NCBI GenBank assembly: GCA_024277525.1 | Contig: JAJRUZ010000008.1 | Coordinates: 20,091-84,090 of the forward strand | Length of the DNA stretch: 64,000 bases | Origin: a candidate division WOR-3 bacterium | GTDB lineage: Bacteria > Hydrothermota > Hydrothermia > Hydrothermales > JAJRUZ01 | Reading direction: 5' to 3' | Shown here: in pieces, positions 1-64,000 of the stretch | Position numbering within the stretch: position 1 is the stretch's first letter | Layout of the letters: each line of letters begins with the position of its first letter | Notes under the pieces: model-generated | What the model saw: the letters and a program-made list of their open reading frames with translations, nothing else | Databases searched by the model: none | Told to the model about the DNA's origin: nothing | Made by a program: the position numbers and the translations under genes

Positions 1-1076
1 CCTGTTTAAGAATATCTTCAATATTTTTCATATAAGAACCCATGAATTTTTCAACAATTTGTTCGGAAGGGAAAGCTTCCTTTCGCGGGGCACCCCATGG
101 CTTCTGCTCTATGACTCTCCCCTCTTTTACCTTTACCTTTTCAACTTCAGTTCTTTTAAAAATATTAATATAGGAATAAGCAGGTCTCTTAACTGCCTTC
201 TTTCTTCTCACATATTTCCTCTTAGGCGGGGGATTGTATTTTTTCAATAAATCAAGAGCGGTTAAGGGCGGCTCTATCAAAGTATCCTCACCCGGTACTT
301 TTATTTCCCTTACGGACCTCAATGCAAGACGAATATCCGCAATTTTATCAAGTAATGCTATTTCTTTTGCAATATCCTTGGGTACAGCAAGTGTAACAGA
401 GGAAACTTGTTCCGTTCCCGTTATTTCCGGCAGTTTTTCAAGAAATCCCTTTTTCTTAGCCTGAAAGGTAGGAGGAAGGGCAAGCATAGACTTTCCCACC
501 GCCAAAACCCTTAATCCCTTATATGTAATTGTGGTGAAAGAAGAAAATTTCCCTGCTGTTCTGTAAAGACCAGGACTCCTCAAATATTTTTTTATTTCAC
601 TTTCGGGAATAAATCTCCTTATCTCCTCGGTAGAGAAGGTAGCAATTACATCCACTTCATCACCGGGTAATATCAGTCCTCCTACACCCGAAACTTCATC
701 AACATGAATTGTAATTGCTCTGTATCCTTCCGGAATAAAGGATGAAAGAACGGTCCATGTTGTAAGCGGAATCAGAAGGTTTTTTGTAATCTGCTCTCCC
801 TTTTTTATATCAGTGATTGCAACAAGTCCTATCACATCTTCAATTCTTGTCACTGCAAGAGGCTCAATGTAAGGCTTCGGTATTTTCTGATACTCAAGCA
901 AATCCTCTGTTATAATTGTTCTTGCAGGAATGTCTTTTCTTGCTACCAAAACACTCTCAGGAGCAGCTTTCATCAATACCTTTCTTTCAACATCCTGAAG
1001 ATAGCTTATGAGTAAAAGGGAAGCAATGCCCGCAAGGGCAAAAGCAATTAAAAGCCTTCTTACATTTGGTCTCATT
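1..1076 (-). CDS. cpaB: Flp pilus assembly protein CpaB/RcpC (SAF domain), partial. ATG at 1076-1074; the ORF runs off the window start.
   Basis: Hand translation of the reverse complement gives a continuous ORF of more than 358 aa (MRPNVRRLLIAFALAGIASLLL...) with an N-terminal TM helix and the SAF-like motif VLVARKDIPARTIITEDLLE. It lies at the distal end of the tad locus. Confidence 0.6.
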
Positions 1077-1078
1077 TT

Positions 1079-3652
1079 TTAACCTCCTTTATAAATCTCA
1101 AGACCATAAGTATCCGAAATTAAATAATAGTCTCCCATTTTATTAACATCCTGAGCATTACCCGGGGTATCAATATGATTCAAATATGAAACATCCCCGT
1201 TTTCTTTTATCTCATATTCAATAACTCCGTATGCACCGCATATTGCAAACAACCTGTCTCCGAGGACTTTAAGTCTGTAAACAGGAAAACCCGGGTTAAT
1301 TCTCTTTCTTATCCTCGGAAAATGAGGAATACTCATATCAATCACTGCTAAACCTTCGTCTCCGAGGGCAAGGTAAGCGATTTTATTAAATGTCTCAATA
1401 TCAAGAATAGGCACATCAAATTCCGTAAGCTGGGAAATCTGCGAAAATACACCTCCCCTTAGGTCAAATACCCTAAGGGCTCCTGTTCTATCTCCTGCAA
1501 GAAGAAAGGAATTTTCAAGGACATCTATGGTAAGCACATCTCCTTTTATTCTTGTAAAAAATTTGGGATTTTTCTCTGAGATAAGTTCAAAAACTTCTAT
1601 TCCTCCCTCAAGATTTGCTGTAATTAAAAATCTTCCGACCCTTAATATATCGTATGTAGAGCCCTCCTGAGGTCTGTGTTCAAAAAACATCTTCGGTGAG
1701 TAAATATTTGAAACATCTATTCCCAATATTCCCGATGAACCCCCTGCAATATACAATATTTTAGCATCTCTTATGGGTAAAGCCCTGTATAATTCTCCGT
1801 ATGTCAGATAATAAGAAATCTCGGTAGGAGTTTCAAATCTGTAAAATCTGAAAGTCTCTATATAACCCTTCTCACCTACAAATATTCCGTCTTCGGAAAA
1901 GTCTAAGGATCTTATAATTTTCTTCGTTCTGATACTGTTTGTAAACTCGGGAACATCTTTCCCAACAAAGTATATAAAAATTCTGTCCCTTTTACCGTAT
2001 AAAAATATATAAGGATATTTGATATCAACAAAATATATGGATTCGGGTAAATCAATCTCATGTTTAAGAGCACCGGTTGTAATAGAATATACTTTTAATT
2101 TATTGCTTCCATCCGTTACATAGAAATTATTCTTTCCCACAACAAAATCACTCACAGGCGGTTTGAGTGATGCTATTCTATTCAAGTTTGCAAGTGTCTT
2201 TTCAAATTTATAAATCTTGCCCCTTATATCACAGATAAAGATTTCAGAGCCCCTTATTGAATAAAGTATCGGAGTAATATTTATTTTGTGTTCAATAATT
2301 TTTCCATCCAGGTCATAGATAAAGATACCGTTTTCCTGAAGTGCTCCGAACTTCTCTCCTAAGTTGAAAAGTTTAAAAACTTTTGCTTCTGTATTGATAT
2401 CAAAGTAAAAATTAAATGCACCGTTTTCGTATTTCAAACCTATAATCCCTTTATCCGTTGCCACAAAAATTTTATCTTTTACACTGATTATATCATTCAG
2501 TTTTCCTTCAATGGGATAAAAACCTTTTATAACCCCGACATCTTTTTGTGAAAGAATCCAGAAACCTCCTTCCCTTATTGCAGCCAAAACATTATCTTTA
2601 AATTTTAATATCCTGATAAATGTTCCTGAGAGGGGAACCTCTTTTTCTTTTTCCGGATTAAAAGGGGAGAAGAAGGAAATGAATCTGACACCCAATAATG
2701 GGTCGAGAAGATAAAGAACTTCTTTACTCATCACACCCGCGGAAACCAAGGAACCGAAACCTCCTATTGTTTTAATTTCTTCAAGGGAAGGAGTTTTGAG
2801 AACCGATATACCTGCTCTCCCGACAGACACTATAAGGATATTTCCGATTGCATTAAAATCATTTATCTGACCGATAAGCTGGGCACTTGAAACAACCTTA
2901 AAATCAGGATATCTCAGAAGATATAACCTTCCGTCCTCTGTTCCTGCATACACCTGAGACCCGTAAACCTGAAGACCCGTTATTATATCCTCGGGTATAA
3001 TTTCTTTTAAAACTTGTATAAAGGGCTGGGAAAATTTGCCGAGGTAAAGACCACCATCCCTTTTTCCGAATATTATGAGTGTATCAATAGCAAAGTATTT
3101 GGTTATCTTTTCGGGAAAGAAAAATTGATTTGTAAGTTTAATCTCTCCGCCTTTGAAAAATTTAATCTGAGCGAGAACAGAATCAGAAAGGAGAGCATAC
3201 AACCCTTGAGGTGCAATCTGAACAGAAGAAATGGGAAGGTCTAATTTAAGCTCCCCTTTTGACTTCACATTTTCTCCTTTAACCTCAAATATAGAAATAT
3301 ACCCATCTGATCTTCCCACATATATATAGGGTGGGATTGAAATAATTGATGTAGCATTTTTAACCTTTATTGTTTTCTTTTTTTCTTCGTCTTTTAAAGA
3401 GTAAACAATGACTCCTTCCTGTGAATCCAGAATATAAAGATAGTCACCTATAACCGTTAAGTCAAGGGAAATACCATCCGTAGGTATTTCAAGTTCTGTA
3501 AAAGGCTCAAGTGCATTTTCAACATTTATAACAGTAACTCCCCTTTGGGACACTTCAAATATATAATTACCGGACTGAACTGCTTTTATATAATCGCCCC
3601 CGGTTAAAGTTGATATGGTCTGTGCTATGAAAAACATCAAGAGCATATTCAT
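1079..3652 (-). CDS. Secreted repeat protein (signal peptide plus beta-propeller-like blades) at the tad locus.
   Basis: 857-aa ORF with an N-terminal hydrophobic signal (MNMLLMFFIAQTISTLTGG) and recurring blade-like segments (GYISIFEV, GRLYLLRY, YVTDGSNKLKVY). Confidence 0.45.
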   Translation of the reverse strand: MNMLLMFFIAQTISTLTGGDYIKAVQSGNYIFEVSQRGVTVINVENALEPFTELEIPTDGISLDLTVIGDYLYILDSQEGVIVYSLKDEEKKKTIKVKNATSIISIPPYIYVGRSDGYISIFEVKGENVKSKGELKLDLPISSVQIAPQGLYALLSDSVLAQIKFFKGGEIKLTNQFFFPEKITKYFAIDTLIIFGKRDGGLYLGKFSQPFIQVLKEIIPEDIITGLQVYGSQVYAGTEDGRLYLLRYPDFKVVSSAQLIGQINDFNAIGNILIVSVGRAGISVLKTPSLEEIKTIGGFGSLVSAGVMSKEVLYLLDPLLGVRFISFFSPFNPEKEKEVPLSGTFIRILKFKDNVLAAIREGGFWILSQKDVGVIKGFYPIEGKLNDIISVKDKIFVATDKGIIGLKYENGAFNFYFDINTEAKVFKLFNLGEKFGALQENGIFIYDLDGKIIEHKINITPILYSIRGSEIFICDIRGKIYKFEKTLANLNRIASLKPPVSDFVVGKNNFYVTDGSNKLKVYSITTGALKHEIDLPESIYFVDIKYPYIFLYGKRDRIFIYFVGKDVPEFTNSIRTKKIIRSLDFSEDGIFVGEKGYIETFRFYRFETPTEISYYLTYGELYRALPIRDAKILYIAGGSSGILGIDVSNIYSPKMFFEHRPQEGSTYDILRVGRFLITANLEGGIEVFELISEKNPKFFTRIKGDVLTIDVLENSFLLAGDRTGALRVFDLRGGVFSQISQLTEFDVPILDIETFNKIAYLALGDEGLAVIDMSIPHFPRIRKRINPGFPVYRLKVLGDRLFAICGAYGVIEYEIKENGDVSYLNHIDTPGNAQDVNKMGDYYLISDTYGLEIYKGG

Positions 3653-3653
3653 T

Positions 3654-4934
3654 TTACACCTCCTTTTTTTGTCTTAAATAAAGGGCAAGTATGCCTTCGT
3701 TTAATTTTGCCTTTTCACAGATGAATCTAAAATCTTCCCTAACTTTTTTTATTTCTTCACGGGTTTTTGAATTTACTATCTCTTTACTTATTTCTTCGAA
3801 TTTTTCCCATCTAAAGAAATTACCTGTAACTAATAAGAATTTGTCTTCAAAATCAACCTCAAAGTATTTAAGACCGAAATTTTTTGTTCTGAAATCGTAA
3901 AAATTACCCGGTTCAAATACATTGATAAGTTCTCCGTTTCTTATTCTGAATAATATATGGTCTCCGAATGAAGCACCTTTTACTTTATTCTCACCCTGAT
4001 CAAAGAATAAGATTGAGCCCTCTACAACACCTTCTCCTATATTTATTTTGGAAAACTCCCGGGTCAAACCCTGAAGAATCACATAAGGGTCTTCTTCGGT
4101 AAAAAGGTTTCTATCCAGATAAGAGTTTATAAAAGGGAATAAGATTGACCAATTGTATCCACCGCTTATAACCTGAAAACTCATTATACCCCATTTTTCG
4201 GGTGAAATTCTGAAAATTTTATAAAATAGGTTCGGTATTTTACCTTTTTCATAAAACTCATATATTTCCCAACTTTCGGGTTTATATCCTCCGGATTCCG
4301 GTATAAGAGAAGAAACATAATCCGAAAAATGAGGAGGTGAATAACTCACTTTTCTTTCTTCCGGGGTTGACAGAAACACAACTATTGCAGAAAGAAAAAG
4401 AAAGAGAGCAGATAAAGCAATTACAAAAAGAAAAAGAATTCTCCTTAAAGCATCCTTTCCTTCAAGTAAAGAGCCGGGTATCATGGACATGTAAACATAT
4501 CCCAATGTATCACCCAGGGTTGATAGGGCGGATTTAAAAACATATACTTTGTTCCCTTTTATTTTGAATTCATAACTTTTTAAATCAAAAGGGGCATCTT
4601 CCGGTAATTTGAATTTGGTCAAAATATTTTCGGTATTCGTATGAGCAATTATGGTTTTATCTTTTTGTATCAATGCTATTTCTTCTATTTCCCTATTTTC
4701 TTTTTTAATTCTGTAAATTATAGAATTCATTGTCATATCATCGCCTGTTTCCCAAGGAACTTTTATACTCTCTATTAAGCTGTTTGTAATGGCTCTTGCA
4801 AAATTTTCGGCATCCTTTGAAAGCCAACTGTATGTCTCATTCAAAATCCATCTTCCGAAAAAGTAAAGAAGAATAATCAGAAAAACCACGGAAATACTTA
4901 TACCGGTGATAATGAACCTTCTCCTGTTCATCAC
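3654..4934 (-). CDS. Membrane protein of the tad locus, unknown function (N-terminal TM, second TM mid-protein).
   Basis: 426-aa ORF in operon context; hydrophobic segments at about aa 8-28 and 165-190. Confidence 0.4.
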   Translation of the reverse strand: MMNRRRFIITGISISVVFLIILLYFFGRWILNETYSWLSKDAENFARAITNSLIESIKVPWETGDDMTMNSIIYRIKKENREIEEIALIQKDKTIIAHTNTENILTKFKLPEDAPFDLKSYEFKIKGNKVYVFKSALSTLGDTLGYVYMSMIPGSLLEGKDALRRILFLFVIALSALFLFLSAIVVFLSTPEERKVSYSPPHFSDYVSSLIPESGGYKPESWEIYEFYEKGKIPNLFYKIFRISPEKWGIMSFQVISGGYNWSILFPFINSYLDRNLFTEEDPYVILQGLTREFSKINIGEGVVEGSILFFDQGENKVKGASFGDHILFRIRNGELINVFEPGNFYDFRTKNFGLKYFEVDFEDKFLLVTGNFFRWEKFEEISKEIVNSKTREEIKKVREDFRFICEKAKLNEGILALYLRQKKEV

Positions 4935-5692
4935 CTTCTCCTCCTGAGTCTTTCTTCAACAACCGCAAGATTTCTTCTTACTTTTGTATTTTGGGGGTCA
5001 AGCCGCAGTATTTCACGAAAGACACTTCTGGCTTCTTCCAATTTCCCCTCGCTGTAAAGGGTTATACCTCTTTTGTAAAGTTCCTGAATTTTCGCTTTTA
5101 CATCTTCAACCTTTACTTCTTTTTTCTCCTTTTTGACTACTTTCGGAACCTTCTTTATCACCACCTTCTTTTTAACTTTTTCTTTCTTTACCACTTTCGG
5201 AATTTTTTTGTAATAATAATTTATCTTTTGATCTATTTCAGGATAAGCGGGATATACCTCCTTAATATCCAGACAAATCTTATAAGCAAGGGAGTAATTC
5301 CTTGTTCTCTCTGCTTTATTTAAAGAAAAATACAATTTTCTCAGAGTGTCAATGGTCCACATGCATTTCTGATAAAAATTCATTACATCGGGTTCATAAT
5401 AGAATTTCTCATACAGGAGTTTAATAAAATAAAGGGCGGAATCAAGTTCTCCGGATGTATAATTGGAAACAGCCTTTTCAAATAATTTTTTATCCAGATT
5501 TTCCCTGTTTAATTCTATATATCTATCCGCACTGAAAAGCAATTTTTCCCTTACCGGATTGTTTTCAGGATTTTCCTGCAGAAGTTCCGAATAAGTGGTA
5601 AGGGCATTTTTATAATCAGCGAGTTCCATATATAACTCGCCTTTTCTTTCCAGTCCCTGAGATATAATTATTAAAAAAATTAAGTATTTCAT
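4931..5692 (-). CDS. tadD: TPR-repeat protein, TadD-like, with a lysine-rich KKEK tract. Likely start MKYLIFLII, internal to the listed ORF.
   Basis: TPR-like helices (YSELLQENPENNPVREKLLF, ARSVFREILRLDPQN), a signal-peptide-like N-terminus, and position after tadC. Confidence 0.45.
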   Translation of the reverse strand: MKYLIFLIIISQGLERKGELYMELADYKNALTTYSELLQENPENNPVREKLLFSADRYIELNRENLDKKLFEKAVSNYTSGELDSALYFIKLLYEKFYYEPDVMNFYQKCMWTIDTLRKLYFSLNKAERTRNYSLAYKICLDIKEVYPAYPEIDQKINYYYKKIPKVVKKEKVKKKVVIKKVPKVVKKEKKEVKVEDVKAKIQELYKRGITLYSEGKLEEARSVFREILRLDPQNTKVRRNLAVVEERLRRRR

Positions 5693-5693
5693 T

Positions 5694-6599
5694 TTACATC
5701 CCTCCTCCGTAAAGTAAATATAAAACAAAAGGACCGAATAAAATTATAAAGATCGTCGGCAAAATTAAAAGAATTGTCGGGATAACAATCAAAACAGGTG
5801 TTTTTGCTGCCTTTTCCTCCGCTTGGTCCCATCTTTTCAGTCTTACCTCTTCCGCCAATGTTGCAAGTGTCTGGGTTATGGGGGCACCCAGTTCTTCTCC
5901 GTGTGCAATTGTTATTGCCACAAGTGTTAAATCCGGGTGTTGCGTTCTTTCCGCCAGGTCCCTGAGTGCCTGAGATCTTTTTTTACCGAGTCTTAACTCG
6001 GAAAGCATAAGTGAAAATTCTTCCTTTAAGGGACAGGGATGCATTGATTCGGTCACATATTGAAGGGCTGCATTAAATCCCAAGTCAGCCTGAACAGCAG
6101 TATTTAATTGATCAAGAGCATCCCCTAAATCTTTTTGAATTAAATAATGTCTTTTTTTGATCTCTCCGGATAAATTTATGTCTTTAAAAAAGAAACCGAT
6201 AAAAAGAAATACAAGGGAAAGAACAAGAGAAAAAGAGAAAGGAGCAGAGAATATTATAGTAAGAATTAAAAAGCTTATCATAAATAACACAAATCCGGAG
6301 ACAACCTTTTCTGTTAAAACCGCATCTATGCTCTTTCCCCTTTCACCCGCCATTTCCATTTTCATTTCCAGTGTTTTTAAATAATCCTCCGGAATAAACC
6401 TTTTTATACCCTTAACCACAAACTCAAAAAGAGGAGCAAGGGCAGAGACTATTTTGGATGCGAATTCAATCCTTGCTCTCCTCCTTCTTAACCTCTCAAG
6501 ACGGGATGAAATTGCGACTTCTTCGGGTGAGGGCAAAAAGGCAAGAACCAAATAATACACTGCAACAAAAGACAATATAAATACAAGTAATATTATCAT
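5694..6599 (-). CDS. tadC: Tight-adherence protein TadC (T2SS-F domain).
   Basis: 301-aa polytopic membrane protein, paralogous to the upstream TadB-like ORF, with a GspF-like cytoplasmic domain. Confidence 0.6.
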   Translation of the reverse strand: MIILLVFILSFVAVYYLVLAFLPSPEEVAISSRLERLRRRRARIEFASKIVSALAPLFEFVVKGIKRFIPEDYLKTLEMKMEMAGERGKSIDAVLTEKVVSGFVLFMISFLILTIIFSAPFSFSLVLSLVFLFIGFFFKDINLSGEIKKRHYLIQKDLGDALDQLNTAVQADLGFNAALQYVTESMHPCPLKEEFSLMLSELRLGKKRSQALRDLAERTQHPDLTLVAITIAHGEELGAPITQTLATLAEEVRLKRWDQAEEKAAKTPVLIVIPTILLILPTIFIILFGPFVLYLLYGGGM

Positions 6600-7432
6600 A
6601 TCTCTATTGTAATTATTTTTTTAATCCACAATGCAGCAATTAAGTCAAGTAAAAAAGCAACAAAGAGCATTATTATCCCCACTATGGTTTCCAGCATGGG
6701 GGCAAAAAGTTCGGGTTGCATGAGCCTCAAAAGAATTAAAAGAAAAAGGGGAAGAAGTGTTAAAACGATTGCTGATAATTTACCTTCAGCGGTAAGTGTA
6801 TCTATTCTTCTTTTAAGTCTTCTTCTTGCTTTTATCGTATCAGCAATACCTGATAAAACATCAACAAGTGAACCGCCCGTTTTTCTCTGCAAAAGAACTG
6901 CACTTGTAAAAATTTTAAGCTCCCTTGAGGGAATTCTATCTTGTAAATGTGAAAGTGCTTCATCAAGCGGGACACCGAGGGAAACCTCATCAAGCACCCT
7001 CTTGAATTCCGTAGAAATCGGATTAGGCATCTGTTGTGTTACAATTTTCAAACAGTGACTGAAACCGAGTCCTGCCTTTAATCCACTCACAATCAACCTT
7101 AAAGCCTCCTCAAGCTGGTCATTAAACTTTTCTATCCATTTATTCCTTATTGTATAAGCATATTGAGGGAAAAATGCTATTATAACTATTGCTCCGAGAG
7201 CTATAATAAATATTTTCATTCCCAAACCCTTTCCGAGAAACAAATAAGTCAAAATCGCAAATCCGAATAAAGCACGCAATTCAAGTAAAATAAAATTTTT
7301 AACGGGGTAATCCGATGGTTCAAGTTTTTTAGCAATACTTTTTATATAATAAATGAAAAAGTCCTCCAAGAAAATTATTATCATGTATATAGCAAATATT
7401 ATTGAAAGAATTATTAATACAATCTTCACCAT
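6596..7432 (-). CDS. tadB: Tight-adherence protein TadB (T2SS-F domain).
   Basis: 278-aa membrane protein with a T2SSF-like domain, directly downstream of the CpaF ATPase. Confidence 0.6.
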   Translation of the reverse strand: MVKIVLIILSIIFAIYMIIIFLEDFFIYYIKSIAKKLEPSDYPVKNFILLELRALFGFAILTYLFLGKGLGMKIFIIALGAIVIIAFFPQYAYTIRNKWIEKFNDQLEEALRLIVSGLKAGLGFSHCLKIVTQQMPNPISTEFKRVLDEVSLGVPLDEALSHLQDRIPSRELKIFTSAVLLQRKTGGSLVDVLSGIADTIKARRRLKRRIDTLTAEGKLSAIVLTLLPLFLLILLRLMQPELFAPMLETIVGIIMLFVAFLLDLIAALWIKKIITIEI

Positions 7433-9618
7433 ACCTTTTCCTCCACTCCCTTATAATATATATCCTGCGGGATTTTAAGACCTTTAATCTCAAACTCTTC
7501 ATGAACTTTCGGTCTTATCCCTGCTCCGACAAATTTCCCTATTATCTCACCCTTTTCACTCACCCCCTCCTGTTTGAAATAGAATATGTCTTGCATTGTA
7601 ATAATATTTCCTTCCATTCCCGTAATTTCGGAAATTTTTGTTACCCTTCTTTTTCCATCCCTCATTCTTTGAGTAAATACTATAAAGTCAATTGCTGATG
7701 CAATATAATTCCTTATTGCTGAGACAGGTAATTCGGTTCCTGCCATCAAAACCATTGTCTCCAGTCTTGAAAGTGTATCACGTGGAGAATTAGCGTGAAC
7801 CGTGGTTAATGAACCTTCGTGACCGGTATTCATTGCCTGAAGCATGTCAAGTGCCTCACCTCCTCTACACTCACCCACAATTATTCTATCCGGTCTCATC
7901 CTCAAACAGTTTTTTACAAGGTCCCTTATCGTAATCTCACCTTTGCCTTCAATATTAGGGGGCCTTGCTTCGAGTCTTACAACATGAGGTTGCTGTAATC
8001 TTAATTCTGCGGTATCTTCAACCGTCACAATTCTTTCATCTTCCGGTATAAAAGAGGATAAAACATTTAAAAGGGTTGTTTTACCGGAGCCTGTTCCACC
8101 TGCCACAATTATATTCTTCTTTGCTATAACACATGCCTTTAAAAACTCAACCATAAAATCGGCAATAGAGCCAAAATTTATAAGATCCTGATAGGAAAAA
8201 GGCTCTTTTCTGAATTTTCTTATGGTTATTGTAGGACCATCGATTGATACAGGGGGCAAAGTGATATTTACCCTTGAGCCATCAGGCAATCTTGCATCAC
8301 ATAAGGGATTTGCCTCATCAACCCTTCTTCCTATCGGTGATACAATTCTTTCTATCACAAGGCGCAACTGTGTCTCATTAAAGAATTTTCTATCGGTTAA
8401 ATAAATCTTCCCTCTTTTCTCTACATAAATTTTGTCCACCGCATTAACCATTATTTCGGTAATTTCAGGGTCTGCAAGCAGGTCTTCAAGCGGTCCGAGC
8501 CCCAGTATCTCCTTTATCATATCCTCTACAAATTTTTTCCTCACTTCCTGTGTAGGAAAAGGAATATCAAATTCGTCAAGTTTCTCTATAATGAGCCGTT
8601 CAACCTTTTTTCTTATTTCCTCTTTTTGAGCAGGAGAATCTACGGTTGCGGACAATTCGCCTGAAAGGGTCATCTCCTTTATTATATGAGCATGAATGAG
8701 TCCTTTAATCTCATGCGGAACTTCCTCCAGCTTTTCTTCAATCTCTATTTTGGCTTTTTCCATTAATTTTTCTTTTCTCTCATCAATAATTTCCTCCTTC
8801 TTTTCTTCTTCTTTTACCTCTTTTTCCTCTTTTTTCTTTCTCCTGAAAATTGAGAAGAAGTCTTTTTTGGTTTCTTTCCTTTTTCTTAAAATATCCTCCC
8901 TTTTTATTTCTCCTTCAATAAACTTGCAGATCTCTTTTATTTTTTCTTTAAAAACAGAGGAGAGTTTATCCTTACCTGCATCAAAGCCCAGGTCCACAAT
9001 CTGATTCACACTCTCGTCTTCGGGTAAAATAAAAAGTGCTTCTTTCTCAATAATTTCTTCAATTTCATTTAAAGGAATCCCTTCTTCTTTGTAAGAATTT
9101 ATGATAAATTCAATCTTCTGAGGGGGGTAATACCTCAATTTAAATACTTCTCTCAAATTTTTGGATTGTGCTATGGATAAAAAGTCATTTTTTAAAACAA
9201 CAAAAATGGTATCGGTAATATCAAGGAAATTCAAAACTTTTTCATCAACAATATGACCGCAGTCAAAGATTACATATTCATAATCATTTTCAACTTTTTT
9301 CAAAAAAGGGGGAACCATTTCATATTCCTTATCCCAGTTTTCTCCTGTTTTTGAAAATATAAGATGAAGTTTTGATGGATAAGAAGAATAAGGATAAATA
9401 TATTCTCCTCTGAATTTCTTATCTTTTTTAAAGGATGAAAGGGCTTCCCTTAAAGTTTTCCTTATTTCTGCTCCGAAAATGTAAGATAAATCTCCGTGAT
9501 TCTCTGCTTCAATTAAAAGGACATTTTTTTTATTCTGAGCCAATTCATACGACACAAGTGAGGCTAAGATTGATGTTCCGACACCTCCTTTTGTGCCAAT
9601 AAATGCAAATCTTTTCAT
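7426..9618 (-). CDS. cpaEF: Fused CpaE/TadZ-like ParA-type ATPase (N-terminal) and CpaF/TadA secretion ATPase (C-terminal).
   Basis: The N-terminus has the deviant Walker A of MinD/ParA/CpaE (FIGTKGGVGTS). A K/E-rich linker follows. The C-terminus has the VirB11/CpaF core: Walker A GGTGSGKTT, RLEARPPNIEGKGEITIRDLVKNCLRMRPDRIIVGECRG, and TGHEGSLTTVHANS. Confidence 0.8.
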   Translation of the reverse strand: MKRFAFIGTKGGVGTSILASLVSYELAQNKKNVLLIEAENHGDLSYIFGAEIRKTLREALSSFKKDKKFRGEYIYPYSSYPSKLHLIFSKTGENWDKEYEMVPPFLKKVENDYEYVIFDCGHIVDEKVLNFLDITDTIFVVLKNDFLSIAQSKNLREVFKLRYYPPQKIEFIINSYKEEGIPLNEIEEIIEKEALFILPEDESVNQIVDLGFDAGKDKLSSVFKEKIKEICKFIEGEIKREDILRKRKETKKDFFSIFRRKKKEEKEVKEEEKKEEIIDERKEKLMEKAKIEIEEKLEEVPHEIKGLIHAHIIKEMTLSGELSATVDSPAQKEEIRKKVERLIIEKLDEFDIPFPTQEVRKKFVEDMIKEILGLGPLEDLLADPEITEIMVNAVDKIYVEKRGKIYLTDRKFFNETQLRLVIERIVSPIGRRVDEANPLCDARLPDGSRVNITLPPVSIDGPTITIRKFRKEPFSYQDLINFGSIADFMVEFLKACVIAKKNIIVAGGTGSGKTTLLNVLSSFIPEDERIVTVEDTAELRLQQPHVVRLEARPPNIEGKGEITIRDLVKNCLRMRPDRIIVGECRGGEALDMLQAMNTGHEGSLTTVHANSPRDTLSRLETMVLMAGTELPVSAIRNYIASAIDFIVFTQRMRDGKRRVTKISEITGMEGNIITMQDIFYFKQEGVSEKGEIIGKFVGAGIRPKVHEEFEIKGLKIPQDIYYKGVEEKVW

Positions 9619-9622
9619 TGCT

Positions 9623-10921
9623 TCATTGTGTTTCTTTTAAGGTTTCAAGTACATAAAAATCATTTGTATAAGGATCCCAGAAGGCTTCAAGTCCTATACT
9701 TTCAAAAAAGGAGAAAGGAACATAGATTACCCCGTTTTCAACCTTTACTTCTGGTCTTATAGGATAAGCAACTCCGTCTCTTTCTATGGTAGAAGTTTCA
9801 ACGGAAAGATAAGTTTTCTTTTTCCCGAATTTAACCTCTGCCAGCTTTCCTTCCTCAACCCATTCATAGTCAATATTCAGTCTTTCTTTAAAGACCTTTG
9901 AGAGCTCAAAGTAAATTGTTCCATCAAAGGATTTGGTAGGAATATAGAAATCTTCCCTCTTCTCACCCCTGAAAATATGAATCTCTGCCGCCCCCCTTTC
10001 ATAAGGGATTACATAAGGTGTAACTATAAATACTAAGTCTTTTATCACATCGTCGTGTTTTATTCTCGTAAAAAACAACTTTCCGAGTATAGGAATTTTA
10101 CCCAGAATAGGAATTGAGGAGCGAAACTCTTGTTTTGTTTTTTTAATGAGCCCGCCTATTAATATGCTTTCTCCCGGAAAAACCTTTACCTCAACTTTTG
10201 CGTTATTTTTTCTTATTGCAGGAACAATGTATCCCCCGAAATTGACAGCATTTGTCCAATCAAGGTCAGAAACTTCTGGTTCAAGGTCCAACACAATGTG
10301 CCCCTCATCATCAAGCTTAGCCTTCAATTTCAACTTCACACCGTACTCCTTCCATTCTATACTTGCGGTTCCCATTGCTTGAGCTGTAATAATCGGTATT
10401 TCTCCGCCACTCAAAAATTCGGATGTTTTATCTTCAAGGACTACCAATGTAGGGTGTGATAAAATCTTAAGAAACCCTTTCTCTTCAAGAAAATGTAAGG
10501 TGCTTGAAAGATTGGTAATTCTTTTAATAGGACCTATATCAAGGGGATAAGTTTGAGGAATATTACCTTCTTCAAACCCTAATTCTTTCATCCAGTCCCA
10601 TCCATAGTCGCTATTATATGTCCTTTCCACCTCCAGGACCCACACATCCGCTCTTATTGTTTTAGGCTGGTAGAATTGGAGAGGGTCCCTTTTTTTAATT
10701 ACACATTCAATTTCCTGTTCTCCTTTATCCGTGAAAATAATTATATTTGTAACACCTTCCTTCATCGCATTAAGTAATACTTCCCTATCTGAAAGAAGAC
10801 GCATTCCCAGAATATCAGGATTACCTACTGCTACACTCTTTACAGGTCTTACAAATTTCAAAAGTTTGGAATATCCCTCATGTAAAAGGAGATAAGAGAA
10901 TAAGAAAATTTTAAGTATCAT
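9623..10921 (-). CDS. cpaC: Secretin (CpaC/RcpA family) with a C-terminal extension.
   Basis: Conserved secretin C-domain motif (SSIPILGKIPILGKLF...DLVFIVTPYVI) and an N-terminal signal. Confidence 0.75.
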   Translation of the reverse strand: MILKIFLFSYLLLHEGYSKLLKFVRPVKSVAVGNPDILGMRLLSDREVLLNAMKEGVTNIIIFTDKGEQEIECVIKKRDPLQFYQPKTIRADVWVLEVERTYNSDYGWDWMKELGFEEGNIPQTYPLDIGPIKRITNLSSTLHFLEEKGFLKILSHPTLVVLEDKTSEFLSGGEIPIITAQAMGTASIEWKEYGVKLKLKAKLDDEGHIVLDLEPEVSDLDWTNAVNFGGYIVPAIRKNNAKVEVKVFPGESILIGGLIKKTKQEFRSSIPILGKIPILGKLFFTRIKHDDVIKDLVFIVTPYVIPYERGAAEIHIFRGEKREDFYIPTKSFDGTIYFELSKVFKERLNIDYEWVEEGKLAEVKFGKKKTYLSVETSTIERDGVAYPIRPEVKVENGVIYVPFSFFESIGLEAFWDPYTNDFYVLETLKETQ

Positions 10922-11304
10922 TTTTCCTTAGCTTTTTCAAGATAGAAGCTGACAGAAACATTCTGCACCGCATTCACTTCTTTTGTGGTCTCTTTATATC
11001 CAGGAGCTATAAATTTTAATCGATACCTTCCGGGAGACAAAGTAATTTTACCCTTCCCGTTTTTAAAGGTATAAGGAGGTAAAGGGGAACCCACAATTAT
11101 TACTTTTACATCTTTCACAGGGTCAAAAGTTTTGGCATCCAGTAATTCAATTTCAAGAGAAACTCTTTTTACTTCGGGTTTTGCAGTTTCTGTGATTGTT
11201 TCTGTTGCTTCATATGTTCTGTATGGATCCTCCTCGGGGTTGTAATAGAAACAACCCCAGGATAATAGGATTATTAAAGGTAATAATTTTAAAGTTTTCA
11301 TCAT
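10918..11304 (-). CDS. Lipoprotein, first gene of the tad operon; Ig/carboxypeptidase-regulatory-like fold.
   Basis: Signal peptide plus lipobox-like LLSWGC; a GGAGG RBS immediately upstream. Confidence 0.4.
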   Translation of the reverse strand: MMKTLKLLPLIILLSWGCFYYNPEEDPYRTYEATETITETAKPEVKRVSLEIELLDAKTFDPVKDVKVIIVGSPLPPYTFKNGKGKITLSPGRYRLKFIAPGYKETTKEVNAVQNVSVSFYLEKAKEK

Positions 11305-11383
11305 TCCTCCCTCTTTTTAATAAGTCTTAAATTTTAAAAAAAATTTCCAAAAAAGTCAAATAAAAAAATTTTTTTTCTTAAAC

Positions 11384-11412
11384 TTGAAATTTTGAAAAAA
11401 AAATATTATAAT
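11384..11412 (+). promoter_or_regulatory. Near-consensus sigma70 promoter, TTGAAA-N17-TATAAT, for the ribosomal-protein operon.
   Basis: TTGAAA at 11384-11389 and TATAAT at 11407-11412 with a 17-bp spacer; the ATG of rpsQ is at 11445. The surrounding 140 bp is very AT-rich (UP-element-like). Confidence 0.45.
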
Positions 11413-11444
11413 AAAACTCCTTTAAAAAAAATTTAAAAAATCCC

Positions 11445-11720
11445 ATGCGCGGAAAAAGGAAGGAACTTATCGGTGCGGTTGTTTCAAACAAGATGGATAA
11501 AACCGTCGTTGTGCTTGTTGAACGACGGGTTCGTCATCCATTGTATAAAAAGGAAATAAAAAAGAGGAAAAAATTTTATGCCCATGATGAAAATAATGAA
11601 TGCAGAATAGGTGATATTGTGCGAATAATGGAAACACGCCCCCTTTCAAAGCTCAAAAGATGGAGAGTTGTGGAAATATTAAAAAGGGCTCCGGGTTTTA
11701 GTGAGGAAAAAGAGAAATGA
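11445..11720 (+). CDS. rpsQ: 30S ribosomal protein S17.
   Basis: 91-aa protein with the conserved S17 core ([24 protein letters not shown]); first gene of the cluster. Confidence 0.9.
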
Positions 11721-12085
11721 TACAGCAGCAATCAAGACTTAAAATTGCTGATAATACCGGTGCACTTGAAGTTATGGTGATAAGGGTTTTGGGAGGAAGT
11801 GCAAGAAAATACGGTTCGGTAGGAGATATTTGCAGAGCAACTGTCAAAAAAATCGGAACAGGTTCACAGGTGAAGGAAGGAGAAAAGGTATGGGTCGTAA
11901 TTGTAAGAACAAAAAAGGAAATAAAAAGAAAAGACGGGTCCACAATAAGGTTTGATGACAATGCAGGGGTTATAATAGACCCTGCGGGTGAACCCAAGGG
12001 TACAAGGGTTTTCGGTCCTGTGGCAAGAGAATTAAGGGAAAAAAGATTTATGAAAATTGTTTCACTTGCTCCGGAGGTTTGGTGA
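11717..12085 (+). CDS. rplN: 50S ribosomal protein L14.
   Basis: [16 protein letters not shown]...IRFDDNA; overlaps the rpsQ stop by 4 nt. Confidence 0.95.
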
Positions 12086-12405
12086 TGGCTGCTAAGATTA
12101 AAAAAGGAGACCAGGTAATGGTGATTTCGGGTGATGATAAAGGGAAAATAGGAAAAGTTATAAAGGTCTTTCCGAAGAACCAAAGGGCTATTGTTGAAGG
12201 AGTCAATATTGTGAAAAGGCACAGAAGATTTGTAAGTGCTGACAGACCTCACGGAATAATTGAAATGCCTGCTCCTGTTCACATTTCAAACCTTGCTCTT
12301 GTTTGTCCGTCTTGTGGGAAAAGGACAAGGGTCGGGTTCAGATTCGAAGGAGATAAAAAAGTGAGATATTGTAAAAAATGCAATGACACGATAGATAAGG
12401 ATTGA
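12085..12405 (+). CDS. rplX: 50S ribosomal protein L24 with a C-terminal zinc-ribbon (CPSCG...CKKC) extension.
   Basis: [11 protein letters not shown]... KOW domain; the ATG overlaps the rplN TGA. Confidence 0.9.
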   Translation: MAAKIKKGDQVMVISGDDKGKIGKVIKVFPKNQRAIVEGVNIVKRHRRFVSADRPHGIIEMPAPVHISNLALVCPSCGKRTRVGFRFEGDKKVRYCKKCNDTIDKD

Positions 12406-12406
12406 T

Positions 12407-12976
12407 ATGGCGAGATTGCTTGAACATTATAAGAAAAATGTAATTCCGAAATTAATGAAAGAATTTAAATATAAAAATCCGTTTGAGGTCCCTAAAATAG
12501 AGAAAGTGGTTGTAAATGTAGGATACGGTGAAGCGGTAAATGATCCGAAATTAATAGAACTTGTTCAAAAAGAACTTGCTCAGATTACAGGACAATGGCC
12601 TTGTATAAGAAGGGCAAGAAAGCATGTTGCTGCATATAAGGTAAGAAAAGGAATGCCCATCGGTGTGAAGGTTACATTGAGGGGAAAAAGGGCTTACGAA
12701 TTCCTTGACAGAACAATAACATTTGCACTTCCGAGGGTAAGGGACTTCAGGGGATTAAAAAGAAATTCTTTTGATGGAAGAGGGAATTATAATTTCGGAC
12801 TCGAAGAACATATTGTTTTTCCGGAGGTGGATATAGATAAAGTGAAAGTTCAGTTCGGGATGGACATAGCAGTTGTAACTACTGCAAAAACCGATTATGA
12901 AGCATTAAGGTTACTTGAAGAACTCGGATTTCCGTTTGAAAGAAAAAAGGAGGTGAAAAGTGGCAAGAAAAGGTAA
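12407..12976 (+). CDS. rplE: 50S ribosomal protein L5.
   Basis: 189-aa protein with conserved L5 motifs ([29 protein letters not shown]). Confidence 0.95.
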
Positions 12977-13148
12977 ATTTATGAGATGGTTAATGTATGA
13001 ACCGAAATTTAAGGTCAGGTACAGGAACAGATGTAAGAGATGCGGAAGACCCAGGGGTTATATAAGGAAATTCGGTTTGTGCAGGATATGTTTCAGAGAA
13101 CTCGCTGTTCAGGGTTTGATTCCCGGTGTTAAAAAGGCAAGCTGGTAA
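12960..13148 (+). CDS. rpsZ: 30S ribosomal protein S14 type Z (zinc-binding); GTG start.
   Basis: 61 aa: [25 protein letters not shown]...GVKKASW. Confidence 0.9.
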
Positions 13149-13149
13149 A

Positions 13150-13545
13150 ATGGTAAATGATCCTATAGCGGACATGCTCATAAGAATAAAAAATGCTGTA
13201 ATGAGAAGAAAAGAGGAAGTTAAAGTACCCCATTCAAAGTTAAAAGAAAGAATTGCCCAGATTTTAAAGGATGAAGGATTTATTGAGGAATATAAAATTG
13301 CGGGAGAAGGTGTGAAAAAGGAAATAGTAATTCTTCCCAAGTACGACAATGAAGGGAATCCTGTTTTAACGGATGTAAGAAGGGTTTCAAAGCCGGGAAG
13401 AAGGATATATGTCAAAAAAGATAAAATTCCTTGGGTTAAAAACGGTACGGGAATTGCAATTATTTCCACCTCAAAGGGTGTTGTTACCGACAGGGAGGCA
13501 AGAAGATTAAAAGTGGGCGGTGAAGTCTTATGTGAGGTATGGTAA
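13150..13545 (+). CDS. rpsH: 30S ribosomal protein S8.
   Basis: MVNDPIADMLIRIKNA...; the internal start at 13150 fits better than the ORF-track start at 13126. Confidence 0.9.
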   Translation: MVNDPIADMLIRIKNAVMRRKEEVKVPHSKLKERIAQILKDEGFIEEYKIAGEGVKKEIVILPKYDNEGNPVLTDVRRVSKPGRRIYVKKDKIPWVKNGTGIAIISTSKGVVTDREARRLKVGGEVLCEVW

Positions 13546-13546
13546 A

Positions 13547-14098
13547 ATGAGTAAAATCGGCAAAAAACCGGTTTTGATTCCCGAGGGTGTAAATATAAGG
13601 CTTGAAGGGAGGAAACTGATCGTAAAAGGACCGAAAGGAGAACTTTCCCTTGAAATTCATCCTGAAATAGAACTTGAAATAGATGAAAAAGAAATAAGGG
13701 TTAAGAGAAAAAGTGATGAAAAGTTTGTCAGGGCAATGCACGGCACAACCAGATCCCTTATTAACAACATGATTAAAGGAGTAAAAGAGGGTTTTTACAA
13801 AGAGCTTCTTGTGGTGGGTACGGGATATAAGGCTGATTTAAGGGGAAGGGAGCTTATTCTTGATGTAGGGTATGCCGAACCTAAGAAATATATTTTGCCG
13901 GAGGGTATAAAGGCTGAGGTGAAAAAGGAAGGAGCAAATTTCAAAATCAGAATTGAGGGAATTGATAAGCAAAAAGTTGGACAAGTTGCTGCTGAGATAA
14001 GAAAAATCAGGGAGCCTGATTTATATAAAGGAAAAGGTATAAGATATGCTGATGAAGTGATTAAATTAAAACCGGGTAAAGCAGGAGTGGCAAAATAA
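13547..14098 (+). CDS. rplF: 50S ribosomal protein L6.
   Basis: [21 protein letters not shown]...; the start is internal to the listed ORF. Confidence 0.9.
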
Positions 14099-14475
14099 TG
14101 GAAAGGGAAGAAAAAGTATTAAGGAGAAAAAGAAGGCGTTTGAGAGTAAGAAAAAAGGTATTCGGAACACCTGACAGACCACGACTTTGTGTATATAAAT
14201 CTTTGAAGCACATATATGCACAAATTGTGATAGACCCCCCGCTCGGTCCTTGTAAGGTTCTAACAGGTGCTTCTACCCTTTCCCCTGAAATCAGAAATGA
14301 GGTCAAAAGATTAAAAGGGAAAATAGAGAAGGCAAAACTTGTAGGGAGATTAATAGCAGAAAAGGCTTTAAAATTAGGGATAAAAAAAGTGGTCTTTGAC
14401 AGAGCAGGATATAAGTATCACGGAAGAGTAAAGGCTTTGGCAGAGGGAGCAAGGGAGAAAGGACTTGAATTTTGA
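14098..14475 (+). CDS. rplR: 50S ribosomal protein L18.
   Basis: 125-aa protein with a basic N-terminus ([12 protein letters not shown]) and the conserved L18 C-terminus ([22 protein letters not shown]). Confidence 0.9.
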
Positions 14476-15620
14476 GAATATCTCTAATCTCACAGAATTT
14501 TGATAAATATTCAAATGGTGAATCGCGGACAAATTACGAAATAGCAAAATATCTCCTTTCAAAAGGGCATGAGGTGCATATTTACGCATATAAAATTGAA
14601 AAGGAACTCTTTGAAAAAGGCTCTAAAATTTACAAAGTACCTTTAATAATAGAAAGACCCGCTATTTTAAAAAGCATCATTTTTTTTCTATGGGTATCTT
14701 TGATTATAAGAATGAAAAAGAATAAATATGACATAATATATCAATCCGGACCATCGGCATTTGTATCTCATAATTTAAATGTGTGTCAGTTTTGCCATTC
14801 AGCATACAGAAAAAAAATATTGAAATTTAAATTTCCCATCCTAAGAAAAATTTATTATTACATTAATTATACAGTAGCATCTTTCATGGAAAAGATCGTT
14901 TATAAGAAAGCCAAAATAATAGTTGCTGTTTCAGAAAAAATAAAAAAAGAACTTATCAAGTACGTAAAAATAAAAAAAGATAGGATCGTAATAATACATA
15001 ACGGAGTGGATATTGAAAAGTTTACTCCCAAAAAAGCAAATGAAAAGTCGGTATTATGCAAAAAATTAAACATAAATGAGAATAAAAAAATATTTTTATT
15101 TGTAGGAGACTTGAATTCTCCGAGAAAAGGATTTTTAAATTTGATTAAGGTGTTTGAAGATTTGGAGGAAAATTGCATTTTATTAGCTCTGGGAAAATAT
15201 GAAAGGGGTATTTTTCATAAATTAGTGGAAAAAAAGAATTTAAAAAGAAAAATTATTTTTCTCGGTTTTCAAAAAGATACCCCCTTTTTTTACAGATCAG
15301 CAGATTTTATGATATTTCCTACTTTTTATGACCCTTGTCCGCTTGTTGTTATGGAATCTCTTGCAAGCGGTACCCCCTGTATTGTATCACATTCACGATA
15401 CTGCGGCAGCACCGAAATTATAGAAGACAAAAAAGAAGGCTTTATAATAAAAAATCCTCATAATATAGAAGAAATAAAAGAAAAAATTAATTATGCAATA
15501 ACTTTAAACAAGAGAGAATATTTAAAGATGTGCTTTAATGCCCGTAAAAAAGCTGAAAATTTTTCTTGGAATAAAATCATCGAAAAATATTACAAAACAT
15601 TGTTATCAAGAAAATGTTAA
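14472..15620 (+). CDS. Glycosyltransferase family 4 (GT-B). TTG start overlapping the rplR stop (TTGA).
   Basis: The N-terminus resembles GT4 ([10 protein letters not shown]...[24 protein letters not shown]). The C-terminal EX7E-type region reads [22 protein letters not shown]. Confidence 0.8.
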
Positions 15621-15621
15621 T

Positions 15622-18258
15622 TTATATCACCACCTCTTTCTTTCTGGGATAAAGTTTTCCATATACCTTCTCCACATCATCCACAATTATCAAAATAAGT
15701 GCCTCCTTGTTTTCCGCAAGTTGAAAAGCACAGAAAATTGCCTCTTCTTCATCATCCATTATAAAAATCCTATCCTCACTTACTCCCTTTTCTTTAAGCA
15801 CATTTTTCATCATAAGCGGAACTTCTTTCGGCTTTCTTCCCCTTAAATCCCAATCATCCCTTATCACAAAATAATGAACATCAGAATTACCGGCAATTTC
15901 TGCCATCTTTCTTATATCAATATTCCTCCTATCTCCCGGTGCTCCTATTACCGCAATCTTAAACTCATAAGGAAGTGAATTAATTAAACTGAATATCATC
16001 TCATAAGCCTTCGGATTATGAGCATAATCAAGAATAATCTTCCATTTACCGATGGAAATGAAATTGGCTCTTCCGGGATTTTCATGAAAAGAGGAATGAA
16101 ATGTCCTTAATCCCTCTGCTATGGTCTCCAGGGGAACGCCGAGAAGATAAGTAATAAGAGAAGCAGCAAGAGCATTTTCTATATTAAACATTGCCCTTCC
16201 TTCAAAAGCACTCGGAATTTCACTTATATTTATTACCGGTATCCTCAAATCCCCTTTACAAAGGCATATTGTATCTCCGTCAAGAAGCATTCCTATTCCC
16301 CCTATTTGAAGATGTTTCTCAAAAAACTCATTTCTTTTCAAGCAAAAATAAGCCGGTTTTGCTATTGTATTTTTATGAAGATTTCTTACAACCTCATCAC
16401 ATGCATTTAAAACAGCAAAACCTTCTTTTTTAACAGCCTCTATGACCACGGATTTAACTTCAGCCATTTCTTCAACCGTTTCAATACCCCTTAAACCGAG
16501 ATGGTCCTCCGAGACATTTAAAACACACCCTATATCAGCATAATCATATCCCAGCCCTTCCCTTAAAATTCCTCCTCTCGCTGTTTCAAAAACCGCAACT
16601 TCAACAGATGGGTCCTTTAAGACAACTTTTGCGCTCCACGGACCTGTTGTATCTCCTTTAACAATCCTTTCATTACCTATGTAAATTCCCTCTGTTGTTG
16701 TAAAACCTACCTTCTTACCCGAAATTCTCAATATATGGGAGACCATTCTCACTGTTGTCGTTTTTCCATTCGTTCCTGTTATTGAAACAATCGGAATTCT
16801 CGAAGGTACCCCCGGAGGAAATAACATATCCAGGACGAACACTGCAACATTTCTGCTTTTTCCTTTTGACGGATAAAGATGCATTCTGAATCCGGGAGCA
16901 GCATTTACTTCAACAACTTTCCCTTTTATTTCATGAAGGGGCTTTGTTATATCCTTACAGATAAAATCAATACCCGCTATATCAAGCCCTGTTATCCTTG
17001 CAACCCTTTCTGCAAGTCTTAAATTTGAAGGATGGGCTATATCGGTAACATCTTCCGCTTCTCCACCTGTTGAAAGATTGGCTGATGTCTTTAAATAAAG
17101 AATCTCACCTTTCGGAAGAACAGAATCAAGGGTGTAACCCTTTCTTTTTAATATTTCATGAGTAATTTCATCTATTTTAATTTTTGTTAAAGGTTTCTCA
17201 TGTCCTATTCCCCTTCTTTCATCGCTGTTAATTTTTTCAACAAGTTCCCTTATTGTGCTTTTTCCATCTCCTATTACATGAGCAGGGGTTCTTCTGGCAC
17301 ATGCAACCGCCTTTCCGTTTATTACCAGAATTCTGTAATCTTCTCCTTCAACATGTTCTTCAATAATAACTTTTTTTGAATAATTCTTAGCATATTTGAA
17401 GGCTTCTTTTAATTCATCAAAGCTTCTTATATTGGTTGTGACTCCCTTTCCCTGATTTCCATCAAGGGGTTTGCAAACAACCGGAAACCCTATCTTTTCC
17501 GCAATCTCTTTTGCGGATTCGTAATCATAAACAACGCCTCCTTCGGGTACAGGAATTCCTGAATCTTTCAAAATCTTTTTTGTTATATCCTTATCACAGG
17601 CTATTTCAACAGCAATGTTTGATGTATTGTTCGTGGTTGTAGCCCATATTCTTTTGGAATATTTTCCGTATCCGAGTTGCACAAGATTTCCATCTTCCCA
17701 TAATCTAATAACAGGAATATTTCTTCTTTTTGCTTCATCAATTATTGATTGAGTCGAAGGACCGTATGCCCACTTTTCTCTTATCTCAAGTAATTCATTT
17801 ATATATGGTTTAATATCGGGAATCCCCCCGTCTATAATTTTTTCAACAATTTCAACAGCAAATTCTCCTGCTTTTTTACCTGCTTCTTCAACCACATAAG
17901 AGTAAATGATCTTATAAACACCTTTTTTCTTTTCACTTCTCGCCTTTCCGTATCCTGTTTCCATTTTAGCAAGACATTGAAGTTCAAGTGCAACATGCTC
18001 AACAACATGCCCCATCCATGTACCTTCTTCAACTCTTTTTAAAAACCCGCCCTCAAAGTCATAAGAACATCTATGGGAATAAAGAGTAGGAATTGTCTTC
18101 TCTATTCTCTCTTTAAAACCTTTTATTTTATTTGTGGGTTTATCTTCAAGTTCTCCTATATCAAGTGTCATACATATACAGGGTTTTCTTAAATGATAAA
18201 TATTCGGACCCCTGAAAGCCCTGATTTCAAGAATTTTCATATATTTAAACTTTTTCAT
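15622..18258 (-). CDS. cphA: Cyanophycin synthetase (ATP-grasp plus Mur-ligase domains).
   Basis: 878 aa. The N-terminal CphA-specific domain reads MKILEIRAFRGPNIY. An ATP-grasp core and a C-terminal Mur-ligase P-loop (ITGTNGKTTT) follow. It is adjacent to a cyanophycinase gene. Confidence 0.85.
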   Translation of the reverse strand: MKKFKYMKILEIRAFRGPNIYHLRKPCICMTLDIGELEDKPTNKIKGFKERIEKTIPTLYSHRCSYDFEGGFLKRVEEGTWMGHVVEHVALELQCLAKMETGYGKARSEKKKGVYKIIYSYVVEEAGKKAGEFAVEIVEKIIDGGIPDIKPYINELLEIREKWAYGPSTQSIIDEAKRRNIPVIRLWEDGNLVQLGYGKYSKRIWATTTNNTSNIAVEIACDKDITKKILKDSGIPVPEGGVVYDYESAKEIAEKIGFPVVCKPLDGNQGKGVTTNIRSFDELKEAFKYAKNYSKKVIIEEHVEGEDYRILVINGKAVACARRTPAHVIGDGKSTIRELVEKINSDERRGIGHEKPLTKIKIDEITHEILKRKGYTLDSVLPKGEILYLKTSANLSTGGEAEDVTDIAHPSNLRLAERVARITGLDIAGIDFICKDITKPLHEIKGKVVEVNAAPGFRMHLYPSKGKSRNVAVFVLDMLFPPGVPSRIPIVSITGTNGKTTTVRMVSHILRISGKKVGFTTTEGIYIGNERIVKGDTTGPWSAKVVLKDPSVEVAVFETARGGILREGLGYDYADIGCVLNVSEDHLGLRGIETVEEMAEVKSVVIEAVKKEGFAVLNACDEVVRNLHKNTIAKPAYFCLKRNEFFEKHLQIGGIGMLLDGDTICLCKGDLRIPVINISEIPSAFEGRAMFNIENALAASLITYLLGVPLETIAEGLRTFHSSFHENPGRANFISIGKWKIILDYAHNPKAYEMIFSLINSLPYEFKIAVIGAPGDRRNIDIRKMAEIAGNSDVHYFVIRDDWDLRGRKPKEVPLMMKNVLKEKGVSEDRIFIMDDEEEAIFCAFQLAENKEALILIIVDDVEKVYGKLYPRKKEVVI

Positions 18259-19034
18259 ACTTTTATTACTTTCCTATTTTTTAAATCATATTCTCCTTCT
18301 GGAGAGAGAATATGAATTTTAACATTTTCCACCCCGAAGGGTCTTCCTGGTCTTAACCCGGAAATATTTGTCTTTTTTATGTCTCTTCCGTCAATAACCG
18401 TAACAACGCCTCTGCCCACAACTTCAAAAAAATCTCCTTTCACAAAAATTGCAGTATCTTCTGAAAGTCCTATACCTAAAACAGAGGGATTTGACACAAC
18501 AACCTGAATCAACCTCAAAAGCCTTCTTCTCCTGTGAAAATGAGTATCAATCACTATATCTTTTAAAAGACCAAGACCTTTTGTAAGTTCTACTTTCCCT
18601 TTAAACGCACCTTTATCAGCAGAGCCTTCATAAATCATCAAATCACCCATAAATGCAGCGCCCGCACTTGTTCCTATTATCATAACATCTCTTTTTTTCA
18701 AATTTTTAAGCACATCAAAAATCTTTGTTCCACCCAGCATTGTGGTTAATTTAAGTTGATTCCCCCCTGTAAAAAATATAATCTCCGCTTTTTCTATATG
18801 TCTTTCCAATTTTTTAACATTCAACCTATCCCTTTCAGAAGGAGCAAGGAAACTTATAAGATTTTTAATTCCGTATTTTTTAAATATCTCCGCATAATGA
18901 AAATATGTATCAAAGGGAACACTTGAAGCATAAGGAATTATAAGAACTTCCCCTCCTTTATAATTTTCTGCAATTTTTTTCAGTATGGGGGAATCTTTTT
19001 TTAAATTTCCGCCAATTAAAATAAGATTTTTCAT
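18255..19034 (-). CDS. cphB: Cyanophycinase (peptidase S51).
   Basis: 259-aa S51 fold with Ser-nucleophile context (GTSAGAAFMG); overlaps the cphA start by 4 nt. Confidence 0.8.
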   Translation of the reverse strand: MKNLILIGGNLKKDSPILKKIAENYKGGEVLIIPYASSVPFDTYFHYAEIFKKYGIKNLISFLAPSERDRLNVKKLERHIEKAEIIFFTGGNQLKLTTMLGGTKIFDVLKNLKKRDVMIIGTSAGAAFMGDLMIYEGSADKGAFKGKVELTKGLGLLKDIVIDTHFHRRRRLLRLIQVVVSNPSVLGIGLSEDTAIFVKGDFFEVVGRGVVTVIDGRDIKKTNISGLRPGRPFGVENVKIHILSPEGEYDLKNRKVIKV

Positions 19035-19047
19035 AAAATTAAATTAT

Positions 19048-19539
19048 ATGAGAAAAAAAATTGAATTTAAAATTTTATTCTTCGGTTATGTTATTTTTTT
19101 ATTTCTATCACTCCCCTTTGCCGGTCCTTTTGCAAGGTATTTAAGAAAAGAAGTTTTCGGACCCGATTTAATGGGAAAGATAGTTATAATATTTCTTTTC
19201 ATCGTTTTTTTGATAACCCTTTTTTTTATATTTAAAAACAAAGGATTTAAAAAATTTTTAATAAGTTTTTTAATTCTTTTATTTCTTTTTATCTTCAGTT
19301 TTTATGTAAAAACTCCAGAAGAGAAGTTACATCTTTTTGAGTATTTTTTACTGGGTATATTGTGTTATAAAAGTTTCAAAAATCCTTTTTTAATTATTTT
19401 TTTAATATTTACAATTGCATTAGCAGATGAATTTGTTCAATATTTGCTTCCGATGAGATACGGAGATTTAAAAGATGTCTTAAGTAATATAATAGGAGGA
19501 GGGGCAGGATTTTTAATATGTATTGTATTTAAAAAATAA
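19048..19539 (+). CDS. VanZ-like family membrane protein.
   Basis: Four TM helices and the C-terminal VanZ signature (LADEFVQYLLPMRYGDLKDVLSNIIGGGAG). The ATG at 19048 (MRKKIEF) is more plausible than the upstream start. Confidence 0.6.
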   Translation: MRKKIEFKILFFGYVIFLFLSLPFAGPFARYLRKEVFGPDLMGKIVIIFLFIVFLITLFFIFKNKGFKKFLISFLILLFLFIFSFYVKTPEEKLHLFEYFLLGILCYKSFKNPFLIIFLIFTIALADEFVQYLLPMRYGDLKDVLSNIIGGGAGFLICIVFKK

Positions 19540-19611
19540 AATTTGATATGAAAATCAGACAACCGTTATTTATTCATCTCATAGTTTCATGATTTCAACC
19601 TCCTGATTTCA

Positions 19612-20448
19612 TTAATAGACAAATATTCTCGTTTTCCTTATATGATCAAGCCCGAGAAGGTACTTTACCATTCTTTCAATTCCCAGTCCGAATCCTGCTG
19701 AAGGTTTTAATTTCCTTTCCTTTGCATATTCAAGATATTCTTTAAAGAGGGAGAGGGGAAGTCCTTTCCTTTTTATTCTATCCACAATACGTTCATATTC
19801 GTACTCTCTTTCACCACCTGAAAGTCCTTCCCCGAATCCGAAAGGATAAATCAGATCATAATCAAGAAGAATTCCGTATCTTTGAGGGTCTTCCCTATCA
19901 TAGAACTCTCTTTCTTCCTCCAAGAAATCAACCAAAAAATAAGGTTCCTTTATACTTTGGGATAAATTTAGCATGTTTCCGTATTTTTCCTTCATTTCTT
20001 TCACACTTATTCTTTTAAAAGGCTTTTCAGGCACAGGTACTTTTATGAGTTGCGGATATTTTTCTTTAAGATTTCTTATGATATATATTACAAGGTCTTC
20101 TATAAATTCCATTACCTTTTCTTTTGTTACATTTCGCATCTCTACATCCAATTGAACAAACTCAACAAGATGATGAGGGGACTCTTTTTCTATTCTTATA
20201 TTTGGAGAAACTATGAATATTTTTTCAAAATAGTTCATCAGTATCTGTTTTTGAAAGATCATGCTTGTTGTGAGGAAGTACTCTTTATCATAAATTTTAG
20301 TTTTAGCATATTTTGTTTCAAGCAATGGATCAGAGAGTCTTGTGAGAATGAGGGGGAGGATTTCAACAAAACCTCTTTCCAGCAAGAAATCCCTTGCCTC
20401 TTTTAATACCCCTGAACAAATAAGGGTACTTTTTAATTTTTCATCCAT
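19612..20448 (-). CDS. Class-II aaRS-like catalytic-core protein (archaeal-type asparagine synthetase A / AsnRS-like paralog).
   Basis: 278 aa with class II motif-2/3-like segments (FQKQILMNYFEKIFIVSPNIRIEKE; SAGFGLGIERMVKYLLG). There is no anticodon-binding domain. Confidence 0.55.
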   Translation of the reverse strand: MDEKLKSTLICSGVLKEARDFLLERGFVEILPLILTRLSDPLLETKYAKTKIYDKEYFLTTSMIFQKQILMNYFEKIFIVSPNIRIEKESPHHLVEFVQLDVEMRNVTKEKVMEFIEDLVIYIIRNLKEKYPQLIKVPVPEKPFKRISVKEMKEKYGNMLNLSQSIKEPYFLVDFLEEEREFYDREDPQRYGILLDYDLIYPFGFGEGLSGGEREYEYERIVDRIKRKGLPLSLFKEYLEYAKERKLKPSAGFGLGIERMVKYLLGLDHIRKTRIFVY

Positions 20449-20478
20449 GGGGGACCTCCTTTTTGATTTTCGAACGAT

Positions 20479-20498
20479 CCCCCCTTTATTTCAGGGGG
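20479..20498. other. GC hairpin CCCCCC-tttatttca-GGGGG, a member of the recurrent C-run/G-run hairpin family.
   Basis: Seen directly in the sequence. Related hairpins are at 28630, 47774, 49332 and 53235. Confidence 0.4.
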
Positions 20499-20667
20499 TT
20501 ATTATTGGAAGAATTAAAAGAAGAATTTATAAAAAGAGAATCATATTTAATTCTTATAAGGACAGAAGAACAAAATTTTATTTTCATATGTTAAATTATA
20601 ACATAATCCACACTCACTTTCAAGTTTTAAATATAAACAAATTGTTATTACAAATAATTAAAAAGTC

Positions 20668-21372
20668 CTATTCTGCTTCTTCCCCCGGTTTTAGCACAAT
20701 TACATCAATGTTAAGGGATGGGTCAATCAGTTTTTTGAATTCCTCAGGAGTTCCTGTTAAAACAGGAAATGTGCCGTAATGCATGGGTATCACAAACTTG
20801 GGCTTTAAAAGTTTACACGCATATGCAGCTTCTTCAGGTCCCATCGTGTAATGTGAACCTATTGGAAGAAGCACAAGATCAGGTTTGTAAAGTTCACCTA
20901 TCATCTGCATTCCCACAAAAACACCGGTATCACCCGTATGATATATCTTGAATCCATTCTCCATTTTTATCACAAATCCCGCAGGATCACCTCCCGGAAT
21001 CAAGTTATCGCCTTCCTGAATACTAGAGGAATGCGTTGCCTCTGTCTGTATGATTTCAATATTCCCATCCTTAACATGTCCTCCGATGTTCATTCCTATT
21101 GCATTTTGAATCCCCTTTGATTGCAAATATACGGAAATTTCATGAATTGCATATACTCTTGCACTTGTATTTCTGGCAATTTCCAGAGTGTCTCCGAGAT
21201 GGTCTCCGTGAGCATGTGTGAGTAGGATTATGTCTGCTTTATCATACTCTTTACCCGGTGAAGAAGGATTTGAGAGCCAAGGGTCAATGAATATTACTTT
21301 TCCTTCAGGGGAGGTAATTTTAAAAGCAGAATGTCCGTAATATTTTACTTTTATTCCATTAAATTTTGCCAT
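20668..21372 (-). CDS. MBL-fold metallo-hydrolase.
   Basis: HAHGDH motif (LTHAHGDHLGD) and a beta-lactamase-fold layout. Confidence 0.75.
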   Translation of the reverse strand: MAKFNGIKVKYYGHSAFKITSPEGKVIFIDPWLSNPSSPGKEYDKADIILLTHAHGDHLGDTLEIARNTSARVYAIHEISVYLQSKGIQNAIGMNIGGHVKDGNIEIIQTEATHSSSIQEGDNLIPGGDPAGFVIKMENGFKIYHTGDTGVFVGMQMIGELYKPDLVLLPIGSHYTMGPEEAAYACKLLKPKFVIPMHYGTFPVLTGTPEEFKKLIDPSLNIDVIVLKPGEEAE

Positions 21373-21432
21373 CTCCGTTCCTCCTTTTTAAACAATAAAT
21401 TTTACACAAAATATGTGTTAAAATAAAATGTA

Positions 21433-22794
21433 ATGGAACTTTTTATTTTTATATTTATAAATTTCCTTCTTTATTTCTCCTGCGTAAAAGTAATCAATTT
21501 TATCAAAAAAGACATAAGTTTTGCAGATAATTTAATTTCCGCATTTTTATTTCATCTTTTCTCCTTATTTTTCATTTTTTCAATTTTCGGATACTTGCAT
21601 CTTATAGATTTTAAATTTCTTCTGCTTTTTTATTTTATGTTCATTGTGATTTACTCCCTCATAGGGGGAAATGTAAAAAAGGGATACAGGGAAATATTTT
21701 TAAGATTTGTAGAAAAATTTAAAGAATTTATTAAAATTTTAAAAGAAAACCCCTACTTAAATTTAATCTTTATTCTTTTTCTTATTCAATTAATTTTTAT
21801 TTTAAGGTTTATTTTTCTATATCCTCCTCAGGGCTGGGACAGTTATGCTTATCATCTTCCTGTTGCTTCAAGGATAGTTATAGAAAAAGGGATGCCTTCT
21901 TTTGATAATTTTTTAAAAGCACACACCTTTTTCATGTTTCCTAAGAATATAGAATACATTTTTTCTCTTTATTATATTTTCATAGGTTCTGACAAAGGAA
22001 TGATGATAATTCACATTCCTTTTTTAATTTTTGGGATAATCGCATGTTATTCAATATTAAGAAAATTAGGAGCAAGTAAAGAGAGGTCCCTTTTTGTTTT
22101 TTGTCTTTTATTTACACCTATTATCCCTCAACAATTAGGGGTTGCATATGTAGACATAGAAGTTAACATGATGTTTATAATATTTATGAATTTTGCTTTA
22201 ATTGAAAACCCGTACTTTACTCTTTTTTCTCTTATTGCCCTTTCCATAGGTGCTGGGATAAAATTAAGTATCTTTCCTTTTTTTATAATTTATTTATTTG
22301 TTTCAATTATAAAATTTATAAGAAGAAGAAAAATAATTTTTTTAATCCTTTCTTTTATAATAATATATATAACCTCAACTCATTATTATTTGTTTAATTA
22401 TATAAAAACCGGGAATCCTTTTTATCCCCTAAAGATTAACATTTTCGGATTTGAGATATTTGAAGGAAAAATAAATCCTTTTACAATAGACCCTCGTTTC
22501 TGGATTTTTAATCCTTTTTTTATTATTAAAAAATGGCTGGAGTTTCCTTACGGTAACGTGAGCATTTATAAACATGATAATTTATCTGCTGGGTTTGGGC
22601 ATCTTTTTATTTCTTTTTCCTTTCTTTCATTATTTTTAAATTTGATCTCTTTGAAAAAAAATAAAAATTGGAAAAAATTTTATTTTTTTTTTAATATACT
22701 TTTTAACAATGCCTTACAAATGGTATTCAAGATTTATCATATATATTCCATTTTTATCTTTCATATGTTTTATATATCTATGGGAAATACTTAA
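21433..22794 (+). CDS. Polytopic membrane protein, likely a GT-C-type (ArnT/PMT-like) glycosyltransferase, N-terminal portion. The reading frame appears to shift at a poly-T tract near 22683-22692.
   Basis: More than 10 TM helices with a loop motif (YPPQGWDSYAYHLP). The ORF continues in the +1 frame as 22709..23209 after a T(~10) run. Confidence 0.5.
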   Translation: MELFIFIFINFLLYFSCVKVINFIKKDISFADNLISAFLFHLFSLFFIFSIFGYLHLIDFKFLLLFYFMFIVIYSLIGGNVKKGYREIFLRFVEKFKEFIKILKENPYLNLIFILFLIQLIFILRFIFLYPPQGWDSYAYHLPVASRIVIEKGMPSFDNFLKAHTFFMFPKNIEYIFSLYYIFIGSDKGMMIIHIPFLIFGIIACYSILRKLGASKERSLFVFCLLFTPIIPQQLGVAYVDIEVNMMFIIFMNFALIENPYFTLFSLIALSIGAGIKLSIFPFFIIYLFVSIIKFIRRRKIIFLILSFIIIYITSTHYYLFNYIKTGNPFYPLKINIFGFEIFEGKINPFTIDPRFWIFNPFFIIKKWLEFPYGNVSIYKHDNLSAGFGHLFISFSFLSLFLNLISLKKNKNWKKFYFFFNILFNNALQMVFKIYHIYSIFIFHMFYISMGNT

Positions 22795-23209
22795 ACAGAA
22801 AAATATTGCTCCTTTAATTCTGTTTTTATCTCTTCTTTCACTTTTTGAAGGTCTAAACAATCGTTTTTCACCTTATCCTTTTTCTGATTTTTTTACTTAC
22901 AAAGAAAATACCTTCTCTGTAACCCTGCCTAAGAGGTCCCTTTATTCATTCTCCCAACTCTCTTTTTATTTAAAAGAAAACGATACTTTATGTATTTACT
23001 TCACAGATTGGAAGAAAAAGAAAAATTTTGATTATATCGTTGTATTAAACGGAGGACTCTTGAGAAGAAGTTTCAGAATCAGATATGACTTTATTGATGA
23101 TTCAAGATATAAACTCTACAAAAAAATTATCTCCTCTGTTTACGATACTTTTCCGGGTTACAGAGTAGTTTATTCTGATAAAAACTGCATTTTATGGATT
23201 AAAAAATGA
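22709..23209 (+). CDS. Probable C-terminal (periplasmic) portion of the same GT-C-like protein after a frameshift.
   Basis: This frame is open from about 22655. It encodes a further TM segment and then a soluble domain. It overlaps the previous ORF by 85 nt. Confidence 0.4.
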   Translation: MPYKWYSRFIIYIPFLSFICFIYLWEILKQKNIAPLILFLSLLSLFEGLNNRFSPYPFSDFFTYKENTFSVTLPKRSLYSFSQLSFYLKENDTLCIYFTDWKKKKNFDYIVVLNGGLLRRSFRIRYDFIDDSRYKLYKKIISSVYDTFPGYRVVYSDKNCILWIKK

Positions 23210-23805
23210 AAAATTATATATTTTTTATAATCGGTCTCATCCTTTTTATCCTGCATATCCTTTACTCACCCTATCCTATTGAAAGCCTTAGAGTATTTCA
23301 AAAAGAAATTCATTTATACTTTGCATCAAGAAAAATCATAAAAGATTCGGTGATATCACAGAGAAGAGGTATTAAATTTTACATATTGTCTTGCGGTTTG
23401 AGGGGATTAAAAAACCATTACTTTCTTTTTCAAATCGGAGATTATATAAGAATAATAAAGAAAAAAAGAGGACTATGGGCTGTAATTGTTCCTTCAAGAA
23501 ATTATATTGATTTTGAAATCCAAAACTTTGATACATTTAAATCCGAAGAGGAAGTTAATAAATTGTTAAATTTTTTAAACAATCTCCCTGATTCCTGTTT
23601 GATATTCTTTGCAGTTGAAGACGAAGCATCAAGAAAATGGAATGAAAACATTGAGAGAAAATTCAAACAAATGGGAGCAAAGATAAGTTTAAAAGGGAAA
23701 TACAGATGGAGTTATATATTTGTGGTTAAGAAATTAGGAAATAATTTTATACCTTTATATGAAAAAGCCTTGAAAAATAATCCCTTGCTTCTTCTTTTGA
23801 AATAA
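23206..23805 (+). CDS. Hypothetical secreted or membrane-anchored protein.
   Basis: 199 aa with an N-terminal TM/signal segment; overlaps the upstream gene by 4 nt (operon). Confidence 0.4.
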   Translation: MKNYIFFIIGLILFILHILYSPYPIESLRVFQKEIHLYFASRKIIKDSVISQRRGIKFYILSCGLRGLKNHYFLFQIGDYIRIIKKKRGLWAVIVPSRNYIDFEIQNFDTFKSEEEVNKLLNFLNNLPDSCLIFFAVEDEASRKWNENIERKFKQMGAKISLKGKYRWSYIFVVKKLGNNFIPLYEKALKNNPLLLLLK

Positions 23806-23846
23806 TTTGATTTTATATTATTATCATAACTTAAAATTTTTGATTA

Positions 23847-24818
23847 ATGAGATTTTTTATAATTTTTACCGCACTTATCCTTTATATTTTATTCGGAACA
23901 TTTTTTTATATGTATATTGAGGGGTGGAGAGATTTTGTTGAATCTTTTTATATGTCCATTATTACATTAACAACTGTCGGATACAGGGAAGTTCGCGAAT
24001 TGTCCACTAAAGGAAGAATATTCACCTCTTTTTATATTTTATTCGGACTCGGTTTTTTCTATTATGCATTTTTTACATTATTCGAAGTTGTATTCAAAAG
24101 GACTTCTTTCGTATGGTATAAAAGTAAAATGGAAAACAAAATTAAAAAATTAAAAAATCATTACATAGTTTGCGGTTTCGGAAGGATGGGGAGTTATACC
24201 GTTAACAGATTATTGCTCGAAAAAAAAGACTTTGTGGTAATAGAAAACAATCCCGAAGCAATATCAGAACTTAAAGAAAGGGAAATACTCTTTATAGAAG
24301 GTGATGCAAGGGAAGAGGAAATTTTGATAAAGGCAAATATTAAAAATGCTAAGGCTATTGCTTCGCTCTTACCCGATGATGCGGATAATCTCTATGTTAT
24401 TATCACTGCAAAAGAACTTAATCCGGATATATTTATAGTAACAAAGGCATCTGATAAAGATGGTGAAAGAAGACTGACAAAAGCAGGTGCTCACAGGGTT
24501 ATTTTGCCGTATGAAGAAGCAGGGTCAAAAATTGCTCTTTCCCTTTTAAGGCCGAATCTGAGGGAATTTATAGAACTTGCCCACAGGGGAACACATCTTG
24601 AATATCAGGTTGAAGAAGTTTATATTGATGAAAAATCTCCCTTTAACAATAAATCTCTTAAGGATTCCGGTTTAAGAAAAGATTACGGAATGATTGCTCT
24701 CGGGATAGTTAAAAAGGGCAAACTCATTTTCAATCCCGAGCCTGAAATTAAAATTGAAAAAGGAGATGTATTAATTCTTCTTGGTGAAAGGGAAAAATTT
24801 GAAAAACTGATAGCATAG
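23847..24818 (+). CDS. MthK-like 2TM potassium-channel homolog (pore plus TrkA-N/RCK plus TrkA-C) with a non-canonical filter, TVGYRE.
   Basis: Two TM helices, a pore-helix signature (ITLTTVGYREV), an RCK Rossmann motif (IVCGFGRMG) and a C-terminal TrkA-C domain. Confidence 0.7.
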   Translation: MRFFIIFTALILYILFGTFFYMYIEGWRDFVESFYMSIITLTTVGYREVRELSTKGRIFTSFYILFGLGFFYYAFFTLFEVVFKRTSFVWYKSKMENKIKKLKNHYIVCGFGRMGSYTVNRLLLEKKDFVVIENNPEAISELKEREILFIEGDAREEEILIKANIKNAKAIASLLPDDADNLYVIITAKELNPDIFIVTKASDKDGERRLTKAGAHRVILPYEEAGSKIALSLLRPNLREFIELAHRGTHLEYQVEEVYIDEKSPFNNKSLKDSGLRKDYGMIALGIVKKGKLIFNPEPEIKIEKGDVLILLGEREKFEKLIA

Positions 24819-24819
24819 A

Positions 24820-25881
24820 TTGAGAATCCTTGTCTCTCCTTTATACGGAATAGGTGATACCCTTATGATGACTCCTGCAATTGAAATCCTTAAAAAAAAT
24901 TTGAAAAATTCAGATATAACTGTTTTTACAATGTTTGAATCAACAAGGGATGTGTTACTGAACAACCCTTATATAGATAATTTACTTTATTTCCCTCTAC
25001 TTAAAAATAAAATAAGAAGTTTTTTTTACATATTAACTCAAATTCGTAAAAAAAAATTTGATATTACGATAAATTTTTATCCTACAAACAGAAAAGATTA
25101 CAACATTTTTTCTATTTTAACCGGCTCTAAAATCAGAATAGGACATTCTTATTCTGTGAGAAATATAAGAGAACTCAATTTTTTAAAAAATAGAAAAATA
25201 AAGGAAAAAGAAAAATTGCATAATGTGCTTGAGAATATGAGGCTTTTAAGGAAATTTTTCGGAATAAAGGAGAAAAAAATTCCGCCTTTAAGAATTTATC
25301 TTAAAGAATATGAAATTGAAAAGACAGAAGAATTTATCAGAGAAAAAAATTTGATGGATAAATTTTTAATAGGCGTGCATGCGGGTTCAAGTATTTTTAA
25401 AGGACACAGAGGTAAAAGATGGGCTTTGGATAAATTTGAAGAGCTTTTTAAAAAAATTAAAAATAATTTCAAAGATGCCTTTTTTCTATTTTTCGGTGCA
25501 AAAGATGATAAGGATGCAAATGAATATCTTGAAAACAAAATAAATTTCGGGATTAAAATTGAAGGTAAAAATATCAGAGAAGTTGCGGGAATAATAAAAA
25601 AATGTAAAATTTTTATAACAAACGATTCGGGTATCATGCATCTTTCTGCTGCGTGCGGTGTTCCTACCCTTGCACTTTTCGGACCCACATCTCCTTATAA
25701 ACTTCATCCATGGGGTGTGAAACATAAAATTTGTTTCTTGGGGCTTGATTGTTCACCCTGTTTTAAGTATTCTCCAAAACCTTTAAATTGTGTAAAAAAC
25801 ATCAACTTCAAATGCATGATGGATATGAGTGTTGACTTTGTTTATGAAAAATTTATTGAACTTCTTAGAGAAGTTAAATAA
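24820..25881 (+). CDS. Glycosyltransferase family 9 (ADP-heptose:LPS heptosyltransferase-like).
   Basis: N-terminus MRILVSPLYGIGDTLMMTPAIEILKKN and a C-terminal GT9 region (NDSGIMHLSAACGVPTLALFGPTSP). Confidence 0.7.
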   Translation: MRILVSPLYGIGDTLMMTPAIEILKKNLKNSDITVFTMFESTRDVLLNNPYIDNLLYFPLLKNKIRSFFYILTQIRKKKFDITINFYPTNRKDYNIFSILTGSKIRIGHSYSVRNIRELNFLKNRKIKEKEKLHNVLENMRLLRKFFGIKEKKIPPLRIYLKEYEIEKTEEFIREKNLMDKFLIGVHAGSSIFKGHRGKRWALDKFEELFKKIKNNFKDAFFLFFGAKDDKDANEYLENKINFGIKIEGKNIREVAGIIKKCKIFITNDSGIMHLSAACGVPTLALFGPTSPYKLHPWGVKHKICFLGLDCSPCFKYSPKPLNCVKNINFKCMMDMSVDFVYEKFIELLREVK

Positions 25882-25890
25882 AATTTTAAA

Positions 25891-26592
25891 ATGAAATGGG
25901 AAGATTTGAATGAAATTGAATTTAAAGAAAAAAAATTTAAAAGGGCTTTTCTACCTGTCGGAACCATTGAATCTCACGGAATAGGACCCCTTGGAACAGA
26001 CTGCATTGTGCCGTATAACTTGTGTATTGACCTTGCTCCATTGTTTGACGGGGTTGTTCTTCCTCTCCTTCCCTATGGAATAACTTCCGGATTATACGGA
26101 AGACCTGGTTCAATTTCTTTGAGTTCTGATACTTTTGAAAGGTTAATTTTTGAGATAATCACCTCTGTTTATAAGAACGGAATAAAGGAACTTTTCATAA
26201 TGAACGGACACGGAGGGCAGATAACAGAATTAAAAAATGCATCAAAAAGAGCACATTTTGAAACAGGTATAAAAATTTGTGTGCTCAACTGGTGGATATG
26301 TGCAGAGGAAATTTCTGATAAATATTTCGGGAATATGACAGGGCACGGTGGAGCGGATGAAATTGCAATGGTTTATGCAAAAAAATCTTTTAAAATTGAT
26401 TTTAAAAATGCAAAAAGTTTTTCAAAATTAAAAGGTATAGACATTTTTCCATATCCTTACGGAATGTTATTATATAAAAAAGGAAAAATTAAAAAAGGAT
26501 TTGAAAAGTTAAGCAAGAAATATTACAGGGAGGTGCTGGAGTATCTCAAAAAATTAATAAAAGAGATAATAGAGGGCTGGGAGAGTATGTAA
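25891..26592 (+). CDS. Creatininase-family amidohydrolase.
   Basis: LPVGTIESHG...NGHGGQ metal-binding motifs typical of the creatininase/ArfB/MftE family. Confidence 0.65.
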   Translation: MKWEDLNEIEFKEKKFKRAFLPVGTIESHGIGPLGTDCIVPYNLCIDLAPLFDGVVLPLLPYGITSGLYGRPGSISLSSDTFERLIFEIITSVYKNGIKELFIMNGHGGQITELKNASKRAHFETGIKICVLNWWICAEEISDKYFGNMTGHGGADEIAMVYAKKSFKIDFKNAKSFSKLKGIDIFPYPYGMLLYKKGKIKKGFEKLSKKYYREVLEYLKKLIKEIIEGWESM

Positions 26593-26674
26593 TCCTTTAT
26601 TGTTTTTTTCAATTTCTCATTGTATAATAAATTCACGGGTTGGAGCCCCTTTTAATTCTATTTAAAAAATAAAA

Positions 26675-27997
26675 ATGACACAACTTGAATATGCAAAAAA
26701 CGGTAAAATTACGGATGAAATGATTTTTATTGCAAAGGAGGAGGGTAAGAAACCCGAGGAGATAATGGAACTTGTTGCTTGTGGAAGGGTCGTTATTCCG
26801 CGAAATATAAATCACACGAATCTTGAAAAATTTTGCGGAATAGGTGAAGGTTTAAGAGTTAAGATAAATACGAATATCGGAACTTCTTATGAATATGTAA
26901 ATATTGAGGAAGAAATTGAAAAAGCAAAAACTGCGATAAAATACGGAACAGACACTTTGATGGACTTATCCACGGGCGGAGACCTGAAGTTAATAAGGCA
27001 GAAGATTCTCGAAATCTGCACCGTTCCCTTGGGCACGGTTCCGATTTATGAGGTTGAATTTAAAGTTGCAAAAGAGAAGGGTTCTATTTATGAAATGACT
27101 GCTGATGATTTATTTAAAGTAATTGAAGAACACGGAAGACAGGGAGTTGATTACATAACGGTTCACTGTGGAATCACATGGGAAACTTTAAAGAGATATC
27201 AGAATTCAAAGAGATTAACAGGTATCGTTTCAAGGGGAGGAGGTTTAATTGCTGCCTGGATGCTTGAAAACAGGGAAGAGAATCCGCTTTATAGGTATTA
27301 CGACAGATTGCTTGAAATTGCAAGGGAATATGATATGACACTTTCACTCGGAGACGGTTTAAGACCGGGGTCACTTCATGATTCAACCGATAGGGCTCAG
27401 ATTGCAGAGCTTATGATAATCGGGGAACTTGTTGAAAAGGCAAGAAAAGCAGGGGTTCAGACAATGGTAGAAGGTCCCGGGCACATTCCTTTGAATGAAA
27501 TTGAGATGAATGTTCAGATTCAGAAAAAATTGACAAATTATGCTCCTTTTTATATTCTCGGAATGGTTCCTGCGGATGTTGCGGCGGGTTTTGACCACAT
27601 TGCAGGGGCAATAGGCGGAGCGGTTGCAGGATGGCATGGTGCTGATATGTTATGTTATGTTACACCTGCTGAGCACCTCGGACTCCCTACGATTGAGCAC
27701 GTAAAACAGGGGGTTATTGCCTTTAAAATTGCTGCTCATATTGCAGATATCGCAAGAGGAAACAAGGAAGCAATTGAGAGAAACAAAAAAATGAGTGAAG
27801 CGAGGTATAAATTGGATTGGGAGAGACAATTTGAACTTGTTTTATTCCCTAAGGAAGCGAGGGAGATTTACAATCAGAGAAAAAGCGGGACAGAAGCATG
27901 TTCAATGTGTGGTCCCTTTTGTCCGATGAATCTTGTCGAAAAGACCTTAAAGAAACACAAAATAGAAAAATTTGAAGAAAAAAAAGTGAAAATTTAA
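26675..27997 (+). CDS. thiC: Phosphomethylpyrimidine synthase ThiC.
   Basis: 440 aa with ThiC hallmarks, including the C-terminal CxxC-X4-C radical-SAM-like cluster (CSMCGPFCPM). Confidence 0.9.
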   Translation: MTQLEYAKNGKITDEMIFIAKEEGKKPEEIMELVACGRVVIPRNINHTNLEKFCGIGEGLRVKINTNIGTSYEYVNIEEEIEKAKTAIKYGTDTLMDLSTGGDLKLIRQKILEICTVPLGTVPIYEVEFKVAKEKGSIYEMTADDLFKVIEEHGRQGVDYITVHCGITWETLKRYQNSKRLTGIVSRGGGLIAAWMLENREENPLYRYYDRLLEIAREYDMTLSLGDGLRPGSLHDSTDRAQIAELMIIGELVEKARKAGVQTMVEGPGHIPLNEIEMNVQIQKKLTNYAPFYILGMVPADVAAGFDHIAGAIGGAVAGWHGADMLCYVTPAEHLGLPTIEHVKQGVIAFKIAAHIADIARGNKEAIERNKKMSEARYKLDWERQFELVLFPKEAREIYNQRKSGTEACSMCGPFCPMNLVEKTLKKHKIEKFEEKKVKI

Positions 27998-28134
27998 GTT
28001 TGACAGCCATTTATTCTAAATACTGAGAGGGTGTTTGAATAAGAGAAGTTGACATAAGATTCTTTAAAATCGAGATAAAAACCTCTATCGGATTTAAAAG
28101 AAGCAGGATGGGCAAAAAGACAGCAGGGTTATTA

Positions 28135-28250
28135 TGTTTATTGAGTTTACCAGTGTCCTTGTGTTAATCGTGTTTATTGGGTTTGTCGGGTTTATTGTGT
28201 TCTTCGCGTTTGTTGGGATTAATTGCGTTCATTGAGTTTAAAAATTTATT
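28135..28250 (+). repeat. Tandem array of degenerate 9-bp units (TTTATTGGG, TTTGTCGGG, TTTATTGTG, TTCTTCGCG, TTTGTTGGG, ...), about 12 units.
   Basis: Direct reading shows a strict 9-nt period with G at unit positions 7 and 9. Confidence 0.8.
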
Positions 28251-28261
28251 TTACGCGATGA

Positions 28262-28548
28262 ATCATCGCTACAAATCAGATAGGAGGGAAAATAAATCTT
28301 TGATGATATAAACTCCAGATAATCAGAGAATCTATCATTCATTTTTATCCTGTCAAGGAAACTCTTTAAAACATACATTCCCTTTTTCAATCTTATAACC
28401 TTTCCACTTTTCTCCAGCCTTGATAAAGCAATTTTAAGATAATAATTTCTTATCCCAGTATCTCCAGATTTTTCTTTGAAAAATAGGGCAAATCTTTAAC
28501 ACAATCAATTATTTCATCCACAATACTTTTAAAATCTTCATTTCTCAT
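28262..28548 (-). pseudogene. Decayed AbiEi-like (type IV TA antitoxin, wHTH) gene remnant with multiple frame breaks.
   Basis: Hand translation gives MRNEDFKSIVDEIIDCVKDLPYFSKKNLEILG, a stop, IRNYYLKIALSRLEKSGKVIRLKKGMYVL, and further breaks. This resembles the AbiEi N-terminal domain (...L..LG.s...lsrL.kkGkl.rl.rGvY..). No intact ORF exists. Confidence 0.35.
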
Positions 28549-28600
28549 GGTATACAAATATTGTATACTATTGGAAATCAATTTTCAAGTTTCCTTTTAA

Positions 28601-28632
28601 TTGGGTTTTTTGCGTTCATTGTGCTTGTTGGG
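28601..28632 (+). repeat. Short copy of the 9-bp repeat family (TTTTTTGCG TTCATTGTG CTTGTTGGG).
   Basis: Direct reading. Confidence 0.6.
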
Positions 28633-28648
28633 TAGAAACTCCCCTTTC
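28630..28648. other. Hairpin CCCCTTT-cttta-AAAGGGG, followed by GGGGCAGGGGA.
   Basis: Perfect 7-bp stem. Confidence 0.5.
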
Positions 28649-28753
28649 TTTAAAAGGGGGCAGGGGATGTTTAAATTCTCTTGAACTAAAGTCATTTTTT
28701 ATTACACTCTAAGGGTGTAATTAGAGTTAGGGGTCTTCAGAAATTACAACAGT

Positions 28754-28963
28754 TTATTTACTTGTGGTGGGTATAATTATATTAAGTTCTCCTGTGGGAA
28801 TGAGATTATGTAAAGAAGCATTTAAAAACTCTATACTTACTGGCTCACCTTTTTCATTATAACTAACAATTACACCTCCAGGTTCTTCAATAGCATCTAC
28901 GGGTGGATCATCTTTAAATACAATCATTAAAACATCTGACTCGGGATCATACTTTATTTTCAT
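28754..28963 (-). CDS. DUF2283-family protein (predicted antitoxin partner of DUF4258).
   Basis: MKIKYDPESDVLMIVFKDD...GVIVSYNEKGEPVSIEFLNAS matches the DUF2283 pattern (MKI.YD.e.D.lyI...). Confidence 0.7.
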   Translation of the reverse strand: MKIKYDPESDVLMIVFKDDPPVDAIEEPGGVIVSYNEKGEPVSIEFLNASLHNLIPTGELNIIIPTTSK

Positions 28964-28964
28964 A

Positions 28965-29222
28965 TCATTCCTCCTTAAAGTATTTTTTAATTTTGGTAGT
29001 ATAATAAAAAGTTATTATTTTTTTCTCATTTCCTGAAGATGTGAATATTACCCTTAATAGCCCTTTAGTCCACTTTTTCTGAGCTATTACAGTATTCATA
29101 TCACCTGCCACTACTTGAGCAGGATTTTTAAGCACATTTTCTACAATTTCTTTTGTAATTCCCATTTTTTTCTCCCATTCTTTTTGGCGTTCTTTCGCAT
29201 GTTTGGCCCATATAATTTTCAC
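28965..29222 (-). CDS. DUF4258-family protein (predicted toxin of the DUF4258/DUF2283 pair).
   Basis: 85 aa, MKIIWAKHAKERQKEW...; separated from the DUF2283 gene by 1 nt. Confidence 0.6.
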   Translation of the reverse strand: MKIIWAKHAKERQKEWEKKMGITKEIVENVLKNPAQVVAGDMNTVIAQKKWTKGLLRVIFTSSGNEKKIITFYYTTKIKKYFKEE

Positions 29223-29291
29223 TCAAAATATTATATTCCTTCAAGTCAAATTTTTCAAATATATTCAAATTGCAATTTTTATACTTCTGAG

Positions 29292-29450
29292 GTGTTTATC
29301 GCGTTTTTTTGCGTTTGTCGCGTTTGTTGGGTTTATAAATATGCGGGACGAGCGGGACGGGCGGGAAAAGCGAGAGGGGTTTGTTGCGCTTTTCGGGCTT
29401 ATCGTGTTCATTGGGTTTTTCGTGTTTATTGGGTTTTTTGCGTTGATTAT
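29292..29450 (+). repeat. Composite repeat element. A left arm of 9-mers (TTTATCGCG, TTTTTTTGCG, TTTGTCGCG, TTTGTTGGG) is followed by a TTTATAAATAT core. Then come four GCGRGANNN units (GCGGGACGA, GCGGGACGG, GCGGGAAAA, GCGAGAGGG), a right arm of 7 units (GTTTGTTGCG...TTTTTTGCG) and a TTGATTAT terminus.
   Basis: Direct reading. The layout is the same as the copies at 29587, 47062 and 49372. Confidence 0.85.
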
Positions 29451-29586
29451 ATTCTGTTTAAGCTCCATTTACAGTTTATCTTCCTTTAAATAATAAAAGC
29501 TGGCATAGAGCTCTTAAAAAGATTTTGAAATCTAAATAAAGGCTTCTGTTTTTAACATAATAAAGGTCATATTCCTGTCTATATAT

Positions 29587-29664
29587 GTCTATTGCGTTTA
29601 TAAATAGGCGAGAAAAGCGAGAAAGGCGGGAAACGCGAGACGCGTCTATTGCGTTTTTCATTTG
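29587..29664 (+). repeat. Compact copy of the same element: GTCTATTGCG, TTTATAAATAG, GCGAGAAAA, GCGAGAAAG, GCGGGAAAC, GCGAGACGC, GTCTATTGCG.
   Basis: Direct reading; it abuts the 3' end of the wecA-like gene. Confidence 0.85.
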
Positions 29665-30710
29665 AGATTTTTTAACTCTTCCTGTTTCTGGTAAGGGAAT
29701 TTTTCGAATATTCTTATGAGAATTAAGCCTGTTATGATTATTAAGGCAAAAATTGTATAGGAAATCCAGAATTCCACCCTGTAAATAAATACTGAAAACA
29801 TTCCACCCAAAAATCCCAGAAAATACATTAAAAGAACCGTTGTTTTCTGGCTTAAGGAAAGATTGTATAATCTGTGATGCACATGGTCTTTTCCGGGATG
29901 TAAAAAGGGAATTAGTCCTCTTTTTGCTCTTGAAATTGTTATTAAACTTGTGTCAAATATCGGAACAATAAGTATTAAAATCGGTATCATCCATCGTGTC
30001 AAAACAGGTAAAGTTTCCGAATTTGCAACTCTTAATCCAAGGGCAGCAAGTAAAAATCCCAGAAATATTGCTCCTGAATCTCCGAGAAAGATTTTTGCAG
30101 GATGAAAATTATAAATAAGGAATCCAAGGGAGGCTCCCATGAGTGCAAGGGAAAGGGTTATAAGAATAATATCTCCTGTTTTTAATCCGAAAACAAAATA
30201 AAAGGTTGAAGCAATCACTGCAATACCTGAAGAAAGTCCATCCATTCCGTCAAGAAGGTTATATGCAGCGGTTATTCCAACAACCCAGAAAATTGTGAAT
30301 AAGTAATTTAAAATTGAAACATTAAAAATTTTTAAATGAAGGTTAAAAAATATCAAAATTAATCCTGCAATGGGCATACCCACCATCAATTTTATCTGGG
30401 GATGAATTTTCCCCATATCATCAAAAAGTCCTATCACAAGAAGCATAACAGCACATCCGAAAATAACAAAGAGTTCTTTATTGAAAGGATTATGAAAAAA
30501 CAAAGGAAAAATACCCGCAATAACACCAAAAAATACAGCAACACTGCCGAGGAGGGGAATGGGAGTTTTGTGGATTTTTCGGGGATTGTCAGGATGGTCA
30601 TAGATTTTGAAATGGATGGCAATACTTTTTACCACAGGAACAAGAATTAAACTTGTCAGAAAAGACAGAATAAGAGAAATCATATTCATATTCATATTTA
30701 TATTATTCAA
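29658..30710 (-). CDS. wecA: UDP-HexNAc:undecaprenyl-phosphate HexNAc-1-P transferase (WecA/MraY-type polyprenyl-phosphate glycosyl-1-P transferase).
   Basis: 350 aa with 10-11 TM helices and MraY/WecA loop motifs (DDMGKIHP, NLLDGMDGL). Confidence 0.7.
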   Translation of the reverse strand: MNNINMNMNMISLILSFLTSLILVPVVKSIAIHFKIYDHPDNPRKIHKTPIPLLGSVAVFFGVIAGIFPLFFHNPFNKELFVIFGCAVMLLVIGLFDDMGKIHPQIKLMVGMPIAGLILIFFNLHLKIFNVSILNYLFTIFWVVGITAAYNLLDGMDGLSSGIAVIASTFYFVFGLKTGDIILITLSLALMGASLGFLIYNFHPAKIFLGDSGAIFLGFLLAALGLRVANSETLPVLTRWMIPILILIVPIFDTSLITISRAKRGLIPFLHPGKDHVHHRLYNLSLSQKTTVLLMYFLGFLGGMFSVFIYRVEFWISYTIFALIIITGLILIRIFEKFPYQKQEELKNLK

Positions 30711-31813
30711 TTCTTGGTAAAAAGTTTAAAAATTTTTTCATATTTTGAAATTACCTTTTCCCAACTATAAACCTTTTTCACTCTTTCAATTACCTTTTTT
30801 TCTATATCTTCTAAAAACTTCCCATTTTTTTCTAAATGTTCGATTTTTGATAATAAATCTTTTTCTTTCTTTGTAAAACTAAATCCACAATTTTCTATAA
30901 CTTCAAGATTATAAGGCACCTTCAGAACTATGGGACATTTCCCAGCAGCCATTGCCTCTAATAAGGCGGGATTTGTTCCCCCTGCTTCATGACCGTGTAT
31001 ATAACAATATGCATTTCTTAGGATTACTTTATAATCTTCTCCATACACAGCTCCCAGAAATTTAATTTTATGATTTGCCATTCTTTTAAGTTTGTTTTTA
31101 TATTCAATACTATGAGGTGTGTCCCCAATAATCACGAGTTTTTTCTCACCCTTATACTTAATGAATTCTCTAACCGTAATATGAGGGTTATTTTCAGGTT
31201 CAATACGACATACCTGAAGAAAATATTCTCTCGGCTTTAAACCATATTTTTTTAAAACTTCCAGATCTTTACCACTGGAATTATTATTTATATCTGCTCC
31301 ATAGGGAATATATACAGGTTCTTTTTTATATTTTCTTTTAAAATATTTTTTTACGGCTTTTGAATCAGCGATTATTATATGACAAAAAACGCTGGCTAAA
31401 GCCTCAGAAAGTCTCAAAAAGAAAGAGGCAATTTTTGACCACTTCGGTCTCTTCCATTCTATTCCGTCAACATTTATTATTATTTTTTTACCCAGCAATC
31501 GCGGAAGCCAGCATAAAAGAACAGGAGAAACACCCAGTAAAAGGAGCACTTTATTTTTAGAAAATGATGCATGGATAACTGATAAAAATGAAGTAGAAAC
31601 CTTTTCCAGAAATTTCACATTAATTGAAGGAAGCCATATTCTTTTGACTTCAGGGAAATATTTATCTTTTTCAGGATTTCGATACTTCTTAAGACCATAC
31701 ACTGTAAACTCATATCCTTTATCTTTTAAACCCAGAACAAGTTTATTTACAAATGTTTCAAACCCTCCGTAACTTACAAGAAACCCTCTTGAACCAATAA
31801 TGGCTATCTTCAT
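30707..31813 (-). CDS. Glycosyltransferase, GT-B fold (DUF1972-type N-terminus: IAIIGSRG...YGGFETFV).
   Basis: N-terminal motif characteristic of the DUF1972/GT1-like family; a GT-B C-terminal domain. Confidence 0.6.
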   Translation of the reverse strand: MKIAIIGSRGFLVSYGGFETFVNKLVLGLKDKGYEFTVYGLKKYRNPEKDKYFPEVKRIWLPSINVKFLEKVSTSFLSVIHASFSKNKVLLLLGVSPVLLCWLPRLLGKKIIINVDGIEWKRPKWSKIASFFLRLSEALASVFCHIIIADSKAVKKYFKRKYKKEPVYIPYGADINNNSSGKDLEVLKKYGLKPREYFLQVCRIEPENNPHITVREFIKYKGEKKLVIIGDTPHSIEYKNKLKRMANHKIKFLGAVYGEDYKVILRNAYCYIHGHEAGGTNPALLEAMAAGKCPIVLKVPYNLEVIENCGFSFTKKEKDLLSKIEHLEKNGKFLEDIEKKVIERVKKVYSWEKVISKYEKIFKLFTKN

Positions 31814-32991
31814 TTATTTCTCCTCTTATGCAATTTTATTGCTTTTTCATAAATTTCCATAAGCATTTTATAATTTTTTTCAGGAGTATACTTTTCTTCA
31901 TATTCTTTTCTCGCATTCCTCGCCATCCTTTCCCTTTCCTCAGGGTGATTCCATAACCACAAAACTTTTTCAGCAAGGTCTTTAGGATTTCCGGGTTCAA
32001 AAAGTAAACCTGTTTCACCATGTTTTACAAGGTATTTAAGTGAGCCAATTCTTGAGGCTATAACTGGTGTACCACATTGAAAAGCTTCAATTAAAGTCAG
32101 AGGGAATCCCTCATACCAAATAGAGGGCATAATTAGAACTTTTGCTTTTTTAATGATTTTTAATAAATTTACTTTTGATTTAAAACCCAAATATGATACA
32201 TTATGTGGTAAATAAGTTTTTATTTCTTCTGACAACGGACCACTTCCTACAATTTTTAAAGTGATGTTATTAATAAAAGAAAAAGCTTTTAATAACACTT
32301 TAATGCCCTTTTCTTCAGATATTCTACCAGAGAATACTATATAATTATCTTTCTTAAAGGAAGGAGTTATAGAATCATCTAAAAAATTAGGTTTTACAGT
32401 AATTTTAGAAGAAGGTATCCCAAATTCTATGAATTTTTCCTTAGCAAATTTTGATAGAACAATATAATAAGAGGGCAAAGCAAAATAATTATTTAATTTA
32501 ATCTTTCGTAGCATAGCATAAACAGGCAGCGATTTTAAATAGGAATTTTGAAAACATTTATGCAATAATGAAAAGTATTCATTTTTTTGTGGGCATAATT
32601 CACATACATGACCTTTTCTAAATAGAAAAGCACTGGAACAGAACAATCTGAAATCATGTAAAGTATGAACAAAAGGAACTTTTTTTTCTTTTAAAGCCTT
32701 ATAGATAGAGATAGAAAAAAATGGAAATAGATTATGAATATGAACTATATCAAATTTTTCTTTTTCAAGCAATTTTTTCAATTCTTGGTAGCTGTTTCTT
32801 GACCACGGAATATTTAACGCGAATCTAATTTTTTGTTTTAAATTCATATTCTCAATAAGGTCATTTTCTTTGTAAAACAGCTTTACATAATGTCCTTTGC
32901 TTGAAAGTAACCTCACTTCATTTTTCACCACAGTATCATCACCGCTTGGAGCACCTCTCCTGTGAAAGTTATGTATTACAAGAATTTTCAT
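31810..32991 (-). CDS. Glycosyltransferase family 4.
   Basis: GT-B C-terminus (EGFPLTLIEAFQCGTPVIAS). Confidence 0.7.
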   Translation of the reverse strand: MKILVIHNFHRRGAPSGDDTVVKNEVRLLSSKGHYVKLFYKENDLIENMNLKQKIRFALNIPWSRNSYQELKKLLEKEKFDIVHIHNLFPFFSISIYKALKEKKVPFVHTLHDFRLFCSSAFLFRKGHVCELCPQKNEYFSLLHKCFQNSYLKSLPVYAMLRKIKLNNYFALPSYYIVLSKFAKEKFIEFGIPSSKITVKPNFLDDSITPSFKKDNYIVFSGRISEEKGIKVLLKAFSFINNITLKIVGSGPLSEEIKTYLPHNVSYLGFKSKVNLLKIIKKAKVLIMPSIWYEGFPLTLIEAFQCGTPVIASRIGSLKYLVKHGETGLLFEPGNPKDLAEKVLWLWNHPEERERMARNARKEYEEKYTPEKNYKMLMEIYEKAIKLHKRRNK

Positions 32992-34088
32992 TTATCAATC
33001 AAAGTCTTTAAAAATCTCAATAAGGAAAGTTTAGAAATTCTACTTTTTTCATCTCTTTCTCTTCTATTCCAAAGGCTATCATCTAATAAAAGTTCCATTA
33101 AATATAATTTTAAGATGAATAAAATAATTTCATCAGAAATATTAAGACGGACCATTCCTAGGTAAATATTTATAAAGAAATAAAATTTCTTTAACTTACC
33201 CAAAAGGGTCTCAGGAGATACTTTATTAAAGAGACTCACATAAGTAAAAATTATATAAGCAAAAATATCCCATAAGGGCAATCCTTCTAACCTCGCATCT
33301 TCCCAATCAAATAAGAAGAGTTTAGATGTTTTTAAGTTTCTCACGAAATTCCAGGGTTTAAAATCATAATGCACAATCCCTAAAGGGATTAATATATTTT
33401 TATTTTCTTCCATTTCTTTTAAAAGTTTCTCTCTTTCCTTTTCATTCAAAAATTTTACTTTCTGAAGATTCTTTTCTATTTTCTTATATAAATAAGATTC
33501 ACCTAATTCCTTCATATCTGTCTTACTCAGAAAAAGCTCGGCTGAAATTTTCACAATTTCTTCATTAAGCTCATAATTTCTGAGTAATGAATACTTCTCA
33601 GGAGAAGTAAGAAAGATAAAGAAAAGTTTGTTGTTATATTCTCCATACTTTATCACTTCCGGAACCTCAAAGGAATTAAAATTCATTTTTTTTAATAAAT
33701 TTAAAATTTTTATTTCGGACTTAAGCAATTCACTCCCCTTTTTATCAAACGAAATTTTCATAAAACCAAAAACCTTATTATGGTTAATTATTTGAACTAC
33801 AGCTTTTTTTTCCGAAGGAAAATAAAGATTTATGTCATAAGAATTGTTTTTTATTTCTTTTTTAATAATTTCATCAATTAAAAAAACTTTCTCCTGTATT
33901 TCTTTTCTTAGATTAGATTTCAGATATCTTAACAGAGGCATAGAAATATAAAGGAACATTTTCTTTACTTTACTTTTCCAAGTAAAATCTCCATATAGTT
34001 TTAATCCCATTTTAAAAACATTAAAATTGCTAATGCTAAATAAATAGCAGGGATACGAATTGGAAGGCAAAGCAATTCTTTTTTTCAT
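32988..34088 (-). CDS. Protein-kinase-fold phosphotransferase (APH/choline-kinase-like).
   Basis: Catalytic-loop HYDFKPWN (HxDxxxxN) and metal-binding DWEDA. Confidence 0.5.
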   Translation of the reverse strand: MKKRIALPSNSYPCYLFSISNFNVFKMGLKLYGDFTWKSKVKKMFLYISMPLLRYLKSNLRKEIQEKVFLIDEIIKKEIKNNSYDINLYFPSEKKAVVQIINHNKVFGFMKISFDKKGSELLKSEIKILNLLKKMNFNSFEVPEVIKYGEYNNKLFFIFLTSPEKYSLLRNYELNEEIVKISAELFLSKTDMKELGESYLYKKIEKNLQKVKFLNEKEREKLLKEMEENKNILIPLGIVHYDFKPWNFVRNLKTSKLFLFDWEDARLEGLPLWDIFAYIIFTYVSLFNKVSPETLLGKLKKFYFFINIYLGMVRLNISDEIILFILKLYLMELLLDDSLWNRRERDEKSRISKLSLLRFLKTLIDK

Positions 34089-35317
34089 ATTAATCCAAGT
34101 TTTACATATATTTCTTTAATTTGTTTTCCTTTTACATCCCAGGTGTAATATTTTTTTATCCTCTCTATAGCACCCTTACTCAATTTCATCCTGAGGTTTT
34201 CATTCTCTACAAGACTTAAAATTGCTTTAGCAAGGTTCTTAACAGTATCTTCATAAGAAGTTATATCAACTTTAATACCACAGGTTTCATCTACCATTTC
34301 TCCTGGCCCTCCATAATTCAAGCATATCACAGGTAATCCACAACTCATGGCTTCCAAAATTACCATTCCTGCTCCTTCAAAACTGGGATACAAAAAAATA
34401 TGTGAAGAAGAATAAATTGACCAAAGAGACCTTCTATCCATCCATTTCAAAATGGTAACTTTTTCTTTTAATTTATTTTTTTCGATATATCTCAGAATAT
34501 TATTCTTTTCTTTCCCTTCTCCTACCAAAATAAATCTTAAATTTTTATCGCTCTCTTTTAAAGCAAGTCTGAATGCATCTAAAGCAACAAATATTCCTTT
34601 CCATTTTAAAAATCTTCCCACAAAAAGAAGTTTAATATTTTCTGAATCTCTTCTACTCTTATAGTCTATAGATTCTACAGCAATTGCAGGTATTATTTCA
34701 ATATATTTTTTTTTCACATATATTTTTCTGTAGCTCTCCTTATTAATAACTATAACCGCATCCGCTAATTTTTTAGTTATAATAAAAAAAGGATTTAAAC
34801 GAGAAAAATCACGAAATTTTATTTTTATTTTTTCAATGACCTTATCTAAATAATTCAGTAAGAATCGAGAAGGAACTTCTGGATGACTTCCAATAGGTCC
34901 CCATATAAATCTCAAATGTTTATATTTAAGTTTAAGAAGAGAGAGGTAACAAGGTGTATAGTCATTTACAAAAGTTACGTGATGTATTGCGGTTATATTT
35001 TCCAGATTTATTATTTTGGGTATTTTAAAAAGAGCATAGATCTGCCACAGGTGATAGTATAATCTTACCCCTTTTTGTTTTTTCTTCCAAAATCTTATAT
35101 ATTGGGGAAGATCTATATAAATAAAATTTATTCTTTTATTTGGGTAATTTTTTAAATAACTCTCAATTACAGTTCTGTTATTATCTCTTGTTATAACCCA
35201 AATTTCAGCAAATTCAGACATTTTCTTTGTCCAATTCCATCCCACCCCCGGTTCTGAGCCTTTGTTAGGTTCACAAGCATAAGCTACAACTAAAATTTTA
35301 TTTTTTTTGATTTTCAT
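34085..35317 (-). CDS. Glycosyltransferase family 4.
   Basis: GT-B with the C-terminal EGAGMVILEAMSCGLPVIC motif. Confidence 0.7.
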   Translation of the reverse strand: MKIKKNKILVVAYACEPNKGSEPGVGWNWTKKMSEFAEIWVITRDNNRTVIESYLKNYPNKRINFIYIDLPQYIRFWKKKQKGVRLYYHLWQIYALFKIPKIINLENITAIHHVTFVNDYTPCYLSLLKLKYKHLRFIWGPIGSHPEVPSRFLLNYLDKVIEKIKIKFRDFSRLNPFFIITKKLADAVIVINKESYRKIYVKKKYIEIIPAIAVESIDYKSRRDSENIKLLFVGRFLKWKGIFVALDAFRLALKESDKNLRFILVGEGKEKNNILRYIEKNKLKEKVTILKWMDRRSLWSIYSSSHIFLYPSFEGAGMVILEAMSCGLPVICLNYGGPGEMVDETCGIKVDITSYEDTVKNLAKAILSLVENENLRMKLSKGAIERIKKYYTWDVKGKQIKEIYVKLGLI

Positions 35318-36485
35318 TTATATAAAGTATTGAAAACACTAACGCTAATATAAACCAAAATATTCTCATTGTGAATAAACTCAACGTCACACCTCCAAGG
35401 AGAAGATTATAATAAGCTAATCTCACAGAATCCAAATTTTTTTTCTCTCTGGTAACAAGTTCCTTTAAAGGATAAAAGAAAAAAAATAATATTGCAAAAC
35501 CAAGAGGTAATCCCATAAAAGTTATAACCTCTAAATATAAATTATGCGGGATATAAAGCCCTTTTACTCAAATTTCTTCTCCACCTATCCCTATTCCTAA
35601 AGGGAACTGAAAAATTAATGTAAGATAGTATCTCCACAATATTGCTCGTGAATCCGCAAATATTTGTGCCTTTGATAATCGTTCCAAAATTAAATTAATT
35701 TGTTCTTTTGTAAAAGGAATGAACATTAATATCAAAATACCAGATAATAAAAACAGATTAATTAAAAAATATATATTTTTTTTTCTTAATTTCATTTTAA
35801 CATTAAAAAAAGACCTTGCACCAAAATAAATTATACTAAAAAATAAAATAATCAACCCTGTCCTGGAATATGTAAAAATAATAATCCCCGTGGTGAATGA
35901 TAACAGTATCAATCTCAAAATAAAAGACAATTCTTCAATATACAAAACCATAGAAAAAATTAATACCATATATAGAGCCAAATAGTTAGGATCAGAAAAA
36001 GATAAAATCAGTCTTTTTTTCCAGGGATTCCATTCGAATATTTCTAACTTAAAAAGAAAAGGTATAGCTAAAGTAGAGAAAAAACTATAAAGAAACCATT
36101 TTTGTATCTTGATAGGTGTAAGCATTCTCATTTTAACTAAAAATAAAATTTCAAAAAAAAGAAGCAATGAAATAAAAAATCTACCTGAATGAACCATAAG
36201 GCGGAAAAAAGAGTTGATATTGGAATAGAAATTCGAATGCATTAATAAAAGAAACATATTATAAATTACAAGAAAAGTAAAAAAAATAATAATTTTAAAT
36301 ATAATACCCCCAACGGGTATATACTTATACTTTTTATAATACACTAAAATAAAAACAAATATCAAGAAAAAAAGAGAAACAATGAAAACATCGCTAATTT
36401 TAAATATTAAAATATTAAATTCATCTCTTCTAAGGGGTAAAGTTAAAATAATAAAAAAAAGAGCAAAATTAATAATCTTTTTCAT
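35298..36485 (-). pseudogene. wzy: O-antigen polymerase/ligase-family (Wzy-like) membrane protein interrupted by a single in-frame TGA at 35568-35570.
   Basis: ORFs 35568..36485 and 35298..35516 are in the same frame, with 17 sense codons between them. Multiple TM helices; the IGIGGEE region is typical of Wzy_C. Confidence 0.5.
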
Positions 36486-37843
36486 GTAATTTTCTTTTTA
36501 ATATAGTGTAACAAAAAATTAAGTATTTTTTGTCTGGATTCACAGACAGAGTTCTTAAAAGTAGGCACTATTTTAAGTCCTTTTTCTTTATACAAATAAA
36601 TTTTATATAAATTTTGTAGTAAAACAATTCTATTTAGGGACAATTCTGGTTTTCTACTTATTATTATACTACTATCGCAATCTAAATAAAATGAAATGTC
36701 AGGTTTAGGAATGAATAGCAAATAAATATAATAAAGAAATTTTCTGGGAAGAGATATACGTACTCTTTCTCTATCAATTACTATATCTAAATAGTATCTA
36801 TCAAATACTACTAAACTTTCCCTTGAAAGAAGTGGTCGTATTTTAAAAATATACCCGATAGTGTATTCTAAAATATAATACAAAACCTTTATTAAACTCA
36901 TCACTTTACTATAAGGTTCTACCACATATGGATTACCACTATCTACAATTCTACTTTTGGGTAAAAAGAAATCTATTAAAAAAGTTAAAGCATCTGGTTT
37001 AAAATGGAAAACCTTTATATCTGAAAAATAAAAAAGTTTATTAGTTTTTATAAGTTCACTTATTAAAGTACTCTTACCCGAGCCATCTGGTCCATAAAGC
37101 GCTATAAAAATACCGTCTTTTTTTAGATAAAAAAACAACATCTGTAGATAATACATCACAAAATTAATAGCAAAAACAATTGGCTCTTCTAGTATTCTTT
37201 TCAAAAAAACAGAAAATATAATTTTTTTCCTTACCTTGTATAATCTTTCCAGCGTTGCTTTTTCTGTAGTTAGTTTGGGATTTAAAAATATTGCAATAAT
37301 AGTATTACTTAAATTTAAAGTAAATAATTTTGCAAGAGATTTTTTCAAAATGCTTTTATAAGGACTTTTCAATATAGAATTAAGTTTTCTTCCATATTTA
37401 TTTAATATTCTCTTCCCTTTACCCTTTATAAGTTCTTTTATAATTATAATAAGAAACTCGAGATCAGGAGGAGCTACACATACTCCATCTTTATTCACAA
37501 TTGCTTTAGTTAAATATTTTTCTGATTCAAAAAATTTTATTCCTTTAAAATCTAATGAATATATAAAATCAAATTTTAAAAAAACAAAACTATCATTCTT
37601 ATTTACAAAAAAGCCTACTCTTCTAACACCCGGGAGACTTTTGTACCTTATTAATTCCACTTTTCCGACTCTTTTAAGGGTTTTTATCAAAATCTCAATT
37701 GCTTTGTTTATATAAGCTCTTTTTATCAATAAATCAATATCTTTAGATTCTTCTAACTGTAAATACTCTTTGGTAACAATATAAGGTATTCCTTTATTTC
37801 TTAAAGTTACTAAACATTTTTTTATCAGGCAAAATTTATTCAT
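36482..37843 (-). CDS. Hypothetical two-domain protein with a C-terminal P-loop (ALYGPDGSGKST), kinase-like.
   Basis: Walker A motif; embedded in the glycan cluster. Confidence 0.35.
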   Translation of the reverse strand: MNKFCLIKKCLVTLRNKGIPYIVTKEYLQLEESKDIDLLIKRAYINKAIEILIKTLKRVGKVELIRYKSLPGVRRVGFFVNKNDSFVFLKFDFIYSLDFKGIKFFESEKYLTKAIVNKDGVCVAPPDLEFLIIIIKELIKGKGKRILNKYGRKLNSILKSPYKSILKKSLAKLFTLNLSNTIIAIFLNPKLTTEKATLERLYKVRKKIIFSVFLKRILEEPIVFAINFVMYYLQMLFFYLKKDGIFIALYGPDGSGKSTLISELIKTNKLFYFSDIKVFHFKPDALTFLIDFFLPKSRIVDSGNPYVVEPYSKVMSLIKVLYYILEYTIGYIFKIRPLLSRESLVVFDRYYLDIVIDRERVRISLPRKFLYYIYLLFIPKPDISFYLDCDSSIIISRKPELSLNRIVLLQNLYKIYLYKEKGLKIVPTFKNSVCESRQKILNFLLHYIKKKIT

Positions 37844-37853
37844 AAGGTTTAAA

Positions 37854-38981
37854 TCAAATTAAATCTTGCCCTATTTTCTCATATTCTTTATTCATTTTTT
37901 CGGCGATTTTATTCCATAAAAAATTCTTTTCTGCTAATCTCCAAGCAGCATCTCTCATTTTCAACCATTCCTTAAAATTAAGGGTCAATATTTGTCTTAA
38001 AGTATCCCTTAATGAATGTACATCTGTGGTAGTAACAAAACCTGCGTTATGATGCTGTATAACTCTCTTTGGGTCCAAGAAATCGGATACAATTACAGGG
38101 ATTCCAAAAGAAAGCGCCTCAAGGACACTTAAAGGAAGACCCTCAAATCTAGATGTATAAATAAAAAAGAAACTTCTTTTAAGAAATTCAATTTTTTCTG
38201 AACCATACATTTCTCCCATGATAAATATTTTTTCTTTTAAATTTAGATTATTAATCAAACATTTAATTATTTTTTCGTCATTTTTAGTAAAAAATGGACC
38301 AATAAGATATAAAGATATTAAAGGAACTTCCGCCATAGCTTTGATAAGTATGTCTAATCCCTTGTTAAATACATCTAATCTCCCTATAAAAGTTAAAATT
38401 TTAGATTCAAATATTTTCTTTTGCATCAGAATAGGTGAATTTTCAAAATAAATTGATTCTACTCCGTTAGGAATTATTGTTACTTTACTTTTTTTAATCC
38501 CAAATTTACAAATGTCAATAGCTTCTGCTAATGAAAGCGCACGTATTTTTATGGCTCTTTGGGTATAAAATTTGACAATAGGAATAACAATTTTCTTTTT
38601 ATATTTACTTTGTGCCAAAGCCTTAGCCCGAAGGGAACCATGTGGTGATATTAAATATTTGATTTTATATCTGTTTAATTTTAAAGCCAAAATCAAATTA
38701 TAAATGCTAAATATGCCATGAAGATGAAATATTACATTATTTTTAGTCTTTTTTAACTCCGAATCTATATTTTTTTTGAAATTTAAAATATGTGACGGGA
38801 ATATTTTACATTTTATACCCGTATCCAGTGTATATTCTCCGGGATTTTTACGCGAGGAAATACACCATACTTCTACATCAGAATATTGTAACTCATGTTT
38901 ACTTAGATAATAGACAGACTTCACCACTCCATTAGAACTTTCAGGTTTCGGCCTCCCAACGAGAAAATGTATAATTTTCAT
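37854..38981 (-). CDS. Glycosyltransferase family 4.
   Basis: GT-B C-terminus (FEGLPLSVLEALSFGIPVIVSD). Confidence 0.7.
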   Translation of the reverse strand: MKIIHFLVGRPKPESSNGVVKSVYYLSKHELQYSDVEVWCISSRKNPGEYTLDTGIKCKIFPSHILNFKKNIDSELKKTKNNVIFHLHGIFSIYNLILALKLNRYKIKYLISPHGSLRAKALAQSKYKKKIVIPIVKFYTQRAIKIRALSLAEAIDICKFGIKKSKVTIIPNGVESIYFENSPILMQKKIFESKILTFIGRLDVFNKGLDILIKAMAEVPLISLYLIGPFFTKNDEKIIKCLINNLNLKEKIFIMGEMYGSEKIEFLKRSFFFIYTSRFEGLPLSVLEALSFGIPVIVSDFLDPKRVIQHHNAGFVTTTDVHSLRDTLRQILTLNFKEWLKMRDAAWRLAEKNFLWNKIAEKMNKEYEKIGQDLI

Positions 38982-39979
38982 GCCTTTTTCTTAAATTTTT
39001 CCTTAATCTTAATACCAAAAAAAATCAAACGATACAAAAAAGTCAAAATATTTATTTTCCAATCACTATAATTTTTATAATTTCGTAAATAATATTTTCT
39101 ACTTTTTATAAAATATTTATATAAATTTTTTGAGGGTGGGGTATGTAGATGTAAAACCTCTACGGTAGGCAAGAAAATTATTCTTTTTCTTTTTCTCTTT
39201 ATCATTGATGAAATAATTGCTTCTTCACCATATAAAAACACATTTTCATCTAACAAACCAATTTCTTTAAAAAATCTTGTATCAAAAAACATACAACATC
39301 CTGCTATTCTTTCTACCTCTACTGGATTGTTCTTATCTGTTTTGATAACAAAATTAATCTTTTTAAAAGGAGATATTAAAAGTCTAATAATTTCTTCCCC
39401 AAAATTTGGCTGTCTCAAAGGGGATTGGTCTTTACCGTATTTATCAATCACTCTAGGTCCAATACAATAAGCCTCATCAAAAATTTCTTTCGTTTTAAAC
39501 ATTTCATAAATTAAATTTTTAGAAACGATTATCACATCAGGATTGAGTAATAATACACCTTGAGCATTAATAAGTACTGCATATCTTATTCCCACATTGT
39601 TCCCTCCAGAAAAACCCAAATTTTTACTTGTTTGAATTATAACCAATCTTCTATTAGAAGGATATTTTTTTAGAACCTTCTCAAGTTTACTTATACCCCC
39701 TTTCTCTGCAGTTTCTTTATCATATTCTACATAAAAAACTGGTTTTAAGTCTTTTCTGTATTCAACATATTCAGAATCAACTTTAATTTTCCCTTCAGCC
39801 CATTCTTTAATTTTTTCTACTGACTCATTGTTTGAACCATTGTCAACTACAATCATTTGGTAATTAGGATAATCAATTTGCTGAATTGACTCCAAACATC
39901 TAATACTATCTTGCCATTTTTTGTAATTTAGAACTATTATTGCAATTTTTGGATAATTATTCATTTCACATATAACCAA
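38978..39979 (-). CDS. Glycosyltransferase family 2.
   Basis: GT-A N-terminus (IAIIVLNYKKWQDSIRCLESI...MIVVDNGS). Confidence 0.75.
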   Translation of the reverse strand: MVICEMNNYPKIAIIVLNYKKWQDSIRCLESIQQIDYPNYQMIVVDNGSNNESVEKIKEWAEGKIKVDSEYVEYRKDLKPVFYVEYDKETAEKGGISKLEKVLKKYPSNRRLVIIQTSKNLGFSGGNNVGIRYAVLINAQGVLLLNPDVIIVSKNLIYEMFKTKEIFDEAYCIGPRVIDKYGKDQSPLRQPNFGEEIIRLLISPFKKINFVIKTDKNNPVEVERIAGCCMFFDTRFFKEIGLLDENVFLYGEEAIISSMIKRKRKRIIFLPTVEVLHLHTPPSKNLYKYFIKSRKYYLRNYKNYSDWKINILTFLYRLIFFGIKIKEKFKKKA

Positions 39980-41576
39980 GCCCTTCTAACTGTCTTTTTA
40001 TTTTTTCATCTTCTGATAAAGATAACTCTGAATCTTTTTTATACTCAACAATATTTCCCTTTCTAAAACTTATAGGATGAGATTTTAAATAATTTTCTAT
40101 AAATATTTCCTTTAAAACTCTGCCTTCAATATTCGATGGTATAGGAACATCCAAGGTATAAAGTACAGTAGGTAAAATATCCATAAGTTTCACTTCTTTA
40201 AGTTTATTCCTCTTGATTTTCTTACCCTTTGCAATAAAAATACCTTCCAGTCTATGACAACCTGTGTGTCTATCTGAATAAGGTGTATTCTCGTATACTC
40301 TGCCTTCAAATTGATTTTTAGGTAAGACACATCCCCAGTCATTTATACTTATTAAAATATCTGGTATATCTGAACTATCAGAAAAAGATTTAAAAATTTC
40401 TAATTTAAAATTTTGCTCTTTAGCAATTACTCTGAGGTCTCTTATAATAGAATTAATCATTCCCTCTCTGTTAATACCAGAATTTTCCAAATATTTTTTG
40501 TTAAGGTATATTCCACCAAAAGGAATTGTGTGCCCTGGGTCAAATGCAATTGTATTTTGCCAATCAATCTCATCCAAAATACGAGGTTTAAATGAATTTA
40601 CTGTTTTTTTACCCCATTTATAAACCTTTGGAAAATATTTGTAGAATTTTAATTTATTTGAAATTTGGGTTAAAAAATAAAGAAAAGTTTCTTTTATAAT
40701 TTTGATATTACAGTATTTTTTCTTTCTTTTTAAATAACGTTGTTGTTCTAGCCAGTAATTAAGTCTAAAAACAGAAGTATTTGGACCAAATCCGTGATCA
40801 GAAATAATAAAAAATTCCCCTCCTTCATCAACTATATCATCAAGAAATCCTATAATTTCGTCTATTTTTGCCCAAAATTTCTTAATTTTAGAATTATACT
40901 TATTAGTTTTTCTTTCATTAGTTGTATCAATATATTTCCACATACGATGTTGAAACCAATCAGTTTCAGAAAGTACTATAAATGCTATTCTCCATTTCTT
41001 ATTCATAAGAAGATATTTAATAATTTTATACTTATTCTCTAAAGTTTTAAAGAGATCATTTAAAAATAAAGTCACATCATCGTATTTAGGATGATGGTAA
41101 TTTACTATAAAATCAAACCCATTGCTTACTATTCTTAATATTTCTTTTTTTAAATACGAAGGAAAAGTGAACTCATCTTTTATTGTAGCAGGAAAACCTG
41201 AGATTATAATACCATCAATCTCATAAGGAGGATAAAGAAAAGGATAATTCACAATAATTGGACGCATACCATATTCTTCAACATAATCCCATAAAGATCT
41301 ATTTTTAAAGAAAGAAGAATCAATAGGTTTCATCTTGTTATTCTTTTCATCAAAATACATAAAATCAAAGATACGGAGAGAAAAGGGAGATAATCCAGTA
41401 GCAATAGACAACCAAGCAGGTGCAGTTACAGGAGGAATAACACTTTTTAAAATTCCCAAAGCACCCTTTCCCATTATCCTTTTTAAATTGGGCATTACTC
41501 CTTCTTTAATTAAAGGAGAAATTACATCAAAAGTTGCTCCATCTAAACCTAGAACAATTATTTTATTTGTTTTCAT
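39966..41576 (-). CDS. Alkaline-phosphatase-superfamily protein (type I phosphodiesterase / nucleotide pyrophosphatase family).
   Basis: N-terminal LGLDGATFD...PAWLSIATG metal-site motif. Confidence 0.55.
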   Translation of the reverse strand: MKTNKIIVLGLDGATFDVISPLIKEGVMPNLKRIMGKGALGILKSVIPPVTAPAWLSIATGLSPFSLRIFDFMYFDEKNNKMKPIDSSFFKNRSLWDYVEEYGMRPIIVNYPFLYPPYEIDGIIISGFPATIKDEFTFPSYLKKEILRIVSNGFDFIVNYHHPKYDDVTLFLNDLFKTLENKYKIIKYLLMNKKWRIAFIVLSETDWFQHRMWKYIDTTNERKTNKYNSKIKKFWAKIDEIIGFLDDIVDEGGEFFIISDHGFGPNTSVFRLNYWLEQQRYLKRKKKYCNIKIIKETFLYFLTQISNKLKFYKYFPKVYKWGKKTVNSFKPRILDEIDWQNTIAFDPGHTIPFGGIYLNKKYLENSGINREGMINSIIRDLRVIAKEQNFKLEIFKSFSDSSDIPDILISINDWGCVLPKNQFEGRVYENTPYSDRHTGCHRLEGIFIAKGKKIKRNKLKEVKLMDILPTVLYTLDVPIPSNIEGRVLKEIFIENYLKSHPISFRKGNIVEYKKDSELSLSEDEKIKRQLEGLGYM

Positions 41577-43075
41577 TAAAAACCAATTTTATACTTTATA
41601 TATTTTATAAACTCGTGATCCTTTTTATCAAATATTTTAAATTTATACAAATAACCTATATAAAGAAAAGTAAGTATAAATGTACCTACAATAATTAGAA
41701 TCAAGGGTGGAAAAATCTTATTACAAAAATTTACAAAAAGATACATACCCCAGCCGATACTAAGCATACCCAAAATATATTTGAAATATTCCGGCCTAAA
41801 AGGATTAAGACGATATAACCACAATATTTCAATAAAACCACATAATCCACCTATTATGGGAGAAATAGAGGCTACTATGGATGCTCCAATAAGCCCATAA
41901 CGAGGTATTAACATGTAACTTAATATAAAATTAATCCATAAAATTATAAGAGAATTCAACATACTTAATTTGGTATTACCAAAGGCTTCCAAAGTCATCC
42001 CTTCAGGCCCAAAACATGAATTTATAAATTTGCCTCCGGCAAGTATAAAAAGTGCAAGAGGAGCAAGAAGATATTTATCAGTAAATAAAATTTTTACTAT
42101 CTCCACACCAAAAAGTAAAATTATCATAAAGCCTAAAGCGTTTATAAGAAATATCCATTTAGAAATCCGTTTATATATATTTCGGACCTCATTAAGTTCT
42201 TTTTGTGCTATCAATTCTGAAATAACAGGTTTGTAAATCTGGGCAAAAGATGACATAACAAGACTTATAAAAAATGTTAAATACATATAAATCCTGAAGA
42301 CTCCTACTTCAGCAGAGTTACGAAAATAACCTAAAAATAGAATAGAAATCTGCCCTGTTAAAAGTATAAGGATACTATTAACACTCAAAGGCCAAGAGTA
42401 AGATATAATTTCTTTAAAATTAATCTTTTCTGATGATACATTTGATAAAGAATTTAATATATGCTTTTTCAAAAAAATAAACGCAAAAAAGGAAGTTAAA
42501 GCTAAGGAAATAATATAAGCCCATACCCATCCTAAAAGTTTAAATCCAAGTATAAAAACAATAATTGCAAAAATAATTTGAAATAGTGGAAAAATAAATT
42601 TTTGAATATAAACTTGATATCGTAACTCTTTAAATCCTATAAAAGAAAAGACAATAATTTGTATAAGCGCAAGCATCGGGATACTAAGAATCATGATTTT
42701 AAATACTGGAATTAACATCTGTTTTTTAAATATAGAAATAGAAATATATTCAGAACTTAATAAAAAAATACTTCCAATAATAATACTCAAAAATAAAGAC
42801 CACTTTACTATAGAATAAATCAATGTTTTTATTTTACCTCTATTTCCAGAACTATTATAAAAAGGTATAAACCTATCCAAGGCTTTATGCATCCCTAAAA
42901 GAACAAAAATCAATGAAACATTAATTACCGTTTGAGCTAAAACAAATGTTCCAAATTCTTCTGGGCTTAAAAACCGAGTCAATATCATCAACAAAATATA
43001 ATTCAATACCATCCCAATAATTGAACCGAAGAAGTTTATCCCAGATTCTTTTAAAATTTTCAGCAAATAATTCAT
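41576..43075 (-). CDS. wzx: Polysaccharide flippase (Wzx, MOP superfamily).
   Basis: 499 aa with about 12-14 TM helices and a Wzx-like N-terminus. Confidence 0.7.
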   Translation of the reverse strand: MNYLLKILKESGINFFGSIIGMVLNYILLMILTRFLSPEEFGTFVLAQTVINVSLIFVLLGMHKALDRFIPFYNSSGNRGKIKTLIYSIVKWSLFLSIIIGSIFLLSSEYISISIFKKQMLIPVFKIMILSIPMLALIQIIVFSFIGFKELRYQVYIQKFIFPLFQIIFAIIVFILGFKLLGWVWAYIISLALTSFFAFIFLKKHILNSLSNVSSEKINFKEIISYSWPLSVNSILILLTGQISILFLGYFRNSAEVGVFRIYMYLTFFISLVMSSFAQIYKPVISELIAQKELNEVRNIYKRISKWIFLINALGFMIILLFGVEIVKILFTDKYLLAPLALFILAGGKFINSCFGPEGMTLEAFGNTKLSMLNSLIILWINFILSYMLIPRYGLIGASIVASISPIIGGLCGFIEILWLYRLNPFRPEYFKYILGMLSIGWGMYLFVNFCNKIFPPLILIIVGTFILTFLYIGYLYKFKIFDKKDHEFIKYIKYKIGF

Positions 43076-43077
43076 TT

Positions 43078-44316
43078 TTATCTCTTACAGTACCATTTTT
43101 TTACAAACTCCTTATATTCCCTATCACTCTCCCTCACCTTCCTCCACCACCATTCATTCTCCACATACCATTTAACCGTCCTCTCAATTCTATCCTCCAA
43201 CCCCCAACCCCTAACCCCTAATTCCGAATCCCCAACCCCTAACCCCAATTCCCTAATTTTACTATCATCAATACTATATCTCCTATCATGCCCCGGTCTA
43301 TCTTTTACAAATTTTATCAAAGATTCGGGTTTTCCTAAAATTTTTAAAATCATTTTTACAATTTCTATATTTTCTCTTTCATTTCTTCCTGAAATATTAT
43401 AAACTTCACCTATTTCTCCTTTTTCTATAACTAAATCAACTCCTCTGGCACAGTCTTCAACATATAACCAATCTCTTTTTTGTCTGCCGTCTCCGTATAC
43501 GGGTAATGGTTTATTATTTAAGGCATTTATGGTCATCAAAGGAATTAATTTTTCGGGATATTGATAGGGACCAAAATTGTTGGATGGTCTGATGATTATG
43601 ACAGGAACTTTATAAGTATTGTAATATGCAGAACACAACCTGTCTGCTGCTGCTTTACTTGCTGAATACGGATTTTTAGGATTTATAGGGTCTGTTTCTT
43701 TAAAACTTACACCTTCAGGAGCAGGTCCGTAAACTTCATCGGTTGAAATATGGATGAATTTCCACACATTTTTATTTTTTCTTAAAGATTCAAGAAGAAC
43801 ATAAATTCCGTATACATCGGTTTTTATAAATGCATCAGCCTTTATTATTGACCTGTCAACATGAGTTTCAGCAGCATAATGAACAATTACATCTGATAAA
43901 CTGAAAAGAATATCCGTAACCTCTCGGTCCATAATATTTCCTATTACAAAAATTAACCTTTCTTCCTGAAGTAAATCCTGAACAACATCTTTTAAATCGG
44001 ATAATTTAACAAAATTTACTTTATAACCTTCTGTTTTTAATTTTATTCTTTCAAAATCTTCATTTAAGTTTTCTATTTTTACTTTTGTCTCTTTATCCTC
44101 AAAAATTCTTTTAACATTTAAAATAGTTTCCTGTTCGAGGGGAAATATTATGTTATCTTCATTTAAATAATCTTTTAAATTATCCAGATTTCCGGCATAG
44201 GTTAAAATATCAAGAACTATTATTTTATCGTTTGAATTTTTTAATTTATACCTTACAAATTCGCTACCCATAAAACCGGCACCACCGGTGACTAACAGGG
44301 TATAAGATGTGTTCAT
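43078..44316 (-). CDS. rfbB: dTDP-glucose 4,6-dehydratase with a ~60-aa insertion and a repeat-derived C-terminal insert.
   Basis: TGGAGFMGS Rossmann motif, catalytic YxxxK (YSASKAA), and the C-terminal WY..N.WW motif. Confidence 0.85.
   Translation of the reverse strand: MNTSYTLLVTGGAGFMGSEFVRYKLKNSNDKIIVLDILTYAGNLDNLKDYLNEDNIIFPLEQETILNVKRIFEDKETKVKIENLNEDFERIKLKTEGYKVNFVKLSDLKDVVQDLLQEERLIFVIGNIMDREVTDILFSLSDVIVHYAAETHVDRSIIKADAFIKTDVYGIYVLLESLRKNKNVWKFIHISTDEVYGPAPEGVSFKETDPINPKNPYSASKAAADRLCSAYYNTYKVPVIIIRPSNNFGPYQYPEKLIPLMTINALNNKPLPVYGDGRQKRDWLYVEDCARGVDLVIEKGEIGEVYNISGRNERENIEIVKMILKILGKPESLIKFVKDRPGHDRRYSIDDSKIRELGLGVGDSELGVRGWGLEDRIERTVKWYVENEWWWRKVRESDREYKEFVKKWYCKR
43186..43262. 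repeat. G-rich (sense strand) in-frame tandem duplication GAATT(G/A)GGGTTAGGGGTTGGGG inside rfbB; G-quadruplex-prone.
   Basis: Direct reading; it encodes ELGLGVGDS-ELGVRGWGL in place of the usual ELGW. Confidence 0.7.
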
Positions 44317-44318
44317 TT

Positions 44319-45383
44319 CTAAAGTTCTATTTCTGAATAATCACCGATTGAAACCCTGTAAGCTCTGTGAGAATTTTCTTTTCTGTGTAATTTTGCATAT
44401 TTACCTATCAAACTGTCTTCAAGCCTATCAATTTTTGTTATTTCAGCAGAATCAAGAACCACAGAGTTCTGAATTACAGAATCTATAATTTTAACATTAT
44501 TCCCTATGCTTGTATAGGGTCCTATGAAGGAGTTTTCAATTATTGTATTTTCTCCGATTATCACCGGACCTTTAATTGTAGAGTTTTTGATAACGGCGGT
44601 TTCTTCAATTTTCACTCTTCCTGAGATTTTAGTTTCTCCGTCTATTTTACCTTTTATATCTTTTTTTAAAAATTCATCAAGAACTATTGTATTTGCTTCA
44701 AGTAAATCATCTTTTTTTCCTGTATCAAGCCACCAGCCTTTTAGAACATGAGGAAGTACATTTCCTCCGTTGTCTAACAGACCCTGAATAGCATCTGTAA
44801 TTTCATATTCCCCTCGCCATGATGGTTTAAGGGATTCTATTATTTCATGGATTTGAGGAGTAAAGATATAAACACCTACAAGAGCAAGGTTTGAAGGTGG
44901 TCTTTTAGGTTTTTCAATTAATTTTTTAACTTTTCCGTTCGAGTTCACAACAGCAACTCCAAAAGAAGAAGGATTTGAAACTTCTTTTAACAAAATTAAG
45001 GCATCAGGATTTTCAGCTTCAAAAGTTTTTACAAAAGAACAAATGGATTCTCCTATAAGATTGTCTCCCAGATACATTATAAAAGAATCGTTTCCTAGAT
45101 AGTCTCTCGCAACTTTAACCGCATGGGCAAGTCCAAGGGGTTCATCCTGTAATATAAAAGTAAAATTATGATTCCATGGATTTTTAGAAAGTGAATCTTT
45201 TATTAAATCACCTGTCTCAGGTGCAATGATTACTCCCACATCTTTAATTCCTGCATCTTTTAATTGGTCCATAACATAGTGAAGTATTGGCTTATTTGCA
45301 ACAGGAACAAGTTGTTTGGGTATTGTATGAGTAATAGGACGCAGGCGCGTCCCTTTACCCCCAGCCAAGACAAGCGCTTTCAT
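44319..45383 (-). CDS. rfbA: Glucose-1-phosphate thymidylyltransferase (long form with a C-terminal left-handed beta-helix).
   Basis: MKALVLAGGKGTRLRPITHTIPKQL. Confidence 0.85.
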   Translation of the reverse strand: MKALVLAGGKGTRLRPITHTIPKQLVPVANKPILHYVMDQLKDAGIKDVGVIIAPETGDLIKDSLSKNPWNHNFTFILQDEPLGLAHAVKVARDYLGNDSFIMYLGDNLIGESICSFVKTFEAENPDALILLKEVSNPSSFGVAVVNSNGKVKKLIEKPKRPPSNLALVGVYIFTPQIHEIIESLKPSWRGEYEITDAIQGLLDNGGNVLPHVLKGWWLDTGKKDDLLEANTIVLDEFLKKDIKGKIDGETKISGRVKIEETAVIKNSTIKGPVIIGENTIIENSFIGPYTSIGNNVKIIDSVIQNSVVLDSAEITKIDRLEDSLIGKYAKLHRKENSHRAYRVSIGDYSEIEL

Positions 45384-45564
45384 TTTGTTTTCTCCTTAAA
45401 TAAAATACTACATCAAATATATTTATATTTTTATCCTAACACTTCCTTTCTCCTCTCCAAAAACTCCTCCCTATCATACAATATCCTAAATCCTGCTCCC
45501 TTAAGCCATAATGTATATTTTAAATTCTCAAGGGTTTTCTCTATTACATAAATATTATTTTTTC

Positions 45565-45747
45565 TTGATTTTATTTTAAAATTCTTCTTCTTTTTGTCAC
45601 TATTACAAGATAAAGTTCACCGTTTCTGGTGTCATTATATTTTTATAAATGTTCCGAAGGCTGCAAGGGAAATGAGATTTTTTCCATAGGTTGAAACAAC
45701 CTTCTTTTTTATTTGATTGAGTATGTTAGTTTTTTTCTTGGTTTTTA
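45565..45747 (-). pseudogene. Frameshifted paralog of the MNT-like mini-protein encoded at 49497..49793.
   Basis: Hand translation gives MKNLKTKKKTNILNQIKKKVVSTYGKNLISLAAFGTFIKI, a stop, then NDTRNGELYLVIVTKRRR in another frame. Compare IKKKIVSIYGDDLVSLVAFGPSIRTNFEEKEVYLVIVTK in the intact copy. Confidence 0.4.
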
Positions 45748-45998
45748 AGTTTTTCATGGGTTTTAATTAATTTGTTTTGATCTTATTATTAAATATAAAA
45801 TTTCCCATTTCGCATTCCGAATTCCGAATTTTCCTTTTCACCATTTTATCAATCCCCCTTTATCCCCCTTTTCTAAGCTGAGATCACCCATGATTTTTCC
45901 TAATAAATCACTGTATTACTTGTATAAAATTAAAAATGAAGTTATAATTCAGTCTTTAAAAAGATATTGTTAAATTGTCACATAAATGCGACCGCTAC

Positions 45999-46057
45999 AA
46001 TAATCAATCTTTTCTCGCTTTTCTTGCCCGTCGCGCCTTACCACACATCTCGCGGTG
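45999..46057 (-). repeat. Repeat-element copy in reverse orientation: GCGAGATGT..GCGCGACGG GCAAGAAAA GCGAGAAAA GATTGATTATTG.
   Basis: The reverse complement of 45999-46057 matches the GCGAGA-array plus GATTGATTAT terminus of the family. It lies immediately 3' of the HEPN gene. Confidence 0.7.
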
Positions 46058-46489
46058 TTATCCAATCTCCAAAATCTCCTTCACTTTTACAGAGAATTTT
46101 TCGGCGGACTTGAGCAGTTCTTCTGCTCCTGTTTCTGACCATTCATCATAATAATCTGCATTTTCCCTTAAAGTTTTTGCACGCTGAAAACTCTCCACCA
46201 AGTTTAAGTCCAGCTTACCTTTTTCCACATATAAAGCCCTTAATGCCACCATTAAACAATAATGGCTTTTTTCTCTATAATTCTCAGCATAAATAAGTGC
46301 TCTTGCAAAATGAAACATGGCATAATAAGCCTGAATTGTTGCCCATTTGAATTTTTTTCTTTTAAAAGAATCCTTCGCATCTTCAAGGTCTTTTAATCCT
46401 ATGTTGTATTCTTTTTCCACAAGATATTTTCCTCTTGAAAATTCTCTTAATTTTCTTTTCTTTAAACATTTTTCAAATTCAGGATTCAT
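46058..46489 (-). CDS. HEPN-domain protein (toxin of the HEPN/MNT pair).
   Basis: 143-aa all-helical protein overlapping the 3' end of the nucleotidyltransferase gene by 11 nt. Confidence 0.6.
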   Translation of the reverse strand: MNPEFEKCLKKRKLREFSRGKYLVEKEYNIGLKDLEDAKDSFKRKKFKWATIQAYYAMFHFARALIYAENYREKSHYCLMVALRALYVEKGKLDLNLVESFQRAKTLRENADYYDEWSETGAEELLKSAEKFSVKVKEILEIG

Positions 46490-47033
46490 GAGAGTTCCAC
46501 AGGGTGATACCGTTTTCTATTTCCCTGTAAAAAACAGGGTCTTTTTTCTTTATTTCCATAAATCCAATCTCGGTAACTAATATGGGCTTGATTTTTTTAC
46601 TTGAATTTATAGTTTTTTTAATTTTCGGAATCACATCCTTATTTCTTGCAATTATCACAAGGTCAATATCACTGTCTTTCCAGTTTTCTCCTCTGGATGC
46701 ACTTCCGAAAAGCGTTATTCTTATGGAATATTTTTTTATTTTTTGAACCAGGGGAAGAATATTAATTATGTTCTTTAAAACTTTTATCTGCTTAATTATA
46801 ATGTGATTGTAACTCAATGAGTATAAAAAAATACCTCCTTTTTTTCTCCTGGTGATTAACCCGTATTTACACAATTTTCTGAGAGCATAATTAATCGCTG
46901 ATTTTGAGAGTTTGATTTTTTTTCTTATTTCCTTTTCCGTAAATTCTGTTTCCGGATAATCTATAACATACTCAAGGACTCTTTGAACCGAAGTGGCAAA
47001 TACTATATTCTTCATTTCCAAAAAATTGGACAT
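46479..47033 (-). CDS. Minimal nucleotidyltransferase (MNT) with an N-terminal wHTH; antitoxin partner of the HEPN protein.
   Basis: Pol-beta NTase motif LFGSASRGENWKDSDIDLVII. Confidence 0.75.
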   Translation of the reverse strand: MSNFLEMKNIVFATSVQRVLEYVIDYPETEFTEKEIRKKIKLSKSAINYALRKLCKYGLITRRKKGGIFLYSLSYNHIIIKQIKVLKNIINILPLVQKIKKYSIRITLFGSASRGENWKDSDIDLVIIARNKDVIPKIKKTINSSKKIKPILVTEIGFMEIKKKDPVFYREIENGITLWNSHES

Positions 47034-47061
47034 CTATCCATTATAATGGAAAGTCATAAAA

Positions 47062-47180
47062 ATAATCAATGATTGAGTTTATAAATATGCGAGGCGGGCG
47101 AGACGAGTTTATTGGGTTTATCGGGTTTATAGAGTTTATTGGGTTTGTTGCGTTAATTGCGTTTGCTGTGTTCATTGAGA
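47062..47180 (+). repeat. Repeat element: AATCAATGATTGAG, TTTATAAATAT, GCGAGGCGG, GCGAGACGA, then 9-mers GTTTATTGG, GTTTATCGG, GTTTATAGA, GTTTATTGG, GTTTGTTGCG, TTAATTGCG, TTTGCTGTG, TTCATTGAG.
   Basis: Direct reading. Its AATCAA end (reverse complement TTGATT) together with the palindrome CCATTATAATGG (47038-47049) forms a -35/-10-like pair for the MNT-HEPN operon on the minus strand. Confidence 0.8.
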
Positions 47181-47221
47181 ACATATACGATGGGTTGTAT
47201 GAATGCATTTTGTTTCTTTAA

Positions 47222-47426
47222 ATATATTTATTGAATTCTTCAGGTGATATCTGTGCCTGTTTTAAAATGCCTCTTAAAGTTCCTGTTTTTAATTCTTTAT
47301 GAAGTGGAACAACACAACCCCTTTTCTCATTACCACATGACTGCCTCTTTGTCTTACTTTTTTAAATCCCATTCTCTGTAAAATTTTTATTACTTCTTCT
47401 CCTGAAAGTTCCCTAAGTTTTGACAT
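47222..47426 (-). pseudogene. hicA: hicA-like toxin gene with a frameshift in an A/G homopolymer region.
   Basis: Hand translation gives MSKLRELSGEEVIKILQRMGFKKVRQRGSHVVMRKG, then out-of-frame VVPLHKELKTGTLRGILKQAQISPEEFNKYI. Both halves match HicA, but no intact ORF of 60 aa or more is present. Confidence 0.45.
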
Positions 47427-47625
47427 CTATTTCAAAGGTGGTAATAAGGGGACGTCCTACTTCAGGATGTCCGAATTCTTCCAGATAAAGTTCTGTTGCT
47501 TCTTTTAAATTATTGATTGTTTCCTCTATGGTATAACCCTGACTCACTGTTCCAACTTCCGGACACTCGGCAACCCACATGTCTTCTTCTTTATAAACTA
47601 CTGCTGTAAATGTTTTTGTTTTCAT
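47413..47625 (-). CDS. hicB: HicB-family antitoxin (UPF0150).
   Basis: 70 aa, MKTKTFTAVVYKEEDMWVAECPEVGTVSQGYTIEETINNLKEATELYLEE. Confidence 0.65.
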   Translation of the reverse strand: MKTKTFTAVVYKEEDMWVAECPEVGTVSQGYTIEETINNLKEATELYLEEFGHPEVGRPLITTFEIDVKT

Positions 47626-47652
47626 AATTTTTATATTACACTCCCTTTAATT

Positions 47653-47669
47653 GTGAATGCAATATTCAC
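47653..47669. promoter_or_regulatory. Palindrome GTGAAT-gcaat-ATTCAC about 28 nt upstream of hicB; candidate operator.
   Basis: Perfect 6-bp inverted repeat read directly. Confidence 0.35.
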
Positions 47670-47757
47670 GCTTTACCACACATCTCACAATTTTATCAAT
47701 CAACGCAATAATCCCGACAAACACAACAAACGCGATAAACACGACTCGCATTTTTAA
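47660..47757 (-). repeat. Repeat-element copy in reverse orientation. The reverse complement reads TTGATTAAAAATGCGAGTCGTGTTTATCGCGTTTGTTGTGTTTGTCGGGATTATTGCGTTGATTGA.
   Basis: Direct reading; it shares TTACCACACATCTC with the copy at 46036. Confidence 0.7.
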
Positions 47758-47773
47758 TCAATCCCCCTTAATC

Positions 47774-47801
47774 CCCCTTCGCCAAAGGGGAGAATTTTTT
47801 T
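47774..47801 (+). terminator. Hairpin CCCCTT-cgcca-AAGGGG followed by AGAATTTTTTT (intrinsic-terminator-like, plus strand). It is part of a 34-nt exact duplicate of 49318-49351.
   Basis: Stem, loop and T-tract read directly. Confidence 0.45.
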
Positions 47802-47846
47802 ATTTCCTTTTTCACCGTAAACCCATCCACTCACCGTTTTGCTTTC

Positions 47847-47890
47847 CTCCTTTCTCGCCTTTCTCGCATTACCACCCGTCTCGCATTTTA
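47847..47890 (-). repeat. GCGAGA-array module in reverse orientation (reverse complement: AAAATGCGAGACGGGTGGTAATGCGAGAAAGGCGAGAAAGG); it supplies the last codons (MRDGW, stop) of the DUF4143 ORF.
   Basis: Direct reading. Confidence 0.7.
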
Positions 47891-49153
47891 ACCCATTTCC
47901 AGAAAGGTAATACTCTGCAGGTTATACCTTCTTTTTTTTCTTCATATTCCTGATCACGGGTTATTATTATTCCTGATTTTAGGTTTAAAAATTTACAGGC
48001 TTTTATAAGCCCTTCTATCTCCCTTTTTTTATTTTCTGAATTTATCTCCCATGTGACCTGGATTGCCTGCAATTTGCCATTATTTTTAACCACAAAATCG
48101 CATTCGCCATCTTTATTAAAATAGTATATCTCATATCCTTTTCTTTTCAGTTCAAGAAAAACCACATTTTCCAGCAACCTGCCGTAATCTTCGGATTTGA
48201 CTCTTTTTGCAAGACCTGTATCAACAAGATAAATTTTTGGGTGGATTCCTCATTCTTTTATAGGAAGATTCGGAAAAAATCCTGCTTTCGTATACGAGCA
48301 TGCTTTCAAGAAAATATCTGTAGTAGGAAAAAAGGGAATCTTTTGAAAAAGGGAATTTACCTTTATATTTTTTATAGAAAGAAATAAGGGAAAATCGGGA
48401 TGAAAAGGAGGAGAAAAGGTTCTCCTGCAGGGTTTTCAGCAGGGTTATATTTGTTATATTGAATCTTTCCACAAGGTCTTTGAAGAACATTGCATCAAGA
48501 TATTGGCTTAAAATCTTTTTTCTCATGAATTTTTCTTCAATAAAAGAGACCTCAGGGAAACCACCCCATTCAAGATACTCATTAATATAAGCTTTTAAAA
48601 TTGACTTTTTTCTCCCATAAATCTCTTTTGTTTCAAATTTTTTTGCTCTTAGAAATTCGGTGAAGGAAAAGGGGTAAACCTCATATGTCCATGCCCTTCC
48701 CCTTAAAGAAGCATGTATTCTGGAAGGAGTTATCTCCGAAGAGGAACCTGCAACATAAACATCTATGTTCTCCCTTTCAACCAGTCTCCTGACAAATTTT
48801 TCCCATCCCTTTATATTCTGTATTTCATCAAATAGAAAAATTACTTTTTTTTCTTTAACAAGGCGGGAATTGAGTTCAAAGAAAATATCCTTGATTTTTT
48901 CAAGGTCATCCAGGGTTATTCCCTCAAGTCTTTCATCTTCAAAATCTATATAAAGGGCTTTTTCAGGATTTTTTTTAAATACACTGTAAAGCACAAATGT
49001 TTTGCCACTCCTTCTGACTCCATAAATGACTTTAACTTTTTTGAGTTTTTGAGGGAAAACAATACCTTCCCTCTCTATTATATTTTTTATTTCATTATTT
49101 ATAAATTCTCTGCCCGTAAGTATTATTTCTTTTATTGTATCAGAACTGACCAT
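47869..49153 (-). pseudogene. COG1373-type AAA ATPase (AAA_14 plus DUF4143) split by a frameshift into 48221..49153 and 47869..48177.
   Basis: The N-terminal ORF has a Walker A (GVRRSGKT) and Walker B (VIFLFDEIQ). The C-terminal ORF is a DUF4143-like domain. The two are in different frames. Confidence 0.6.
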
Positions 49154-49217
49154 TTTATTTTGTCCTTTTCAGAAGTATATTTTAAAGAATTTTTGTCCTT
49201 TTTTCAAGGAAAATTTT

Positions 49218-49462
49218 GGTTTATAAAAAGGCGAGACTGGCGAGAAAAGTTATTTTCATATCTTTTATTTTTTCCTTTCTTGCGTTTCTCGCATTACAAC
49301 CCGTCTCGCAGTTTATTCAATCCCCCTTAATCCCCCTTCGCCAAAGGGGAATTTGTGCGATAAATCGCACCGCAACATAATCAATCTTTTCTCGCTTTTC
49401 GCGCACGTCTCGCCTTTCTCGCATACTTGTAACACGATAAACACGATAAATACGTTAACATG
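49218..49462. repeat. Cluster of repeat modules in mixed orientation. Forward GGTTTATAAAAAG, GCGAGACTG, GCGAGAAAAG (49218-49249). Reverse GCGAGA module (49276-49312). Hairpin duplicate (49318-49351). Palindrome GTGCGAT-aa-ATCGCAC (49354-49369). Reverse full element (49372-49462).
   Basis: Direct reading. The reverse complement of 49372-49462 reads ...TTTATCGTG TTTATCGTG TTACAAGTAT GCGAGAAAG GCGAGACGT GCGCGAAAA GCGAGAAAA GATTGATTATGTT. Confidence 0.8.
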
Positions 49463-49496
49463 TTTCACGGTTTTTGCTCTCACACTCTTCCGGTTT

Positions 49497-49793
49497 TCAC
49501 CATTTTTTTATTATGTCCTCAAAAAATTTGTCCTTGTCATAAAGAATTTTTAACTCCGCACCTTTGAGCCACAAATTTTTTATTTTAATGGATTCCGGCT
49601 CTTTATGGATGGTAAATATTTTATAAGGAGAAAAATTCAACTCCGCCTTTTTTTCACTGTTCTTTGTCACAATAACTAAGTAAACTTCTTTTTCTTCAAA
49701 ATTTGTCCTTATGGAAGGACCGAATGCAACAAGAGATACTAAGTCATCTCCGTATATAGAGACAATCTTCTTTTTTATTTTATCCAGCACCAA
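49497..49793 (-). CDS. Small MNT-like protein with a degenerate, probably inactive nucleotidyltransferase motif.
   Basis: LVSLVAFGPSIRTNFEEKEVYLVIV aligns to the hGSxxRG...DhDhhV NTase motif but lacks the catalytic residues. A decayed paralog lies at 45565-45747. Confidence 0.4.
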   Translation of the reverse strand: MVLDKIKKKIVSIYGDDLVSLVAFGPSIRTNFEEKEVYLVIVTKNSEKKAELNFSPYKIFTIHKEPESIKIKNLWLKGAELKILYDKDKFFEDIIKKW

Positions 49794-49860
49794 ACCCTTA
49801 TTACCTTTTTTTTCTTATAAAAACCGACATTTTTCATCAATTTACCTCCGATTTAATATT

Positions 49861-52338
49861 TCATTCTTTTCCATAATATTTTGAATAATATTTGTAATAA
49901 TAGTAATAATAATGGCTCCCCCTTTTCTTAGGAACCGCATTTATAACAACTCCTATGATATCGGATTTTGAAGACAATAAAATATCCCTTGCTTCCTCCA
50001 CTTCTTTAAAGTTTGTTTTTCCGTATCTTATTGTGAGAATTACACCATCCGCATAATTTGCAATATAAGCAGAATCCGCAAATAAAAGAACAGGAGTCCC
50101 GTCAATTATTACATAATCATATTCCTCTTTTAAATCCTTAATTAATTTTTTCATTTTTTCTGATTCAAGGAAAATTAAAGGATTTGCAGGAATTTTCCCA
50201 ACAGGTATCACATCTATTTTTATATCAAGCTTATCATTATGATGAGAAACATCCGTTATTGCATTTTCAATTTTTTCCTCCCCTGTTAATATGTCAAAAA
50301 GACCGGCTTCCTTTTTTATTTCAAAAATATCGGTTATATGTCCTTTTTTCTTTCTGAAATCACTGTCAATAACAATTACTTTATTTCCTTTTGAGGCATA
50401 AACAAATCCGAGATTTAACGCTACAAAGGTTTTTCCTTCTTCAGGACTCGGTGAAGTGACATAAATTACTTTGTATTTTTTATCAGGATGTGCAAATTCA
50501 AGATTTATTGAAAGCTTTCTGAAAGCCTCAAACTCCGCTGAAGAAAGGTCAGGTTCGATTATTTTTAATTCGGAACTCAAACTGTTCTTTTTAAAAATTT
50601 TACTAAAAAATCCATTCCGGTTATTTTCAATTAAAGGTATTGAGGTGTAAACAGGAAGCCCTGTTTTTAATTTTAAGATTTCAGGGTCTTTAACTGTATT
50701 ATCAATATATTCTACAATAAAAACCGTAAATCCACCTATCAATATGCTGATTATAAAAGAAAGAATAAGAATCAAAAGGGGCTTTCTTGCATTCACAGGT
50801 CTGTATGAAACAAGGGGAGGGTTTATAATTTTTAAGTCCGAAGTAACACCTGCCTCCTGTACCCTTGTCTCTTCAAGCTTCTAGGCAAAAAAGGTGTATA
50901 ATTTTTCCGTTGTCTCTCTATCCCTTTCAAGTCTTGCAAGCTGTAACTCATCCTCGGGAACATTTTCCAATTTAAGCTTTAAAGCGCTTATTTGACTTTT
51001 AACACTCTGGATTTCTGTTTTTATTGTTGATATTCTTTTTGTTATTTCTTCTTTCATCTGTTCTCTTAAGCCTTCAAGTTTTGCCTTTACCTCATAAACT
51101 TTCGGATGATTAGGAGAATAGGATTTTAATCTGCCTTTAAGTTCTGCCTCTGTTTGTAATAATTGAGAGTAAAAATTCTGAAGAACCGGATCCGAAAGAA
51201 GCGCAGGAGCAAAGTTAACGGTTGTGTCAAGTTCCTTTCCCTTTGCAAGATACTCTCCCAAATTTTTTAAAATACTCTGCTCAATCTCGAGTTGACTTTT
51301 TTTTGTTTCAAGACTCGAAATTTGGGAAATTAATGCCTGAGTAGAAGCTTTTAAATCCGCTATTTTTTTCTGCTCTTTAAAAGTCTTTATTTTTTCTTCC
51401 AGTTCAGAAAGTTTATTTTTATAAAATTCGAGTTGGGACTCGATGAATTTTCTGGACTGAATGTATTGAAGGGATTTTTCTTTTATATCTTCTTTGATTA
51501 TTAAGTCGGAAAGCACCTTTGCTATCTCATAAGCATCCTGAGGATTTCCCCAGAAAACATCTATTCTTAAAATCCCGAGAAGATTAACCCCCGGAAAGAT
51601 TGTTTTTGCAGTTACAAGCTTTTTTGAGGCTCCTTCTCCTGAAAAAGGAACACCTCCGAGTGCAGGCTCTTTTTCTATTTTATCAGCCTCCAAAACCTTT
51701 ATTGAGAGAGAATTTCTCAAAGCAAGGGCTATTCTGTCTCTGGGATAAAATGTTATGGTATAAGTTCTCTCTTTAAACTCTTTCTTTAAAGGAATTACCT
51801 TGAACTTCAAAAAGCCGATATCAAGAGATTCACCAATTTTGCCATCCAGAACCTTCTTACCATCACTTGTAAAAAGCTCCACACTATTATTTGATATTTT
51901 TAATTTAAAAGGACCGACGGGGTTCTCAAAATCCCTTATAATTTTTGTTTTTATCTTTATATCAGGCAATCCATCTTTTATATGGGTATAAAGTGAAAGG
52001 GAATCCGCAATTTTTTGAGCAAGCCTGACACTCAGGAGGTTTGATATAACTCTTTGTGTCACAGAACCGATTTGAAGGGTGGGAGTCTCCTGAACCGGTG
52101 AAAAAACACCTTCAATGGGTTTTTCATTTGAAACCCCTATGTCAAAGGTTGCCTTATAAATGGGAGTATAAGGTTTTAGAAATTGATAGAGGAGTATTAT
52201 AAAAAATGTAACCACTGCGGTTGTAATAAAAAGCCCCAGCCTTCTCAGGAATATGTTTATTATATCGTTTAAACTCAAAGTTTCTTCTTCATATGAATTT
52301 TGAAAATAAATATGATTTTTGATTTTACCTTCTTTCAT
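49861..52338 (-). pseudogene. wzc: Wzc/GumC-type polysaccharide co-polymerase fused to a BY-kinase. It has a single in-frame TAG (50881-50883) between the periplasmic/coiled-coil domain (50881..52338) and the TM2 plus kinase part (49861..50796).
   Basis: The same reading frame holds across the stop. The 28 codons between the ORFs encode the conserved pre-TM2 motif (DLKIINPPLVSYRPV). The kinase has Walker A (SPSPEEGKT) and a C-terminal Tyr cluster, YYYYYYKYYSKYY. Confidence 0.6.
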
Positions 52339-52339
52339 T

Positions 52340-52969
52340 TTATTTAAGTCTCTGAAGTGTTATGTAAAAATTTAAGACCGAGGCTGTTAAGGCAAGGGCA
52401 TTCAGCACAAGCCCCCAATTAATGGTGAACTTCTCCGGTACGTACACTACATCACCGGGCTTTAATTCTATGTTTTTGACAAAATCTCCTTTTTTAAGTA
52501 TCTCTTCAACATTCACCTCAAATGAGACCGGGTTTTCTTTTCTGAATATAACAACTTTTACCTTTTTAAGGTTAGCCTTCTGTGTGGGTCCACCTGCAAG
52601 TGCAATGTAATCGGTGAGCTTCAATCCCCTCTGGTACTCCACAGCACCGGGTCTTAAAACCGCTCCGAATACCGAAACATAAGGCAAAGAAGGACTTTTT
52701 AATATTACGGAAACAAGGGGATGAGTGAAATATTTTGAGAGCTTTTCCGAAATAAGCCTTGATGCTTCCTCGGTTGTTAAACCAACAACCTTTACTTCAC
52801 CTATAAGGGGAAAGGATATTGTTCCGTTTCTCATCACCATTACGGTCCTTGATAGATTTTCCTCACCTACAACAAGAATTTCAAGAACATCCCCTGTTTC
52901 AATTTTATATGTTGAAGATTGCGAAAACAAAGGAAAAAATATAAATAAAAATATCAAATTTTTTTTCAT
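52340..52969 (-). CDS. wza: Polysaccharide export protein (Wza-like: Poly_export plus SLBB).
   Basis: Signal peptide plus YKIETGDVLEILVVGEE...; a second beta-grasp-like domain (KPGDVVYVPE). Confidence 0.7.
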   Translation of the reverse strand: MKKNLIFLFIFFPLFSQSSTYKIETGDVLEILVVGEENLSRTVMVMRNGTISFPLIGEVKVVGLTTEEASRLISEKLSKYFTHPLVSVILKSPSLPYVSVFGAVLRPGAVEYQRGLKLTDYIALAGGPTQKANLKKVKVVIFRKENPVSFEVNVEEILKKGDFVKNIELKPGDVVYVPEKFTINWGLVLNALALTASVLNFYITLQRLK

Positions 52970-53065
52970 TTCTATAAAATTATAAGATTAAATGTATGTT
53001 ATTTAAAAAATTGTAAAAAAATACAAAAAGTGTAAATTTTTTTTGACATTTTAATTTGCACAGGC

Positions 53066-53099
53066 TCCGCCCCTCCTCCCTTTTACGGAGGCTTTTTAT
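53066..53099 (+). terminator. Hairpin (CTCCG...CGGAG, or CCTCC-cttttac-GGAGG) plus a T-tract in the long AT-rich intergenic region.
   Basis: Read directly. A second, related two-stem hairpin lies at 53221-53254 (TAGAC...CCCCT-ttttc-AGGGG-GTCTA). Confidence 0.3.
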
Positions 53100-53554
53100 A
53101 TTTGCACATATCAAAAAGTTATGCAAATTGTATTCCAATAAAATTAACACATCATTTAAATTTTACACCTTTATTTCTATGTCTAACAACTTATCAAAAT
53201 AATTTATTTTAAAAATTTGATAGACTCCGTCCTTCCCCTTTTTCAGGGGTCTATATTTGAAATTTAAAAAATTTTGCAAATTACAGTTTAACAATTATAT
53301 TTTTAATTAAAAATTATAATACTATTTTAAATCATATTACCTTATGGATGCAAAAATTTTAAACCTTATGAAATTTTATGACTCTTTAAAAAATGAAAAA
53401 TACGAGAAATTGCAAGCTGTCGAAAATTTTCCTCACTCTCAATGAGAATCGGTAAAAACGAAATTCCATGTTACAACAAAATTTCTCTCCTTCCTCAAAG
53501 GAGAATCACAATTTTTAAACAGCTCTGCCCTCAGTGTGTCCGCATATTAATTTT

Positions 53555-54721
53555 TTAAACCAAATATTTTTTTAACATCACGTTTGAAATGATATATCTC
53601 ATTATTTCGGATGTTCCCGCGCCTATGTCCATTAATTTTGCATCCCTTAAATATCTTTCAACAGGATACTCTTTTGTATAACCGTAGCCTCCGAGAATCT
53701 GAATTGCATCAAGAGAGGCTTTAACCCCGAGCTCTCCTGCAAGCAACTTCGCAGTCGCGCTCTCAACCCGATTGTCTTTGTTAACATCATAATTTTTGGC
53801 AAGAAGATATATGTAAGTCCTCACAACCTCAAGTTCTGCGGTAGTATTCGCTATTTTTTCTCCTATCATCTGAAATTCGGAAATAGGAACACCGAACTGC
53901 TTCCTTTCCCTTGAATACCTTATCTGCCATTCCAAAGCAGAAATAGCAATACCTAAGGAAATTGCTGCAATTGTAATCCTTTCAACTTCAAAACATTTCA
54001 CAAGGATGTTAAAACCCTTATCTTTTTCGCCCAGCAGATTTTCCTTCGGACAGGGGGCATTTTCAAAAAATAGAGTAGAAGTCGGAGAACCCCTCATTCC
54101 TATTTTTTCAAAATTTTTACTGACGGAAAAACCCGGAACATTTGTTTCAAAAATAAAAGCAGATATTCCATCTTTACCTTTTTCCGGCGAGGTCTTTGCA
54201 TAAAGGATAACAAGACCAGCAATTGAACCGTTGGTGATGAATATTTTGCTCCCTGTTATAATAAACTTATCATCTTCCTCCTTTGCAATTGTTGTAATAC
54301 TTGCATTGTCAGAACCTGCATCAGGTTCTGTTATAGCAAGTGCCCCTATCATTTCACCTTTTGCAAGTTTGGGAAGATATTTTTTCTTTTGCTCAGGATT
54401 CCCGAATCTTGTAATTGGATGGGCACCAAGCACAGAATGAGCAAGCAATGAAAGAGCCAATGAAGCACTTTCTCTTGCAATTTCTTCAAGAACAATCACC
54501 GCAGACAACACATCGTCACCAAAACCTCCGTATTCTTCCGGAATAAGAATACCCGTTATTCCGATTTCAGCCATCTCTTTGAATATATCTTCGGGAAATT
54601 CATCCTTTTCATCAATTTCAGAAGCCCGGGGAGCAACTTTATCCTTCACGAATTTCCTCACGGTCTCCCTTAAAAGTCTGTGTTCATCGGTTTCAATTAA
54701 ATTTATGAGATTTCCAAACAT
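53555..54721 (-). CDS. Acyl-CoA dehydrogenase.
   Basis: 388-aa ACAD fold with conserved C-terminal segments (ILGGYGYTKEYPVERYLRDAKL). Confidence 0.85.
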   Translation of the reverse strand: MFGNLINLIETDEHRLLRETVRKFVKDKVAPRASEIDEKDEFPEDIFKEMAEIGITGILIPEEYGGFGDDVLSAVIVLEEIARESASLALSLLAHSVLGAHPITRFGNPEQKKKYLPKLAKGEMIGALAITEPDAGSDNASITTIAKEEDDKFIITGSKIFITNGSIAGLVILYAKTSPEKGKDGISAFIFETNVPGFSVSKNFEKIGMRGSPTSTLFFENAPCPKENLLGEKDKGFNILVKCFEVERITIAAISLGIAISALEWQIRYSRERKQFGVPISEFQMIGEKIANTTAELEVVRTYIYLLAKNYDVNKDNRVESATAKLLAGELGVKASLDAIQILGGYGYTKEYPVERYLRDAKLMDIGAGTSEIMRYIISNVMLKKYLV

Positions 54722-54782
54722 AATAGAAATTATATTTTATTTAATTTTGTTTTTGAAAATACATTGTCTTAAAATTTTAAAT

Positions 54783-55574
54783 ATGAGAATCTTATCAGCA
54801 TTATTAATATTCATTTCAAACTGTGTATTTTTCGGATTAAAAACACATAATCTGTTAACACTCTCATTTAACAAACCCGTTGAATTTAACGGATTGAAAT
54901 TTATCCTTGCTGATGTACTGAGCGACACAAGATGTCCTGAAAATGTTGTATGCAAATGGGAGGGAAGGGTTGATTTTATTATAAAAGTGATTAAAGATAA
55001 AGATACAACCGAACTGCTGGTAGCCAAGCCGAAAAACAAAAGGGTAAAACTTTACTTTTATGATTTTTGTATTGAGATTATCGATGTCTTGCCCCATCGC
55101 CGAAGCACCTTAGAAAACATTAAAAGAGAAAAATATAAAGTTATATTTGAATTAAAAAATGTTGAAAAAGAAAACAACAGGGGAAAAGAAATTAAATTTG
55201 AAAACTTTAAAAAAGGTATTTATTGCAATTTCACAGAAAAGAAAGATTTTGTGATAGACAATAAGGAGGATTTTTTAAATTTATTAAGTAAAGTATCAGG
55301 CAAAATATCTTCATTACCTTCTCAAATTGACTTTGATAAATATATACTCATTGCAACTTTTATGGGTCAAAAATCTTCAGGAGGTTATGAAATAAAAATT
55401 GAAAAAATAGTTGAATTTGAAAAAGAAATAAAAGTTTTTGTAAAAGAAATAATTCCTGGCAAAAATTGCATAGTCACAATGGCATTAACTCAACCCTATC
55501 ATATAGTAAAGATAAAAAAGAGTTATAAAAGGATAAAATTTTATCACGAAACATATACCCGAAACTGTAAGTAA
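54783..55574 (+). CDS. Lipoprotein with a PrcB_C-like C-terminal domain.
   Basis: Signal plus lipobox (LIFISNC); C-terminal MGQKSSGGYEIKIEKI resembles the PrcB_C signature. Confidence 0.45.
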   Translation: MRILSALLIFISNCVFFGLKTHNLLTLSFNKPVEFNGLKFILADVLSDTRCPENVVCKWEGRVDFIIKVIKDKDTTELLVAKPKNKRVKLYFYDFCIEIIDVLPHRRSTLENIKREKYKVIFELKNVEKENNRGKEIKFENFKKGIYCNFTEKKDFVIDNKEDFLNLLSKVSGKISSLPSQIDFDKYILIATFMGQKSSGGYEIKIEKIVEFEKEIKVFVKEIIPGKNCIVTMALTQPYHIVKIKKSYKRIKFYHETYTRNCK

Positions 55575-55650
55575 ACCTTTAAAAGTAGAAATTCTTCATA
55601 ACTACATAAAGAATTTGAAAATTCTGATAGAAAAATAATAAATTTTATAT

Positions 55651-56049
55651 ATGAAAAAACTAAAAGATTTTTTTTATTTTGTTTTCTATCCATCGGAAAC
55701 CGAAAGAAAAGCAATCTATTTATTTATTTTCATGATTTTGATCGGTGATGTTTATATGAGATTTTTTACCGGGAAAAACAAAGAAAGGGAAAAGATAGAA
55801 AAAATCGATATAAATCTTGCAGATTTTGAAGACTTTGTAAATGTTCCGGGTATCGGTTCAAGAATTGCTGCAAAAATTCTGGATTACAGGGATAAAAAAG
55901 GAGAAATAATGTATCCGGAAGAACTGAAAGAAATAAAAGGAATAGGTGATAAAAAAATAAATATTTTAAAAAAATATTTTAAATTCCCTTATGATTATGA
56001 GACTGATAGTAAAAGTAAAAAAAATTTTACAAAACAAAATAACAGTTAA
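55651..56049 (+). CDS. comEA: ComEA-like helix-hairpin-helix DNA-binding protein.
   Basis: N-terminal TM, then tandem HhH (INLADFEDFVNVPGIGSRIAAKILDYR...ELKEIKGIGDKK). Confidence 0.65.
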   Translation: MKKLKDFFYFVFYPSETERKAIYLFIFMILIGDVYMRFFTGKNKEREKIEKIDINLADFEDFVNVPGIGSRIAAKILDYRDKKGEIMYPEELKEIKGIGDKKINILKKYFKFPYDYETDSKSKKNFTKQNNS

Positions 56050-56083
56050 ACCGGTCGGTATATTCCCGGAGGATACGGGATTT

Positions 56084-56893
56084 ATGAAAAGATTGAAAAA
56101 TAAAGAAATTGAAATTAAGGAATATGAAAAAGATATAAAAAAAGACGATTTGTTAATACTTGATGAAAGTAAAACTCAGGAAATAATTTTTAAGAATTTA
56201 AAAAAGAAAAAAGGGATTCATTTCTCTCCCAAAAGGGGCAAATTCTACGCTTGTATTGAAAATGAATATATGAAGATTTTAATTGATCCTTTAAAATCAG
56301 GCAGAATAGACTATCTTTTTCATAAAGAGAATAACTTTGAGTGGTTTTTTGACGATTATATATTTTTTAAGGGAAAAGTTTCACATTGCGGAATAACTCA
56401 AGGTATTAAAGGCGAAGAATTTTATGAAAAAAAGATGAACTTTAATACAAATAAAAATAAATTTGTTGCAAAAAGAAAGGATAGAAAATTTATATTTGAA
56501 AAAATTATAAGTTTGGAAGGTAAGAAAATAAATGTTTATTTCAAAATATCCGCAATAAAGGATATTGAAATAAATCCGTTTTTTGATTTAAAGGTTTTCT
56601 GTGGCAATGAAAAATTATTTTATGAAATTTATGTATATAGGGGTAACAAAATAACTTTACCGAACCCTTATTATCCTTTCTCAAGATGGCATCATAATTT
56701 CAATTTCGGTAAGGTCAATTGTTTTTTAATTTCAAAAGAAAAAAATAAGATGAAGATAATCCCGGGTAAAAAAGACCTTCTTAATTCTTCTGTTGTACAT
56801 GCGATTGACTATATTCTGTTCAGGTTCCGATATAAAAAATTGAAATTGAATAAAAATAAAAAAAGAGAGTATAAAATGGAGATTTTGTTATGA
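56084..56893 (+). CDS. Hypothetical protein (ATG at 56084 preceded by GGAGGA), co-operonic with the downstream ligase.
   Basis: ORF with a 4-nt overlap (ATGA) to the next gene; no recognisable motifs. Confidence 0.4.
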   Translation: MKRLKNKEIEIKEYEKDIKKDDLLILDESKTQEIIFKNLKKKKGIHFSPKRGKFYACIENEYMKILIDPLKSGRIDYLFHKENNFEWFFDDYIFFKGKVSHCGITQGIKGEEFYEKKMNFNTNKNKFVAKRKDRKFIFEKIISLEGKKINVYFKISAIKDIEINPFFDLKVFCGNEKLFYEIYVYRGNKITLPNPYYPFSRWHHNFNFGKVNCFLISKEKNKMKIIPGKKDLLNSSVVHAIDYILFRFRYKKLKLNKNKKREYKMEILL

Positions 56894-58089
56894 AAATAAC
56901 CTTTTCATACGAATGGGAGATTCCTTTGCTTTCGGAAAAATTTGTTCCGCTCAAGATGGAAGAAATAAAAGAGATAGCATATGAAATAAATAATTCAATA
57001 AAAGGAGTAAATGCAGGTGCAGATTTCCTCCATTATTTTGAAACGGGAATGCTTGAATTCAGAACAGGTATTCGGGATAACTTGAAAGAAATCGGTGAAT
57101 TAACGGAAATTTTTTTTGAAAAATTAAAAAAATTAAAAAAGAAAAACATAATTATCTTTTCCTCGGGAACATTTCCCCTTTCGGGTGATACTGTCGGTTT
57201 TCATGTTCATTTGGGTAGTTTTTTCTCTTTTGAGGAATCTTATAAATATGATTTAAATTTTTTGGTTCATGTTCCCTTTTTTGTCGCTCTTTCTTCAAAC
57301 AGTCCGGTATACACTCAATATATTTACGGAAAATTTAAAAGCTACAGGGTATTTTTCAGGGCATGGGGAGCATCTTCCCCTTCCTTATATATGAGAAATA
57401 ATTTCAGGTTTTTTAACTGGGGAAGGGATGTGTGTAATAAGGTAAATATGAAACCTACGGTTGAGATAAGGGTCATGGATGCTCCTGTATGTTACGAGTT
57501 TATTACCGAATGTGTCGGGCTTTTGATTTATTTATTTTTTAATAATAAGGAAAAAATAAATGAAATGAGATACAGGGAATATCTCACAAACAGGTTAACT
57601 GCAAGTAAATTCGGTCTTCAGGCGGTATTTCTTTGGAACGGTAAAGAAAGAGAAATTAAGGAAATTTATCTTGATGTTATTGATAAAGCGGAGAGATATT
57701 TAAAGAAAAAATACGGTTTCAGATTCAAATTAATTCCGGAAATGGTTGAAAAAAGAATTTCACAGGCTGATTTTTCAAGGAAAATTTTTGAAGAATCAAA
57801 AAAGGATATTTTGAATTACATATTAAAGACCGAAAGATATTTTTTTAAAAACAGATTTCCCGAATTTTTGAGAGAATCAGAGCCTTTAAATACCTGCAAT
57901 TTTCCGGACATCCCGAGTATCATTCTTGAGTTCATAGGTAAAAGGACAGATATCGGTTCTCTTGTAAATATAGTAAATTTTCCTTTTGCCGAAGTTGAAA
58001 AAATATTAAAAAAATTACAAACCGAAGGGAAGATTAAATCGGAAAGGAATTTTGAATACGGAACACTTGTTTCAAGAAAGGGAAAATAA
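56890..58089 (+). CDS. GCS2-family carboxylate-amine ligase (YbdK-like) with a C-terminal extension.
   Basis: SGTFPLSG...GFHVHLG motifs resembling the gtHPf / HvHvG signatures of gamma-glutamyl-cysteine-ligase family 2. Confidence 0.5.
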   Translation: MKITFSYEWEIPLLSEKFVPLKMEEIKEIAYEINNSIKGVNAGADFLHYFETGMLEFRTGIRDNLKEIGELTEIFFEKLKKLKKKNIIIFSSGTFPLSGDTVGFHVHLGSFFSFEESYKYDLNFLVHVPFFVALSSNSPVYTQYIYGKFKSYRVFFRAWGASSPSLYMRNNFRFFNWGRDVCNKVNMKPTVEIRVMDAPVCYEFITECVGLLIYLFFNNKEKINEMRYREYLTNRLTASKFGLQAVFLWNGKEREIKEIYLDVIDKAERYLKKKYGFRFKLIPEMVEKRISQADFSRKIFEESKKDILNYILKTERYFFKNRFPEFLRESEPLNTCNFPDIPSIILEFIGKRTDIGSLVNIVNFPFAEVEKILKKLQTEGKIKSERNFEYGTLVSRKGK

Positions 58090-58204
58090 AACAGGTTGTC
58101 TGAAAAGTCTCCTTGATGGAGAAGGTGAAATGGAAGTTTATGTGTCACAACAAGATTTTCACCTCGTAGCAGGGTCCCCGGTTTGCTCTCAAGATTGATC
58201 TAAA

Positions 58205-58807
58205 TCATATTTTTATTTTTCTCCAGAATTCTGTTGCGGATGGTCCTTCTTTTAAAACTATATATTTTGAATAAAGATGTTTTATTACAATTCCTTCATA
58301 TCCCTTTTTATTTGCCTCAATTAAATATTTTCTAAGGTCTTCTTTATTTTTTATTCTTTTATATTCTATTTTTGTAAATGGCTTTATGAAATTAATTTCA
58401 TCAAGAATTTGCTTTCTCTCTATTAAAGGAATTTTTCCGACATATTTTCCCTTATAAATTATTACATCAAAGACATACACAACAGGGTTTCCTCCCTTTT
58501 TTGTAAATAATGAAGGAATAAATCTTCTTCCCCTTTTGTCATAGAGTTCTGAATCAAGTATTGTTCCCTGTGGTAAAAATTTTTCTGCAATTTTAACAAG
58601 ATAGGAGAGTTTTTGTGTCCAGTTGGGATTTTTTTCAAGGCGCCTTCCCCAGAATTCTATTCTTCCGTCAAAATATCTTATTATCTGCATTCTCCATCCA
58701 TCGATTTTCGGTTCACATATCCAGTTTTCAAAATCAAGGTCTTCACCTAAGTAAGGTATCGGTTGCATAAGATAAACGGGTTTTATTTCCATTTGATAAA
58801 AAATCAA
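58205..58807 (-). CDS. Minimal ATP-dependent ligase-like nucleotidyltransferase domain protein (200 aa; KxDG motif).
   Basis: Motif I EPKIDGWRMQI (KxDGxR), a motif IV/V-like EGIVIK, and no OB or other accessory domains. Confidence 0.5.
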   Translation of the reverse strand: MIFYQMEIKPVYLMQPIPYLGEDLDFENWICEPKIDGWRMQIIRYFDGRIEFWGRRLEKNPNWTQKLSYLVKIAEKFLPQGTILDSELYDKRGRRFIPSLFTKKGGNPVVYVFDVIIYKGKYVGKIPLIERKQILDEINFIKPFTKIEYKRIKNKEDLRKYLIEANKKGYEGIVIKHLYSKYIVLKEGPSATEFWRKIKI

Positions 58808-58810
58808 AGA

Positions 58811-60019
58811 TTATTTTTTATTACTGAACTTAGGTTTTTTTGTATAAAATACACTTTCATCAACGATACAATATTTATACTTACCTTTCACCGAAGGTAA
58901 TCTGTATATTGCATCAAATAAAAGGTTCTCTATAAATACCTTTAAACCCCTTGCTCCCATTCCGAGTTTTTTGGCTTTTCTTGCTATTTCTTTTTTTACT
59001 CCATCTTTAAAAATAAGTCTTATTCCCTCACTCTCAAAAATCTTTTCATATTGCTTTAATATGGCATTTTCCGGCTCTTCAAGAATTTTCAAGAGCTCAT
59101 CCTCGGTTAATTCCCTTAAATGCACAATAACGGGTAATCTACCCACAAATTCTGGAATGAATCCGTACTCAATTATATCCTCGGGCAAGATTTCAAAATC
59201 ACTTTCTTCTTTTTCCTCTTCTTTTAAAAAACCTAATTTGGTTTTCCTTCTTCTTTTTTCAATCACTTTATCAAGCCCGATGAAGGTGCCTCCGCATATA
59301 AAGAGAATATTTGTGGTATCCACGGGAATGAAAGACTGTTCAGGATGTTTTCTTCCACCTTGAGGAGGTACATTTGCTATCGTTCCCTCAAGGATTCTCA
59401 GAAGAGCCTGCTGAACACCCTCTCCCCCAACATCCCTTGTAATTGAAGGTGAATCTCCTTTTCTTGCAAGTTTATCTATTTCATCTATATATATTATCCC
59501 TTTCTCCGCTTTTTTTATATCATAGTCTGCTGCTTGAAGCAATCTTAAAATTATGTTCTCCACATCCTCTCCTACATAACCCGCCTCTGTTAAAGGGGTT
59601 GCATCCACATGAGCAAAAGGTACATTTAAGATATTAGCAAGTGTTCTGGCAAGAAGCGTTTTGCCCGTTCCTGTAGGTCCTACAATTAAAACGTTACTCT
59701 TTTCAATACTTTTATCATTTAAATGAATCCTCTTATAATGCTGATAAACTGATACCGATAAAATCTTCTTTGCTTCTTCGTGTCCGACTACAAATTTATC
59801 AAGCTCTTTCTTTATCTCCTGAGGAGTGGGAACTACATAAAAGGAATCGGTTTTAACCCCTGTTCCCTCTTCATCAAAAAGTAAATCATAACAGAATTTG
59901 ACACAATCATCACATATAAAAGCTCCTGCACCTGCAAACATTCTCTTTACCTGAGCCTGTGCTCTTCCGCAAAAGGAACACCTGTCTTTTTTCTCCGGAT
60001 ACAATTTCTTTTCTTTCAT
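58811..60019 (-). CDS. clpX: ATP-dependent Clp protease ATP-binding subunit ClpX.
   Basis: N-terminal C4 zinc finger (CSFCGR...CDDC), Walker A GPTGTGKT, and sensor motifs. Confidence 0.95.
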
Positions 60020-60615
60020 TTTATCTCTTTTCTTGAAGAAATTATTTCATCAATTAATCCGTAAGTAAGAGCCTCATTGGGAGACATGAAATAGTTCCTG
60101 TCCGTATCTTTTTCAATCTTTTCCTTGGGTTGTCCTGTATGTTTTGAAAGTATTTCATTTATTATATCTCTCATTTTCATGATTTCCTCTGCATGAATTT
60201 TGATATCAATTGCCTGACCCTGAACACCACCCATCGGCTGATGAATCATGATTCTTGAATGAGGCAAAGCATACCTTTTACCTTTTGTTCCCGCTGCTAA
60301 AAGTACAGCAGCCATACTTGCTGCCATTCCTATGCATATTGTATTAACATCCGGTCTTATATATTGGATGGTATCGTATATCGCAAGTCCTGAGGTTATA
60401 TAACCACCGGGACAGTTTATATAAAGGTAAATATCCTTTTTCGGATTCTCTGCTTCAAGATATAAAAGCTGTGCTATAACAAGATTTGCAACCTGATCAT
60501 CTATCGGCATTCCCAGAAACACAATTCTGTCCTTTAGAAGTCTGGAATATATATCATACGCCCTTTCGTATCTTCCTGTTTGTTCTATCACAAAAGGAAT
60601 GGTCTGACCCTTCAT
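60016..60615 (-). CDS. clpP: ATP-dependent Clp protease proteolytic subunit ClpP.
   Basis: Catalytic Ser context GMAASMAA, plus His and Asp motifs. Confidence 0.95.
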
Positions 60616-61802
60616 TCTATAATCACCTCCATTTTTACCTGAGATTTCAAAAACTCCATTGCTTTTCTTCTTTTAATACTTCTTTCAACCTCCTTAATTG
60701 CGCCCCTTTCTTCTAAACTCCTTCTTAAATTTTGGGGGTTCATTCTGTAAATAGAAGCAAGACTCTCAATTTCCCTGTCAACTTCCTCCTTTTTTACCTC
60801 AACTTTTAGCTGTTCTGCTAACCTGTCAAGCAATAGACGCCTTCTGATTTTCTCTTCCGCAACCTTTATAAGTTCCTCACCCATCTCCTTAACCTCTTCT
60901 TCCCTCAATCCGTACCTTGCAATAATATTCCGTACTTCTTCTTCAATATAACTCCTGGGAACAGGAACAGGATTTAATTTTGACAGTTCTTCAAGAATTC
61001 TGTTTTCAAGCTCCTCCTCGGATTCCCTCTGTAAGTCTTCGTTTATTTCTTCTGAAATCTTTTTTCTGAATTCCTCCATGTTTTCCATCTCAAACATCTT
61101 TGCAAATTCATCATCAAGAGGGGGAAGAATAACCTCTTTAACAGACAGAACCTTACCTTCATAAATTAATGTTCCCTGTTCTTCGTTTCTTGCAATTTTA
61201 AAACTCTCTCCCCTTTTTTTACCCTCAAGCTCATTATAAAAATCAGGAGGAACATTTTCCTTTGTAAATTTAAAGGACTCGGTTTTATCTTTTACCAATT
61301 GCCTTCCGCTTATATCCGAGACATTATATTTAAGAACAAGAAAATCACCCTCCTTTGCTCCCCCTTCTTTATCTTTCAATTCCGCAACCGATTCCTGATA
61401 TTTTTTTATTCTTTTCTCAACCTCATCGGGTGAAGCCCTTTTTATTCTCTTTTCAACCTTTATACTTTCATAACCTTTAACTTCGAAGGGAGGGAGGACT
61501 TCATACAAAACAACAATTTCAAACCCATCATCTTTTTCTTTTTTTTCTTTAAGATAAATAGGCGAGGCAAGTTTTGAATTTTCCTTTTCAACTTCCTTTA
61601 AAACTTTTTCCCTTACATATTCTTCAATAGCATCTTCCTCTATTTCCTTTGCAAATTTTGTTTTTACAATTTCAAGCGGAGCTTTACCCGGTCTGAAACC
61701 CTGGATTTTCACATTTTTCTGATAATCTTTGGCAATCTTTAAAAGAAGATCTTTTAAATCTTCTTTTTTTATTTCAAGTTTTAAAGTTCTTTCAGTGTCC
61801 AT
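60612..61802 (-). CDS. tig: Trigger factor.
   Basis: Ribosome-binding signature GFRPGKAP in the N-terminal domain; canonical tig-clpP-clpX order. Confidence 0.9.
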
Positions 61803-61808
61803 TTAAAA

Positions 61809-62903
61809 TTATTTACCAAAATTGTTCCTTTTTTCAAACCACTCTTTAAATTTTAAGATACCTTCCGCAATCGCCTTTGCTATTTTCTTCTGAAAAGATT
61901 TACTTCTTAACAGTTTTTCTTCCTTAGGAGTTGTTATAAATCCCATTTCAATCAAAACAGCAGGAGAATAACATCCGTTTAAGACATAAAAACCAGCCTG
62001 TTTCATTCCCCTGTCCGCAAGTCCGGTATTTTTTGAGACCGTTTTTTGTAATATTTCCGCAAGTTTTTGTGATTCGTATAAAAATTCCGCCTGTGCCATA
62101 TCCATCAAAATTGCCTCAATTACACCATCAGGCACTTTTTGCTCCGGGAATTCATATTTTAATGAAGCATTCTCAAGAGCAGCAACAGCCCTTTCCCAAT
62201 CGGTCTTTGCCTCTGAAAGGAAATAAACCTCAACACCGTTTGATGTCTTTGTTATCCTCCTTGAAGCATTACAATGCAAAGACAGAAAAAGGTCCGCACC
62301 GACTCTATTCGCAAATCTTGTCCTGGCTCCGAGTGTAATAAAAGTATCTTTTTCTCTTGTTAGATAAACCTCTAACCCTCTTTTTTCAAGCTCCTTTTTT
62401 AAATATTTTGCAACTGCTAAATTAACATCCTTCTCCTTTGTTCCCTTTCTTCCGATAGCCCCCGCATCCCTGCCACCGTGTCCGGGATCAATCACAATCT
62501 TTTTTATTTTCCTTATAACCCTCTTTGTCTCAATCTCCTGAGGAATATTTATTTTCTTTTCTTTATTCAAAGTATCAGGAATACTGCCTGTCAAAAAAAT
62601 GGCAAAATATTTCTTTTTATTCTCTATTCTGTATTTATTGCAAAAAACCCCCAGATTTAACTCCAAAATCCCGTAATTTCCTTGTTTTTTTATTGAAATC
62701 CCGTCCAAAATCGGATGAGAAAGTTTTGACGAAAAACTCAAAACAGAGTCAACTCCGTAAAATCTGATTAAAATCTTATAATTTTCAACTTGTTTTTCAT
62801 ATTTTAAAGGACCGTTTACAAAAAATGTAACCTTTACGGTATCCCTTAATTTATAAATTTCAGGAGGATTCAAAACAAAAGAAGTCAAAATTAACCCAAT
62901 CAT
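61809..62903 (-). CDS. N-acetylmuramoyl-L-alanine amidase (Amidase_3) with an N-terminal AMIN-like domain.
   Basis: IVIDPGHGGRDAGAIG...LSLHCNA zinc-site motifs. Confidence 0.8.
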   Translation of the reverse strand: MIGLILTSFVLNPPEIYKLRDTVKVTFFVNGPLKYEKQVENYKILIRFYGVDSVLSFSSKLSHPILDGISIKKQGNYGILELNLGVFCNKYRIENKKKYFAIFLTGSIPDTLNKEKKINIPQEIETKRVIRKIKKIVIDPGHGGRDAGAIGRKGTKEKDVNLAVAKYLKKELEKRGLEVYLTREKDTFITLGARTRFANRVGADLFLSLHCNASRRITKTSNGVEVYFLSEAKTDWERAVAALENASLKYEFPEQKVPDGVIEAILMDMAQAEFLYESQKLAEILQKTVSKNTGLADRGMKQAGFYVLNGCYSPAVLIEMGFITTPKEEKLLRSKSFQKKIAKAIAEGILKFKEWFEKRNNFGK

Positions 62904-63355
62904 TTCAAAATATATTTCTTCAATTCCCTTTCCATTTCCCTTCTTTTAATTGCTTCTTTTTTTTCATATTTTTTCTTCTTTTTTGCAAGGGCAATTTTTA
63001 TCTTTACCCATGGTCCTTTGAAATAAACTTTTAAAGGAATTAACACAAATCCCTTTTCCTTCCATTTACCGATCAATCTTTTAAGTTCTCTTTTTGTGAG
63101 TAAGAGTTTCTTTTTTCTTTCCGGATCAGGAAAAAATTTTCCCGCAGGAGGATAAGGTGCAATATAAAATCCATAAATAAATGCCTCTCCGTTTTCAATC
63201 TTAACATAGGCTTCTTTAATGGATGCGGTTCCCTCCCTTATTGACTTTACCTCTGCTCCTTTGAGAACAATGCCACAATCGTAAGTTTCAAAAATTTCAT
63301 AATCACTCTTTGCTCTTTTATTCTCAATTACCGGTGCTTTTCTTTTTATTTTCAT
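62900..63355 (-). CDS. smpB: SsrA-binding protein SmpB.
   Basis: NKRAKSDYEIFETYDCGIVLKGAEVKSIR... Confidence 0.9.
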   Translation of the reverse strand: MKIKRKAPVIENKRAKSDYEIFETYDCGIVLKGAEVKSIREGTASIKEAYVKIENGEAFIYGFYIAPYPPAGKFFPDPERKKKLLLTKRELKRLIGKWKEKGFVLIPLKVYFKGPWVKIKIALAKKKKKYEKKEAIKRREMERELKKYILK

Positions 63356-63361
63356 CTTTAA

Positions 63362-63751
63362 TTATACAAGAATTTTGAGAAAATAACCAAAAAATTCATC
63401 GGGTGTATCACCCGGCAAAACAAAATTTAACTCTTTTCTTATGCCGAAAACAGGAAAATCCTCTGAAAGATATTTATAAAATATTCCCCTGTCTTTTTTC
63501 CTTATATCAACGATTAAGTCCCTTTTACTTAAAATACGAAGGAATTCATCCTCATTTTCCTTATTTTCTTTTATAAGAATGAATCTTTTCTGAAATTTAA
63601 TTTTTTTCAAAACATTTTCCAGTGATTTCCTGTCTCCGTCGTATATTATAATTAATTTATCAAAGTTTTCAAGATTCAAAGGAAAAGAAATCAGTCTTTT
63701 TTCCGGTTTTATTTTAAAAATCCTTAAAAAAAACTTTTTAATAACATTCAT
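63362..63751 (-). CDS. Hypothetical protein.
   Basis: 129-aa ORF in operon context upstream of smpB; no recognisable motifs. Confidence 0.3.
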   Translation of the reverse strand: MNVIKKFFLRIFKIKPEKRLISFPLNLENFDKLIIIYDGDRKSLENVLKKIKFQKRFILIKENKENEDEFLRILSKRDLIVDIRKKDRGIFYKYLSEDFPVFGIRKELNFVLPGDTPDEFFGYFLKILV

Positions 63752-64000
63752 TAAAAGACCAAAAATAAGCCCAGTTTAAAAAAAGTGATAAAAGTTTTGT
63801 CATCAAAAAAACTTTTTAATCCTATGGAAGGAGATATTTGATTGGGTATTCTCAGGAAAAAATTCAGTGACGAGAAGTATCCGCTTTCTTTGAATTCGTT
63901 TTTCTCTTTCACAGCATAAACAAAGCCCGGAGAAAATTGTAAAATTAAATATTTTCTTATTTTTTTTGAAAAACAGAGATTTAATTCGTAATTCTTCAGG

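Follow-up and report, generated by a model that had tools for sequence, protein, structure and literature searches.

A TadZ/CpaE-TadA/CpaF fusion ATPase encoded in a tad locus of a WOR-3/Hydrothermales bacterium

A tad gene cluster in the 64-kb window (the whole stretch of WOR-3 DNA analyzed here) is confirmed to encode a genuine TadZ/CpaE-TadA/CpaF fusion, referred to below as TadZA, in which a ParA/MinD-type ATPase domain and a CpaF-type motor are carried on a single polypeptide. Of the 120 best-matching database clusters, 91 show the same fused architecture, and the window protein is an ordinary further example of the TadZA fusion that is known from Bdellovibrio and is widespread in uncultured bacteria.

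Architecture of the fusion protein

The original prediction described a ParA/MinD-like and a VirB11-type ATPase combined in one 730-residue protein and joined by a K/E-rich linker, and the gene bears this out in each respect. The tadZA gene is one uninterrupted open reading frame of 730 codons with an ATG start (window positions 7426..9618, minus strand), and Pfam recognizes both domains, with matches to AAA_31/CbiA (ParA/MinD) over residues 1–206 and to T2SSE over residues 373–652 (E = 8e-66). Homologs align over the full length at 40–80% identity. The ATG codon starts 4 nt past the stop codon of the secretin gene, and the stop codon of tadZA is overlapped by the ATG of tadB (ATGGTGA). The gene and its segments are as follows:

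7426..9618, minus strand: tadZA, TadZ/CpaE-type ParA/MinD ATPase domain plus TadA/CpaF motor (open reading frame, Pfam AAA_31/CbiA and T2SSE, homologs)
8887..9618, minus strand: ParA/MinD-fold domain, residues 1–244, without a receiver-like domain (AF2, Foldseek, hhalign, invariant columns)
8719..8886, minus strand: K/E-rich linker, residues 245–300 (composition, pLDDT, family alignment)
8503..8718, minus strand: helical N-terminal region of CpaF, residues 301–372 (AF2 helices 302–372, profile alignment)
7429..8502, minus strand: CpaF/TadA N-terminal beta domain and ATPase core, residues 373–730 (Pfam T2SSE, CpaF 8rkd, motifs)

The linker consists of 38% K+R and 34% E+D, and the AF2 confidence falls below a pLDDT of 50 at residues 251–297. 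In the family alignment it varies in both length and sequence, yet it is continuous and in frame.

Judged by its sequence, the C-terminal half is a bona fide CpaF/TadA, matching its earlier assignment as a VirB11-type secretion ATPase of this family. It carries all four ATPase boxes: the Walker A motif GGTGSGKT at residue 507, the Asp box ERIVTVEDTAEL at 528, the Walker B motif DRIIVGE at 577 and the His box GHEGSLTTVH at 599. The Pfam T2SSE score of 222.5 bits compares with a cut-off of 24.9, and the match to the solved Caulobacter CpaF structures 8rkd and 9e24 (E = 1e-126) compares with 1e-42 to 1e-44 for FlaI and GspE-like proteins and 1e-37 to 1e-39 for VirB11. The family profile aligns to 9e24 starting at chain residue 68. 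The best NCBIfam match of the motor is TIGR03819 (the TadA family), with a score of 337.6 bits that lies under the cut-off of this narrow model (373.15). The genes for the platform proteins, tadB and tadC, adjoin the 3' end of tadZA.

Kinship of the N-terminal ATPase domain

The ParA fold of the N-terminal half, on which the original prediction depended, is supported by an AF2 model of high confidence (pLDDT 94.5, pTM 0.92) that superimposes on ParA/MinD structures with TM scores of ∼0.8. In Foldseek comparisons the N-terminal domain gave TM scores of 0.81 to 3ea0, ∼0.79 to MinD and 0.7–0.8 across ParA, MinD, FlhG and BcsQ, and of 0.68 (E = 1e-9) to TadZ 3fkq. Its Walker A sequence is GTKGGVGTS, with KGGVGTS at residues 10–16, so that the signature lysine (K10) is present and a threonine replaces the canonical P-loop lysine; the motif conforms to the TadZ Walker A consensus K/RGGxGx[S/T], which is without the canonical P-loop lysine (bioRxiv 10.64898/2026.07.08.737194). 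D119, in a Walker B-like position, is invariant in the family alignment.

Comparison with stand-alone proteins supports homology of the N-terminal half to the ATPase domain of CpaE/TadZ as defined by gene position, the receiver-like part of TadZ being absent. Aligned by hhalign to stand-alone CpaE proteins (JGI annotation), the N-terminal half matches over 240 columns (probability 99.96%, E = 9e-39), and it covers residues 128–370 of these ∼395-residue proteins, that is, their ATPase domain. The stand-alone relatives also lack the P-loop lysine (Walker A KGGVGTT), and one of them (P0145) is encoded between rcpC and cpaF in the order flp-tadE-rcpC-[cpaE]-cpaF-tadB-tadC. In unfused loci, the N-terminal half of TadZA finds its counterpart in the product of the gene that precedes cpaF. 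In the window the TadZ-type domain has the usual position of tadZ, directly before tadA, but as a fused domain. No separate tadZ gene was found among the inspected cluster genes of the window and of the relatives L085 and L086. Canonical TadZ has a receiver-like N-terminal domain, which was not found in TadZA, where the ParA domain begins at residues 1–2; the stand-alone CpaE relatives have ∼127 additional N-terminal residues, and the N-terminal domain begins at residues 1–6 in the 91 fused homologs.

Alternatively, the N-terminal domain could be a MinD/FlhG/BcsQ-like ATPase that was recruited, independently of TadZ/CpaE, to a CpaF lineage that also takes other N-terminal modules (FHA). We consider such an origin unlikely, and it retains some weight because 3ea0, MinD, FlhG and FleN all match the family profile better than the TadZ of E. 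rectale does, with 133 bits for 3ea0, ∼95 for MinD and 46 for the solved TadZ 3fkq. It would also fit with the best NCBIfam matches of the N-terminal half, which are BcsQ and MinD, CpaE_hom_Actino reaching only E = 3e-6; with the canonical Walker A motif KGGVGK[ST] in ∼70 of the 91 fused proteins, unlike TadZ; with the lack of a receiver-like domain; and with FHA-TadA fusions that nest inside the same CpaF cluster. However, a search with the N-terminal domain only, which returned one fragment and stand-alone proteins and did not list the fused homologs among its matches, recovered CpaE-annotated, lysine-less proteins as the only stand-alone forms, and the one that was checked is tadZ by position. 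The WOR-3 branch of the fusions shares this lysine-less motif with stand-alone CpaE, the inspected fused loci are without any other tadZ gene, and the literature places TadZ itself in the FleN/MinD subfamily.

The best match of the N-terminal domain, the ParA-family protein 3ea0 of Chlorobium tepidum (sequence E = 3e-7, profile E = 1e-37), resembles it in length, in having no receiver domain and in its lysine-less Walker A motif, KGGDGGS; 3ea0 is a stand-alone protein, whereas the domain in TadZA is fused.

The tad locus and its proposed working

The gene order given in the original prediction (lipoprotein, secretin, cpaEF, tadB, tadC, TPR protein, membrane protein, 857-residue beta-propeller protein, cpaB) stands as described, in a tightly packed cluster with all genes on the minus strand. 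The features that accompany tadZA are listed here from the upstream end:

11331..11359, minus strand: promoter-like site TTGACT-17-TAAAAT, by consensus match only, in the divergent intergenic stretch that precedes the first gene
10918..11304, minus strand: lipoprotein-like protein, 128 residues, encoded at the head of the cluster (weak, sub-threshold match to CarboxypepD_reg; close relatives only)
9623..10921, minus strand: RcpA/CpaC-type secretin that ends in a Cu_amine_oxidN1-like domain (Pfam T2SS-T3SS_pil_N, Secretin, Cu_amine_oxidN1)
6596..7432, minus strand: tadB, T2SSF platform protein (Pfam T2SSF, E = 3e-20)
5694..6599, minus strand: tadC, T2SSF platform protein (Pfam T2SSF, E = 2.5e-18)
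4931..5728, minus strand: TPR protein in the position of TadD (Pfam TPR families; conserved only in close relatives)
3654..4934, minus strand: 426-residue membrane protein, lineage-specific orphan (no Pfam or NCBIfam match)
1079..3652, minus strand: 857-residue beta-propeller protein, lineage-specific (sub-threshold LVIVD/WD40-like matches)
1..1075, minus strand: cpaB/rcpC (SAF plus RcpC), cut at the left edge of the window (translation)

Promoter-like sites in the region are in total no more frequent than in shuffled sequence, the promoter and terminator scans gave counts not above chance, and the window gave no match in searches for Rfam families or tRNA genes.

The description of the order as non-canonical holds in part. 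The core, secretin-tadZ-tadA-tadB-tadC-TPR, is canonical; the departure lies in rcpC/cpaB, flp, tadE/F/G and tadV, which stand upstream of the secretin gene in canonical loci and downstream of tadD in the window-type locus. The beta-propeller protein had been singled out as an atypical component, and its homologs were indeed found only in WOR-3/Hydrothermales relatives, at the same position in the two that were inspected (L001 and L086). The 426-residue membrane protein, with only three matches among 1.84 billion representatives, is syntenic in the same two relatives. Homologs of either protein in other fused tad loci were not found outside close relatives, and both are lineage-specific additions to the locus.

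No pilin or prepilin peptidase had been noticed in the window, and none was detected among the open reading frames scanned: no Flp-like frame in the 64 kb, and no A24 peptidase among the polytopic frames of ≥100 residues. The only small polytopic candidate for the peptidase in the window (18985-19539) was rejected as VanZ-like. The absence of both genes is probably an edge effect, as the window ends on its left within cpaB; the cpaB fragment is 71% identical to a 366-residue SAF plus RcpC protein of L001. Two relatives with a syntenic locus, L083 and L086, carry flp, tadE/G-like genes and a gene for an A24 peptidase directly downstream of cpaB. The Flp pilins of these relatives carry the G/xxxxEY motif and their pseudopilins are TadE/TadG-like. 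The pilin and peptidase genes were seen only in these relatives, the equivalent DNA of the source organism lying beyond the left edge. A metagenome scan with the CpaB fragment alone gave no match, and a query with a two-sequence alignment recovered the contig of a relative.

Together with the genes seen in these relatives, the cluster very probably makes up a full Tad/Flp (type IVc) pilus locus in a WOR-3/Hydrothermales bacterium, with a TadZA-type hybrid ATPase. In such a machine, the CpaF/TadA module would form a hexameric motor seated on the TadB/TadC platform and would drive polymerization of the Flp pilin through the secretin and RcpC ring. By analogy with Caulobacter, it would retract the pilus as well. 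The N-terminal module corresponds to the ATPase domain of TadZ/CpaE, in two-gene systems the ParA/MinD-like hub by which motor and machine are recruited and positioned. The flexible charged linker would tether this module to the motor, fixing the two in a 1:1 ratio around the ring and making separate recruitment of the motor unnecessary. From the lysine-less motif KGGVGTS, the N-terminal domain is predicted to bind ATP and to hydrolyze little of it, as reported for TadZ.

It is very unlikely that, in place of an adhesive pilus, the locus builds a Tad-like device for attack or secretion on cell contact, comparable to those of Bdellovibrio or to the Kil system of Myxococcus, with the propeller and the neighboring secreted metalloprotease serving as effectors or tip components. 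The motor does group with homologs from Bdellovibrionota and Omnitrophota, lineages in which Tad systems have been tied to a predatory or parasitic way of life, but the grouping comes from a tree without support values and says little on function. Likewise, the operon contains envelope proteins specific to the lineage, and in relatives the gene directly after that for the peptidase encodes a secreted protease (M4/M36) that has NIDO domains; against this, the standard pilus parts are all present, counting those seen in relatives, the WOR-3/Hydrothermales lineage gives no sign of a predatory lifestyle, and the only cultured WOR-3 isolate is, by its description, a piliated and non-motile rod.

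Distribution and known counterparts of the fusion

The fusion was found in genomes of WOR-3, Omnitrophota, Elusimicrobiales, Bdellovibrionota and Eremiobacterota. In a rough neighbor-joining tree of the CpaF domain, drawn without support values, the fused forms of these lineages group together; the Bdellovibrionota were represented in it by L007, L010 and L014. A first count by tblastn of fusions in ∼30 scattered genomes was rejected, because single HSPs had crossed in-frame stops between separate cpaE and cpaF genes; tracing of the open reading frames combined with Pfam reduced it to ∼10 true fusions. An assembly or sequencing artifact, by which a frameshift or lost stop would have merged cpaE and cpaF, is effectively refuted. 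The two genes are adjacent but separate in many genomes, and the junction is A/G-rich K/E coding sequence of low complexity, in which an indel could well arise. However, relatives at 62–80% identity assembled independently (JGI, NCBI, ENA and Logan) have the same single open reading frame, the 91 clusters share its architecture and the linker, for all its variability, runs through the family alignment in frame and without a break.

The novelty implied by the original prediction was overstated, as the fusion is widespread and has been described before. A TadZA hybrid ATPase from tad locus 1 of Bdellovibrio bacteriovorus HD100 has been described and tested in a 2026 preprint; its TadZ region, which has a Walker A-like motif, is followed by a flexible linker and TadA, and the polarity hub RomR is bound by TadZ together with the linker (bioRxiv 10.64898/2026.07.08.737194). 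The layout, on a single polypeptide, is that of the window protein. Among the Bdellovibrionota homologs, L007 and L014 align to the latter over its full length and L010 from residue 106, with best segments ∼40–44% identical, and in the tree without support values they share a CpaF cluster with it. They differ in carrying the canonical lysine in Walker A (KGGVGKS, versus KGGVGTS in the window protein) and in their gene neighborhoods, to which the window lineage adds the membrane and beta-propeller proteins; the RomR partner and the predatory role are known only for Bdellovibrio. Each half is likewise homologous to its counterpart in the canonical two-gene systems (Aggregatibacter and Caulobacter; structures 8rkd/9e24 and 3fkq), where tadZ and tadA are usually adjacent as separate genes, in contrast to the one polypeptide of the window.

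The window gene itself carries little weight; it extends the TadZA architecture to a candidate phylum of thermophiles. At least 91 sequence clusters in several phyla carry the fusion, which is therefore not confined to Bdellovibrio, and its wide occurrence in nature speaks for a direct and stoichiometric contact of TadZ with the motor. Cryo-tomography has not yet placed CpaE/TadZ in the Tad machine. More tentatively, the receiver-less TadZ-TadA fusions of WOR-3/Hydrothermales, Omnitrophota, Elusimicrobiota and Bdellovibrionota may constitute a distinct, anciently fused Tad subtype, whose obligatory 1:1 tether might serve as natural "Rosetta-stone" evidence for TadZ as an outer cytoplasmic ring around the CpaF hexamer, and of which the Hydrothermales branch may have gained a module of membrane protein and double beta-propeller. 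Compact thermophile fusions such as the window protein would be convenient for structural work. The FHA-TadA fusions likewise place an N-terminal regulatory module on a CpaF of the same cluster, the module being a phosphopeptide-binding FHA domain rather than the ParA/MinD ATPase of TadZA.

The fused open reading frame and its two halves

Window positions 7426..9618 (minus strand) hold a single ORF of 730 aa, tadZA, whose ATG lies 4 nt past the stop codon of the secretin gene and whose own stop codon is overlapped by the ATG of tadB. Pfam places AAA_31/CbiA (the ParA/MinD family) at residues 1–206 and T2SSE at residues 373–652 (E 8e-66), as the proposed CpaE–CpaF fusion requires, and the K/E-rich linker of the original prediction was recovered at residues 245–300 (Lys+Arg 38%, Glu+Asp 34%); in the full-length AlphaFold2 model, residues 251–297 have pLDDT <50 between more confident flanks.

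A frameshift artefact merging two genes had been raised as the alternative. Among 5.8 billion proteins searched were an identical sequence, full-length relatives at 62–80% identity (labelled candidate division WOR-3 or Candidatus Hydrothermales, from NCBI, JGI, ENA and Logan assemblies) and many 713–775-aa proteins at 40–46% identity with both Pfam domains. Among the 120 best cluster representatives, 91 are fusions (called by an HMM of the N-terminal domain plus the Walker A of the motor), and in all 91 the ParA-like domain begins at residue 1–6. The family alignment spans the whole protein, with linkers that differ in length. Judged from these sequence comparisons, tadZA is a real single ORF, and the artefact is rejected.

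A normal TadA/CpaF motor makes up the C-terminal half. Its match to solved Caulobacter CpaF structures (E 1e-126) is far better than those to FlaI, GspE-like proteins or VirB11; it includes the helical N-terminal region of CpaF, and its Walker A, Asp box, Walker B and His box motifs are intact.

Modelled alone (63 aligned sequences), the N-terminal domain adopts the predicted ParA/MinD fold (pLDDT 94.5, pTM 0.92), with Foldseek TM scores of 0.81 to 3ea0, a ParA-family ATPase of Chlorobium tepidum, ~0.7–0.8 to MinD, BcsQ, FlhG and FleN, and 0.68 (E 1e-9) to the solved TadZ of Eubacterium rectale (3fkq). The family profile likewise scores 3ea0 (133 bits) and MinD (~95 bits) above 3fkq (46 bits); on these models, the fold by itself is insufficient to pick TadZ among ParA/MinD relatives. 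The domain was assigned to the TadZ/CpaE type on three sequence-based observations. First, its stand-alone matches were solely ~395-aa proteins named CpaE by JGI. Second, in a profile–profile comparison 240 columns align to residues 128–370 of stand-alone CpaE (probability 99.96%, E 9e-39), and the K-less Walker A of these proteins, KGGVGTT, is the same variant as KGGVGTS of the window protein, which fits the TadZ consensus K/RGGxGxS/T (quoted in bioRxiv 10.64898/2026.07.08.737194). Third, one ~395-aa CpaE lies in the order flp-tadE-rcpC-[CpaE]-cpaF-tadB-tadC. In addition, where the two genes are unfused, the N-terminal half finds its counterpart in the gene upstream of cpaF, and the fused loci inspected contain no separate tadZ gene. 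Unlike canonical TadZ, the window domain lacks the ~127-residue receiver-like N-terminal domain.

The tad locus and its relatives

The genes are packed in an operon-like row, in the order originally described from lipoprotein to cpaB:

minus strand, 128-aa lipoprotein-like protein
9623-10921, minus strand, Tad secretin
7426..9618, minus strand, TadZ–TadA fusion
minus strand, TadB
minus strand, TadC
minus strand, TPR protein
3654-4934, minus strand, 426-aa membrane protein
minus strand, 857-aa beta-propeller protein
minus strand, cpaB (crosses the left window edge)

The classical tad order of Aggregatibacter and Caulobacter contains a secretin-tadZ-tadA-tadB-tadC-TPR block. The window retains this block in the same order, so the description of the locus as non-canonical holds only for rcpC/cpaB and, judged from relatives, the pilin genes, which sit downstream. 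The secretin carries a C-terminal Cu_amine_oxidN1-like domain (residues 332–423, E 4e-8) that is kept in relatives and is not known from classical RcpA/CpaC.

As originally noted, no Flp-like ORF was found in the 64-kb window, and no polytopic ORF of 100 aa or more in it encodes an A24 peptidase. Two syntenic relatives (a 403-kb JGI contig and the Ca. Hydrothermales genome GCA_039630575.1), in which core cluster proteins are 63–83% and the lipoprotein and TPR protein ~50–65% identical to those of the window, continue past cpaB with a 460–500-aa polytopic protein, two Flp pilins (...G/QAAVEY, ...G/AAVVEY), TadE-like and TadG-like proteins, a small lipoprotein, 3–5 more flp genes and finally an A24 prepilin peptidase and a secreted M4/M36 metalloprotease with NIDO domains. 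By this comparison, the missing genes are thus probably a window-edge effect. In L083:16742-20862 and L086:19400-22568, from syntenic relatives, the terminal flp paralogues are tandem and the metalloprotease has 989 aa. A distant fused relative (43% identity) has the order flp, peptidase, cpaB, tadB, tadC, TPR, secretin, tadZA; gene order is therefore fluid across the fused family.

The beta-propeller protein is atypical, as proposed: its homologues are confined to close WOR-3/Hydrothermales relatives, and its position is unchanged in both relatives whose loci were inspected. Of 1.84 billion representative proteins, only three match the 426-aa membrane protein. No counterparts of these two, the TPR protein or the first lipoprotein were detectable in other fused loci. 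In the 426-aa orphan, an extracytoplasmic domain lies between two TM segments and a cytoplasmic domain follows the second; a similar layout, with no detectable sequence similarity, occurs in a 441-aa protein after tadZA in a distant fused locus (L085:11713-13038).

Distribution and possible working of the fusion

A genome scan (one genome per species) returned 80 loci. Single tblastn HSPs, and the locus finder's 'query residues matched' column, can bridge adjacent same-frame genes over a stop codon, which mimics a fusion and leads to overcounting; true fusions were therefore set by explicit ORF tracing and Pfam. They occur in WOR-3 (L003), Omnitrophota (L006, L018), Elusimicrobiales (L038), an unclassified bacterium (L016), a 'Deltaproteobacteria' MAG (L005), Pseudobdellovibrionaceae, Bdellovibrionales and Oligoflexia (L007, L014, L010), and Eremiobacterota (L023). 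Most other loci in the scan, among them those from Actinomycetota, Chloroflexota, Firmicutes, Acidobacteriota and Planctomycetota, have separate genes.

A neighbour-joining tree built on the CpaF domain places every fusion in a single cluster, which also holds a small FHA-TadA group; as the tree carries no support values, it suggests one ancient fusion event without establishing it. The K-less Walker A is retained in the WOR-3 branch, and a canonical Lys or Arg stands there in Omnitrophota and Bdellovibrionota members. The nested FHA-TadA proteins are CpaF homologues of 553–587 aa with an N-terminal FHA domain (L015, L026, L040, L047, L055; Chromatiales, Lentisphaeria, delta-MAG, gamma-MAG, Spirochaetaceae). 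In the Candidatus Eremiobacterota MAG, L023:8771-12619 is one stop-free frame of 1282 codons (ParA-like 316–503, T2SSE 648–923, T2SSF 1114–1239), which could represent a TadZ-TadA-TadB triple fusion extended at the N-terminus by ~300 residues, or a misassembly. The CpaF-annotated proteins P0003, P0007 and P0010-P0027 (775–1184 aa, some named Chloroflexi) lack a ParA domain and score 715–1324 bits, above most fusions, suggesting tandem or extended T2SSE architectures.

A preprint on Bdellovibrio describes TadZA, attributes its prediction to an earlier paper and identifies the polarity hub RomR as a binding partner of the TadZ-plus-linker part (bioRxiv 10.64898/2026.07.08.737194), and both halves are already named in JGI annotations of family members (P0040). 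The TadZ–TadA fusion was thus already known, and the window protein extends it to another phylum: the finding is real and both halves were read correctly, yet it is ordinary.

The locus is best read as encoding a standard Tad/Flp pilus machine with its positioning/assembly ATPase domain tethered to the motor. The analysis establishes the parts and what each is homologous to. By analogy with Caulobacter, Aggregatibacter and Bdellovibrio and with ParA/MinD motifs, the motor would act as a hexamer encircled by N-terminal domains at 1:1, the K-less P-loop would bind ATP and hydrolyse it poorly, and the tether would substitute for recruitment of TadA by TadZ. Caulobacter cryo-tomography did not place CpaE, which was proposed as a possible contributor to the outer cytoplasmic ring; the fusion family offers circumstantial support for direct contact of CpaE/TadZ with the motor.

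Neighbouring regions of the window

Further regions were noted:

11445-14475, plus strand, ribosomal-protein row from S17
15622-19034, minus strand, adjacent cyanophycin synthetase (878 aa) and S51 cyanophycinase-like peptidase (259 aa)
18985-19539, strand opposite to the cyanophycin pair, VanZ-like membrane protein
~29600-45400, minus strand, long same-strand row of lower G+C (24–30%)

A divergent intergenic region separates the ribosomal-protein row from the tad operon. By comparison with the syntenic locus L001, the row's last gene is L18 and a GT4 glycosyltransferase gene comes next, so that the usual S10-spc cluster is interrupted at either end; in L086, the tad locus adjoins an MFS transporter gene instead. 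The long row encodes a WecA-like glycosyltransferase 4, a Wzy-like polymerase and a polysaccharide flippase, and is probably a surface polysaccharide cluster.

Follow-up and report, generated by a model that had tools for sequence, protein, structure and literature searches.

A lineage-typical split of the S10-spc-alpha cluster in low-GC WOR-3 bacteria, with a glycosyltransferase gene adjoining L18

Few gene arrangements in bacteria are as strongly conserved as the S10-spc-alpha cluster, whose canonical set of ribosomal-protein genes was reportedly treated by Coenye and Vandamme in 2005. In E. coli the spc operon extends from rplN to rpmJ and is autoregulated by S8 at the start of rplE, and S17 belongs to the S10 operon. 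The canonical cluster has been described in two further studies (Brandis 2019, PMC6735719; Brandis 2021, PMC8046335), the later of which found that 65% of S10-spc-alpha rearrangements separate whole operons and that spc and alpha are joined in all 204 genomes analysed. Here we describe a 64-kb stretch of DNA, called the window throughout, in which the genes from S17 to L18 stand apart from the rest of the cluster and are followed by a GT4 glycosyltransferase gene, and we show that this layout is a real, lineage-typical operon variant.

Pfam searches identified eight consecutive ribosomal-protein genes on the + strand at 11445-14475, encoding S17, L14, L24, L5, S14, S8, L6 and L18 (Table 1), which bore out the eight-gene block claimed in an earlier note on this DNA. 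Their E-values ranged from 1e-24 to 1e-50, their scores lay far above the Pfam gathering scores, and S17 and L18 also exceeded NCBIfam equivalog cut-offs. The internal order is canonical and identical to that in Caldanaerobacter and 70+ other loci. Direct reading of the upstream sequence showed that rpsQ has no Shine-Dalgarno sequence and an A-rich leader of ~25 nt, while the rplN ATG overlaps the S17 stop codon (ATGA) and rpsN starts at a GTG with AAGGAGGTG ahead of it. The L24 frame (12079-12405) opens at TTG 12079, its likely start being ATG 12085 with GGAGG 6 nt before, and its product ends in a CxxC...CxxC zinc ribbon. Similarly, the S8 frame opens at 13126 with a likely start at ATG 13150, where homology begins, and the L6 frame opens at 13520 with a likely start at ATG 13547, from which the predicted L6 is 100% identical to P0121, a protein of 183 aa from a 93,929-bp NCBI contig. 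Using tblastn with a reference set that left out L30, we did not find L2, S19, L22, S3, L16, L29, S5, L15, SecY, Adk, Map, IF1, L36, S13, S11, S4, RpoA or L17 in the 64-kb window, in agreement with the claim that S5, L15, SecY, L29, L16 and S3 are absent. Where the canonical cluster has L16-L29 upstream of S17 the window has a divergent pilus operon, and where it has S5-L30-L15-secY downstream of L18 the window has GT4 and a convergent cphA.

Table 1. Features of the S17-to-L18 unit and its flanks (positions in the window)
Feature	Position	Strand	Evidence or remarks
First gene of divergent Tad-like pilus operon, 128 aa, CarboxypepD_reg-like; 5' boundary of unit	10918..11304	-	Pfam
Promoter-like site facing pilus operon (candidate)	11331..11359	-	TTGACT, 17-nt spacer, TAAAAT; 10/12 matches, consensus scan
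Sigma-70-type promoter of S17-L18 unit (predicted)	11384..11412	+	-35 TTGAAA (11384-11389), 17-nt spacer, -10 TATAAT (11407-11412)
rpsQ (S17), first in unit	11445..11720	+	Pfam Ribosomal_S17 E=7.5e-36; NCBIfam uS17_bact above cut-off
rplN (L14)	11717..12085	+	Pfam Ribosomal_L14 E=3.7e-49
rplX (L24)	12085..12405	+	Pfam ribosomal_L24, KOW, zf_Tbcl_2
rplE (L5)	12407..12976	+	Pfam Ribosomal_L5, Ribosomal_L5_C
rpsN (S14), short zinc-binding type, 62 aa	12960..13148	+	Pfam Ribosomal_S14 E=2.4e-26
rpsH (S8)	13150..13545	+	Pfam Ribosomal_S8 E=3e-50
rplF (L6)	13547..14098	+	Pfam Ribosomal_L6
rplR (L18), last ribosomal gene of unit, no S5 after	14098..14475	+	Pfam Ribosomal_L18p E=2.7e-41; NCBIfam L18_bact above cut-off
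GT4 (GT-B fold) glycosyltransferase, WaaG-like	14472..15620	+	Pfam Glycos_transf_1 + Glyco_transf_4
cphA (cyanophycin synthetase), convergent; 3' boundary of unit	15622..18258	-	Pfam Cyanophycin_syn, Mur_ligase_M/C, ATP-grasp

At least six assemblies, independent of one another, from a low-GC (31-35%) WOR-3/"Hydrothermales" clade contain a unit with identical boundaries, the split-type loci being L004 (QZM1.Bin.43), L005 (Ca. Hydrothermus pacificus JdFR-72), L008 (QZM1.Bin.7), L169/L170 (GCA_039803905.1 and GCA_039803825.1), L171-L175 (Logan runs) and L176 (GCA_039630235.1). The L18 loci closest to that of the window are those of WOR-3/Hydrothermota MAGs, and the GC content of the split-type loci is 30-35%, as against 32% in the window and 41-42% in canonical WOR-3 relatives. 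In a neighbour-joining (NJ) tree of S14, S8, L6 and L18 (564 columns, without support values) the window, L176, L169, L008, L004 and L005 formed one clade, sister to canonical WOR-3. The pilus operon also lies upstream of S17 in L008, L169-L173 and L176. Among species-representative loci from many phyla, S5 directly follows L18 in 71 of 74 other species and L29/L16 directly precedes S17 in 56 of 58, all the exceptions being relatives of the window. The fragmentation, which had been called unusual, is rare among bacteria but typical within this clade: the comparison of relatives proposed in the earlier note revealed the S17-L18 layout clade-wide, an outcome that the note itself had said would refute its claim, and since it is common to the whole clade it is not a peculiarity of the window's genome. 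The literature searched on WOR-3, Hydrothermia and Caldipriscus does not mention this gene order.

The missing genes were found elsewhere in the relatives, in two complementary units. One, seen in L180-L184, runs S12-S7-EF-G-EF-Tu-S10-L3-L4-L23-L2-S19-L22-S3-L16-L29 and straight into mreB-mreC-(mreD)-pbp2-rodA, with a 17-nt overlap between L29 and mreB in each of two species (L180-L183; L184). The other, seen in L098-L101 and L161-L168, has the order def-fmt-DUF2905-S5-L30-L15-secY-adk-map-infA-L35-queD-queE. S5 is preceded there by def-fmt-DUF2905, not by L18, and L29 is followed by mreB, not by S17. Within single assemblies two of the three kinds of piece lie on different contigs: in GCA_039630235.1 the 125-kb contig 5 bears S17-L18 and the 123-kb contig 6 the S5 unit, in CBFGJR01 (QZM1.Bin.7) contig 212 (L008) bears S17-L18 and contig 190 (L184) S10...L29-mreB, and runs SRR27730046 and SRR21619491 each gave both an S17-L18-GT4 contig and an S5 contig; as all relatives are MAGs, these links depend on correct binning. 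By analogy with the relatives, S5, L16 and the rest probably occupy corresponding separate units in the window's own genome. The description of the block as truncated is thus not appropriate, as nothing is lost in genomes that hold the complementary units, and its description as an spc-operon fragment is imprecise: S17 being a member of the S10 operon in E. coli, the L29/S17 and L18/S5 cuts both lie inside operons. One candidate for the clade's L16 (P0295) was rejected because it comes from an unrelated canonical lineage. An excision model, in which mreB once lay after L17 and the excision of S17...L17 brought it next to L29, is unsupported, the canonical WOR-3 loci having no mreB within ~3 kb after L17.

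The divergent pilus operon, confirmed by Pfam directly before the block as had been claimed, is of Tad/T2SS-like type, with a secretin, a ParA-CpaF fusion ATPase and two T2SSF genes. In a consensus scan of 10.8-16.2 kb the TTGAAA-N17-TATAAT site proposed earlier as the block's own promoter ranked top, with 11/12 matches. Its ACTTGAA...TATAAT block can be aligned to the promoter-proximal copy that precedes S17 in L008, L169 and L176, and L004 and L005 carry TTGACT-N17-TATAAT at the equivalent position, so that the near-consensus site of the window is conserved in orthologous position in all five of these loci. Promoter-like sites in the region numbered 14 against a shuffled expectation of 15.7, that is, they are not in excess, and it is therefore the 11/12 match and its conservation across the clade that carry the promoter call. 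From these sequence comparisons we infer that S17-L18 is an independent transcription unit with its own conserved sigma-70-type promoter. With respect to regulation of the E. coli spc type, the promoter here lies upstream of rpsQ, not of rplN, and neither Rfam searches at gathering thresholds nor tRNA scans gave a hit in the window, which leaves the unit with no assignable ribosomal-protein leader of a known kind. Such leaders are described as narrowly distributed (PMC3616713), and the absence of an Rfam leader therefore says little.

At the 3' end of the unit the claimed TTGA overlap (14472-14475) was confirmed from the sequence, the GT4 TTG at 14472 overlapping the L18 TGA at 14473-14475. 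An in-frame TGA at 14466-14468 leaves TTG 14472 as the only canonical GT4 start, and AAAGGA is located 8 nt upstream of it. The terminator scan found none between L18 and GT4, and the nearest same-strand promoter-like site is a weak one (9/12, 13978-14007) inside rplF, ~465 nt upstream; the pair thus has the stop/start overlap of translationally coupled genes, with neither a terminator nor a promoter intervening. GT4 is probably produced at a level much below that of the ribosomal proteins. The protein has an N-terminal Glyco_transf_4 and a C-terminal Glycos_transf_1 domain, both above gathering scores, and its top solved-structure match is RfaG/WaaG (2iv7; E=2e-17, full-length). It is one of at least five GT4 genes in the window and is isolated from the large glycan gene cluster at 29.6-45 kb. 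The convergent cphA reported to follow was confirmed by Pfam; one base separates the two stop codons, and no intrinsic terminator was found between the genes in the terminator scan. In the relatives a positional counterpart of GT4, 49% identical, follows L18 in L169-L174; only one species besides the window's was found with this arrangement. L008 shows a clean deletion of ~1.1 kb in GT4, with a 15-codon remnant, when aligned to L169, which led us to reject L008 as an ancestral state without GT4; an N-gap lies nearby. In L004 and L005 holB follows L18 with the same TTGA overlap, and in L176 a FIST gene follows after a gap of 80 nt.

Combined together, these observations make it highly probable that the split of the cluster is ancestral to the clade, that the S17-L18 unit has its own promoter and that the link to GT4 is incidental. 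The window's host would be a low-GC thermophilic WOR-3 member (class Hydrothermia, 'Hydrothermales'-like clade), in whose common ancestor with its clade the near-universal str-S10-spc-alpha supercluster would have been cut at L29/S17, at L18/S5 and again after infA. The cuts would have fallen inside operons and left complementary pieces, and L36-S13-S11-S4-rpoA-L17, which were not located in the relatives, would have to sit in a further place. S17-L18 would then be transcribed independently from the promoter just upstream of S17, whichever gene follows L18 would be read through from it, and compaction would have packed that gene against L18 until start and stop overlapped; in the window the packed gene would be the WaaG-like GT4, whose TTG start is weak and whose ribosome-binding site, AAGGA, is modest. 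The GT4 link thus most likely arose as a side effect of rearrangement and compaction of the genome and does not reflect regulatory design.

It could instead be argued that envelope and growth genes (GT4 after L18, mreBCD-pbp2-rodA after L29) owe their place in ribosomal operons to selection, which would make envelope synthesis follow growth rate and the synthesis of ribosomes. Two species, with 79% identity between their L6 proteins, have both kept L18 and GT4 adjacent and in overlapping frames, so that some selection on the linkage is conceivable; the L29-mreB overlap likewise recurs in two species, and the independently fragmented Caldipriscus clade also has mreB-mreC just after its broken end, S5. 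We nevertheless consider such selection unlikely, because a close relative has lost GT4 by a clean deletion and the slot is filled by holB or the FIST gene in others, GT4 has several GT4 companions in the window and no assignable substrate, and coincidence could well account for as few as two mreB cases. Moreover, of the 50 same-strand neighbour pairs in the window 24 overlap; in 16 of these the overlap is exactly 4 nt, which is the commonest junction type and thus the default in this genome. The earlier note's claim of coupling between GT4 and ribosomal-protein genes therefore stands for the TTGA overlap but is weakly supported as a functional feature. A broader and rather doubtful extension holds that thermophilic WOR-3 repeatedly captured envelope/growth operons at the 3' ends of broken ribosomal operons, hard-wiring envelope expansion to ribosome output; if true, a structural, promoter-sharing coupling to growth rate would replace separate regulation. 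Positions of this kind are those of mreBCD-pbp2-rodA behind L29, of mreBC behind S5 in Caldipriscus and of GT4 behind L18.

That S17-L18 is an extra partial copy, duplicated or horizontally acquired beside a complete canonical cluster elsewhere, is very improbable: the idea has no direct support, the other two units of the relatives begin and end exactly where S17-L18 ends and begins with no gene duplicated, the window's proteins group with those of WOR-3 relatives, and the GC of the block matches its flanks. Hardly any credence can be given to a chimeric join at ~11.3 kb or ~14.475 kb, although the source of the window is probably a metagenome-assembled genome, as it is for all its relatives, and L008 has an N-gap downstream. 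The earlier note had named a mis-join at 14475 or 11300 as a finding that would overturn it, but the pilus/S17 junction recurs in L008, L169-L171, L173 and L176 and the L18/GT4 junction in L169-L174, in different projects, samples and assemblers, and neither junction shows a composition step.

As regards the window, the arrangement is genuine, though ordinary within its lineage. The clade shows that the cluster can be broken within operons, giving three or four units at the least, and yet be stable across several species, and a second WOR-3 clade appears to have split it differently. Phylogenies of syntenic ribosomal blocks and binning checks that assume a single contig would score genomes of the clade as fragmented or incomplete. 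Furthermore, the clade offers a natural case for examining stoichiometric ribosomal-protein synthesis without one long transcript, the origin of promoters at break points, and whether non-ribosomal genes at broken ends benefit from their position.

In comparison with known systems, the window GT4 shares the two-domain GT-B architecture of WaaG/RfaG; unlike WaaG, the LPS core glucosyltransferase I, it matches no NCBIfam equivalog at cut-off, lies apart from the glycan cluster and has L18 and cphA as neighbours instead of LPS-core genes. With the canonical S10-spc-alpha cluster the unit shares the same eight genes in the same S17-to-L18 order, the tight packing on one strand and ribosome-binding sites embedded in the preceding gene; it differs in being cut at L29/S17 and L18/S5, inside the E. 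coli S10 and spc operons, in the predicted promoter of its middle piece and in the non-ribosomal genes fused to its broken ends. The E. coli spc operon has L14-L24-L5-S14-S8-L6-L18 in common with it, in the same order, whereas the unit begins with S17 instead of L14 and ends at L18 without S5-L30-L15-secY-L36. The Caldipriscus-type WOR-3 loci (L007, L009, L010, L012 and L107-L114) belong to the same phylum, are likewise thermophilic, and have the cluster broken inside operons with mreB-mreC after the broken end. Their cuts differ, however (rpoC / S14-S8-L6-L18-S5 / (E2) mreB), their GC is higher (43-56%) and they form a separate clade in the NJ tree, so that their split was probably an independent event.

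The open reading frames and Pfam assignments bore out the earlier note's description in every detail: eight consecutive ribosomal protein genes in canonical order, a TTG start that overlaps the stop codon of the last, a promoter-like site before the first, and no other S10, spc or alpha gene in the 64-kb window by tblastn with the canonical Caldanaerobacter cluster (L031; three-digit L numbers denote gene loci of other assemblies or contigs) as a reference set without L30. The S14 of this unit is of the short zinc-binding type, neighbouring a zinc-ribbon L24, and a Tad/T2SS-like pilus operon diverges upstream of S17. In the pilus ATPase a ParA/MinD-like N-terminal domain (AAA_31/CbiA) is fused to a CpaF/T2SSE ATPase, an architecture kept in L008, L169, and L176.

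Features of the window and of related loci
Feature	Position	Strand	Remark
S17, L14, L24, L5, S14, S8, L6, L18, in this order	window 11445-14475	+	ORF listing, Pfam
L24 with CxxC...CxxC treble-clef zinc ribbon, C-terminal half	window 12085-12405		Pfam zf_Tbcl_2
Promoter-like site TTGAAA-N17-TATAAT	window 11384-11412		
A-rich short leader of S17	window 11413-11444		first gene of the unit
Two-domain GT4 glycosyltransferase	window 14472-15620	+	
cphA and S51 cyanophycinase	window 15622-19034	-	overlapping pair; cphA 878 aa
Pilus ATPase	window 7426-9618	-	730 aa
Class II aminoacyl-tRNA synthetase core (tRNA-synt_2)	window 19612-20448	-	278 aa
Surface-glycan cluster	window 29658-45383	-	GC 24-29%; WecA/MraY-like transferase, at least 4 GT4, GT2, Wzy-like polymerase, kinase-like protein, phosphodiesterase
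S17-L18 unit	L004		WOR-3 QZM1.Bin.43
S17-L18 unit	L005		Ca. Hydrothermus pacificus JdFR-72
S17-L18 unit	L008		QZM1.Bin.7
S17-L18 unit	L169, L170		two NCBI MAGs, JBDRZ series
S17-L18 unit	L171-L175		several Logan run assemblies
S17-L18 unit	L176		GCA_039630235.1, 'Ca. Hydrothermales'
holB after L18	L004:10375-11397; L005:3449-4471		
GT4 deletion after L18	L008:10378-10860		remnant of 15 codons
mreB-mreC after L29, 17-nt overlap	L180-L184, e.g. L180:10417-15433		low-GC clade
mreB-mreC after S5, directly or after E2 acyltransferase	L009:10326-13901; L010, L012		Caldipriscus group
rpmI (L35), then queD-queE, after infA	L161-L168, L100, L101, e.g. L161:14278-15761		split clade

A mis-join at 11300 or 14475, which the earlier note had named as a possible refutation, is excluded, as the unit from the promoter before S17 to the stop codon of L18 recurs in all the independent assemblies listed in the table and each junction recurs in several of them. 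The junction of pilus operon and S17 is common to the window, L008, L169-L171, L173, and L176, and that of L18 and GT4 to the window and L169-L174. The break is therefore not an assembly artefact. We compared 80 genome loci of species representatives from many phyla, chosen as the closest in L18: S5 directly follows L18 in 71 of the 74 with enough flank and L29 or L16 directly precedes S17 in 56 of 58, and all the exceptions belong to the window's own clade. Brandis 2021 (PMC8046335) found that most rearrangements of the supercluster part intact operons from each other, and that spc and alpha were never separated in 204 genomes. Thus the arrangement is unusual, as had been claimed, in being rare among bacteria, but the same unit in the relatives' assemblies makes it typical of its clade.

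The genes missing here were found as separate units in related genomes. Scanning metagenomes with a profile of S5 gave low-GC contigs (L098-L101) with S5 not preceded by L18, and a search with S5 of this type retrieved a tight cluster of six proteins (P0001-P0006), whose contigs all carry M23 peptidase, a Tricorn-like protein, yajC, def, fmt, DUF2905, S5, L30, L15, secY, adk, map, infA, L35, queD, and queE. Contigs recovered through L16 carry S12, S7, EF-G, EF-Tu, S10, L3, L4, L23, L2, S19, L22, S3, L16, and L29, directly followed by mreB, mreC, (mreD), pbp2, and rodA. The three units are exactly complementary, with cuts between L29 and S17 and between L18 and S5, which favours a split over a duplication. 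In GCA_039630235.1 the S17-L18 unit and the S5 unit lie on separate contigs, of 125 and 123 kb respectively; CBFGJR01 (QZM1.Bin.7) holds both S17-L18 (L008) and S10...L29-mreB (L184); and two sequencing runs each give an S17-L18-GT4 contig and an S5 contig. Split-type loci have a GC content of 30-35% (window, 32%), against 41-42% in canonical WOR-3 relatives. L36-S13-S11-S4-rpoA-L17 does not follow infA in the split clade, where rpmI and queD-queE take its place, and was not located there. At the S5 unit of these loci L13-S9-S2-tsf-pyrH lies upstream on the opposite strand.

The site before S17 is the best promoter-like site of the region and lies in a 140-nt A/T-rich spacer. The raw count of such sites is not above chance; conservation within otherwise drifted spacers, however, supports the predicted promoter as real, since an ACTTGAA-N-TATAAT block aligns across the window, L008, L169, and L176 (the last three with a second, tandem copy further upstream) and TTGACT-N17-TATAAT occupies the corresponding position in L004 and L005. 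No Shine-Dalgarno sequence was seen upstream of S17 in the window, L008, L169, or L176, whereas L004 and L005 have a GAGGG or GAGAA motif there; that of every gene downstream of S17, GT4 included, sits inside the preceding gene. In L008, L169, and L176 only about 13-22 nt separate the -10 box from the S17 ATG, which would give a leader of about 6-15 nt.

The TTG at 14472 overlaps the L18 TGA (14473-14475) and, owing to an in-frame TGA at 14466-14468, is the only canonical start of the GT4 gene; the N-terminus read from it, through ...GHEVHIY, resembles that of a native GT4 protein. The terminator scan found nothing between L18 and GT4 or downstream of GT4, which makes co-transcription with L18 likely, and the TTG start with a modest AAGGA site predicts that GT4 is translated weakly compared with the ribosomal proteins. 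The coupling claimed in the earlier note is most likely an incidental by-product of genome compaction, because overlaps are the default, the gene after L18 varies in the clade, and GT4 lacks a specific assignment. Among same-strand neighbours in the window 24 of 50 pairs overlap, 16 of them by exactly four bases. The GT4 counterpart in the L169 species is 49% identical and overlaps the L18 end in another frame relative to L18. Compared with L169, L008 has cleanly lost about 1.1 kb of GT4 and retains a remnant (LKFLFISHEFNNYSK*); an assembly effect is unlikely but conceivable, given a stretch of Ns some 470 nt downstream of L18. In L004 and L005 holB (DNA polymerase III delta') starts at the TTG of the L18 stop context TTTTGA, so two different genes have docked on the same four bases, and in L176 a FIST-domain gene follows after an 80-nt gap. 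WaaG is the best structural relative of GT4 by sequence, and GT4 scores below the cut-off of every NCBIfam equivalog.

The window has at least five GT4 genes; apart from the one after L18, they lie in the lower-GC glycan cluster (29.6-45 kb), which may be horizontally acquired. The cphA/cyanophycinase pair of this thermophilic WOR-3 bacterium converges on GT4, with stop codons one base apart and no terminator. The 278-aa protein beyond it has no anticodon-binding domain and looks like an EpmA/PoxA-type EF-P lysyl transferase rather than a true synthetase.

In a neighbour-joining tree of S14, S8, L6, and L18 (564 columns, no support values) the window grouped with L176, L169, and L008, then with L004 and L005, as sister to the canonical WOR-3 genomes. 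Caldipriscus and its relatives form a separate clade with cuts that differ from the window's: rpoC, then S14-S8-L6-L18-S5, then mreB-mreC with or without E2. At these loci (L007, L009, L010, L012, and L107-L114) rpoC lies directly before S14; S12 through L5 are missing before the fragment and L30 onwards after it. At least two separate breakages of the cluster thus seem to have occurred in the phylum. In both independently fragmented clades mreB-mreC directly follows the broken end, after L29 in one and after S5 in the other, and canonical WOR-3 loci lack mreB in the roughly 3 kb that follow L17. This could be coincidence; it could also hint that growth-related envelope genes gain from riding on ribosomal operons, on evidence too thin to prefer that reading.

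None of the WOR-3, Hydrothermia, and Caldipriscus papers searched describes this gene order. Together, these results show that the S17-L18 unit is real. It is rare among bacteria but characteristic of its clade, as a stable variant of a known organisation, the S10-spc-alpha cluster.

Follow-up and report, generated by a model that had tools for sequence, protein, structure and literature searches.

BIMEs and REP/REPIN sequences, known from enterobacteria and pseudomonads, are extragenic, multi-copy mosaics of short, hairpin-capable modules that lie between the genes of operons, vary in copy number, and act as substrates of rearrangement. STRR (short tandemly repeated repetitive) sequences, of heterocystous cyanobacteria, are tandem runs of heptamers such as (CCCCAAT)n that lie scattered over the genome, and the genus-specific BOX elements of pneumococci are arranged as boxA-(boxB)n-boxC, with modules of 45–59 nt. 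Here we describe a repeat in a WOR-3/Hydrothermales bacterium, found in a stretch of 64,000 nt that was analyzed as a whole (hereafter the window). It is modular, interspersed, and non-coding, being built from an arm, a centre, and a TTTATAAA junction, and its elements are real and multi-copy, with neither the features of protein-coding genes nor those of site-specific cassette sites. On balance, and with modest confidence, we favor reading it as a non-coding mosaic repeat of the BIME/BOX/STRR sort, subject to slippage and recombination, that marks and probably promotes deletion and gene replacement.

Repeats and gene remnants between thiC and wecA

Synteny breaks at 28.0–29.7 kb, a zone of gene turnover that separates a core block that ends in thiC from a glycan locus that starts at wecA (Table 1). 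Four copies of a 9-bp-unit repeat were found at 28.1–29.7 kb, between thiC and the glycan locus, all on the + strand and each at the position given in a preliminary description of this DNA. Two 9-bp units make up the repeat, namely the arm unit TTTRTYGNG and the centre unit GCGRGANNN, the latter being lineage-specific. The arm dimer TTTRTYGNGTTTRTYGNG, with up to 2 mismatches allowed, matched 29 times in the window (vs. 0.75 ± 0.86 in shuffles), with all matches except one falling within two islands. The centre dimer GCGRGANNNGCGRGA matched 15 times in the window against 0.15 expected. No family matching the arrays was found in Rfam or Pfam.

Table 1. Features of the thiC–wecA interval and of the second island, in window coordinates
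Feature	Position	Strand	Details
thiC	26675–27997	+	PF01964, E = 1.4e-190; left border, core gene
Arm array 1	28128–28250	+	~12 TTTRTYGNG units, one 1-bp indel, two degenerate units
AbiEi-like antitoxin, N-terminal remnant	28238–28581	-	three-frame translation; PF13338 AbiEi_4
Arm array 2	28597–28632	+	4 units
CCCCTTT/AAAGGGG hairpin module	28641–28659		dG -6.5 kcal/mol, z = -1.2, weak
REP-like palindrome TTACACTCTAAGGGTGTAA	28701–28721		z = -3.8
DUF2283 protein, putative antitoxin	28754–28963	-	PF10049, E = 3.3e-16; ORF intact, 69 aa
DUF4258-like protein, putative toxin	28965–29222	-	PF14076, E = 0.009; ORF intact, 85 aa
Promoter-like TTGAAA-17-TATAAT	29230–29258	-	upstream of DUF4258-like/DUF2283 pair; 11/12 consensus, consensus match only
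Composite E1	29292–29450	+	left arm, junction, centre, right arm
E1 left arm	29296–29331	+	4 units
E1 junction GTTTATAAATATG	29331–29343	+	
E1 centre	29343–29378	+	4 GCGRGANNN units: three GCGGGA, one GCGAGA
E1 right arm	29380–29442	+	7 units
Bac_transf sugar-transferase 3' relic	29476–29590	-	PF02397 positions 150–177 of 179, E = 1.5e-4
Composite E2 (compact)	29587–29664	+	1 arm unit, junction TTTATAAATAGG, 4 centre units, 2 arm units
wecA-like GT4 initiating transferase	29658–30710	-	PF00953, E = 3.6e-32; right border, glycan locus start
Degenerate array with modules	45728–45870	+	TTTCGCATTCCGAATTCCGAA and ATCCCCCTTT x2 modules
Composite E3	47066–47180	+	junction, 2 centre units, 8 arm units
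Composite E5 (inverted)	47640–47890	-	centre units, AAGGGGGATT x2 module, 5 arm units
E4 and E6	49216–49250 (E4); 49270–49460 (E6)	+ (E4); - (E6)	inverted pair of centre-unit blocks, 2 arm units

Some of the copies proved less regular than had been described. The array at 28135–28250, presented as a pure run of 12 units, does hold about 12, but two are degenerate (TTTACCAGT and GTCCTTGTG) and a 1-bp insertion lies at about 28218; only 28164–28217 (6 units) stays within 2 mismatches in each unit, and the RNA of this array is unstructured (z = +1.05). Composite E1 has the seven-unit right arm and the four centre units that had been reported, although not all of the latter are GCGGGA. On the + strand its left arm pairs with its centre over 29 bp, including 10 G-U pairs, and it folds at -31.4 kcal/mol, against -7.0 on the - strand, with a z of only -2.0. 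Composite E2, 78% identical to E1 (29322–29394) over 73 nt, is indeed located at the stop codon of the wecA-like gene (29658–29660), but overlaps it by about 7 nt, where the two had been said to abut. No terminator was found. In the second island, E3 lies between an MNT/HEPN pair and a HicB-like gene, and the TTCGCAATCCGAA module of the degenerate array is also present in L066, a relative.

The AbiEi remnant is real, two joined frames matching PF13338 at E = 6.9e-6; it had been called multiply broken, but has one frameshift (near 28450) and a truncation at the 3' end of arm array 1. About 100 aa of the N-terminus are left, short of a full-length AbiE system, and no AbiEii partner was found downstream. 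As for the DUF4258/DUF2283 pair, the DUF2283 assignment is solid, whereas the DUF4258 match is weak (16.7 bits vs. the Pfam cut-off of 25). The DUF4258-like ORF lies 1 nt from the DUF2283 start, and these two small, adjacent, co-oriented genes, for which no match was found in NCBIfam or PHROG, make up an apparently intact, putative type II toxin-antitoxin pair, as judged from their sequence.

Three features had been overlooked, namely the Bac_transf relic, the REP-like hairpin at 28701–28721, and the CCCCTTT/AAAGGGG hairpin. The Bac_transf relic ends in …QEYDLYYVKNRSLYLDFKIFLRALCQLLLFKGR* and is flanked by the direct repeats E2 and E1; together with the AbiEi remnant it provides two gene fragments (AbiEi 5' end, Bac_transf 3' end) that terminate exactly at arrays. 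The GC content of the island (0.31–0.34) shows no deviation from that of the whole window (0.324). By eye, the hairpin at 28641–28659 is like a CCCCCTT...AAGGGG module of the second island (47760–47795 and 49319–49350). The palindrome at 28701–28721 resembles the ACACTCCCGGAGTGTAA REP that flanks a RAYT-like gene in the relative L123, and a separate REP family probably exists in this lineage, with this one REP-like copy in the window. A CCCCAAT-like heptamer array is also present in the window, at 43197–43256.

Gene replacement at persisting elements

In three related WOR-3/Hydrothermales lineages (ThiC 85–88% identical), a 5-FTHF ligase or THUMP methyltransferase gene starts 0–10 bp downstream of thiC, and no wecA, island, or arrays were found in about 70 kb. 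The thiC/wecA adjacency, unique to the window's contig among the genomes compared, is a lineage-specific rearrangement. A search for relatives with thiC directly beside wecA had been proposed, but in the relatives the two genes are not adjacent at all, so that there is no "empty site" to compare with.

Downstream of wecA, L121 encodes a Por_Secre_tail protein, an AAA_14/DUF4143 ATPase, and SatD, and L123 a RAYT-like transposase (NF047646, E = 1.4e-17), yet despite this differing cargo both retain the Bac_transf relic and arrays. A three-way alignment gave 4, 1, and 0 centre units and 7, about 9, and 7 arm units in the window, L121, and L123, respectively. Unit number shifts between close relatives, and elements persist at the same junctions while intervening genes get replaced. 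At the second-island junction, similar repeat modules in L066 enclose an ATPase that is not orthologous (21% identity), and in the metagenome contig L124 a HicAB pair lies between two composites. The earlier view of the gap as variable and decaying holds, given that cargo differs per relative, the thiC side elsewhere is without an island, and two genes are truncated at arrays.

Under the mosaic-repeat reading, slipped-strand mispairing and unequal exchange would let arrays grow and shrink, and the arrays, as dispersed homology patches of 50–120 bp, could be substrates for ectopic homologous recombination. Exchange between same-strand copies would delete the DNA between them and leave gene stubs against an array, and exchange with incoming or distant copies could bring in new cargo or rearrange the chromosome. 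The repeats would in this way mark and promote the decay and replacement of accessory genes, and would not be dedicated integration sites. We infer recombination at arrays from such end states, none of the genome pairs displaying a clean before-and-after deletion from array to array. So read, the region accounts for the junk that borders and interrupts the glycan locus, with the repeats marking points of accessory-gene loss and replacement.

Nonamer arrays across phyla and rival explanations

The arm pattern, which also catches unrelated homogeneous tandem repeats, was matched at >120 genome loci; internally heterogeneous arrays were present in 79 of these, with two or more such arrays in 20. 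The heterogeneous arrays come from at least ten phylum-level lineages (GC 30–63%), the family includes an isolate genome, and arrays range from 3 to 29 units. Across these genomes the unit is fixed at T1–3, T5, G7, and G9 (position 9 being 91% G) and free at positions 4, 6, and 8, and every array in all phyla mixes A and G at position 4 and accepts any base at position 8. Adjacent inverted array pairs always have one polarity (22:0), their element length and loop vary, and they form long hairpins (z = -8 to -10), whereas pure arrays are unstructured (z > 0). The 150 ORFs neighboring arrays matched 203 Pfam families with no dominant partner, and no recurrent transposase was found among the neighbors of 152 arrays. 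Arrays elsewhere flank housekeeping genes, such as spc-operon ribosomal protein genes, glmS, and transporters; in a Desulfobacteraceae glycan locus with HEPN/MNT pairs, an array occupies nearly every intergenic gap; and in wzc of L066 and rfbB of the window, arrays lie in frame inside the gene. Gene callers routinely mis-annotate the arrays as small Asn-rich or hydrophobic ORFs, and we found no published description of 9-base-unit arrays in the literature.

Some of these observations sit uneasily with recombination at arrays. Similarity between arrays is about 65–85%, which makes them a poor RecA substrate. Slippage alone should homogenize arrays, and the mixed positions 4 and 8 together with the 22:0 polarity suggest a constraint or generating mechanism beyond the model. 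That one unit is common to many phyla is unusual for REP/BIME-type repeats and also counts against the model. There is some chance, though we would not bet on it, that the heterogeneous nonamer array, alone or as a fixed-polarity inverted pair, is a single undescribed element class common to at least ten phyla and kept up by a conserved trans-acting factor. That factor might then be an oligomeric nucleic-acid-binding protein or a unit-recognizing recombinase or transposase, the composites of the window would be a lineage-specific elaboration of the nonamer array, and arrays would play an active part in organizing how genes turn over or are expressed, both where glycan and toxin-antitoxin genes lie and even within ribosomal protein operons.

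The arrays could also be functional sites, of which the island merely carries many: either an oligomeric factor would bind them in tandem, on DNA or RNA, or they would serve operon mRNAs as unstructured, A/C-rich leaders or spacers by which translation, RNA decay, or termination is tuned. Taking both versions together, we regard this as unlikely. In support of it, the same positions are conserved over genomes of 30–63% GC, and the free positions of facing units in inverted pairs do not covary (141/231 vs. 143 ± 4), which indicates that the motif is conserved and not the pairing. Also in its favor are the direct and inverted arrangements with fixed polarity, the arrays within essential operons, those found by eye 4–12 nt from start codons without a Shine-Dalgarno sequence, and a mild bias toward gene-sense reading as CNCRAYAAA (155 vs. 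102, counts of orientation that are not independent). However, arrays commonly run either way relative to genes and also occur inside coding sequences, unit number ranges widely, and Rfam has no matching family; we know of no candidate factor.

It is improbable, in our judgment, that the arrays, inverted pairs above all, are REPIN/MITE-type non-autonomous elements spread by a trans-acting transposase such as RAYT. Their long hairpins, the constant polarity of their outer ends, the dispersal of copies (some in frame within genes), and the REP-associated tyrosine transposase homolog just downstream of wecA in L123 would all fit. Nonetheless, that gene is flanked by another palindrome, the ACACTCCCGGAGTGTAA hairpins, and not by nonamer arrays as a REP/REPIN-RAYT system would have it; RAYT is absent from the window; target-site duplications are missing around both the elements and the island; the elements differ in length and loop; and the array neighbors include no recurrent transposase. 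Fixed inverted-pair polarity is the only MITE-like trait.

The preliminary description had proposed cassette-type insertion at the repeats, that is, recombination sites of an integron-like or other site-specific system taking up toxin-antitoxin and other cassettes one by one. Composites do enclose each of the cassette-sized toxin-antitoxin units in this island, in the second one, and in L124, and relatives differ in cargo at the same junction, but we think such a system quite improbable. Neither the island ORFs nor 30 further window ORFs (every called ORF of at least 150 aa outside the glycan locus at 30.7–44.3 kb, less two short overlapping calls) gave an integrase, recombinase, or transposase in Pfam scans. 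Orientation relative to the downstream gene is inconstant (E1 and E3 vs. E5), the target-site duplications looked for around elements and island were absent, and arrays flank housekeeping genes in other genomes. Neither is there an attC-like structure with covariation: pure arrays have z > 0, and the composite hairpin, at z = -2.0, depends on G-U pairs.

Still less probable is that the composites encode small membrane peptides like type I toxins, in which the centre units would supply a charged N-terminus and the arm a hydrophobic helix, F-(I/V)-(G/A/V). An ORF, MRDERDGREKREGFVALFGLIVFIGFFVFIGFFALIIF…, does begin at the E1 junction ATG, a similar one begins in E3, and unit position 6 is synonymous in this frame. 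However, the start codon is an ATG in E1 and E3 alone, the junction reading AGG in E2 and AAG in E4, L121, and L124, no Shine-Dalgarno sequence was visible by inspection, position 9, the would-be wobble site, is nearly always G, unit number varies freely, there is no Pfam match, and inside real genes the same arrays are read on the opposite strand and frame. Finally, most of the relatives, like the source itself, were assembled from metagenomes, misassembly typically strikes at repeats, and the thiC/wecA adjacency is seen on this contig alone. Even so, the preliminary concern that the repeats arose as assembly artefacts or from chimeric joins is very hard to sustain: three independent assemblies have orthologous arrays beside the same relic, an isolate genome has members of the array family, and arrays lie in frame in otherwise intact genes.

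The 9-bp unit recurs across many uncultured phyla with the same fixed and free positions, in essential operons and coding sequences. A repeat so widespread and of such strict polarity offers a handle on the origin of short interspersed repeats, on their spread among distant bacteria, and on the way they shape operons and islands.

Relation to known repeat families

Integron attC arrays, including attC clusters without integrase, resemble the islands in having small toxin-antitoxin cargo between repeated elements and turnover of that cargo. In contrast, the arrays here come without integrase and without a bulged attC hairpin bearing R and L boxes, are inconstant in orientation, and flank core genes. 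Rickettsia palindromic elements (RPEs) likewise lie in frame within genes without breaking them, as the arrays do in wzc and rfbB, but RPEs are palindromes of 100–150 nt, whereas the arrays are tandem nonamers.

STRR sequences share with the arrays the dispersal of short-unit tandem runs, and on the reverse strand the arm unit reads CCCAATAAA/CCCAACAAA. The arm unit is nonetheless 9 nt long and not 7, is heterogeneous at fixed positions, and occurs far outside cyanobacteria, here in a WOR-3/Hydrothermales host; the two are alike in kind only. To BIMEs and REP-REPINs there is a further link in that a RAYT homolog and a REP-like palindrome exist in the window's lineage; the window modules are, however, tandem arrays of 9-bp units and not palindromes of 20–40 nt, the pure arrays are unstructured, and the arm unit is common to many phyla, whereas REPs are species-specific. 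BOX elements have no sequence similarity to the composites, but they too are dispersed and non-coding, and between partly complementary ends they hold tandem modules that vary in number. The copies described here are thus of the BIME/BOX kind, being non-coding, multi-copy, modular, and intergenic, with a variable number of modules.

Repeats and gene remnants between thiC and wecA

Direct reading of the thiC-wecA gap bears out the preliminary description of four copies of a repeat with 9-bp units, all on one strand. Two are arrays of the arm unit TTTRTYGNG (CNCRAYAAA on the other strand) and two, E1 and E2, are composites in which arms enclose a junction and centre units, E1 and E2 being 78% identical over 73 nt. 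Array 1, first described as a pure 12-unit array, does have about that length, but it is not pure, with two degenerate units and one 1-bp indel. Tandem Repeats Finder returned periods of 9, 18, and 27 in the region. Arm dimers matched 29 times in the window (0.75 expected) and centre dimers 15 times (0.15 expected), nearly all within this island and a second one at 45.4-49.9 kb, between rfbA and wzc. An Rfam search of the repeats matched no family.

Positions of the repeats, gene remnants, and associated features
Feature	Location	Positions	Strand	Details
Array 1	window	~28128-28250	+	~12 units; six consecutive units at 28164-28217 pass with <=2 mismatches
AbiEi_4 N-terminal remnant	window	28238-28581	-	two joined frames, E = 6.9e-6
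Array 2	window	28597-28632	+	4 units
REP-like palindrome	window	28701-28721		z = -3.8
DUF2283	window	28754-28963	-	E = 3e-16 (Pfam)
DUF4258-like	window	28965-29222	-	E = 0.009, under Pfam cut-off; no match in NCBIfam or PHROG searches
Composite E1	window	29292-29450	+	left arm 4 units, junction GTTTATAAATATG, 4 centre units GCGRGANNN, right arm 7 units
Bac_transf sugar transferase relic	window	29476-29590	-	last ~30 codons; PF02397 positions 150-177 of 179, E = 1.5e-4
Composite E2, compact	window	29587-29664	+	overlaps stop codon of wecA-like gene
TCATAT hexamer repeat	window	30680-30704		5' end of wecA-like ORF
Heptamer array	window	43197-43256		in frame in CDS 43078-44316 (-)
Split AAA_14/DUF4143 ATPase gene	window	47869-48177; 48221-49153	-	two ORFs
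wzc	window	49861-50796		without the 7-unit array of L066
In-frame 7-unit array	L066 wzc	2946-3008		NANNAINPENPTNSINAINA
RAYT homologue	L123	1767-2432		NF047646, E = 1.4e-17, under cut-off
ACACTCCCGGAGTGTAA hairpins	L123	1615-1760; 2450-2470		flanks of RAYT homologue
ACACTCCCGGAGTGTAA hairpin	L122	2552-2568
Array-derived small ORF	L122	2608-2733
Array-derived small ORFs	L121	4520-4819; 6296-6445
TrpBP homologue (PF02081)	L245	5802-6134
TrpBP homologue (PF02081)	L247	9510-9842
TrpBP homologue (PF02081)	L249	9091-9423
L6-adjacent hairpins	L084	2686-2767; 3677-3763
L6-adjacent hairpins	L063	3868-3944; 4360-4464
L6-adjacent hairpins	L094

The AbiEi-like gene, said to be multiply broken, is indeed a remnant, but its damage amounts to one frameshift and a truncation at the start of array 1; no AbiEii follows it. 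E2 and E1 enclose a Bac_transf relic that was overlooked in that description. Upstream of the DUF4258-like gene is a promoter-like sequence, TTGAAA-17-TATAAT, and the island also has a CCCCTTT/AAAGGGG hairpin module, which is weak. No intrinsic terminator was found in the island, the GC content of which equals that of the genome. Exact-protein look-ups of ThiC, WecA (P0001), DUF2283, and MNT returned no record. A local GC-skew turn at 28-30 kb was discarded as a sign of a replication terminus because skew simply tracks gene strand across the window. The island itself is a decaying accessory-gene junction of a fairly ordinary kind; it is the repeat family that is of interest.

A search upstream of thiC (window 26000-26675) gave no TPP riboswitch at E <= 1; only 82 nt separate thiC from the preceding creatininase-family gene. 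On the wecA side, the TCATAT repeat gives the wecA-like ORF an N-terminal extension, MNNINMNMNM; two relatives (L122 and L123) have an 11-unit nonamer array just upstream of wecA in its place.

The same junctions in related genomes

The lineage is WOR-3 (Candidatus Hydrothermales). In three lineages with ThiC 85-88% identical, thiC is followed immediately by 5-FTHF cyclo-ligase or THUMP methyltransferase genes and then by those for TrpBP, GidA, IF-2B, and MetRS; neither a nearby wecA nor, within ~70 kb, a nonamer array is present. Whether relatives carry thiC directly beside wecA had been proposed as a check, and these three have housekeeping genes there. The joining of thiC to wecA is therefore a rearrangement that belongs to the window genome alone. 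The TrpBP (TRAP) homologue lies one or two genes from thiC; the trp RNA-binding attenuation protein is not usually met at such a place or in this phylum. TRAP binding to the arrays was dropped as a candidate, as their 9-nt GAG spacing does not fit the TRAP period of 5-6 nt between GAGs.

On the wecA side, L121 (an 89% relative) carries a short array together with the Bac_transf relic seen in the window and a ~9-unit array that contains one centre unit. Beyond these lie the gene for a Por_Secre_tail protein of 986 aa, an 18-unit array, and the genes for an AAA_14/DUF4143 ATPase and SatD. In L123, an 83% relative, a RAYT-like Y1 transposase gene lies immediately downstream of wecA with ACACTCCCGGAGTGTAA hairpins on both sides; these hairpins are a second repeat family in the lineage, separate from the nonamer arrays. 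Beyond the transposase come the relic, a 7-unit array that lacks a centre, and a gene start, MKIKY, that resembles the window's DUF2283 (MKIKYDPESD). Alignment A3 accordingly has a conserved relic and then arrays of differing unit number.

At the second-island junction of Ca. Hydrothermus pacificus (L066), an ATPase_2/DUF234 ATPase gene has an arm array on one side and the TTCGCAATCCGAA module, as in the window, on the other. The split AAA_14/DUF4143 gene of the window, probably a pseudogene, aligns in both its parts with the intact L121 homologue of 433 aa at 37-41% identity, and the window gene is only 21% identical to the L066 ATPase. On these values we rejected a single cassette that moves from one junction to another. 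From the comparisons with relatives, the repeats, along with one relic, therefore predate the split of these genomes, whereas the cargo turns over.

Arrays also occur within genes or are called as genes. The array in the L066 wzc is in frame in a loop of the BY-kinase domain. A different, heptamer array in the window (CCCCAAC/CCCCTAA/CCCCAAT plus ATTCCGAAT; G-rich on the coding strand, (GGGGTTR)n), which resembles cyanobacterial STRR1, reads GLGVGDSELGVRGWG within a normally compact C-terminal segment of a protein that, judging by its sequence, is taken to be rfbB-like (dTDP-glucose 4,6-dehydratase). Public gene calls take nonamer arrays for small ORFs (e.g., MKNPPNAINAMNAANSKNAINTTN…), and one such ORF shares an ATGA overlap with the start of wecA. 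The calls are probably mistaken, but the ORFs are possibly upstream ORFs coupled to the gene.

The array family across phyla

A scan of species-representative genomes with a three-unit arm pattern matched at least 120 loci. Homogeneous arrays, probably unrelated tandem repeats, were discounted before family counts, and at least 79 loci had internally heterogeneous arrays, at least 20 of them two or more. Among the matches listed, these heterogeneous arrays belong to Desulfobacterales, WOR-3, Acidobacteriota, Nitrospirae, Aminicenantes, Fischerbacteria, Edwardsbacteria, Chloroflexota, Binatia, and Bipolaricaulota, with GC from 30 to 63%. The unit profile is alike everywhere in these matches (T1, T2, T5, G7, and G9 75-92% conserved; position 4 about half A, half G; position 8 any base). 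Their neighbours are unrelated, 150 ORFs matching 203 Pfam families with only small enrichment of 23S_rRNA_IVP, MNT, and HepT; housekeeping genes, glmS for example, are among them. The glycan locus of a Desulfobacteraceae genome (L014) resembles the window: almost every gap between its genes has an array, also around HEPN/MNT pairs.

Centre units, junction, and other modules are lineage-specific; a junction-plus-centre scan of metagenomes returned one contig (L124), in which a pair recognised by eye as HicAB has a composite on each side. The arm pattern matched more than 120 viral contigs, mostly in giant-virus bins through homogeneous repeats of the (TTTGTTGTG)n type; matching the pattern is thus not by itself evidence of family membership. 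BLAST of the array against annotated plasmids and phages gave no match, for which the low-complexity filter is possibly responsible. No nonamer family of this type was found described in Rfam or the literature searched, and the main text of a paper on Pelobacter 'multicopy sequences' contains no such array.

Among the matches listed, every adjacent inverted pair has the order (TTTRTYGNG)n-loop-(CNCRAYAAA)m (22 vs 0 of opposite polarity), with no conservation of loops. The E1 arm-centre helix has 29 bp (-31.4 kcal/mol vs -7.0 on the opposite strand), and pure arrays fold more poorly than shuffled sequence. We rejected a selected hairpin because the composite reaches a z of only -2.0 and depends on 10 G-U pairs, and because facing units of the 22 inverted pairs are not extra-complementary at free positions (141/231 vs 143.2 +/- 4.0 after shuffling unit order). 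What is conserved is the unit motif, not pairing. A G-quadruplex was likewise dropped in the window, most units not being GGG. In an Acidobacteriota spc operon, the L6-L18 and S5-L30 gaps hold inverted pairs that form long hairpins (z = -8 to -10). Such hairpins lie beside the ribosomal protein L6 gene in spc-operon gaps of three different phyla, in L084 no more than 4 nt from a start codon without a visible Shine-Dalgarno.

Origin and kind of the repeats

Unit number varies, repeats are kept at junctions with changing cargo, truncated genes end at arrays, and the hallmarks of cassette sites are absent. On balance, we lean towards arrays that would expand and contract by slippage and, as dispersed homology, may bring about deletions, replacements, and rearrangements, the thiC/wecA join among them. 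Slippage and homology do not, however, account for maintained heterogeneity at fixed positions, strict pair polarity, or conservation across phyla, and we therefore retain as rivals a tentative role of the arrays as binding sites or leaders and a rather improbable mobile, REPIN/MITE-like origin. A transposase between distant + and - arrays was rejected, glmS lying there in one locus (L042) and ordinary genes in another (L015).

The model of the preliminary description, with cassettes inserting at the repeats, taken here as integron-like, is improbable: neither the island ORFs nor 30 more ORFs of the window that lie outside the glycan locus encode a recombinase or transposase, and the target-site duplications it had proposed looking for were not found. 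Small peptides encoded by composites, including a type I toxin, are very unlikely, because unit position 9, the would-be wobble, is 91% G and the junction ATG, the start of a would-be charged-plus-hydrophobic peptide in E1 and in E3 of the second island, is AGG or AAG in E2, E4 (also of the second island), L121, and L124. An assembly artefact is scarcely credible given orthologous copies in independent assemblies and family members in the isolate Desulfatitalea alkaliphila M08but.

Among known systems, the repeat fails the defining tests for integron attC sites, REP-RAYT, MITE, and STRR. It is like BIME/REP, BOX, STRR, and RPE in kind, namely an interspersed mosaic repeat.

Follow-up and report, generated by a model that had tools for sequence, protein, structure and literature searches.

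The window (the whole 64-kb stretch of DNA analysed here, from a WOR-3/Hydrothermales-like genome) contains at least 11 arrays of short tandem units, which lie in both orientations in two clusters (28.1-29.7 kb and 45.8-49.5 kb), every one of them intergenic and set amid the toxin-antitoxin cassettes that surround a polysaccharide operon (Table 1). The motif from which this work started, TTTATAAATAT at 29332-29342, preceded by G at 29331 and followed without a gap by the four 9-mers GCGGGACGA GCGGGACGG GCGGGAAAA GCGAGAGGG at 29343-29378, is real, and variants of it were found where the original prediction had placed them, at 29596-29643 and 47077-47106 and, in reverse orientation, at 46000-46057 and 49377-49432; an additional one lies at 49219-49248. 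This motif is one block within a larger non-coding array of 9-base units. The register, whose extension had been missed, continues through eight 9-mers downstream of the flagged block and four upstream of it, and the whole array (copy A) measures about 160 nt, with the four GCGRGA 9-mers as its middle block.

Table 1. Arrays, associated modules, predicted promoters and candidate reading frames in the 64-kb window. J1 and J2 are the two junction types.
Feature	Position	Strand	Description
G/T-type 9-mers only	28118..28240	+	Periods 9/18/27; convergent gap after thiC
Short G/T-type array	28592..28636	+	Between CCCCTTT/AAAGGGG hairpin and minus-strand promoter
Sigma-70-like promoter	29230..29258	-	TTGAAA-17-TATAAT (11/12); DUF4258/DUF2283 pair
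Copy A, upstream block	29294..29330	+	Four G/T-type units GTTTATCGC GTTTTTTTGC GTTTGTCGC GTTTGTTGG, reverse complement of NNNAYAAAC; one unit 10 nt
Copy A, junction J1	29331..29342	+	GTTTATAAATAT; reverse complement ATATTTATAAAC; "core" of the original prediction
Copy A, flagged block	29343..29378	+	Four GCGRGANNN units; TCYCGC type on opposite strand
Copy A, downstream block	29379..29450	+	Eight G/T-type 9-mers, same register, ending in GTTGATTAT
Copy B	29587..29661	+	GTCTATTGC, J1 GTTTATAAATAG, four GCGRGA units, two G/T units; 78% identity to copy A; abuts stop of GT4 gene (29658-30710, minus strand)
REP-like module	45981..45998	-	Minus strand GTAGCGGTCGCATTTATG; adjoins array; relatives at 49355-49376 and 28253-28272
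Reverse copy, junction J2	46000..46057	-	GCGAGA-TGTGTGGTAAG-GCGCGA-CGG-GCAAGA-AAA-GCGAGA-AAAG-ATTGATTAT (minus strand); immediately past HEPN stop codon
Sigma-70-like promoter	47040..47069	-	TTGATT-18-TATAAT; MNT-HEPN
Copy C	47077..47178	+	J1 GTTTATAAATAT, GCGAGGCGG GCGAGACGA, eight G/T units; directly upstream of MNT-HEPN promoter (opposite strand)
J2-like 15-mer (47666-47697) and five A/C-type units (plus strand, 47697-47744)	47666..47744	-	Inverted relative to copy C, with hicAB between
Hairpin module	47760..47801	+	AATCCCCCTT x2, CCCCTT-CGCCA-AAGGGG hairpin, T7; "terminator" of the original prediction; a separate repeat module, also at 49319-49349 and 45852-45871
J2 block and GCGAGA units	47838..47893	-	Minus strand GCGAGACGGGTGGTAAT GCGAGAAAG GCGAGAAAG
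Sigma-70-like promoter	49179..49207	-	TTGAAA-17-TAAAAT; AAA_14 ATPase gene
Copy D	49219..49248	+	J1 GTTTATAAAAAG and two GCGAGA units
J2 block and GCGAGA-type units	49263..49318	-	85% identity to 47838-47890
Reverse copy	49377..49458	-	Plus strand: ATAATCAAT, four TCYCGC-type units, J1-like ATACTTGTAAC, three ACGATAAAC units
Candidate peptide ORFs	29265-29468, 47041-47208	-	
Candidate peptide ORF	47069-47221	+	Hydrophobic

Read on the A/C-rich strand, the arrays follow the grammar [NNNAYAAAC]n-[NNNTCYCGC]n-NNNTTTATAAAC-[NNNAYAAAC]n, and the flagged 47 nt are the reading of one array block on the G/A strand. The "core" TTTATAAATAT is the junction unit (J1) that joins the two unit types and not a -10 box; the junction is 12 nt long in all copies, and the core, as TTTATAAAC, fits NNNAYAAAC, i.e., it is a regular array unit. 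The arrays compared numbered only about 20, from 7 sources. In the window, GCGRGANNNGCGRGA (GCGRGA-N3-GCGRGA) occurs nine times, against none in 100 dinucleotide-preserving shuffles, and GCGRGA alone 40 times against 16.5 expected, the surplus being concentrated in the intergenic spacers that hold the arrays. Self-match at lags of 9, 18 and 27 reached 0.59, 0.52 and 0.46, respectively, compared with about 0.30 at other lags (16 arrays pooled); TRF returned the same three periods, and the step between unit ends was exactly 9 nt in 105 of about 130 cases. When A/C units were cut blindly every 9 nt (n = 99), C9 was present in 98 of them, A4 and A8 in 94 each and A7 in 91, while positions 1 and 5 were almost free, with G at position 1 in 48. 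The TCYCGC units carry 1.3-2.0 bits at the six core positions and 0.4-0.8 at the three spacer positions. Mean unit identity was 6.6/9 between adjacent units, 5.9/9 between arrays and 5.85/9 between sources, values low enough to indicate that the units are not recent copies of one another and that the core has been kept as the rest diverged. Further modules of the family are the second junction J2 (GCGAGA-YGKGTGGTAAK-GCGAGA), an end motif ATTGATTAT, a GTAG-type REP-like hairpin and CCCCCTT/AAGGGGG hairpins. The arrays form an undescribed, strand-asymmetric repeat family that is non-coding and is not a promoter with its operator; literature searches turned up no intergenic repeats of 9 bp in WOR-3 or close to toxin-antitoxin genes.

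The original prediction saw in TTTATAAAT a perfect extended -10 element firing rightward into GCGRGA operators, or the 5' end of a small RNA ended by a hairpin, which we consider very improbable. The core is indeed A/T-rich and palindromic (TTTATAAA), and GCGRGA units begin 3-4 nt past it in all J1 copies; however, A/T richness is all that it shares with a sigma-70 site. Read as TATAAA it lacks T6, read as ATAAAT it lacks A2 of the -10 hexamer, there is no -35, and the sequence upstream is GCGTTT/TGCGTT, with no TG at -15/-14. The promoter scan called none of the cores, whereas genuine promoters nearby score 10-11/12. In addition, orthologous sites with an invariant real promoter alongside have TTTACAAA or CTTATAAA in place of the core, or lack it, and the core is accounted for as a regular array unit. 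The hairpin with a T-tract that was said to follow several copies within 100-200 nt does so in one case only, from 49220 to 49333 (113 nt), and that hairpin has no T-tract. The T7 hairpin (47774-47790) lies 696 nt from the nearest same-strand core, with the antisense hicAB in between, and no such hairpin follows the copies at 29332 and 29597. A promoter-to-terminator unit is not supported; the distances are not conserved, an outcome that the original prediction itself had named as refuting it. The 47774-47790 hairpin is an intrinsic terminator on the plus strand despite the absence of a plus-strand gene, which makes some antisense transcription conceivable. Comparison of RNA folds gave no consistent structure (z about -2.7 to +1.4, the structures differing from copy to copy), and Rfam returned no match at the gathering threshold, the sole match at E<=1 lying outside the cores of the elements.

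Both strands have ORFs of 50-124 aa that run across the repeats (Table 1), gene callers annotate such ORFs at three related loci (L154, L155 and L219), and a common frame (..SR..RIFIN..) is used by the minus-strand ORFs of copies A and C. That the arrays encode small repetitive peptides is nevertheless hardly conceivable. Only two of the three frames can be open in these units, so that frame sharing is weak evidence; the plus-strand frames of copies A and C disagree; the orthologue in L219 stops at J1 whereas the window ORF continues; and ribosome-binding sites are weak or absent. Moreover, TCYCGC/CGC does not vary at the positions that would be third in a codon, whereas an entire "codon", NNN, is free, the reverse of a coding constraint. 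On this conservation pattern, and on the inconsistent frames and stops, a protein-coding repeat was rejected.

Each cassette has its own conserved, predicted sigma-70-like promoter adjoining an array. The promoter of the DUF4258/DUF2283 pair lies 72 nt from the J1 of copy A and is conserved in L219. That of MNT-HEPN, whose -10 is covered by the palindrome CCATTATAATGG (47038-47049), is conserved in four orthologous loci. The distance from the end of J1 to the predicted -35 is 7 nt in copy C (MNT-HEPN), 11 nt in copy D (AAA_14 ATPase) and 2 nt in L157, and in L219 a second J1 ends 7 nt ahead of a TTGCAA-18-TATAAT match (943-972). The order terminator-like hairpin, REP-like module, array, promoter is found twice in L219 and again in the window at 28560-28668. 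Near two arrays at gene 3' ends, copy B and 28118-28240, there is no convincing promoter. Of 13 independent arrays, about 10 have the A/C strand as sense strand, and several arrays are oppositely oriented relative to their flanking genes.

On related metagenome contigs, orthologous cassettes carry the same arrays with differing numbers of units and at least one indel that is a multiple of 9. The MNT-HEPN cassettes of L154-L157 (72-89% protein identity) have them upstream of the invariant TTGATT-17/18-TATAAT promoter, and the block of TCYCGC units and core is missing at two of these four sites (L154, L155). The core itself varies, being CTTATAAAC in L154, TTTACAAAC in L157 and GTTACAAGTAT at 49422-49432 of the window. 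The DUF4258/DUF2283 cassette of L219 (86% identity) has the element of copy A with two instead of four TCYCGC units and with fewer A/C units; in the alignment, one gap of 18 nt falls at the TCYCGC block and a second one of 39 nt, not a multiple of 9, near the promoter. The same architecture occurs in two unrelated uncultured lineages, represented by L002 (a GTDB genome of 45% GC), where an element lies beside a tRNA gene, and by L018 (40% GC), where hicBA has arrays on both flanks.

Evenly spaced direct hexamers had also been proposed as protein-binding sites, be it of operators, transposases or regulators, and this part of the original prediction is still viable on the sequence pattern. The arrays may be phased DNA sites for a putative binding protein, placed between the terminator of one cassette and the promoter of the next; we favour this reading tentatively, on account of the conserved 6-nt core, the free 3-nt spacer and the strict register. 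Each unit would then consist of a 6-bp recognition core and a 3-bp free spacer, and a candidate sequence-specific protein would line up along the array duplex, as ribbon-helix-helix (RHH) repressors or centromere-binding proteins do on 7-8-bp repeats. With the terminator hairpin of one cassette on one side and the -35 of the next on the other, such an array could set or insulate cassette expression as an upstream or boundary element. Alternatively, it could serve a protein that moves the cassettes. Arrays would gain or lose whole units. The occurrence of arrays in both orientations relative to the flanking genes is better tolerated by a DNA site than by an RNA signal. Contiguous repeats bound by RHH proteins include the 8-bp metboxes of MetJ, the 7-bp heptads of omega and the 8-bp boxes of ParG. 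With these operators and centromeres the arrays have in common contiguous sites with a conserved core and a fixed short spacing, direct and inverted orientations, and a position beside promoters, frequently around plasmid and toxin-antitoxin genes; they differ from them in their 9-bp spacing, in their length of up to at least 16 units and in being common to unrelated cassettes.

Several observations count against binding sites. With a spacing of 9 bp, each site is turned by about -51 degrees from the one before it, which is uncommon among response regulators and operators. The existence of two cores (AYAAAC and TCYCGC) requires either two proteins or one with loose specificity, and the TCYCGC and J1 block is dispensable at orthologous sites. 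The arrays at gene 3' ends that lack a convincing promoter (copy B and 28118-28240) do not fit well either, the prevalence of the A/C strand as sense strand hints at a constraint at the RNA level or linked to the cassettes, and no candidate gene for the binding protein co-occurs in the few loci compared. A bolder version, which we think distinctly improbable, would make the arrays the cis sites of a nucleoprotein system, in which a small protein would polymerise on the 9-bp-phased AYAAAC/TCYCGC cores; the system would mark, silence, partition or mobilise toxin-antitoxin and other accessory cassettes and travel with its sites between distant thermophilic lineages.

An explanation that dispenses with host function, and which we regard as unlikely though by no means far-fetched, is that the arrays are selfish or neutral. 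They would then have arisen incidentally through replication slippage, unequal exchange and gene conversion, or they would belong, as subterminal repeats, to a mobile element that is non-autonomous or to a system of cassette exchange. In favour of it are the variation in unit number and block content at orthologous sites, with at least one indel in whole units, and the higher-order periods of 18 and 27 nt. Short metagenome contigs terminate within arrays, which indicates multi-copy repeats. The distribution is patchy across lineages of 32%, 40% and 45% GC, and cassette neighbours vary among relatives; the syntenic thiC neighbourhoods of relatives with 85-88% ThiC identity have no arrays, and one of these relatives has a similar ATPase cassette flanked by REP-like palindromes instead. 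The L002 element, as mentioned, adjoins a tRNA gene. Against this, slippage alone cannot produce C9 in 98 of 99 units at the identity seen between sources, and the arrays have no definable terminal inverted repeats or target-site duplications. In the window, Pfam scans covering every major ORF revealed no transposase, recombinase or RAYT gene, the scan of viral contigs for relatives of the arrays returned only giant-virus or phage coding repeats, and BLAST against plasmid and phage collections gave nothing similar.

Finally, the A/C-rich RNA at the 3' end of the upstream cassette could load a ring-type factor, Rho, with termination as the result, or, on AAYAAA, an Hfq-like one, that would stop read-through ahead of the next cassette's promoter. 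Among the C>G bubbles on the sense (minus) strand of 27.9-52.5 kb (78-nt windows), copies A and C rank first and second in size, with areas of 3145 (29240-29510) and 2945 (47014-47282), respectively, and copy B ranks seventh; in E. coli, Rho-dependent termination was seen with every tested template whose bubble exceeded 78 bp in length or 700 in area, and AAC/ACA content was a discriminating feature (PMC6144790). The A/C strands are nearly free of structure (-4.9 kcal/mol over 121 nt, -5.2 over 91 nt), the sense strand has no predicted intrinsic terminator past the 16-kb operon that ends at copy B, and the A/C strand is mostly the sense one. As in rut sites, the sense RNA of the arrays would be long, C>G-skewed, G-poor and unstructured, and the arrays lie after stop codons. 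A strict 9-nt register and a conserved core, however, are not required by Rho, and the spacing does not fit: the proposed (YC)N9-13 corresponds to a period of 11-15 nt (PMC6144790), whereas a 9-nt period gives YC linkers of 7 nt. In addition, C9 follows A and not a pyrimidine, nearly half of the A/C units begin with G, several arrays have the opposite orientation, and in L219 and at 28560-28668 a terminator-like hairpin precedes the array, which may therefore go untranscribed. We regard a loading platform as rather unlikely.

Of all parts of bacterial genomes, interspersed repeats are the least understood, and for WOR-3 and other uncultured phyla hardly anything has been learned about them. 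The family described here has an unusually regular grammar, in which two unit types keep a strict 9-nt register and are joined by dedicated junctions, as well as a consistent place between the terminator and the promoter of accessory-gene cassettes, and this grammar recurs in unrelated lineages. If a protein reads the arrays, toxin-antitoxin islands would be organised or moved in a new manner; if none does, the family keeps its use for marking where cassettes end. It further accounts for broken metagenome assemblies and spurious gene calls in such regions.

Other identities were tried and set aside. A G·U-paired hairpin with the core in its loop is predicted for copy A at -44.6 kcal/mol, but its z is just -1.5 and the upstream arm is missing from copies B and C. 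A canonical G-quadruplex motif is present only in the flagged block of copy A (29345-29365), the GCGGGA variant; the other copies have GCGAGA. By inspection, GAG once every 9 nt is too widely spaced for a TRAP site, the GGA of a CsrA site occurs only in copy A, and only two of three triplets fit an Hfq A-R-N site. The resemblance of TTTACCACA in the J2 motif to a DnaA box (TTWTNCACA) appears coincidental, with the conserved T4 mismatched and no origin context. As for integrons, the arrays resemble cassette arrays in that small cassettes, many of them toxin-antitoxin, are separated by a repeated element and their order differs among relatives, but they have no dyad-symmetric attC, each cassette has a promoter, and no integrase or recombinase was found by Pfam in the window ORFs. 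Nor do the A/C strands show attC-like single-strand folding (-4.9 to -17 kcal/mol, z >= -1.5).

Two known kinds of interspersed repeats are likewise among the systems nearest to the arrays. Like the BIMEs (enterobacterial REP mosaics), the arrays are intergenic, lie between co-directional genes or at 3' ends and are mosaics of short modules whose number and order vary among copies and strains. A REP-like hairpin, GTAG plus palindrome, adjoins them in the window (45981-45998, 49355-49376, 28253-28272) and in L027, L033, L154 and L219; this module is a neighbour of the 9-mer arrays and not part of them. The arrays differ from BIMEs in consisting of tandem, degenerate 9-nt units devoid of dyad symmetry, compared with palindromic units of 35-40 nt, and they show no sequence similarity to them and no RAYT transposase in the window. 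The second kind comprises the cyanobacterial STRR heptamers and the TAACTGA repeats of Beggiatoaceae, likewise short, head-to-tail intergenic units, whose patchy distribution over distant lineages suggests horizontal transfer (PMC4679880) and is mirrored by that of the arrays. In contrast to these repeats, the units of the arrays are 9 nt long, degenerate (about 65% identical) and built on a conserved core; they come in two types, arranged in a fixed order with dedicated junctions, and the arrays lie upstream of promoters instead of a few nucleotides ahead of start codons. Heptamer runs were also observed in the same genomes, at 43197-43256 and 45814-45830 of the window, at 450-480 of L002 and at 216-243 of L018.

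The flagged pattern is real and non-random: the core sequence TTTATAAATAT is present at 29332-29342, directly followed by the four 9-mers GCGGGACGA GCGGGACGG GCGGGAAAA GCGAGAGGG (29343-29378), and the pattern GCGRGANNNGCGRGA occurs nine times in the window versus zero in 100 dinucleotide-preserving shuffles. The remaining copies listed in the original prediction were found, together with additional ones. In the first array (copy A), the 9-nt register begins four units upstream, at 29294, and extends past 29378 through eight G/T-rich 9-mers to 29450. Read on the A/C-rich strand, all copies share one grammar, namely a run of NNNAYAAAC units (A/C units), a run of NNNTCYCGC units (GCGRGANNN on the G/A strand), a 12-nt junction, NNNTTTATAAAC (J1), and NNNAYAAAC units again. 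The core therefore corresponds to J1, a regular A/C-type unit (TTTATAAAC) placed after the last TCYCGC unit. A second junction, J2, precedes G/A runs at six places and reads GCGAGA-YGKGTGGTAAK-GCGAGA on the G/A strand. Over 16 arrays, self-match was 0.59, 0.52 and 0.46 at lags 9, 18 and 27 versus ~0.30 at other lags, and steps between unit ends were exactly 9 nt in 105 of ~130. Among 99 A/C units obtained by blind cutting at 9-nt intervals (consensus GCAATAAAC), C9 was kept in 98, A4 and A8 in 94 each and A7 in 91, positions 1 and 5 being almost free; in the TCYCGC units, the six positions of the core hardly vary, unlike the other three. These units are not fresh duplicates, with an identity of 6.6/9 between adjacent units and 5.85/9 between units of different sources. 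Modules recurring beside the arrays are ATTGATTAT, a REP-like hairpin (GTAG plus a palindrome), and AATCCCCCTT repeats accompanied by a hairpin, CCCCTT/AAGGGG. In copy A, the GCGGGA variant also forms a canonical G-quadruplex motif (GGG-N6-GGG-N2-GGG-N1-GGG, 29345-29365, plus strand), missing from the other copies, which have GCGAGA.

The core had been interpreted as a perfect extended -10 element, yet its TATAAA lacks the T at position 6, the TG and a -35, the promoter scan called none of the cores, and conservation is absent at sites where a true promoter is conserved. Nor do several copies precede a T-tract hairpin (47774-47790) by 100-200 nt: the sole copy with a hairpin in this range, at 49220, has it 113 nt away and without a T-tract, the copy at 47078 lies 696 nt from the hairpin with antisense hicAB in between, and neither copy at 29.3-29.6 kb has a hairpin of this kind. 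The arrays matched no known RNA family, and a conserved fold was rejected, as the A/C strands have essentially no structure and the folds of the G-rich strands differ from one another (z -2.65 to +0.6). The core is no promoter by any of the sequence criteria applied, and the promoter and small-RNA reading is unsupported.

The window is chromosomal, encoding ribosomal proteins, ClpXP, trigger factor, SmpB and ThiC, whose best named relatives are from candidate division WOR-3 and Candidatus Hydrothermales. The window carries no gene for a recombinase, a transposase, Rho or Hfq. Between ~28.2 and 52.3 kb every gene is on the minus strand. The arrays are confined to spacers around small cassettes (28.1-29.7 kb and 45.8-49.5 kb) and absent from the other intergenic regions of the window, and for every array-adjoining cassette a sigma-70-like promoter of its own is predicted in the interval from array to gene, on the strand of the gene. 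Several cassettes are decayed: hicA is frameshifted (47230-47426), the AAA_14/DUF4143 ATPase is broken into two ORFs (47869-49153), an MNT-like remnant (45635-45757) resembles 49497-49793, and a small gene is fragmented (28270-28581). A perfect palindrome, CCATTATAATGG (47038-47049), overlaps the MNT-HEPN promoter -10 and is kept in four orthologous loci; it is probably an operator recognised by the MNT protein's HTH domain.

Features of the window and of thiC neighbourhoods in WOR-3 relatives (L024, L027, L031, L033)
Feature	Location	Strand	Remark
Polysaccharide operon	29658-45383	minus	16 kb, low GC
Wzc- and Wza-like genes	49861-52969	minus	
Small cassettes		minus	DUF4258/DUF2283, HTH-MNT/HEPN, HicAB, AAA_14/DUF4143 ATPase, several gene remnants
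Predicted sigma-70-like promoter	29258-29230	minus	score 11/12
Predicted sigma-70-like promoter	28588-28560	minus	promoter scan
Predicted sigma-70-like promoter	47069-47040	minus	promoter scan; MNT-HEPN
Predicted sigma-70-like promoter	49207-49179	minus	promoter scan
TRAP-like gene	L024 12510-12842		
TRAP-like gene	L027 12091-12423		
TRAP-like gene	L031 5802-6134		
TRAP-like gene	L033 5977-6309		

The most informative comparison is that of cassette orthologues. MNT-HEPN orthologues with 89% and 72% protein identity are on contigs of 1.1-1.7 kb ending inside arrays, and such contig ends show that arrays break assemblies. At these loci the A/C arrays reach up to an invariant TTGATT-17/18-TATAAT promoter, and the TCYCGC-J1 block beside MNT-HEPN is present in the window and in the orthologous locus L157, and missing in L154 and L155. 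Locus L219, orthologous to the cassette adjoining copy A (86% identity), has the same element in the same position, with two TCYCGC units where copy A has four, and with a smaller number of A/C units; in the alignment, one gap of 18 nt falls at the TCYCGC block and another of 39 nt close to the promoter. Twice in L219 the order is terminator-like hairpin, REP-like module, array and promoter, as it is at 28560-28668 of the window. MNT-HEPN homologues at 44-46% identity (37% GC genomes) are without arrays. Relatives with 85-88% identical ThiC share the order of the genes that follow thiC and have no arrays there; in one of them, classical REP-like palindromes, not arrays, flank an AAA_14 ATPase cassette. 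In the window, an island of cassettes and polysaccharide genes takes the place of that gene order, and a TRAP-like gene (PF02081, trp RNA-binding attenuation protein, 110 aa), kept near thiC in WOR-3 relatives, is missing from the syntenic place. One scan each of GTDB species genomes and of JGI metagenomes returned one true relative: L002 (45% GC), from an unclassified bacterium, in which the element adjoins a tRNA gene and thrS, and L018 (40% GC), with arrays of identical grammar on both sides of a hicBA pair. Viral, plasmid and phage collections contained no related sequence.

A coding reading was rejected: in TCY CGC the would-be third codon positions are fixed, while an entire triplet of the unit is free; plus-strand frames are unlike between copies; and the L219 ORF ends at J1 whereas its window orthologue continues through. 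Public gene calls over the arrays (L154 3-233, L155 1-99, L156 1-72, L219 3-200), made of stop-free A/C-rich repeats, are in all likelihood spurious ORFs. The reading as an integron or attC site was also rejected.

Established properties of the element are its grammar, register, position-specific conservation, cassette-boundary location, whole-unit polymorphism and occurrence in three genome GC classes. In units that have otherwise diverged, a 6-nt core is conserved and a 3-nt spacer is free, which points to sequence-specific recognition every 9 bp. Selfish or neutral repeat DNA would account for the patchiness and polymorphism, but the conserved core stays unexplained unless read by a mobilising protein, and we consider this origin unlikely. 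A platform acting at the RNA level also seems unlikely: on the sense strand, copies A and C rank first and second for C>G bubble size, a feature that predicts Rho-dependent termination in E. coli (PMC6144790), but Rho needs neither a 9-nt period nor a conserved core. Since the arrays are placed after a terminator hairpin and ahead of the next -35, and both orientations are tolerated, DNA recognition fits better than RNA; together with the repeated conserved core, this favours phased binding sites. We tentatively suggest that the arrays serve as such sites for a putative protein. They might then work as a boundary or upstream element for the cassettes or, alternatively, be the sites of whatever moves the cassettes.

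In organisation, BIME/REP mosaics are closest to the element and, as tandem short repeats, cyanobacterial STRR and Beggiatoaceae TAACTGA repeats (PMC4679880); in site geometry, the arrays resemble the contiguous operators of ribbon-helix-helix proteins. Unit length, two-unit grammar, junction units and sequence all differ, and the element belongs to none of these families; we place it among the interspersed intergenic repeats, a known class, as a new form.

Other repeats were observed. In a WOR-3 relative, the AAA_14/DUF4143 cassette is surrounded by repeated REP-like elements (a palindrome with a GTAG head, such as GTAGCCGCACCCTTCAGGGTGCGC) and by another palindrome, TAGGCGCAGGCTTTAGCCTGCG; these lie at 14955-14985, 17740-17770, 17845-17870 and 18050-18075 in L027 and at ~3905-3925 in L033, and weaker REP-like versions adjoin 9-mer arrays at 49355-49376, 45981-45998 and 28253-28272 of the window. 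Contigs L017 and L023 (6.6 kb; SDBU01021581.1, SDBT01044630.1), and also L011 and L020, have at least 90 nt identical and inverted at both ends, beginning AAGTCGTTTTTATAAAGTCGCGAGCGGAGCGAGA and continuing in GCGAGC-rich repeats; they resemble a small linear element bounded by terminal inverted repeats, unrelated to the window's repeat family. Between repeat element and tRNA gene, L002 carries two direct copies (590-1010) of a ~300-nt G-rich, apparently structured sequence (..GTGAGGGGCGCAAGAACCCGTATTGGAGGTTGAGCGGGCA..) that had no Rfam match at gathering threshold. Heptamer tandem repeats at 43197-43256 (CCCCAAC/CCCTAAC/CCCTAAT..., ~8 copies), similar to cyanobacterial STRR1 (CCCCAAT), are in frame in the C-terminal part of a gene for an RmlB-like dehydratase (minus strand, 43078-44316), to which they add a stretch resembling GWGLGVGDSELGVRGWGLE. 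Short heptamer runs lie beside 9-mer arrays in all three lineages (ATTCCGA twice at 45814-45830 of the window, AATTTTG-type four times at 450-480 of L002, CCTTGAA-type four times at 216-243 of L018), and each genome therefore holds several short tandem repeat families.
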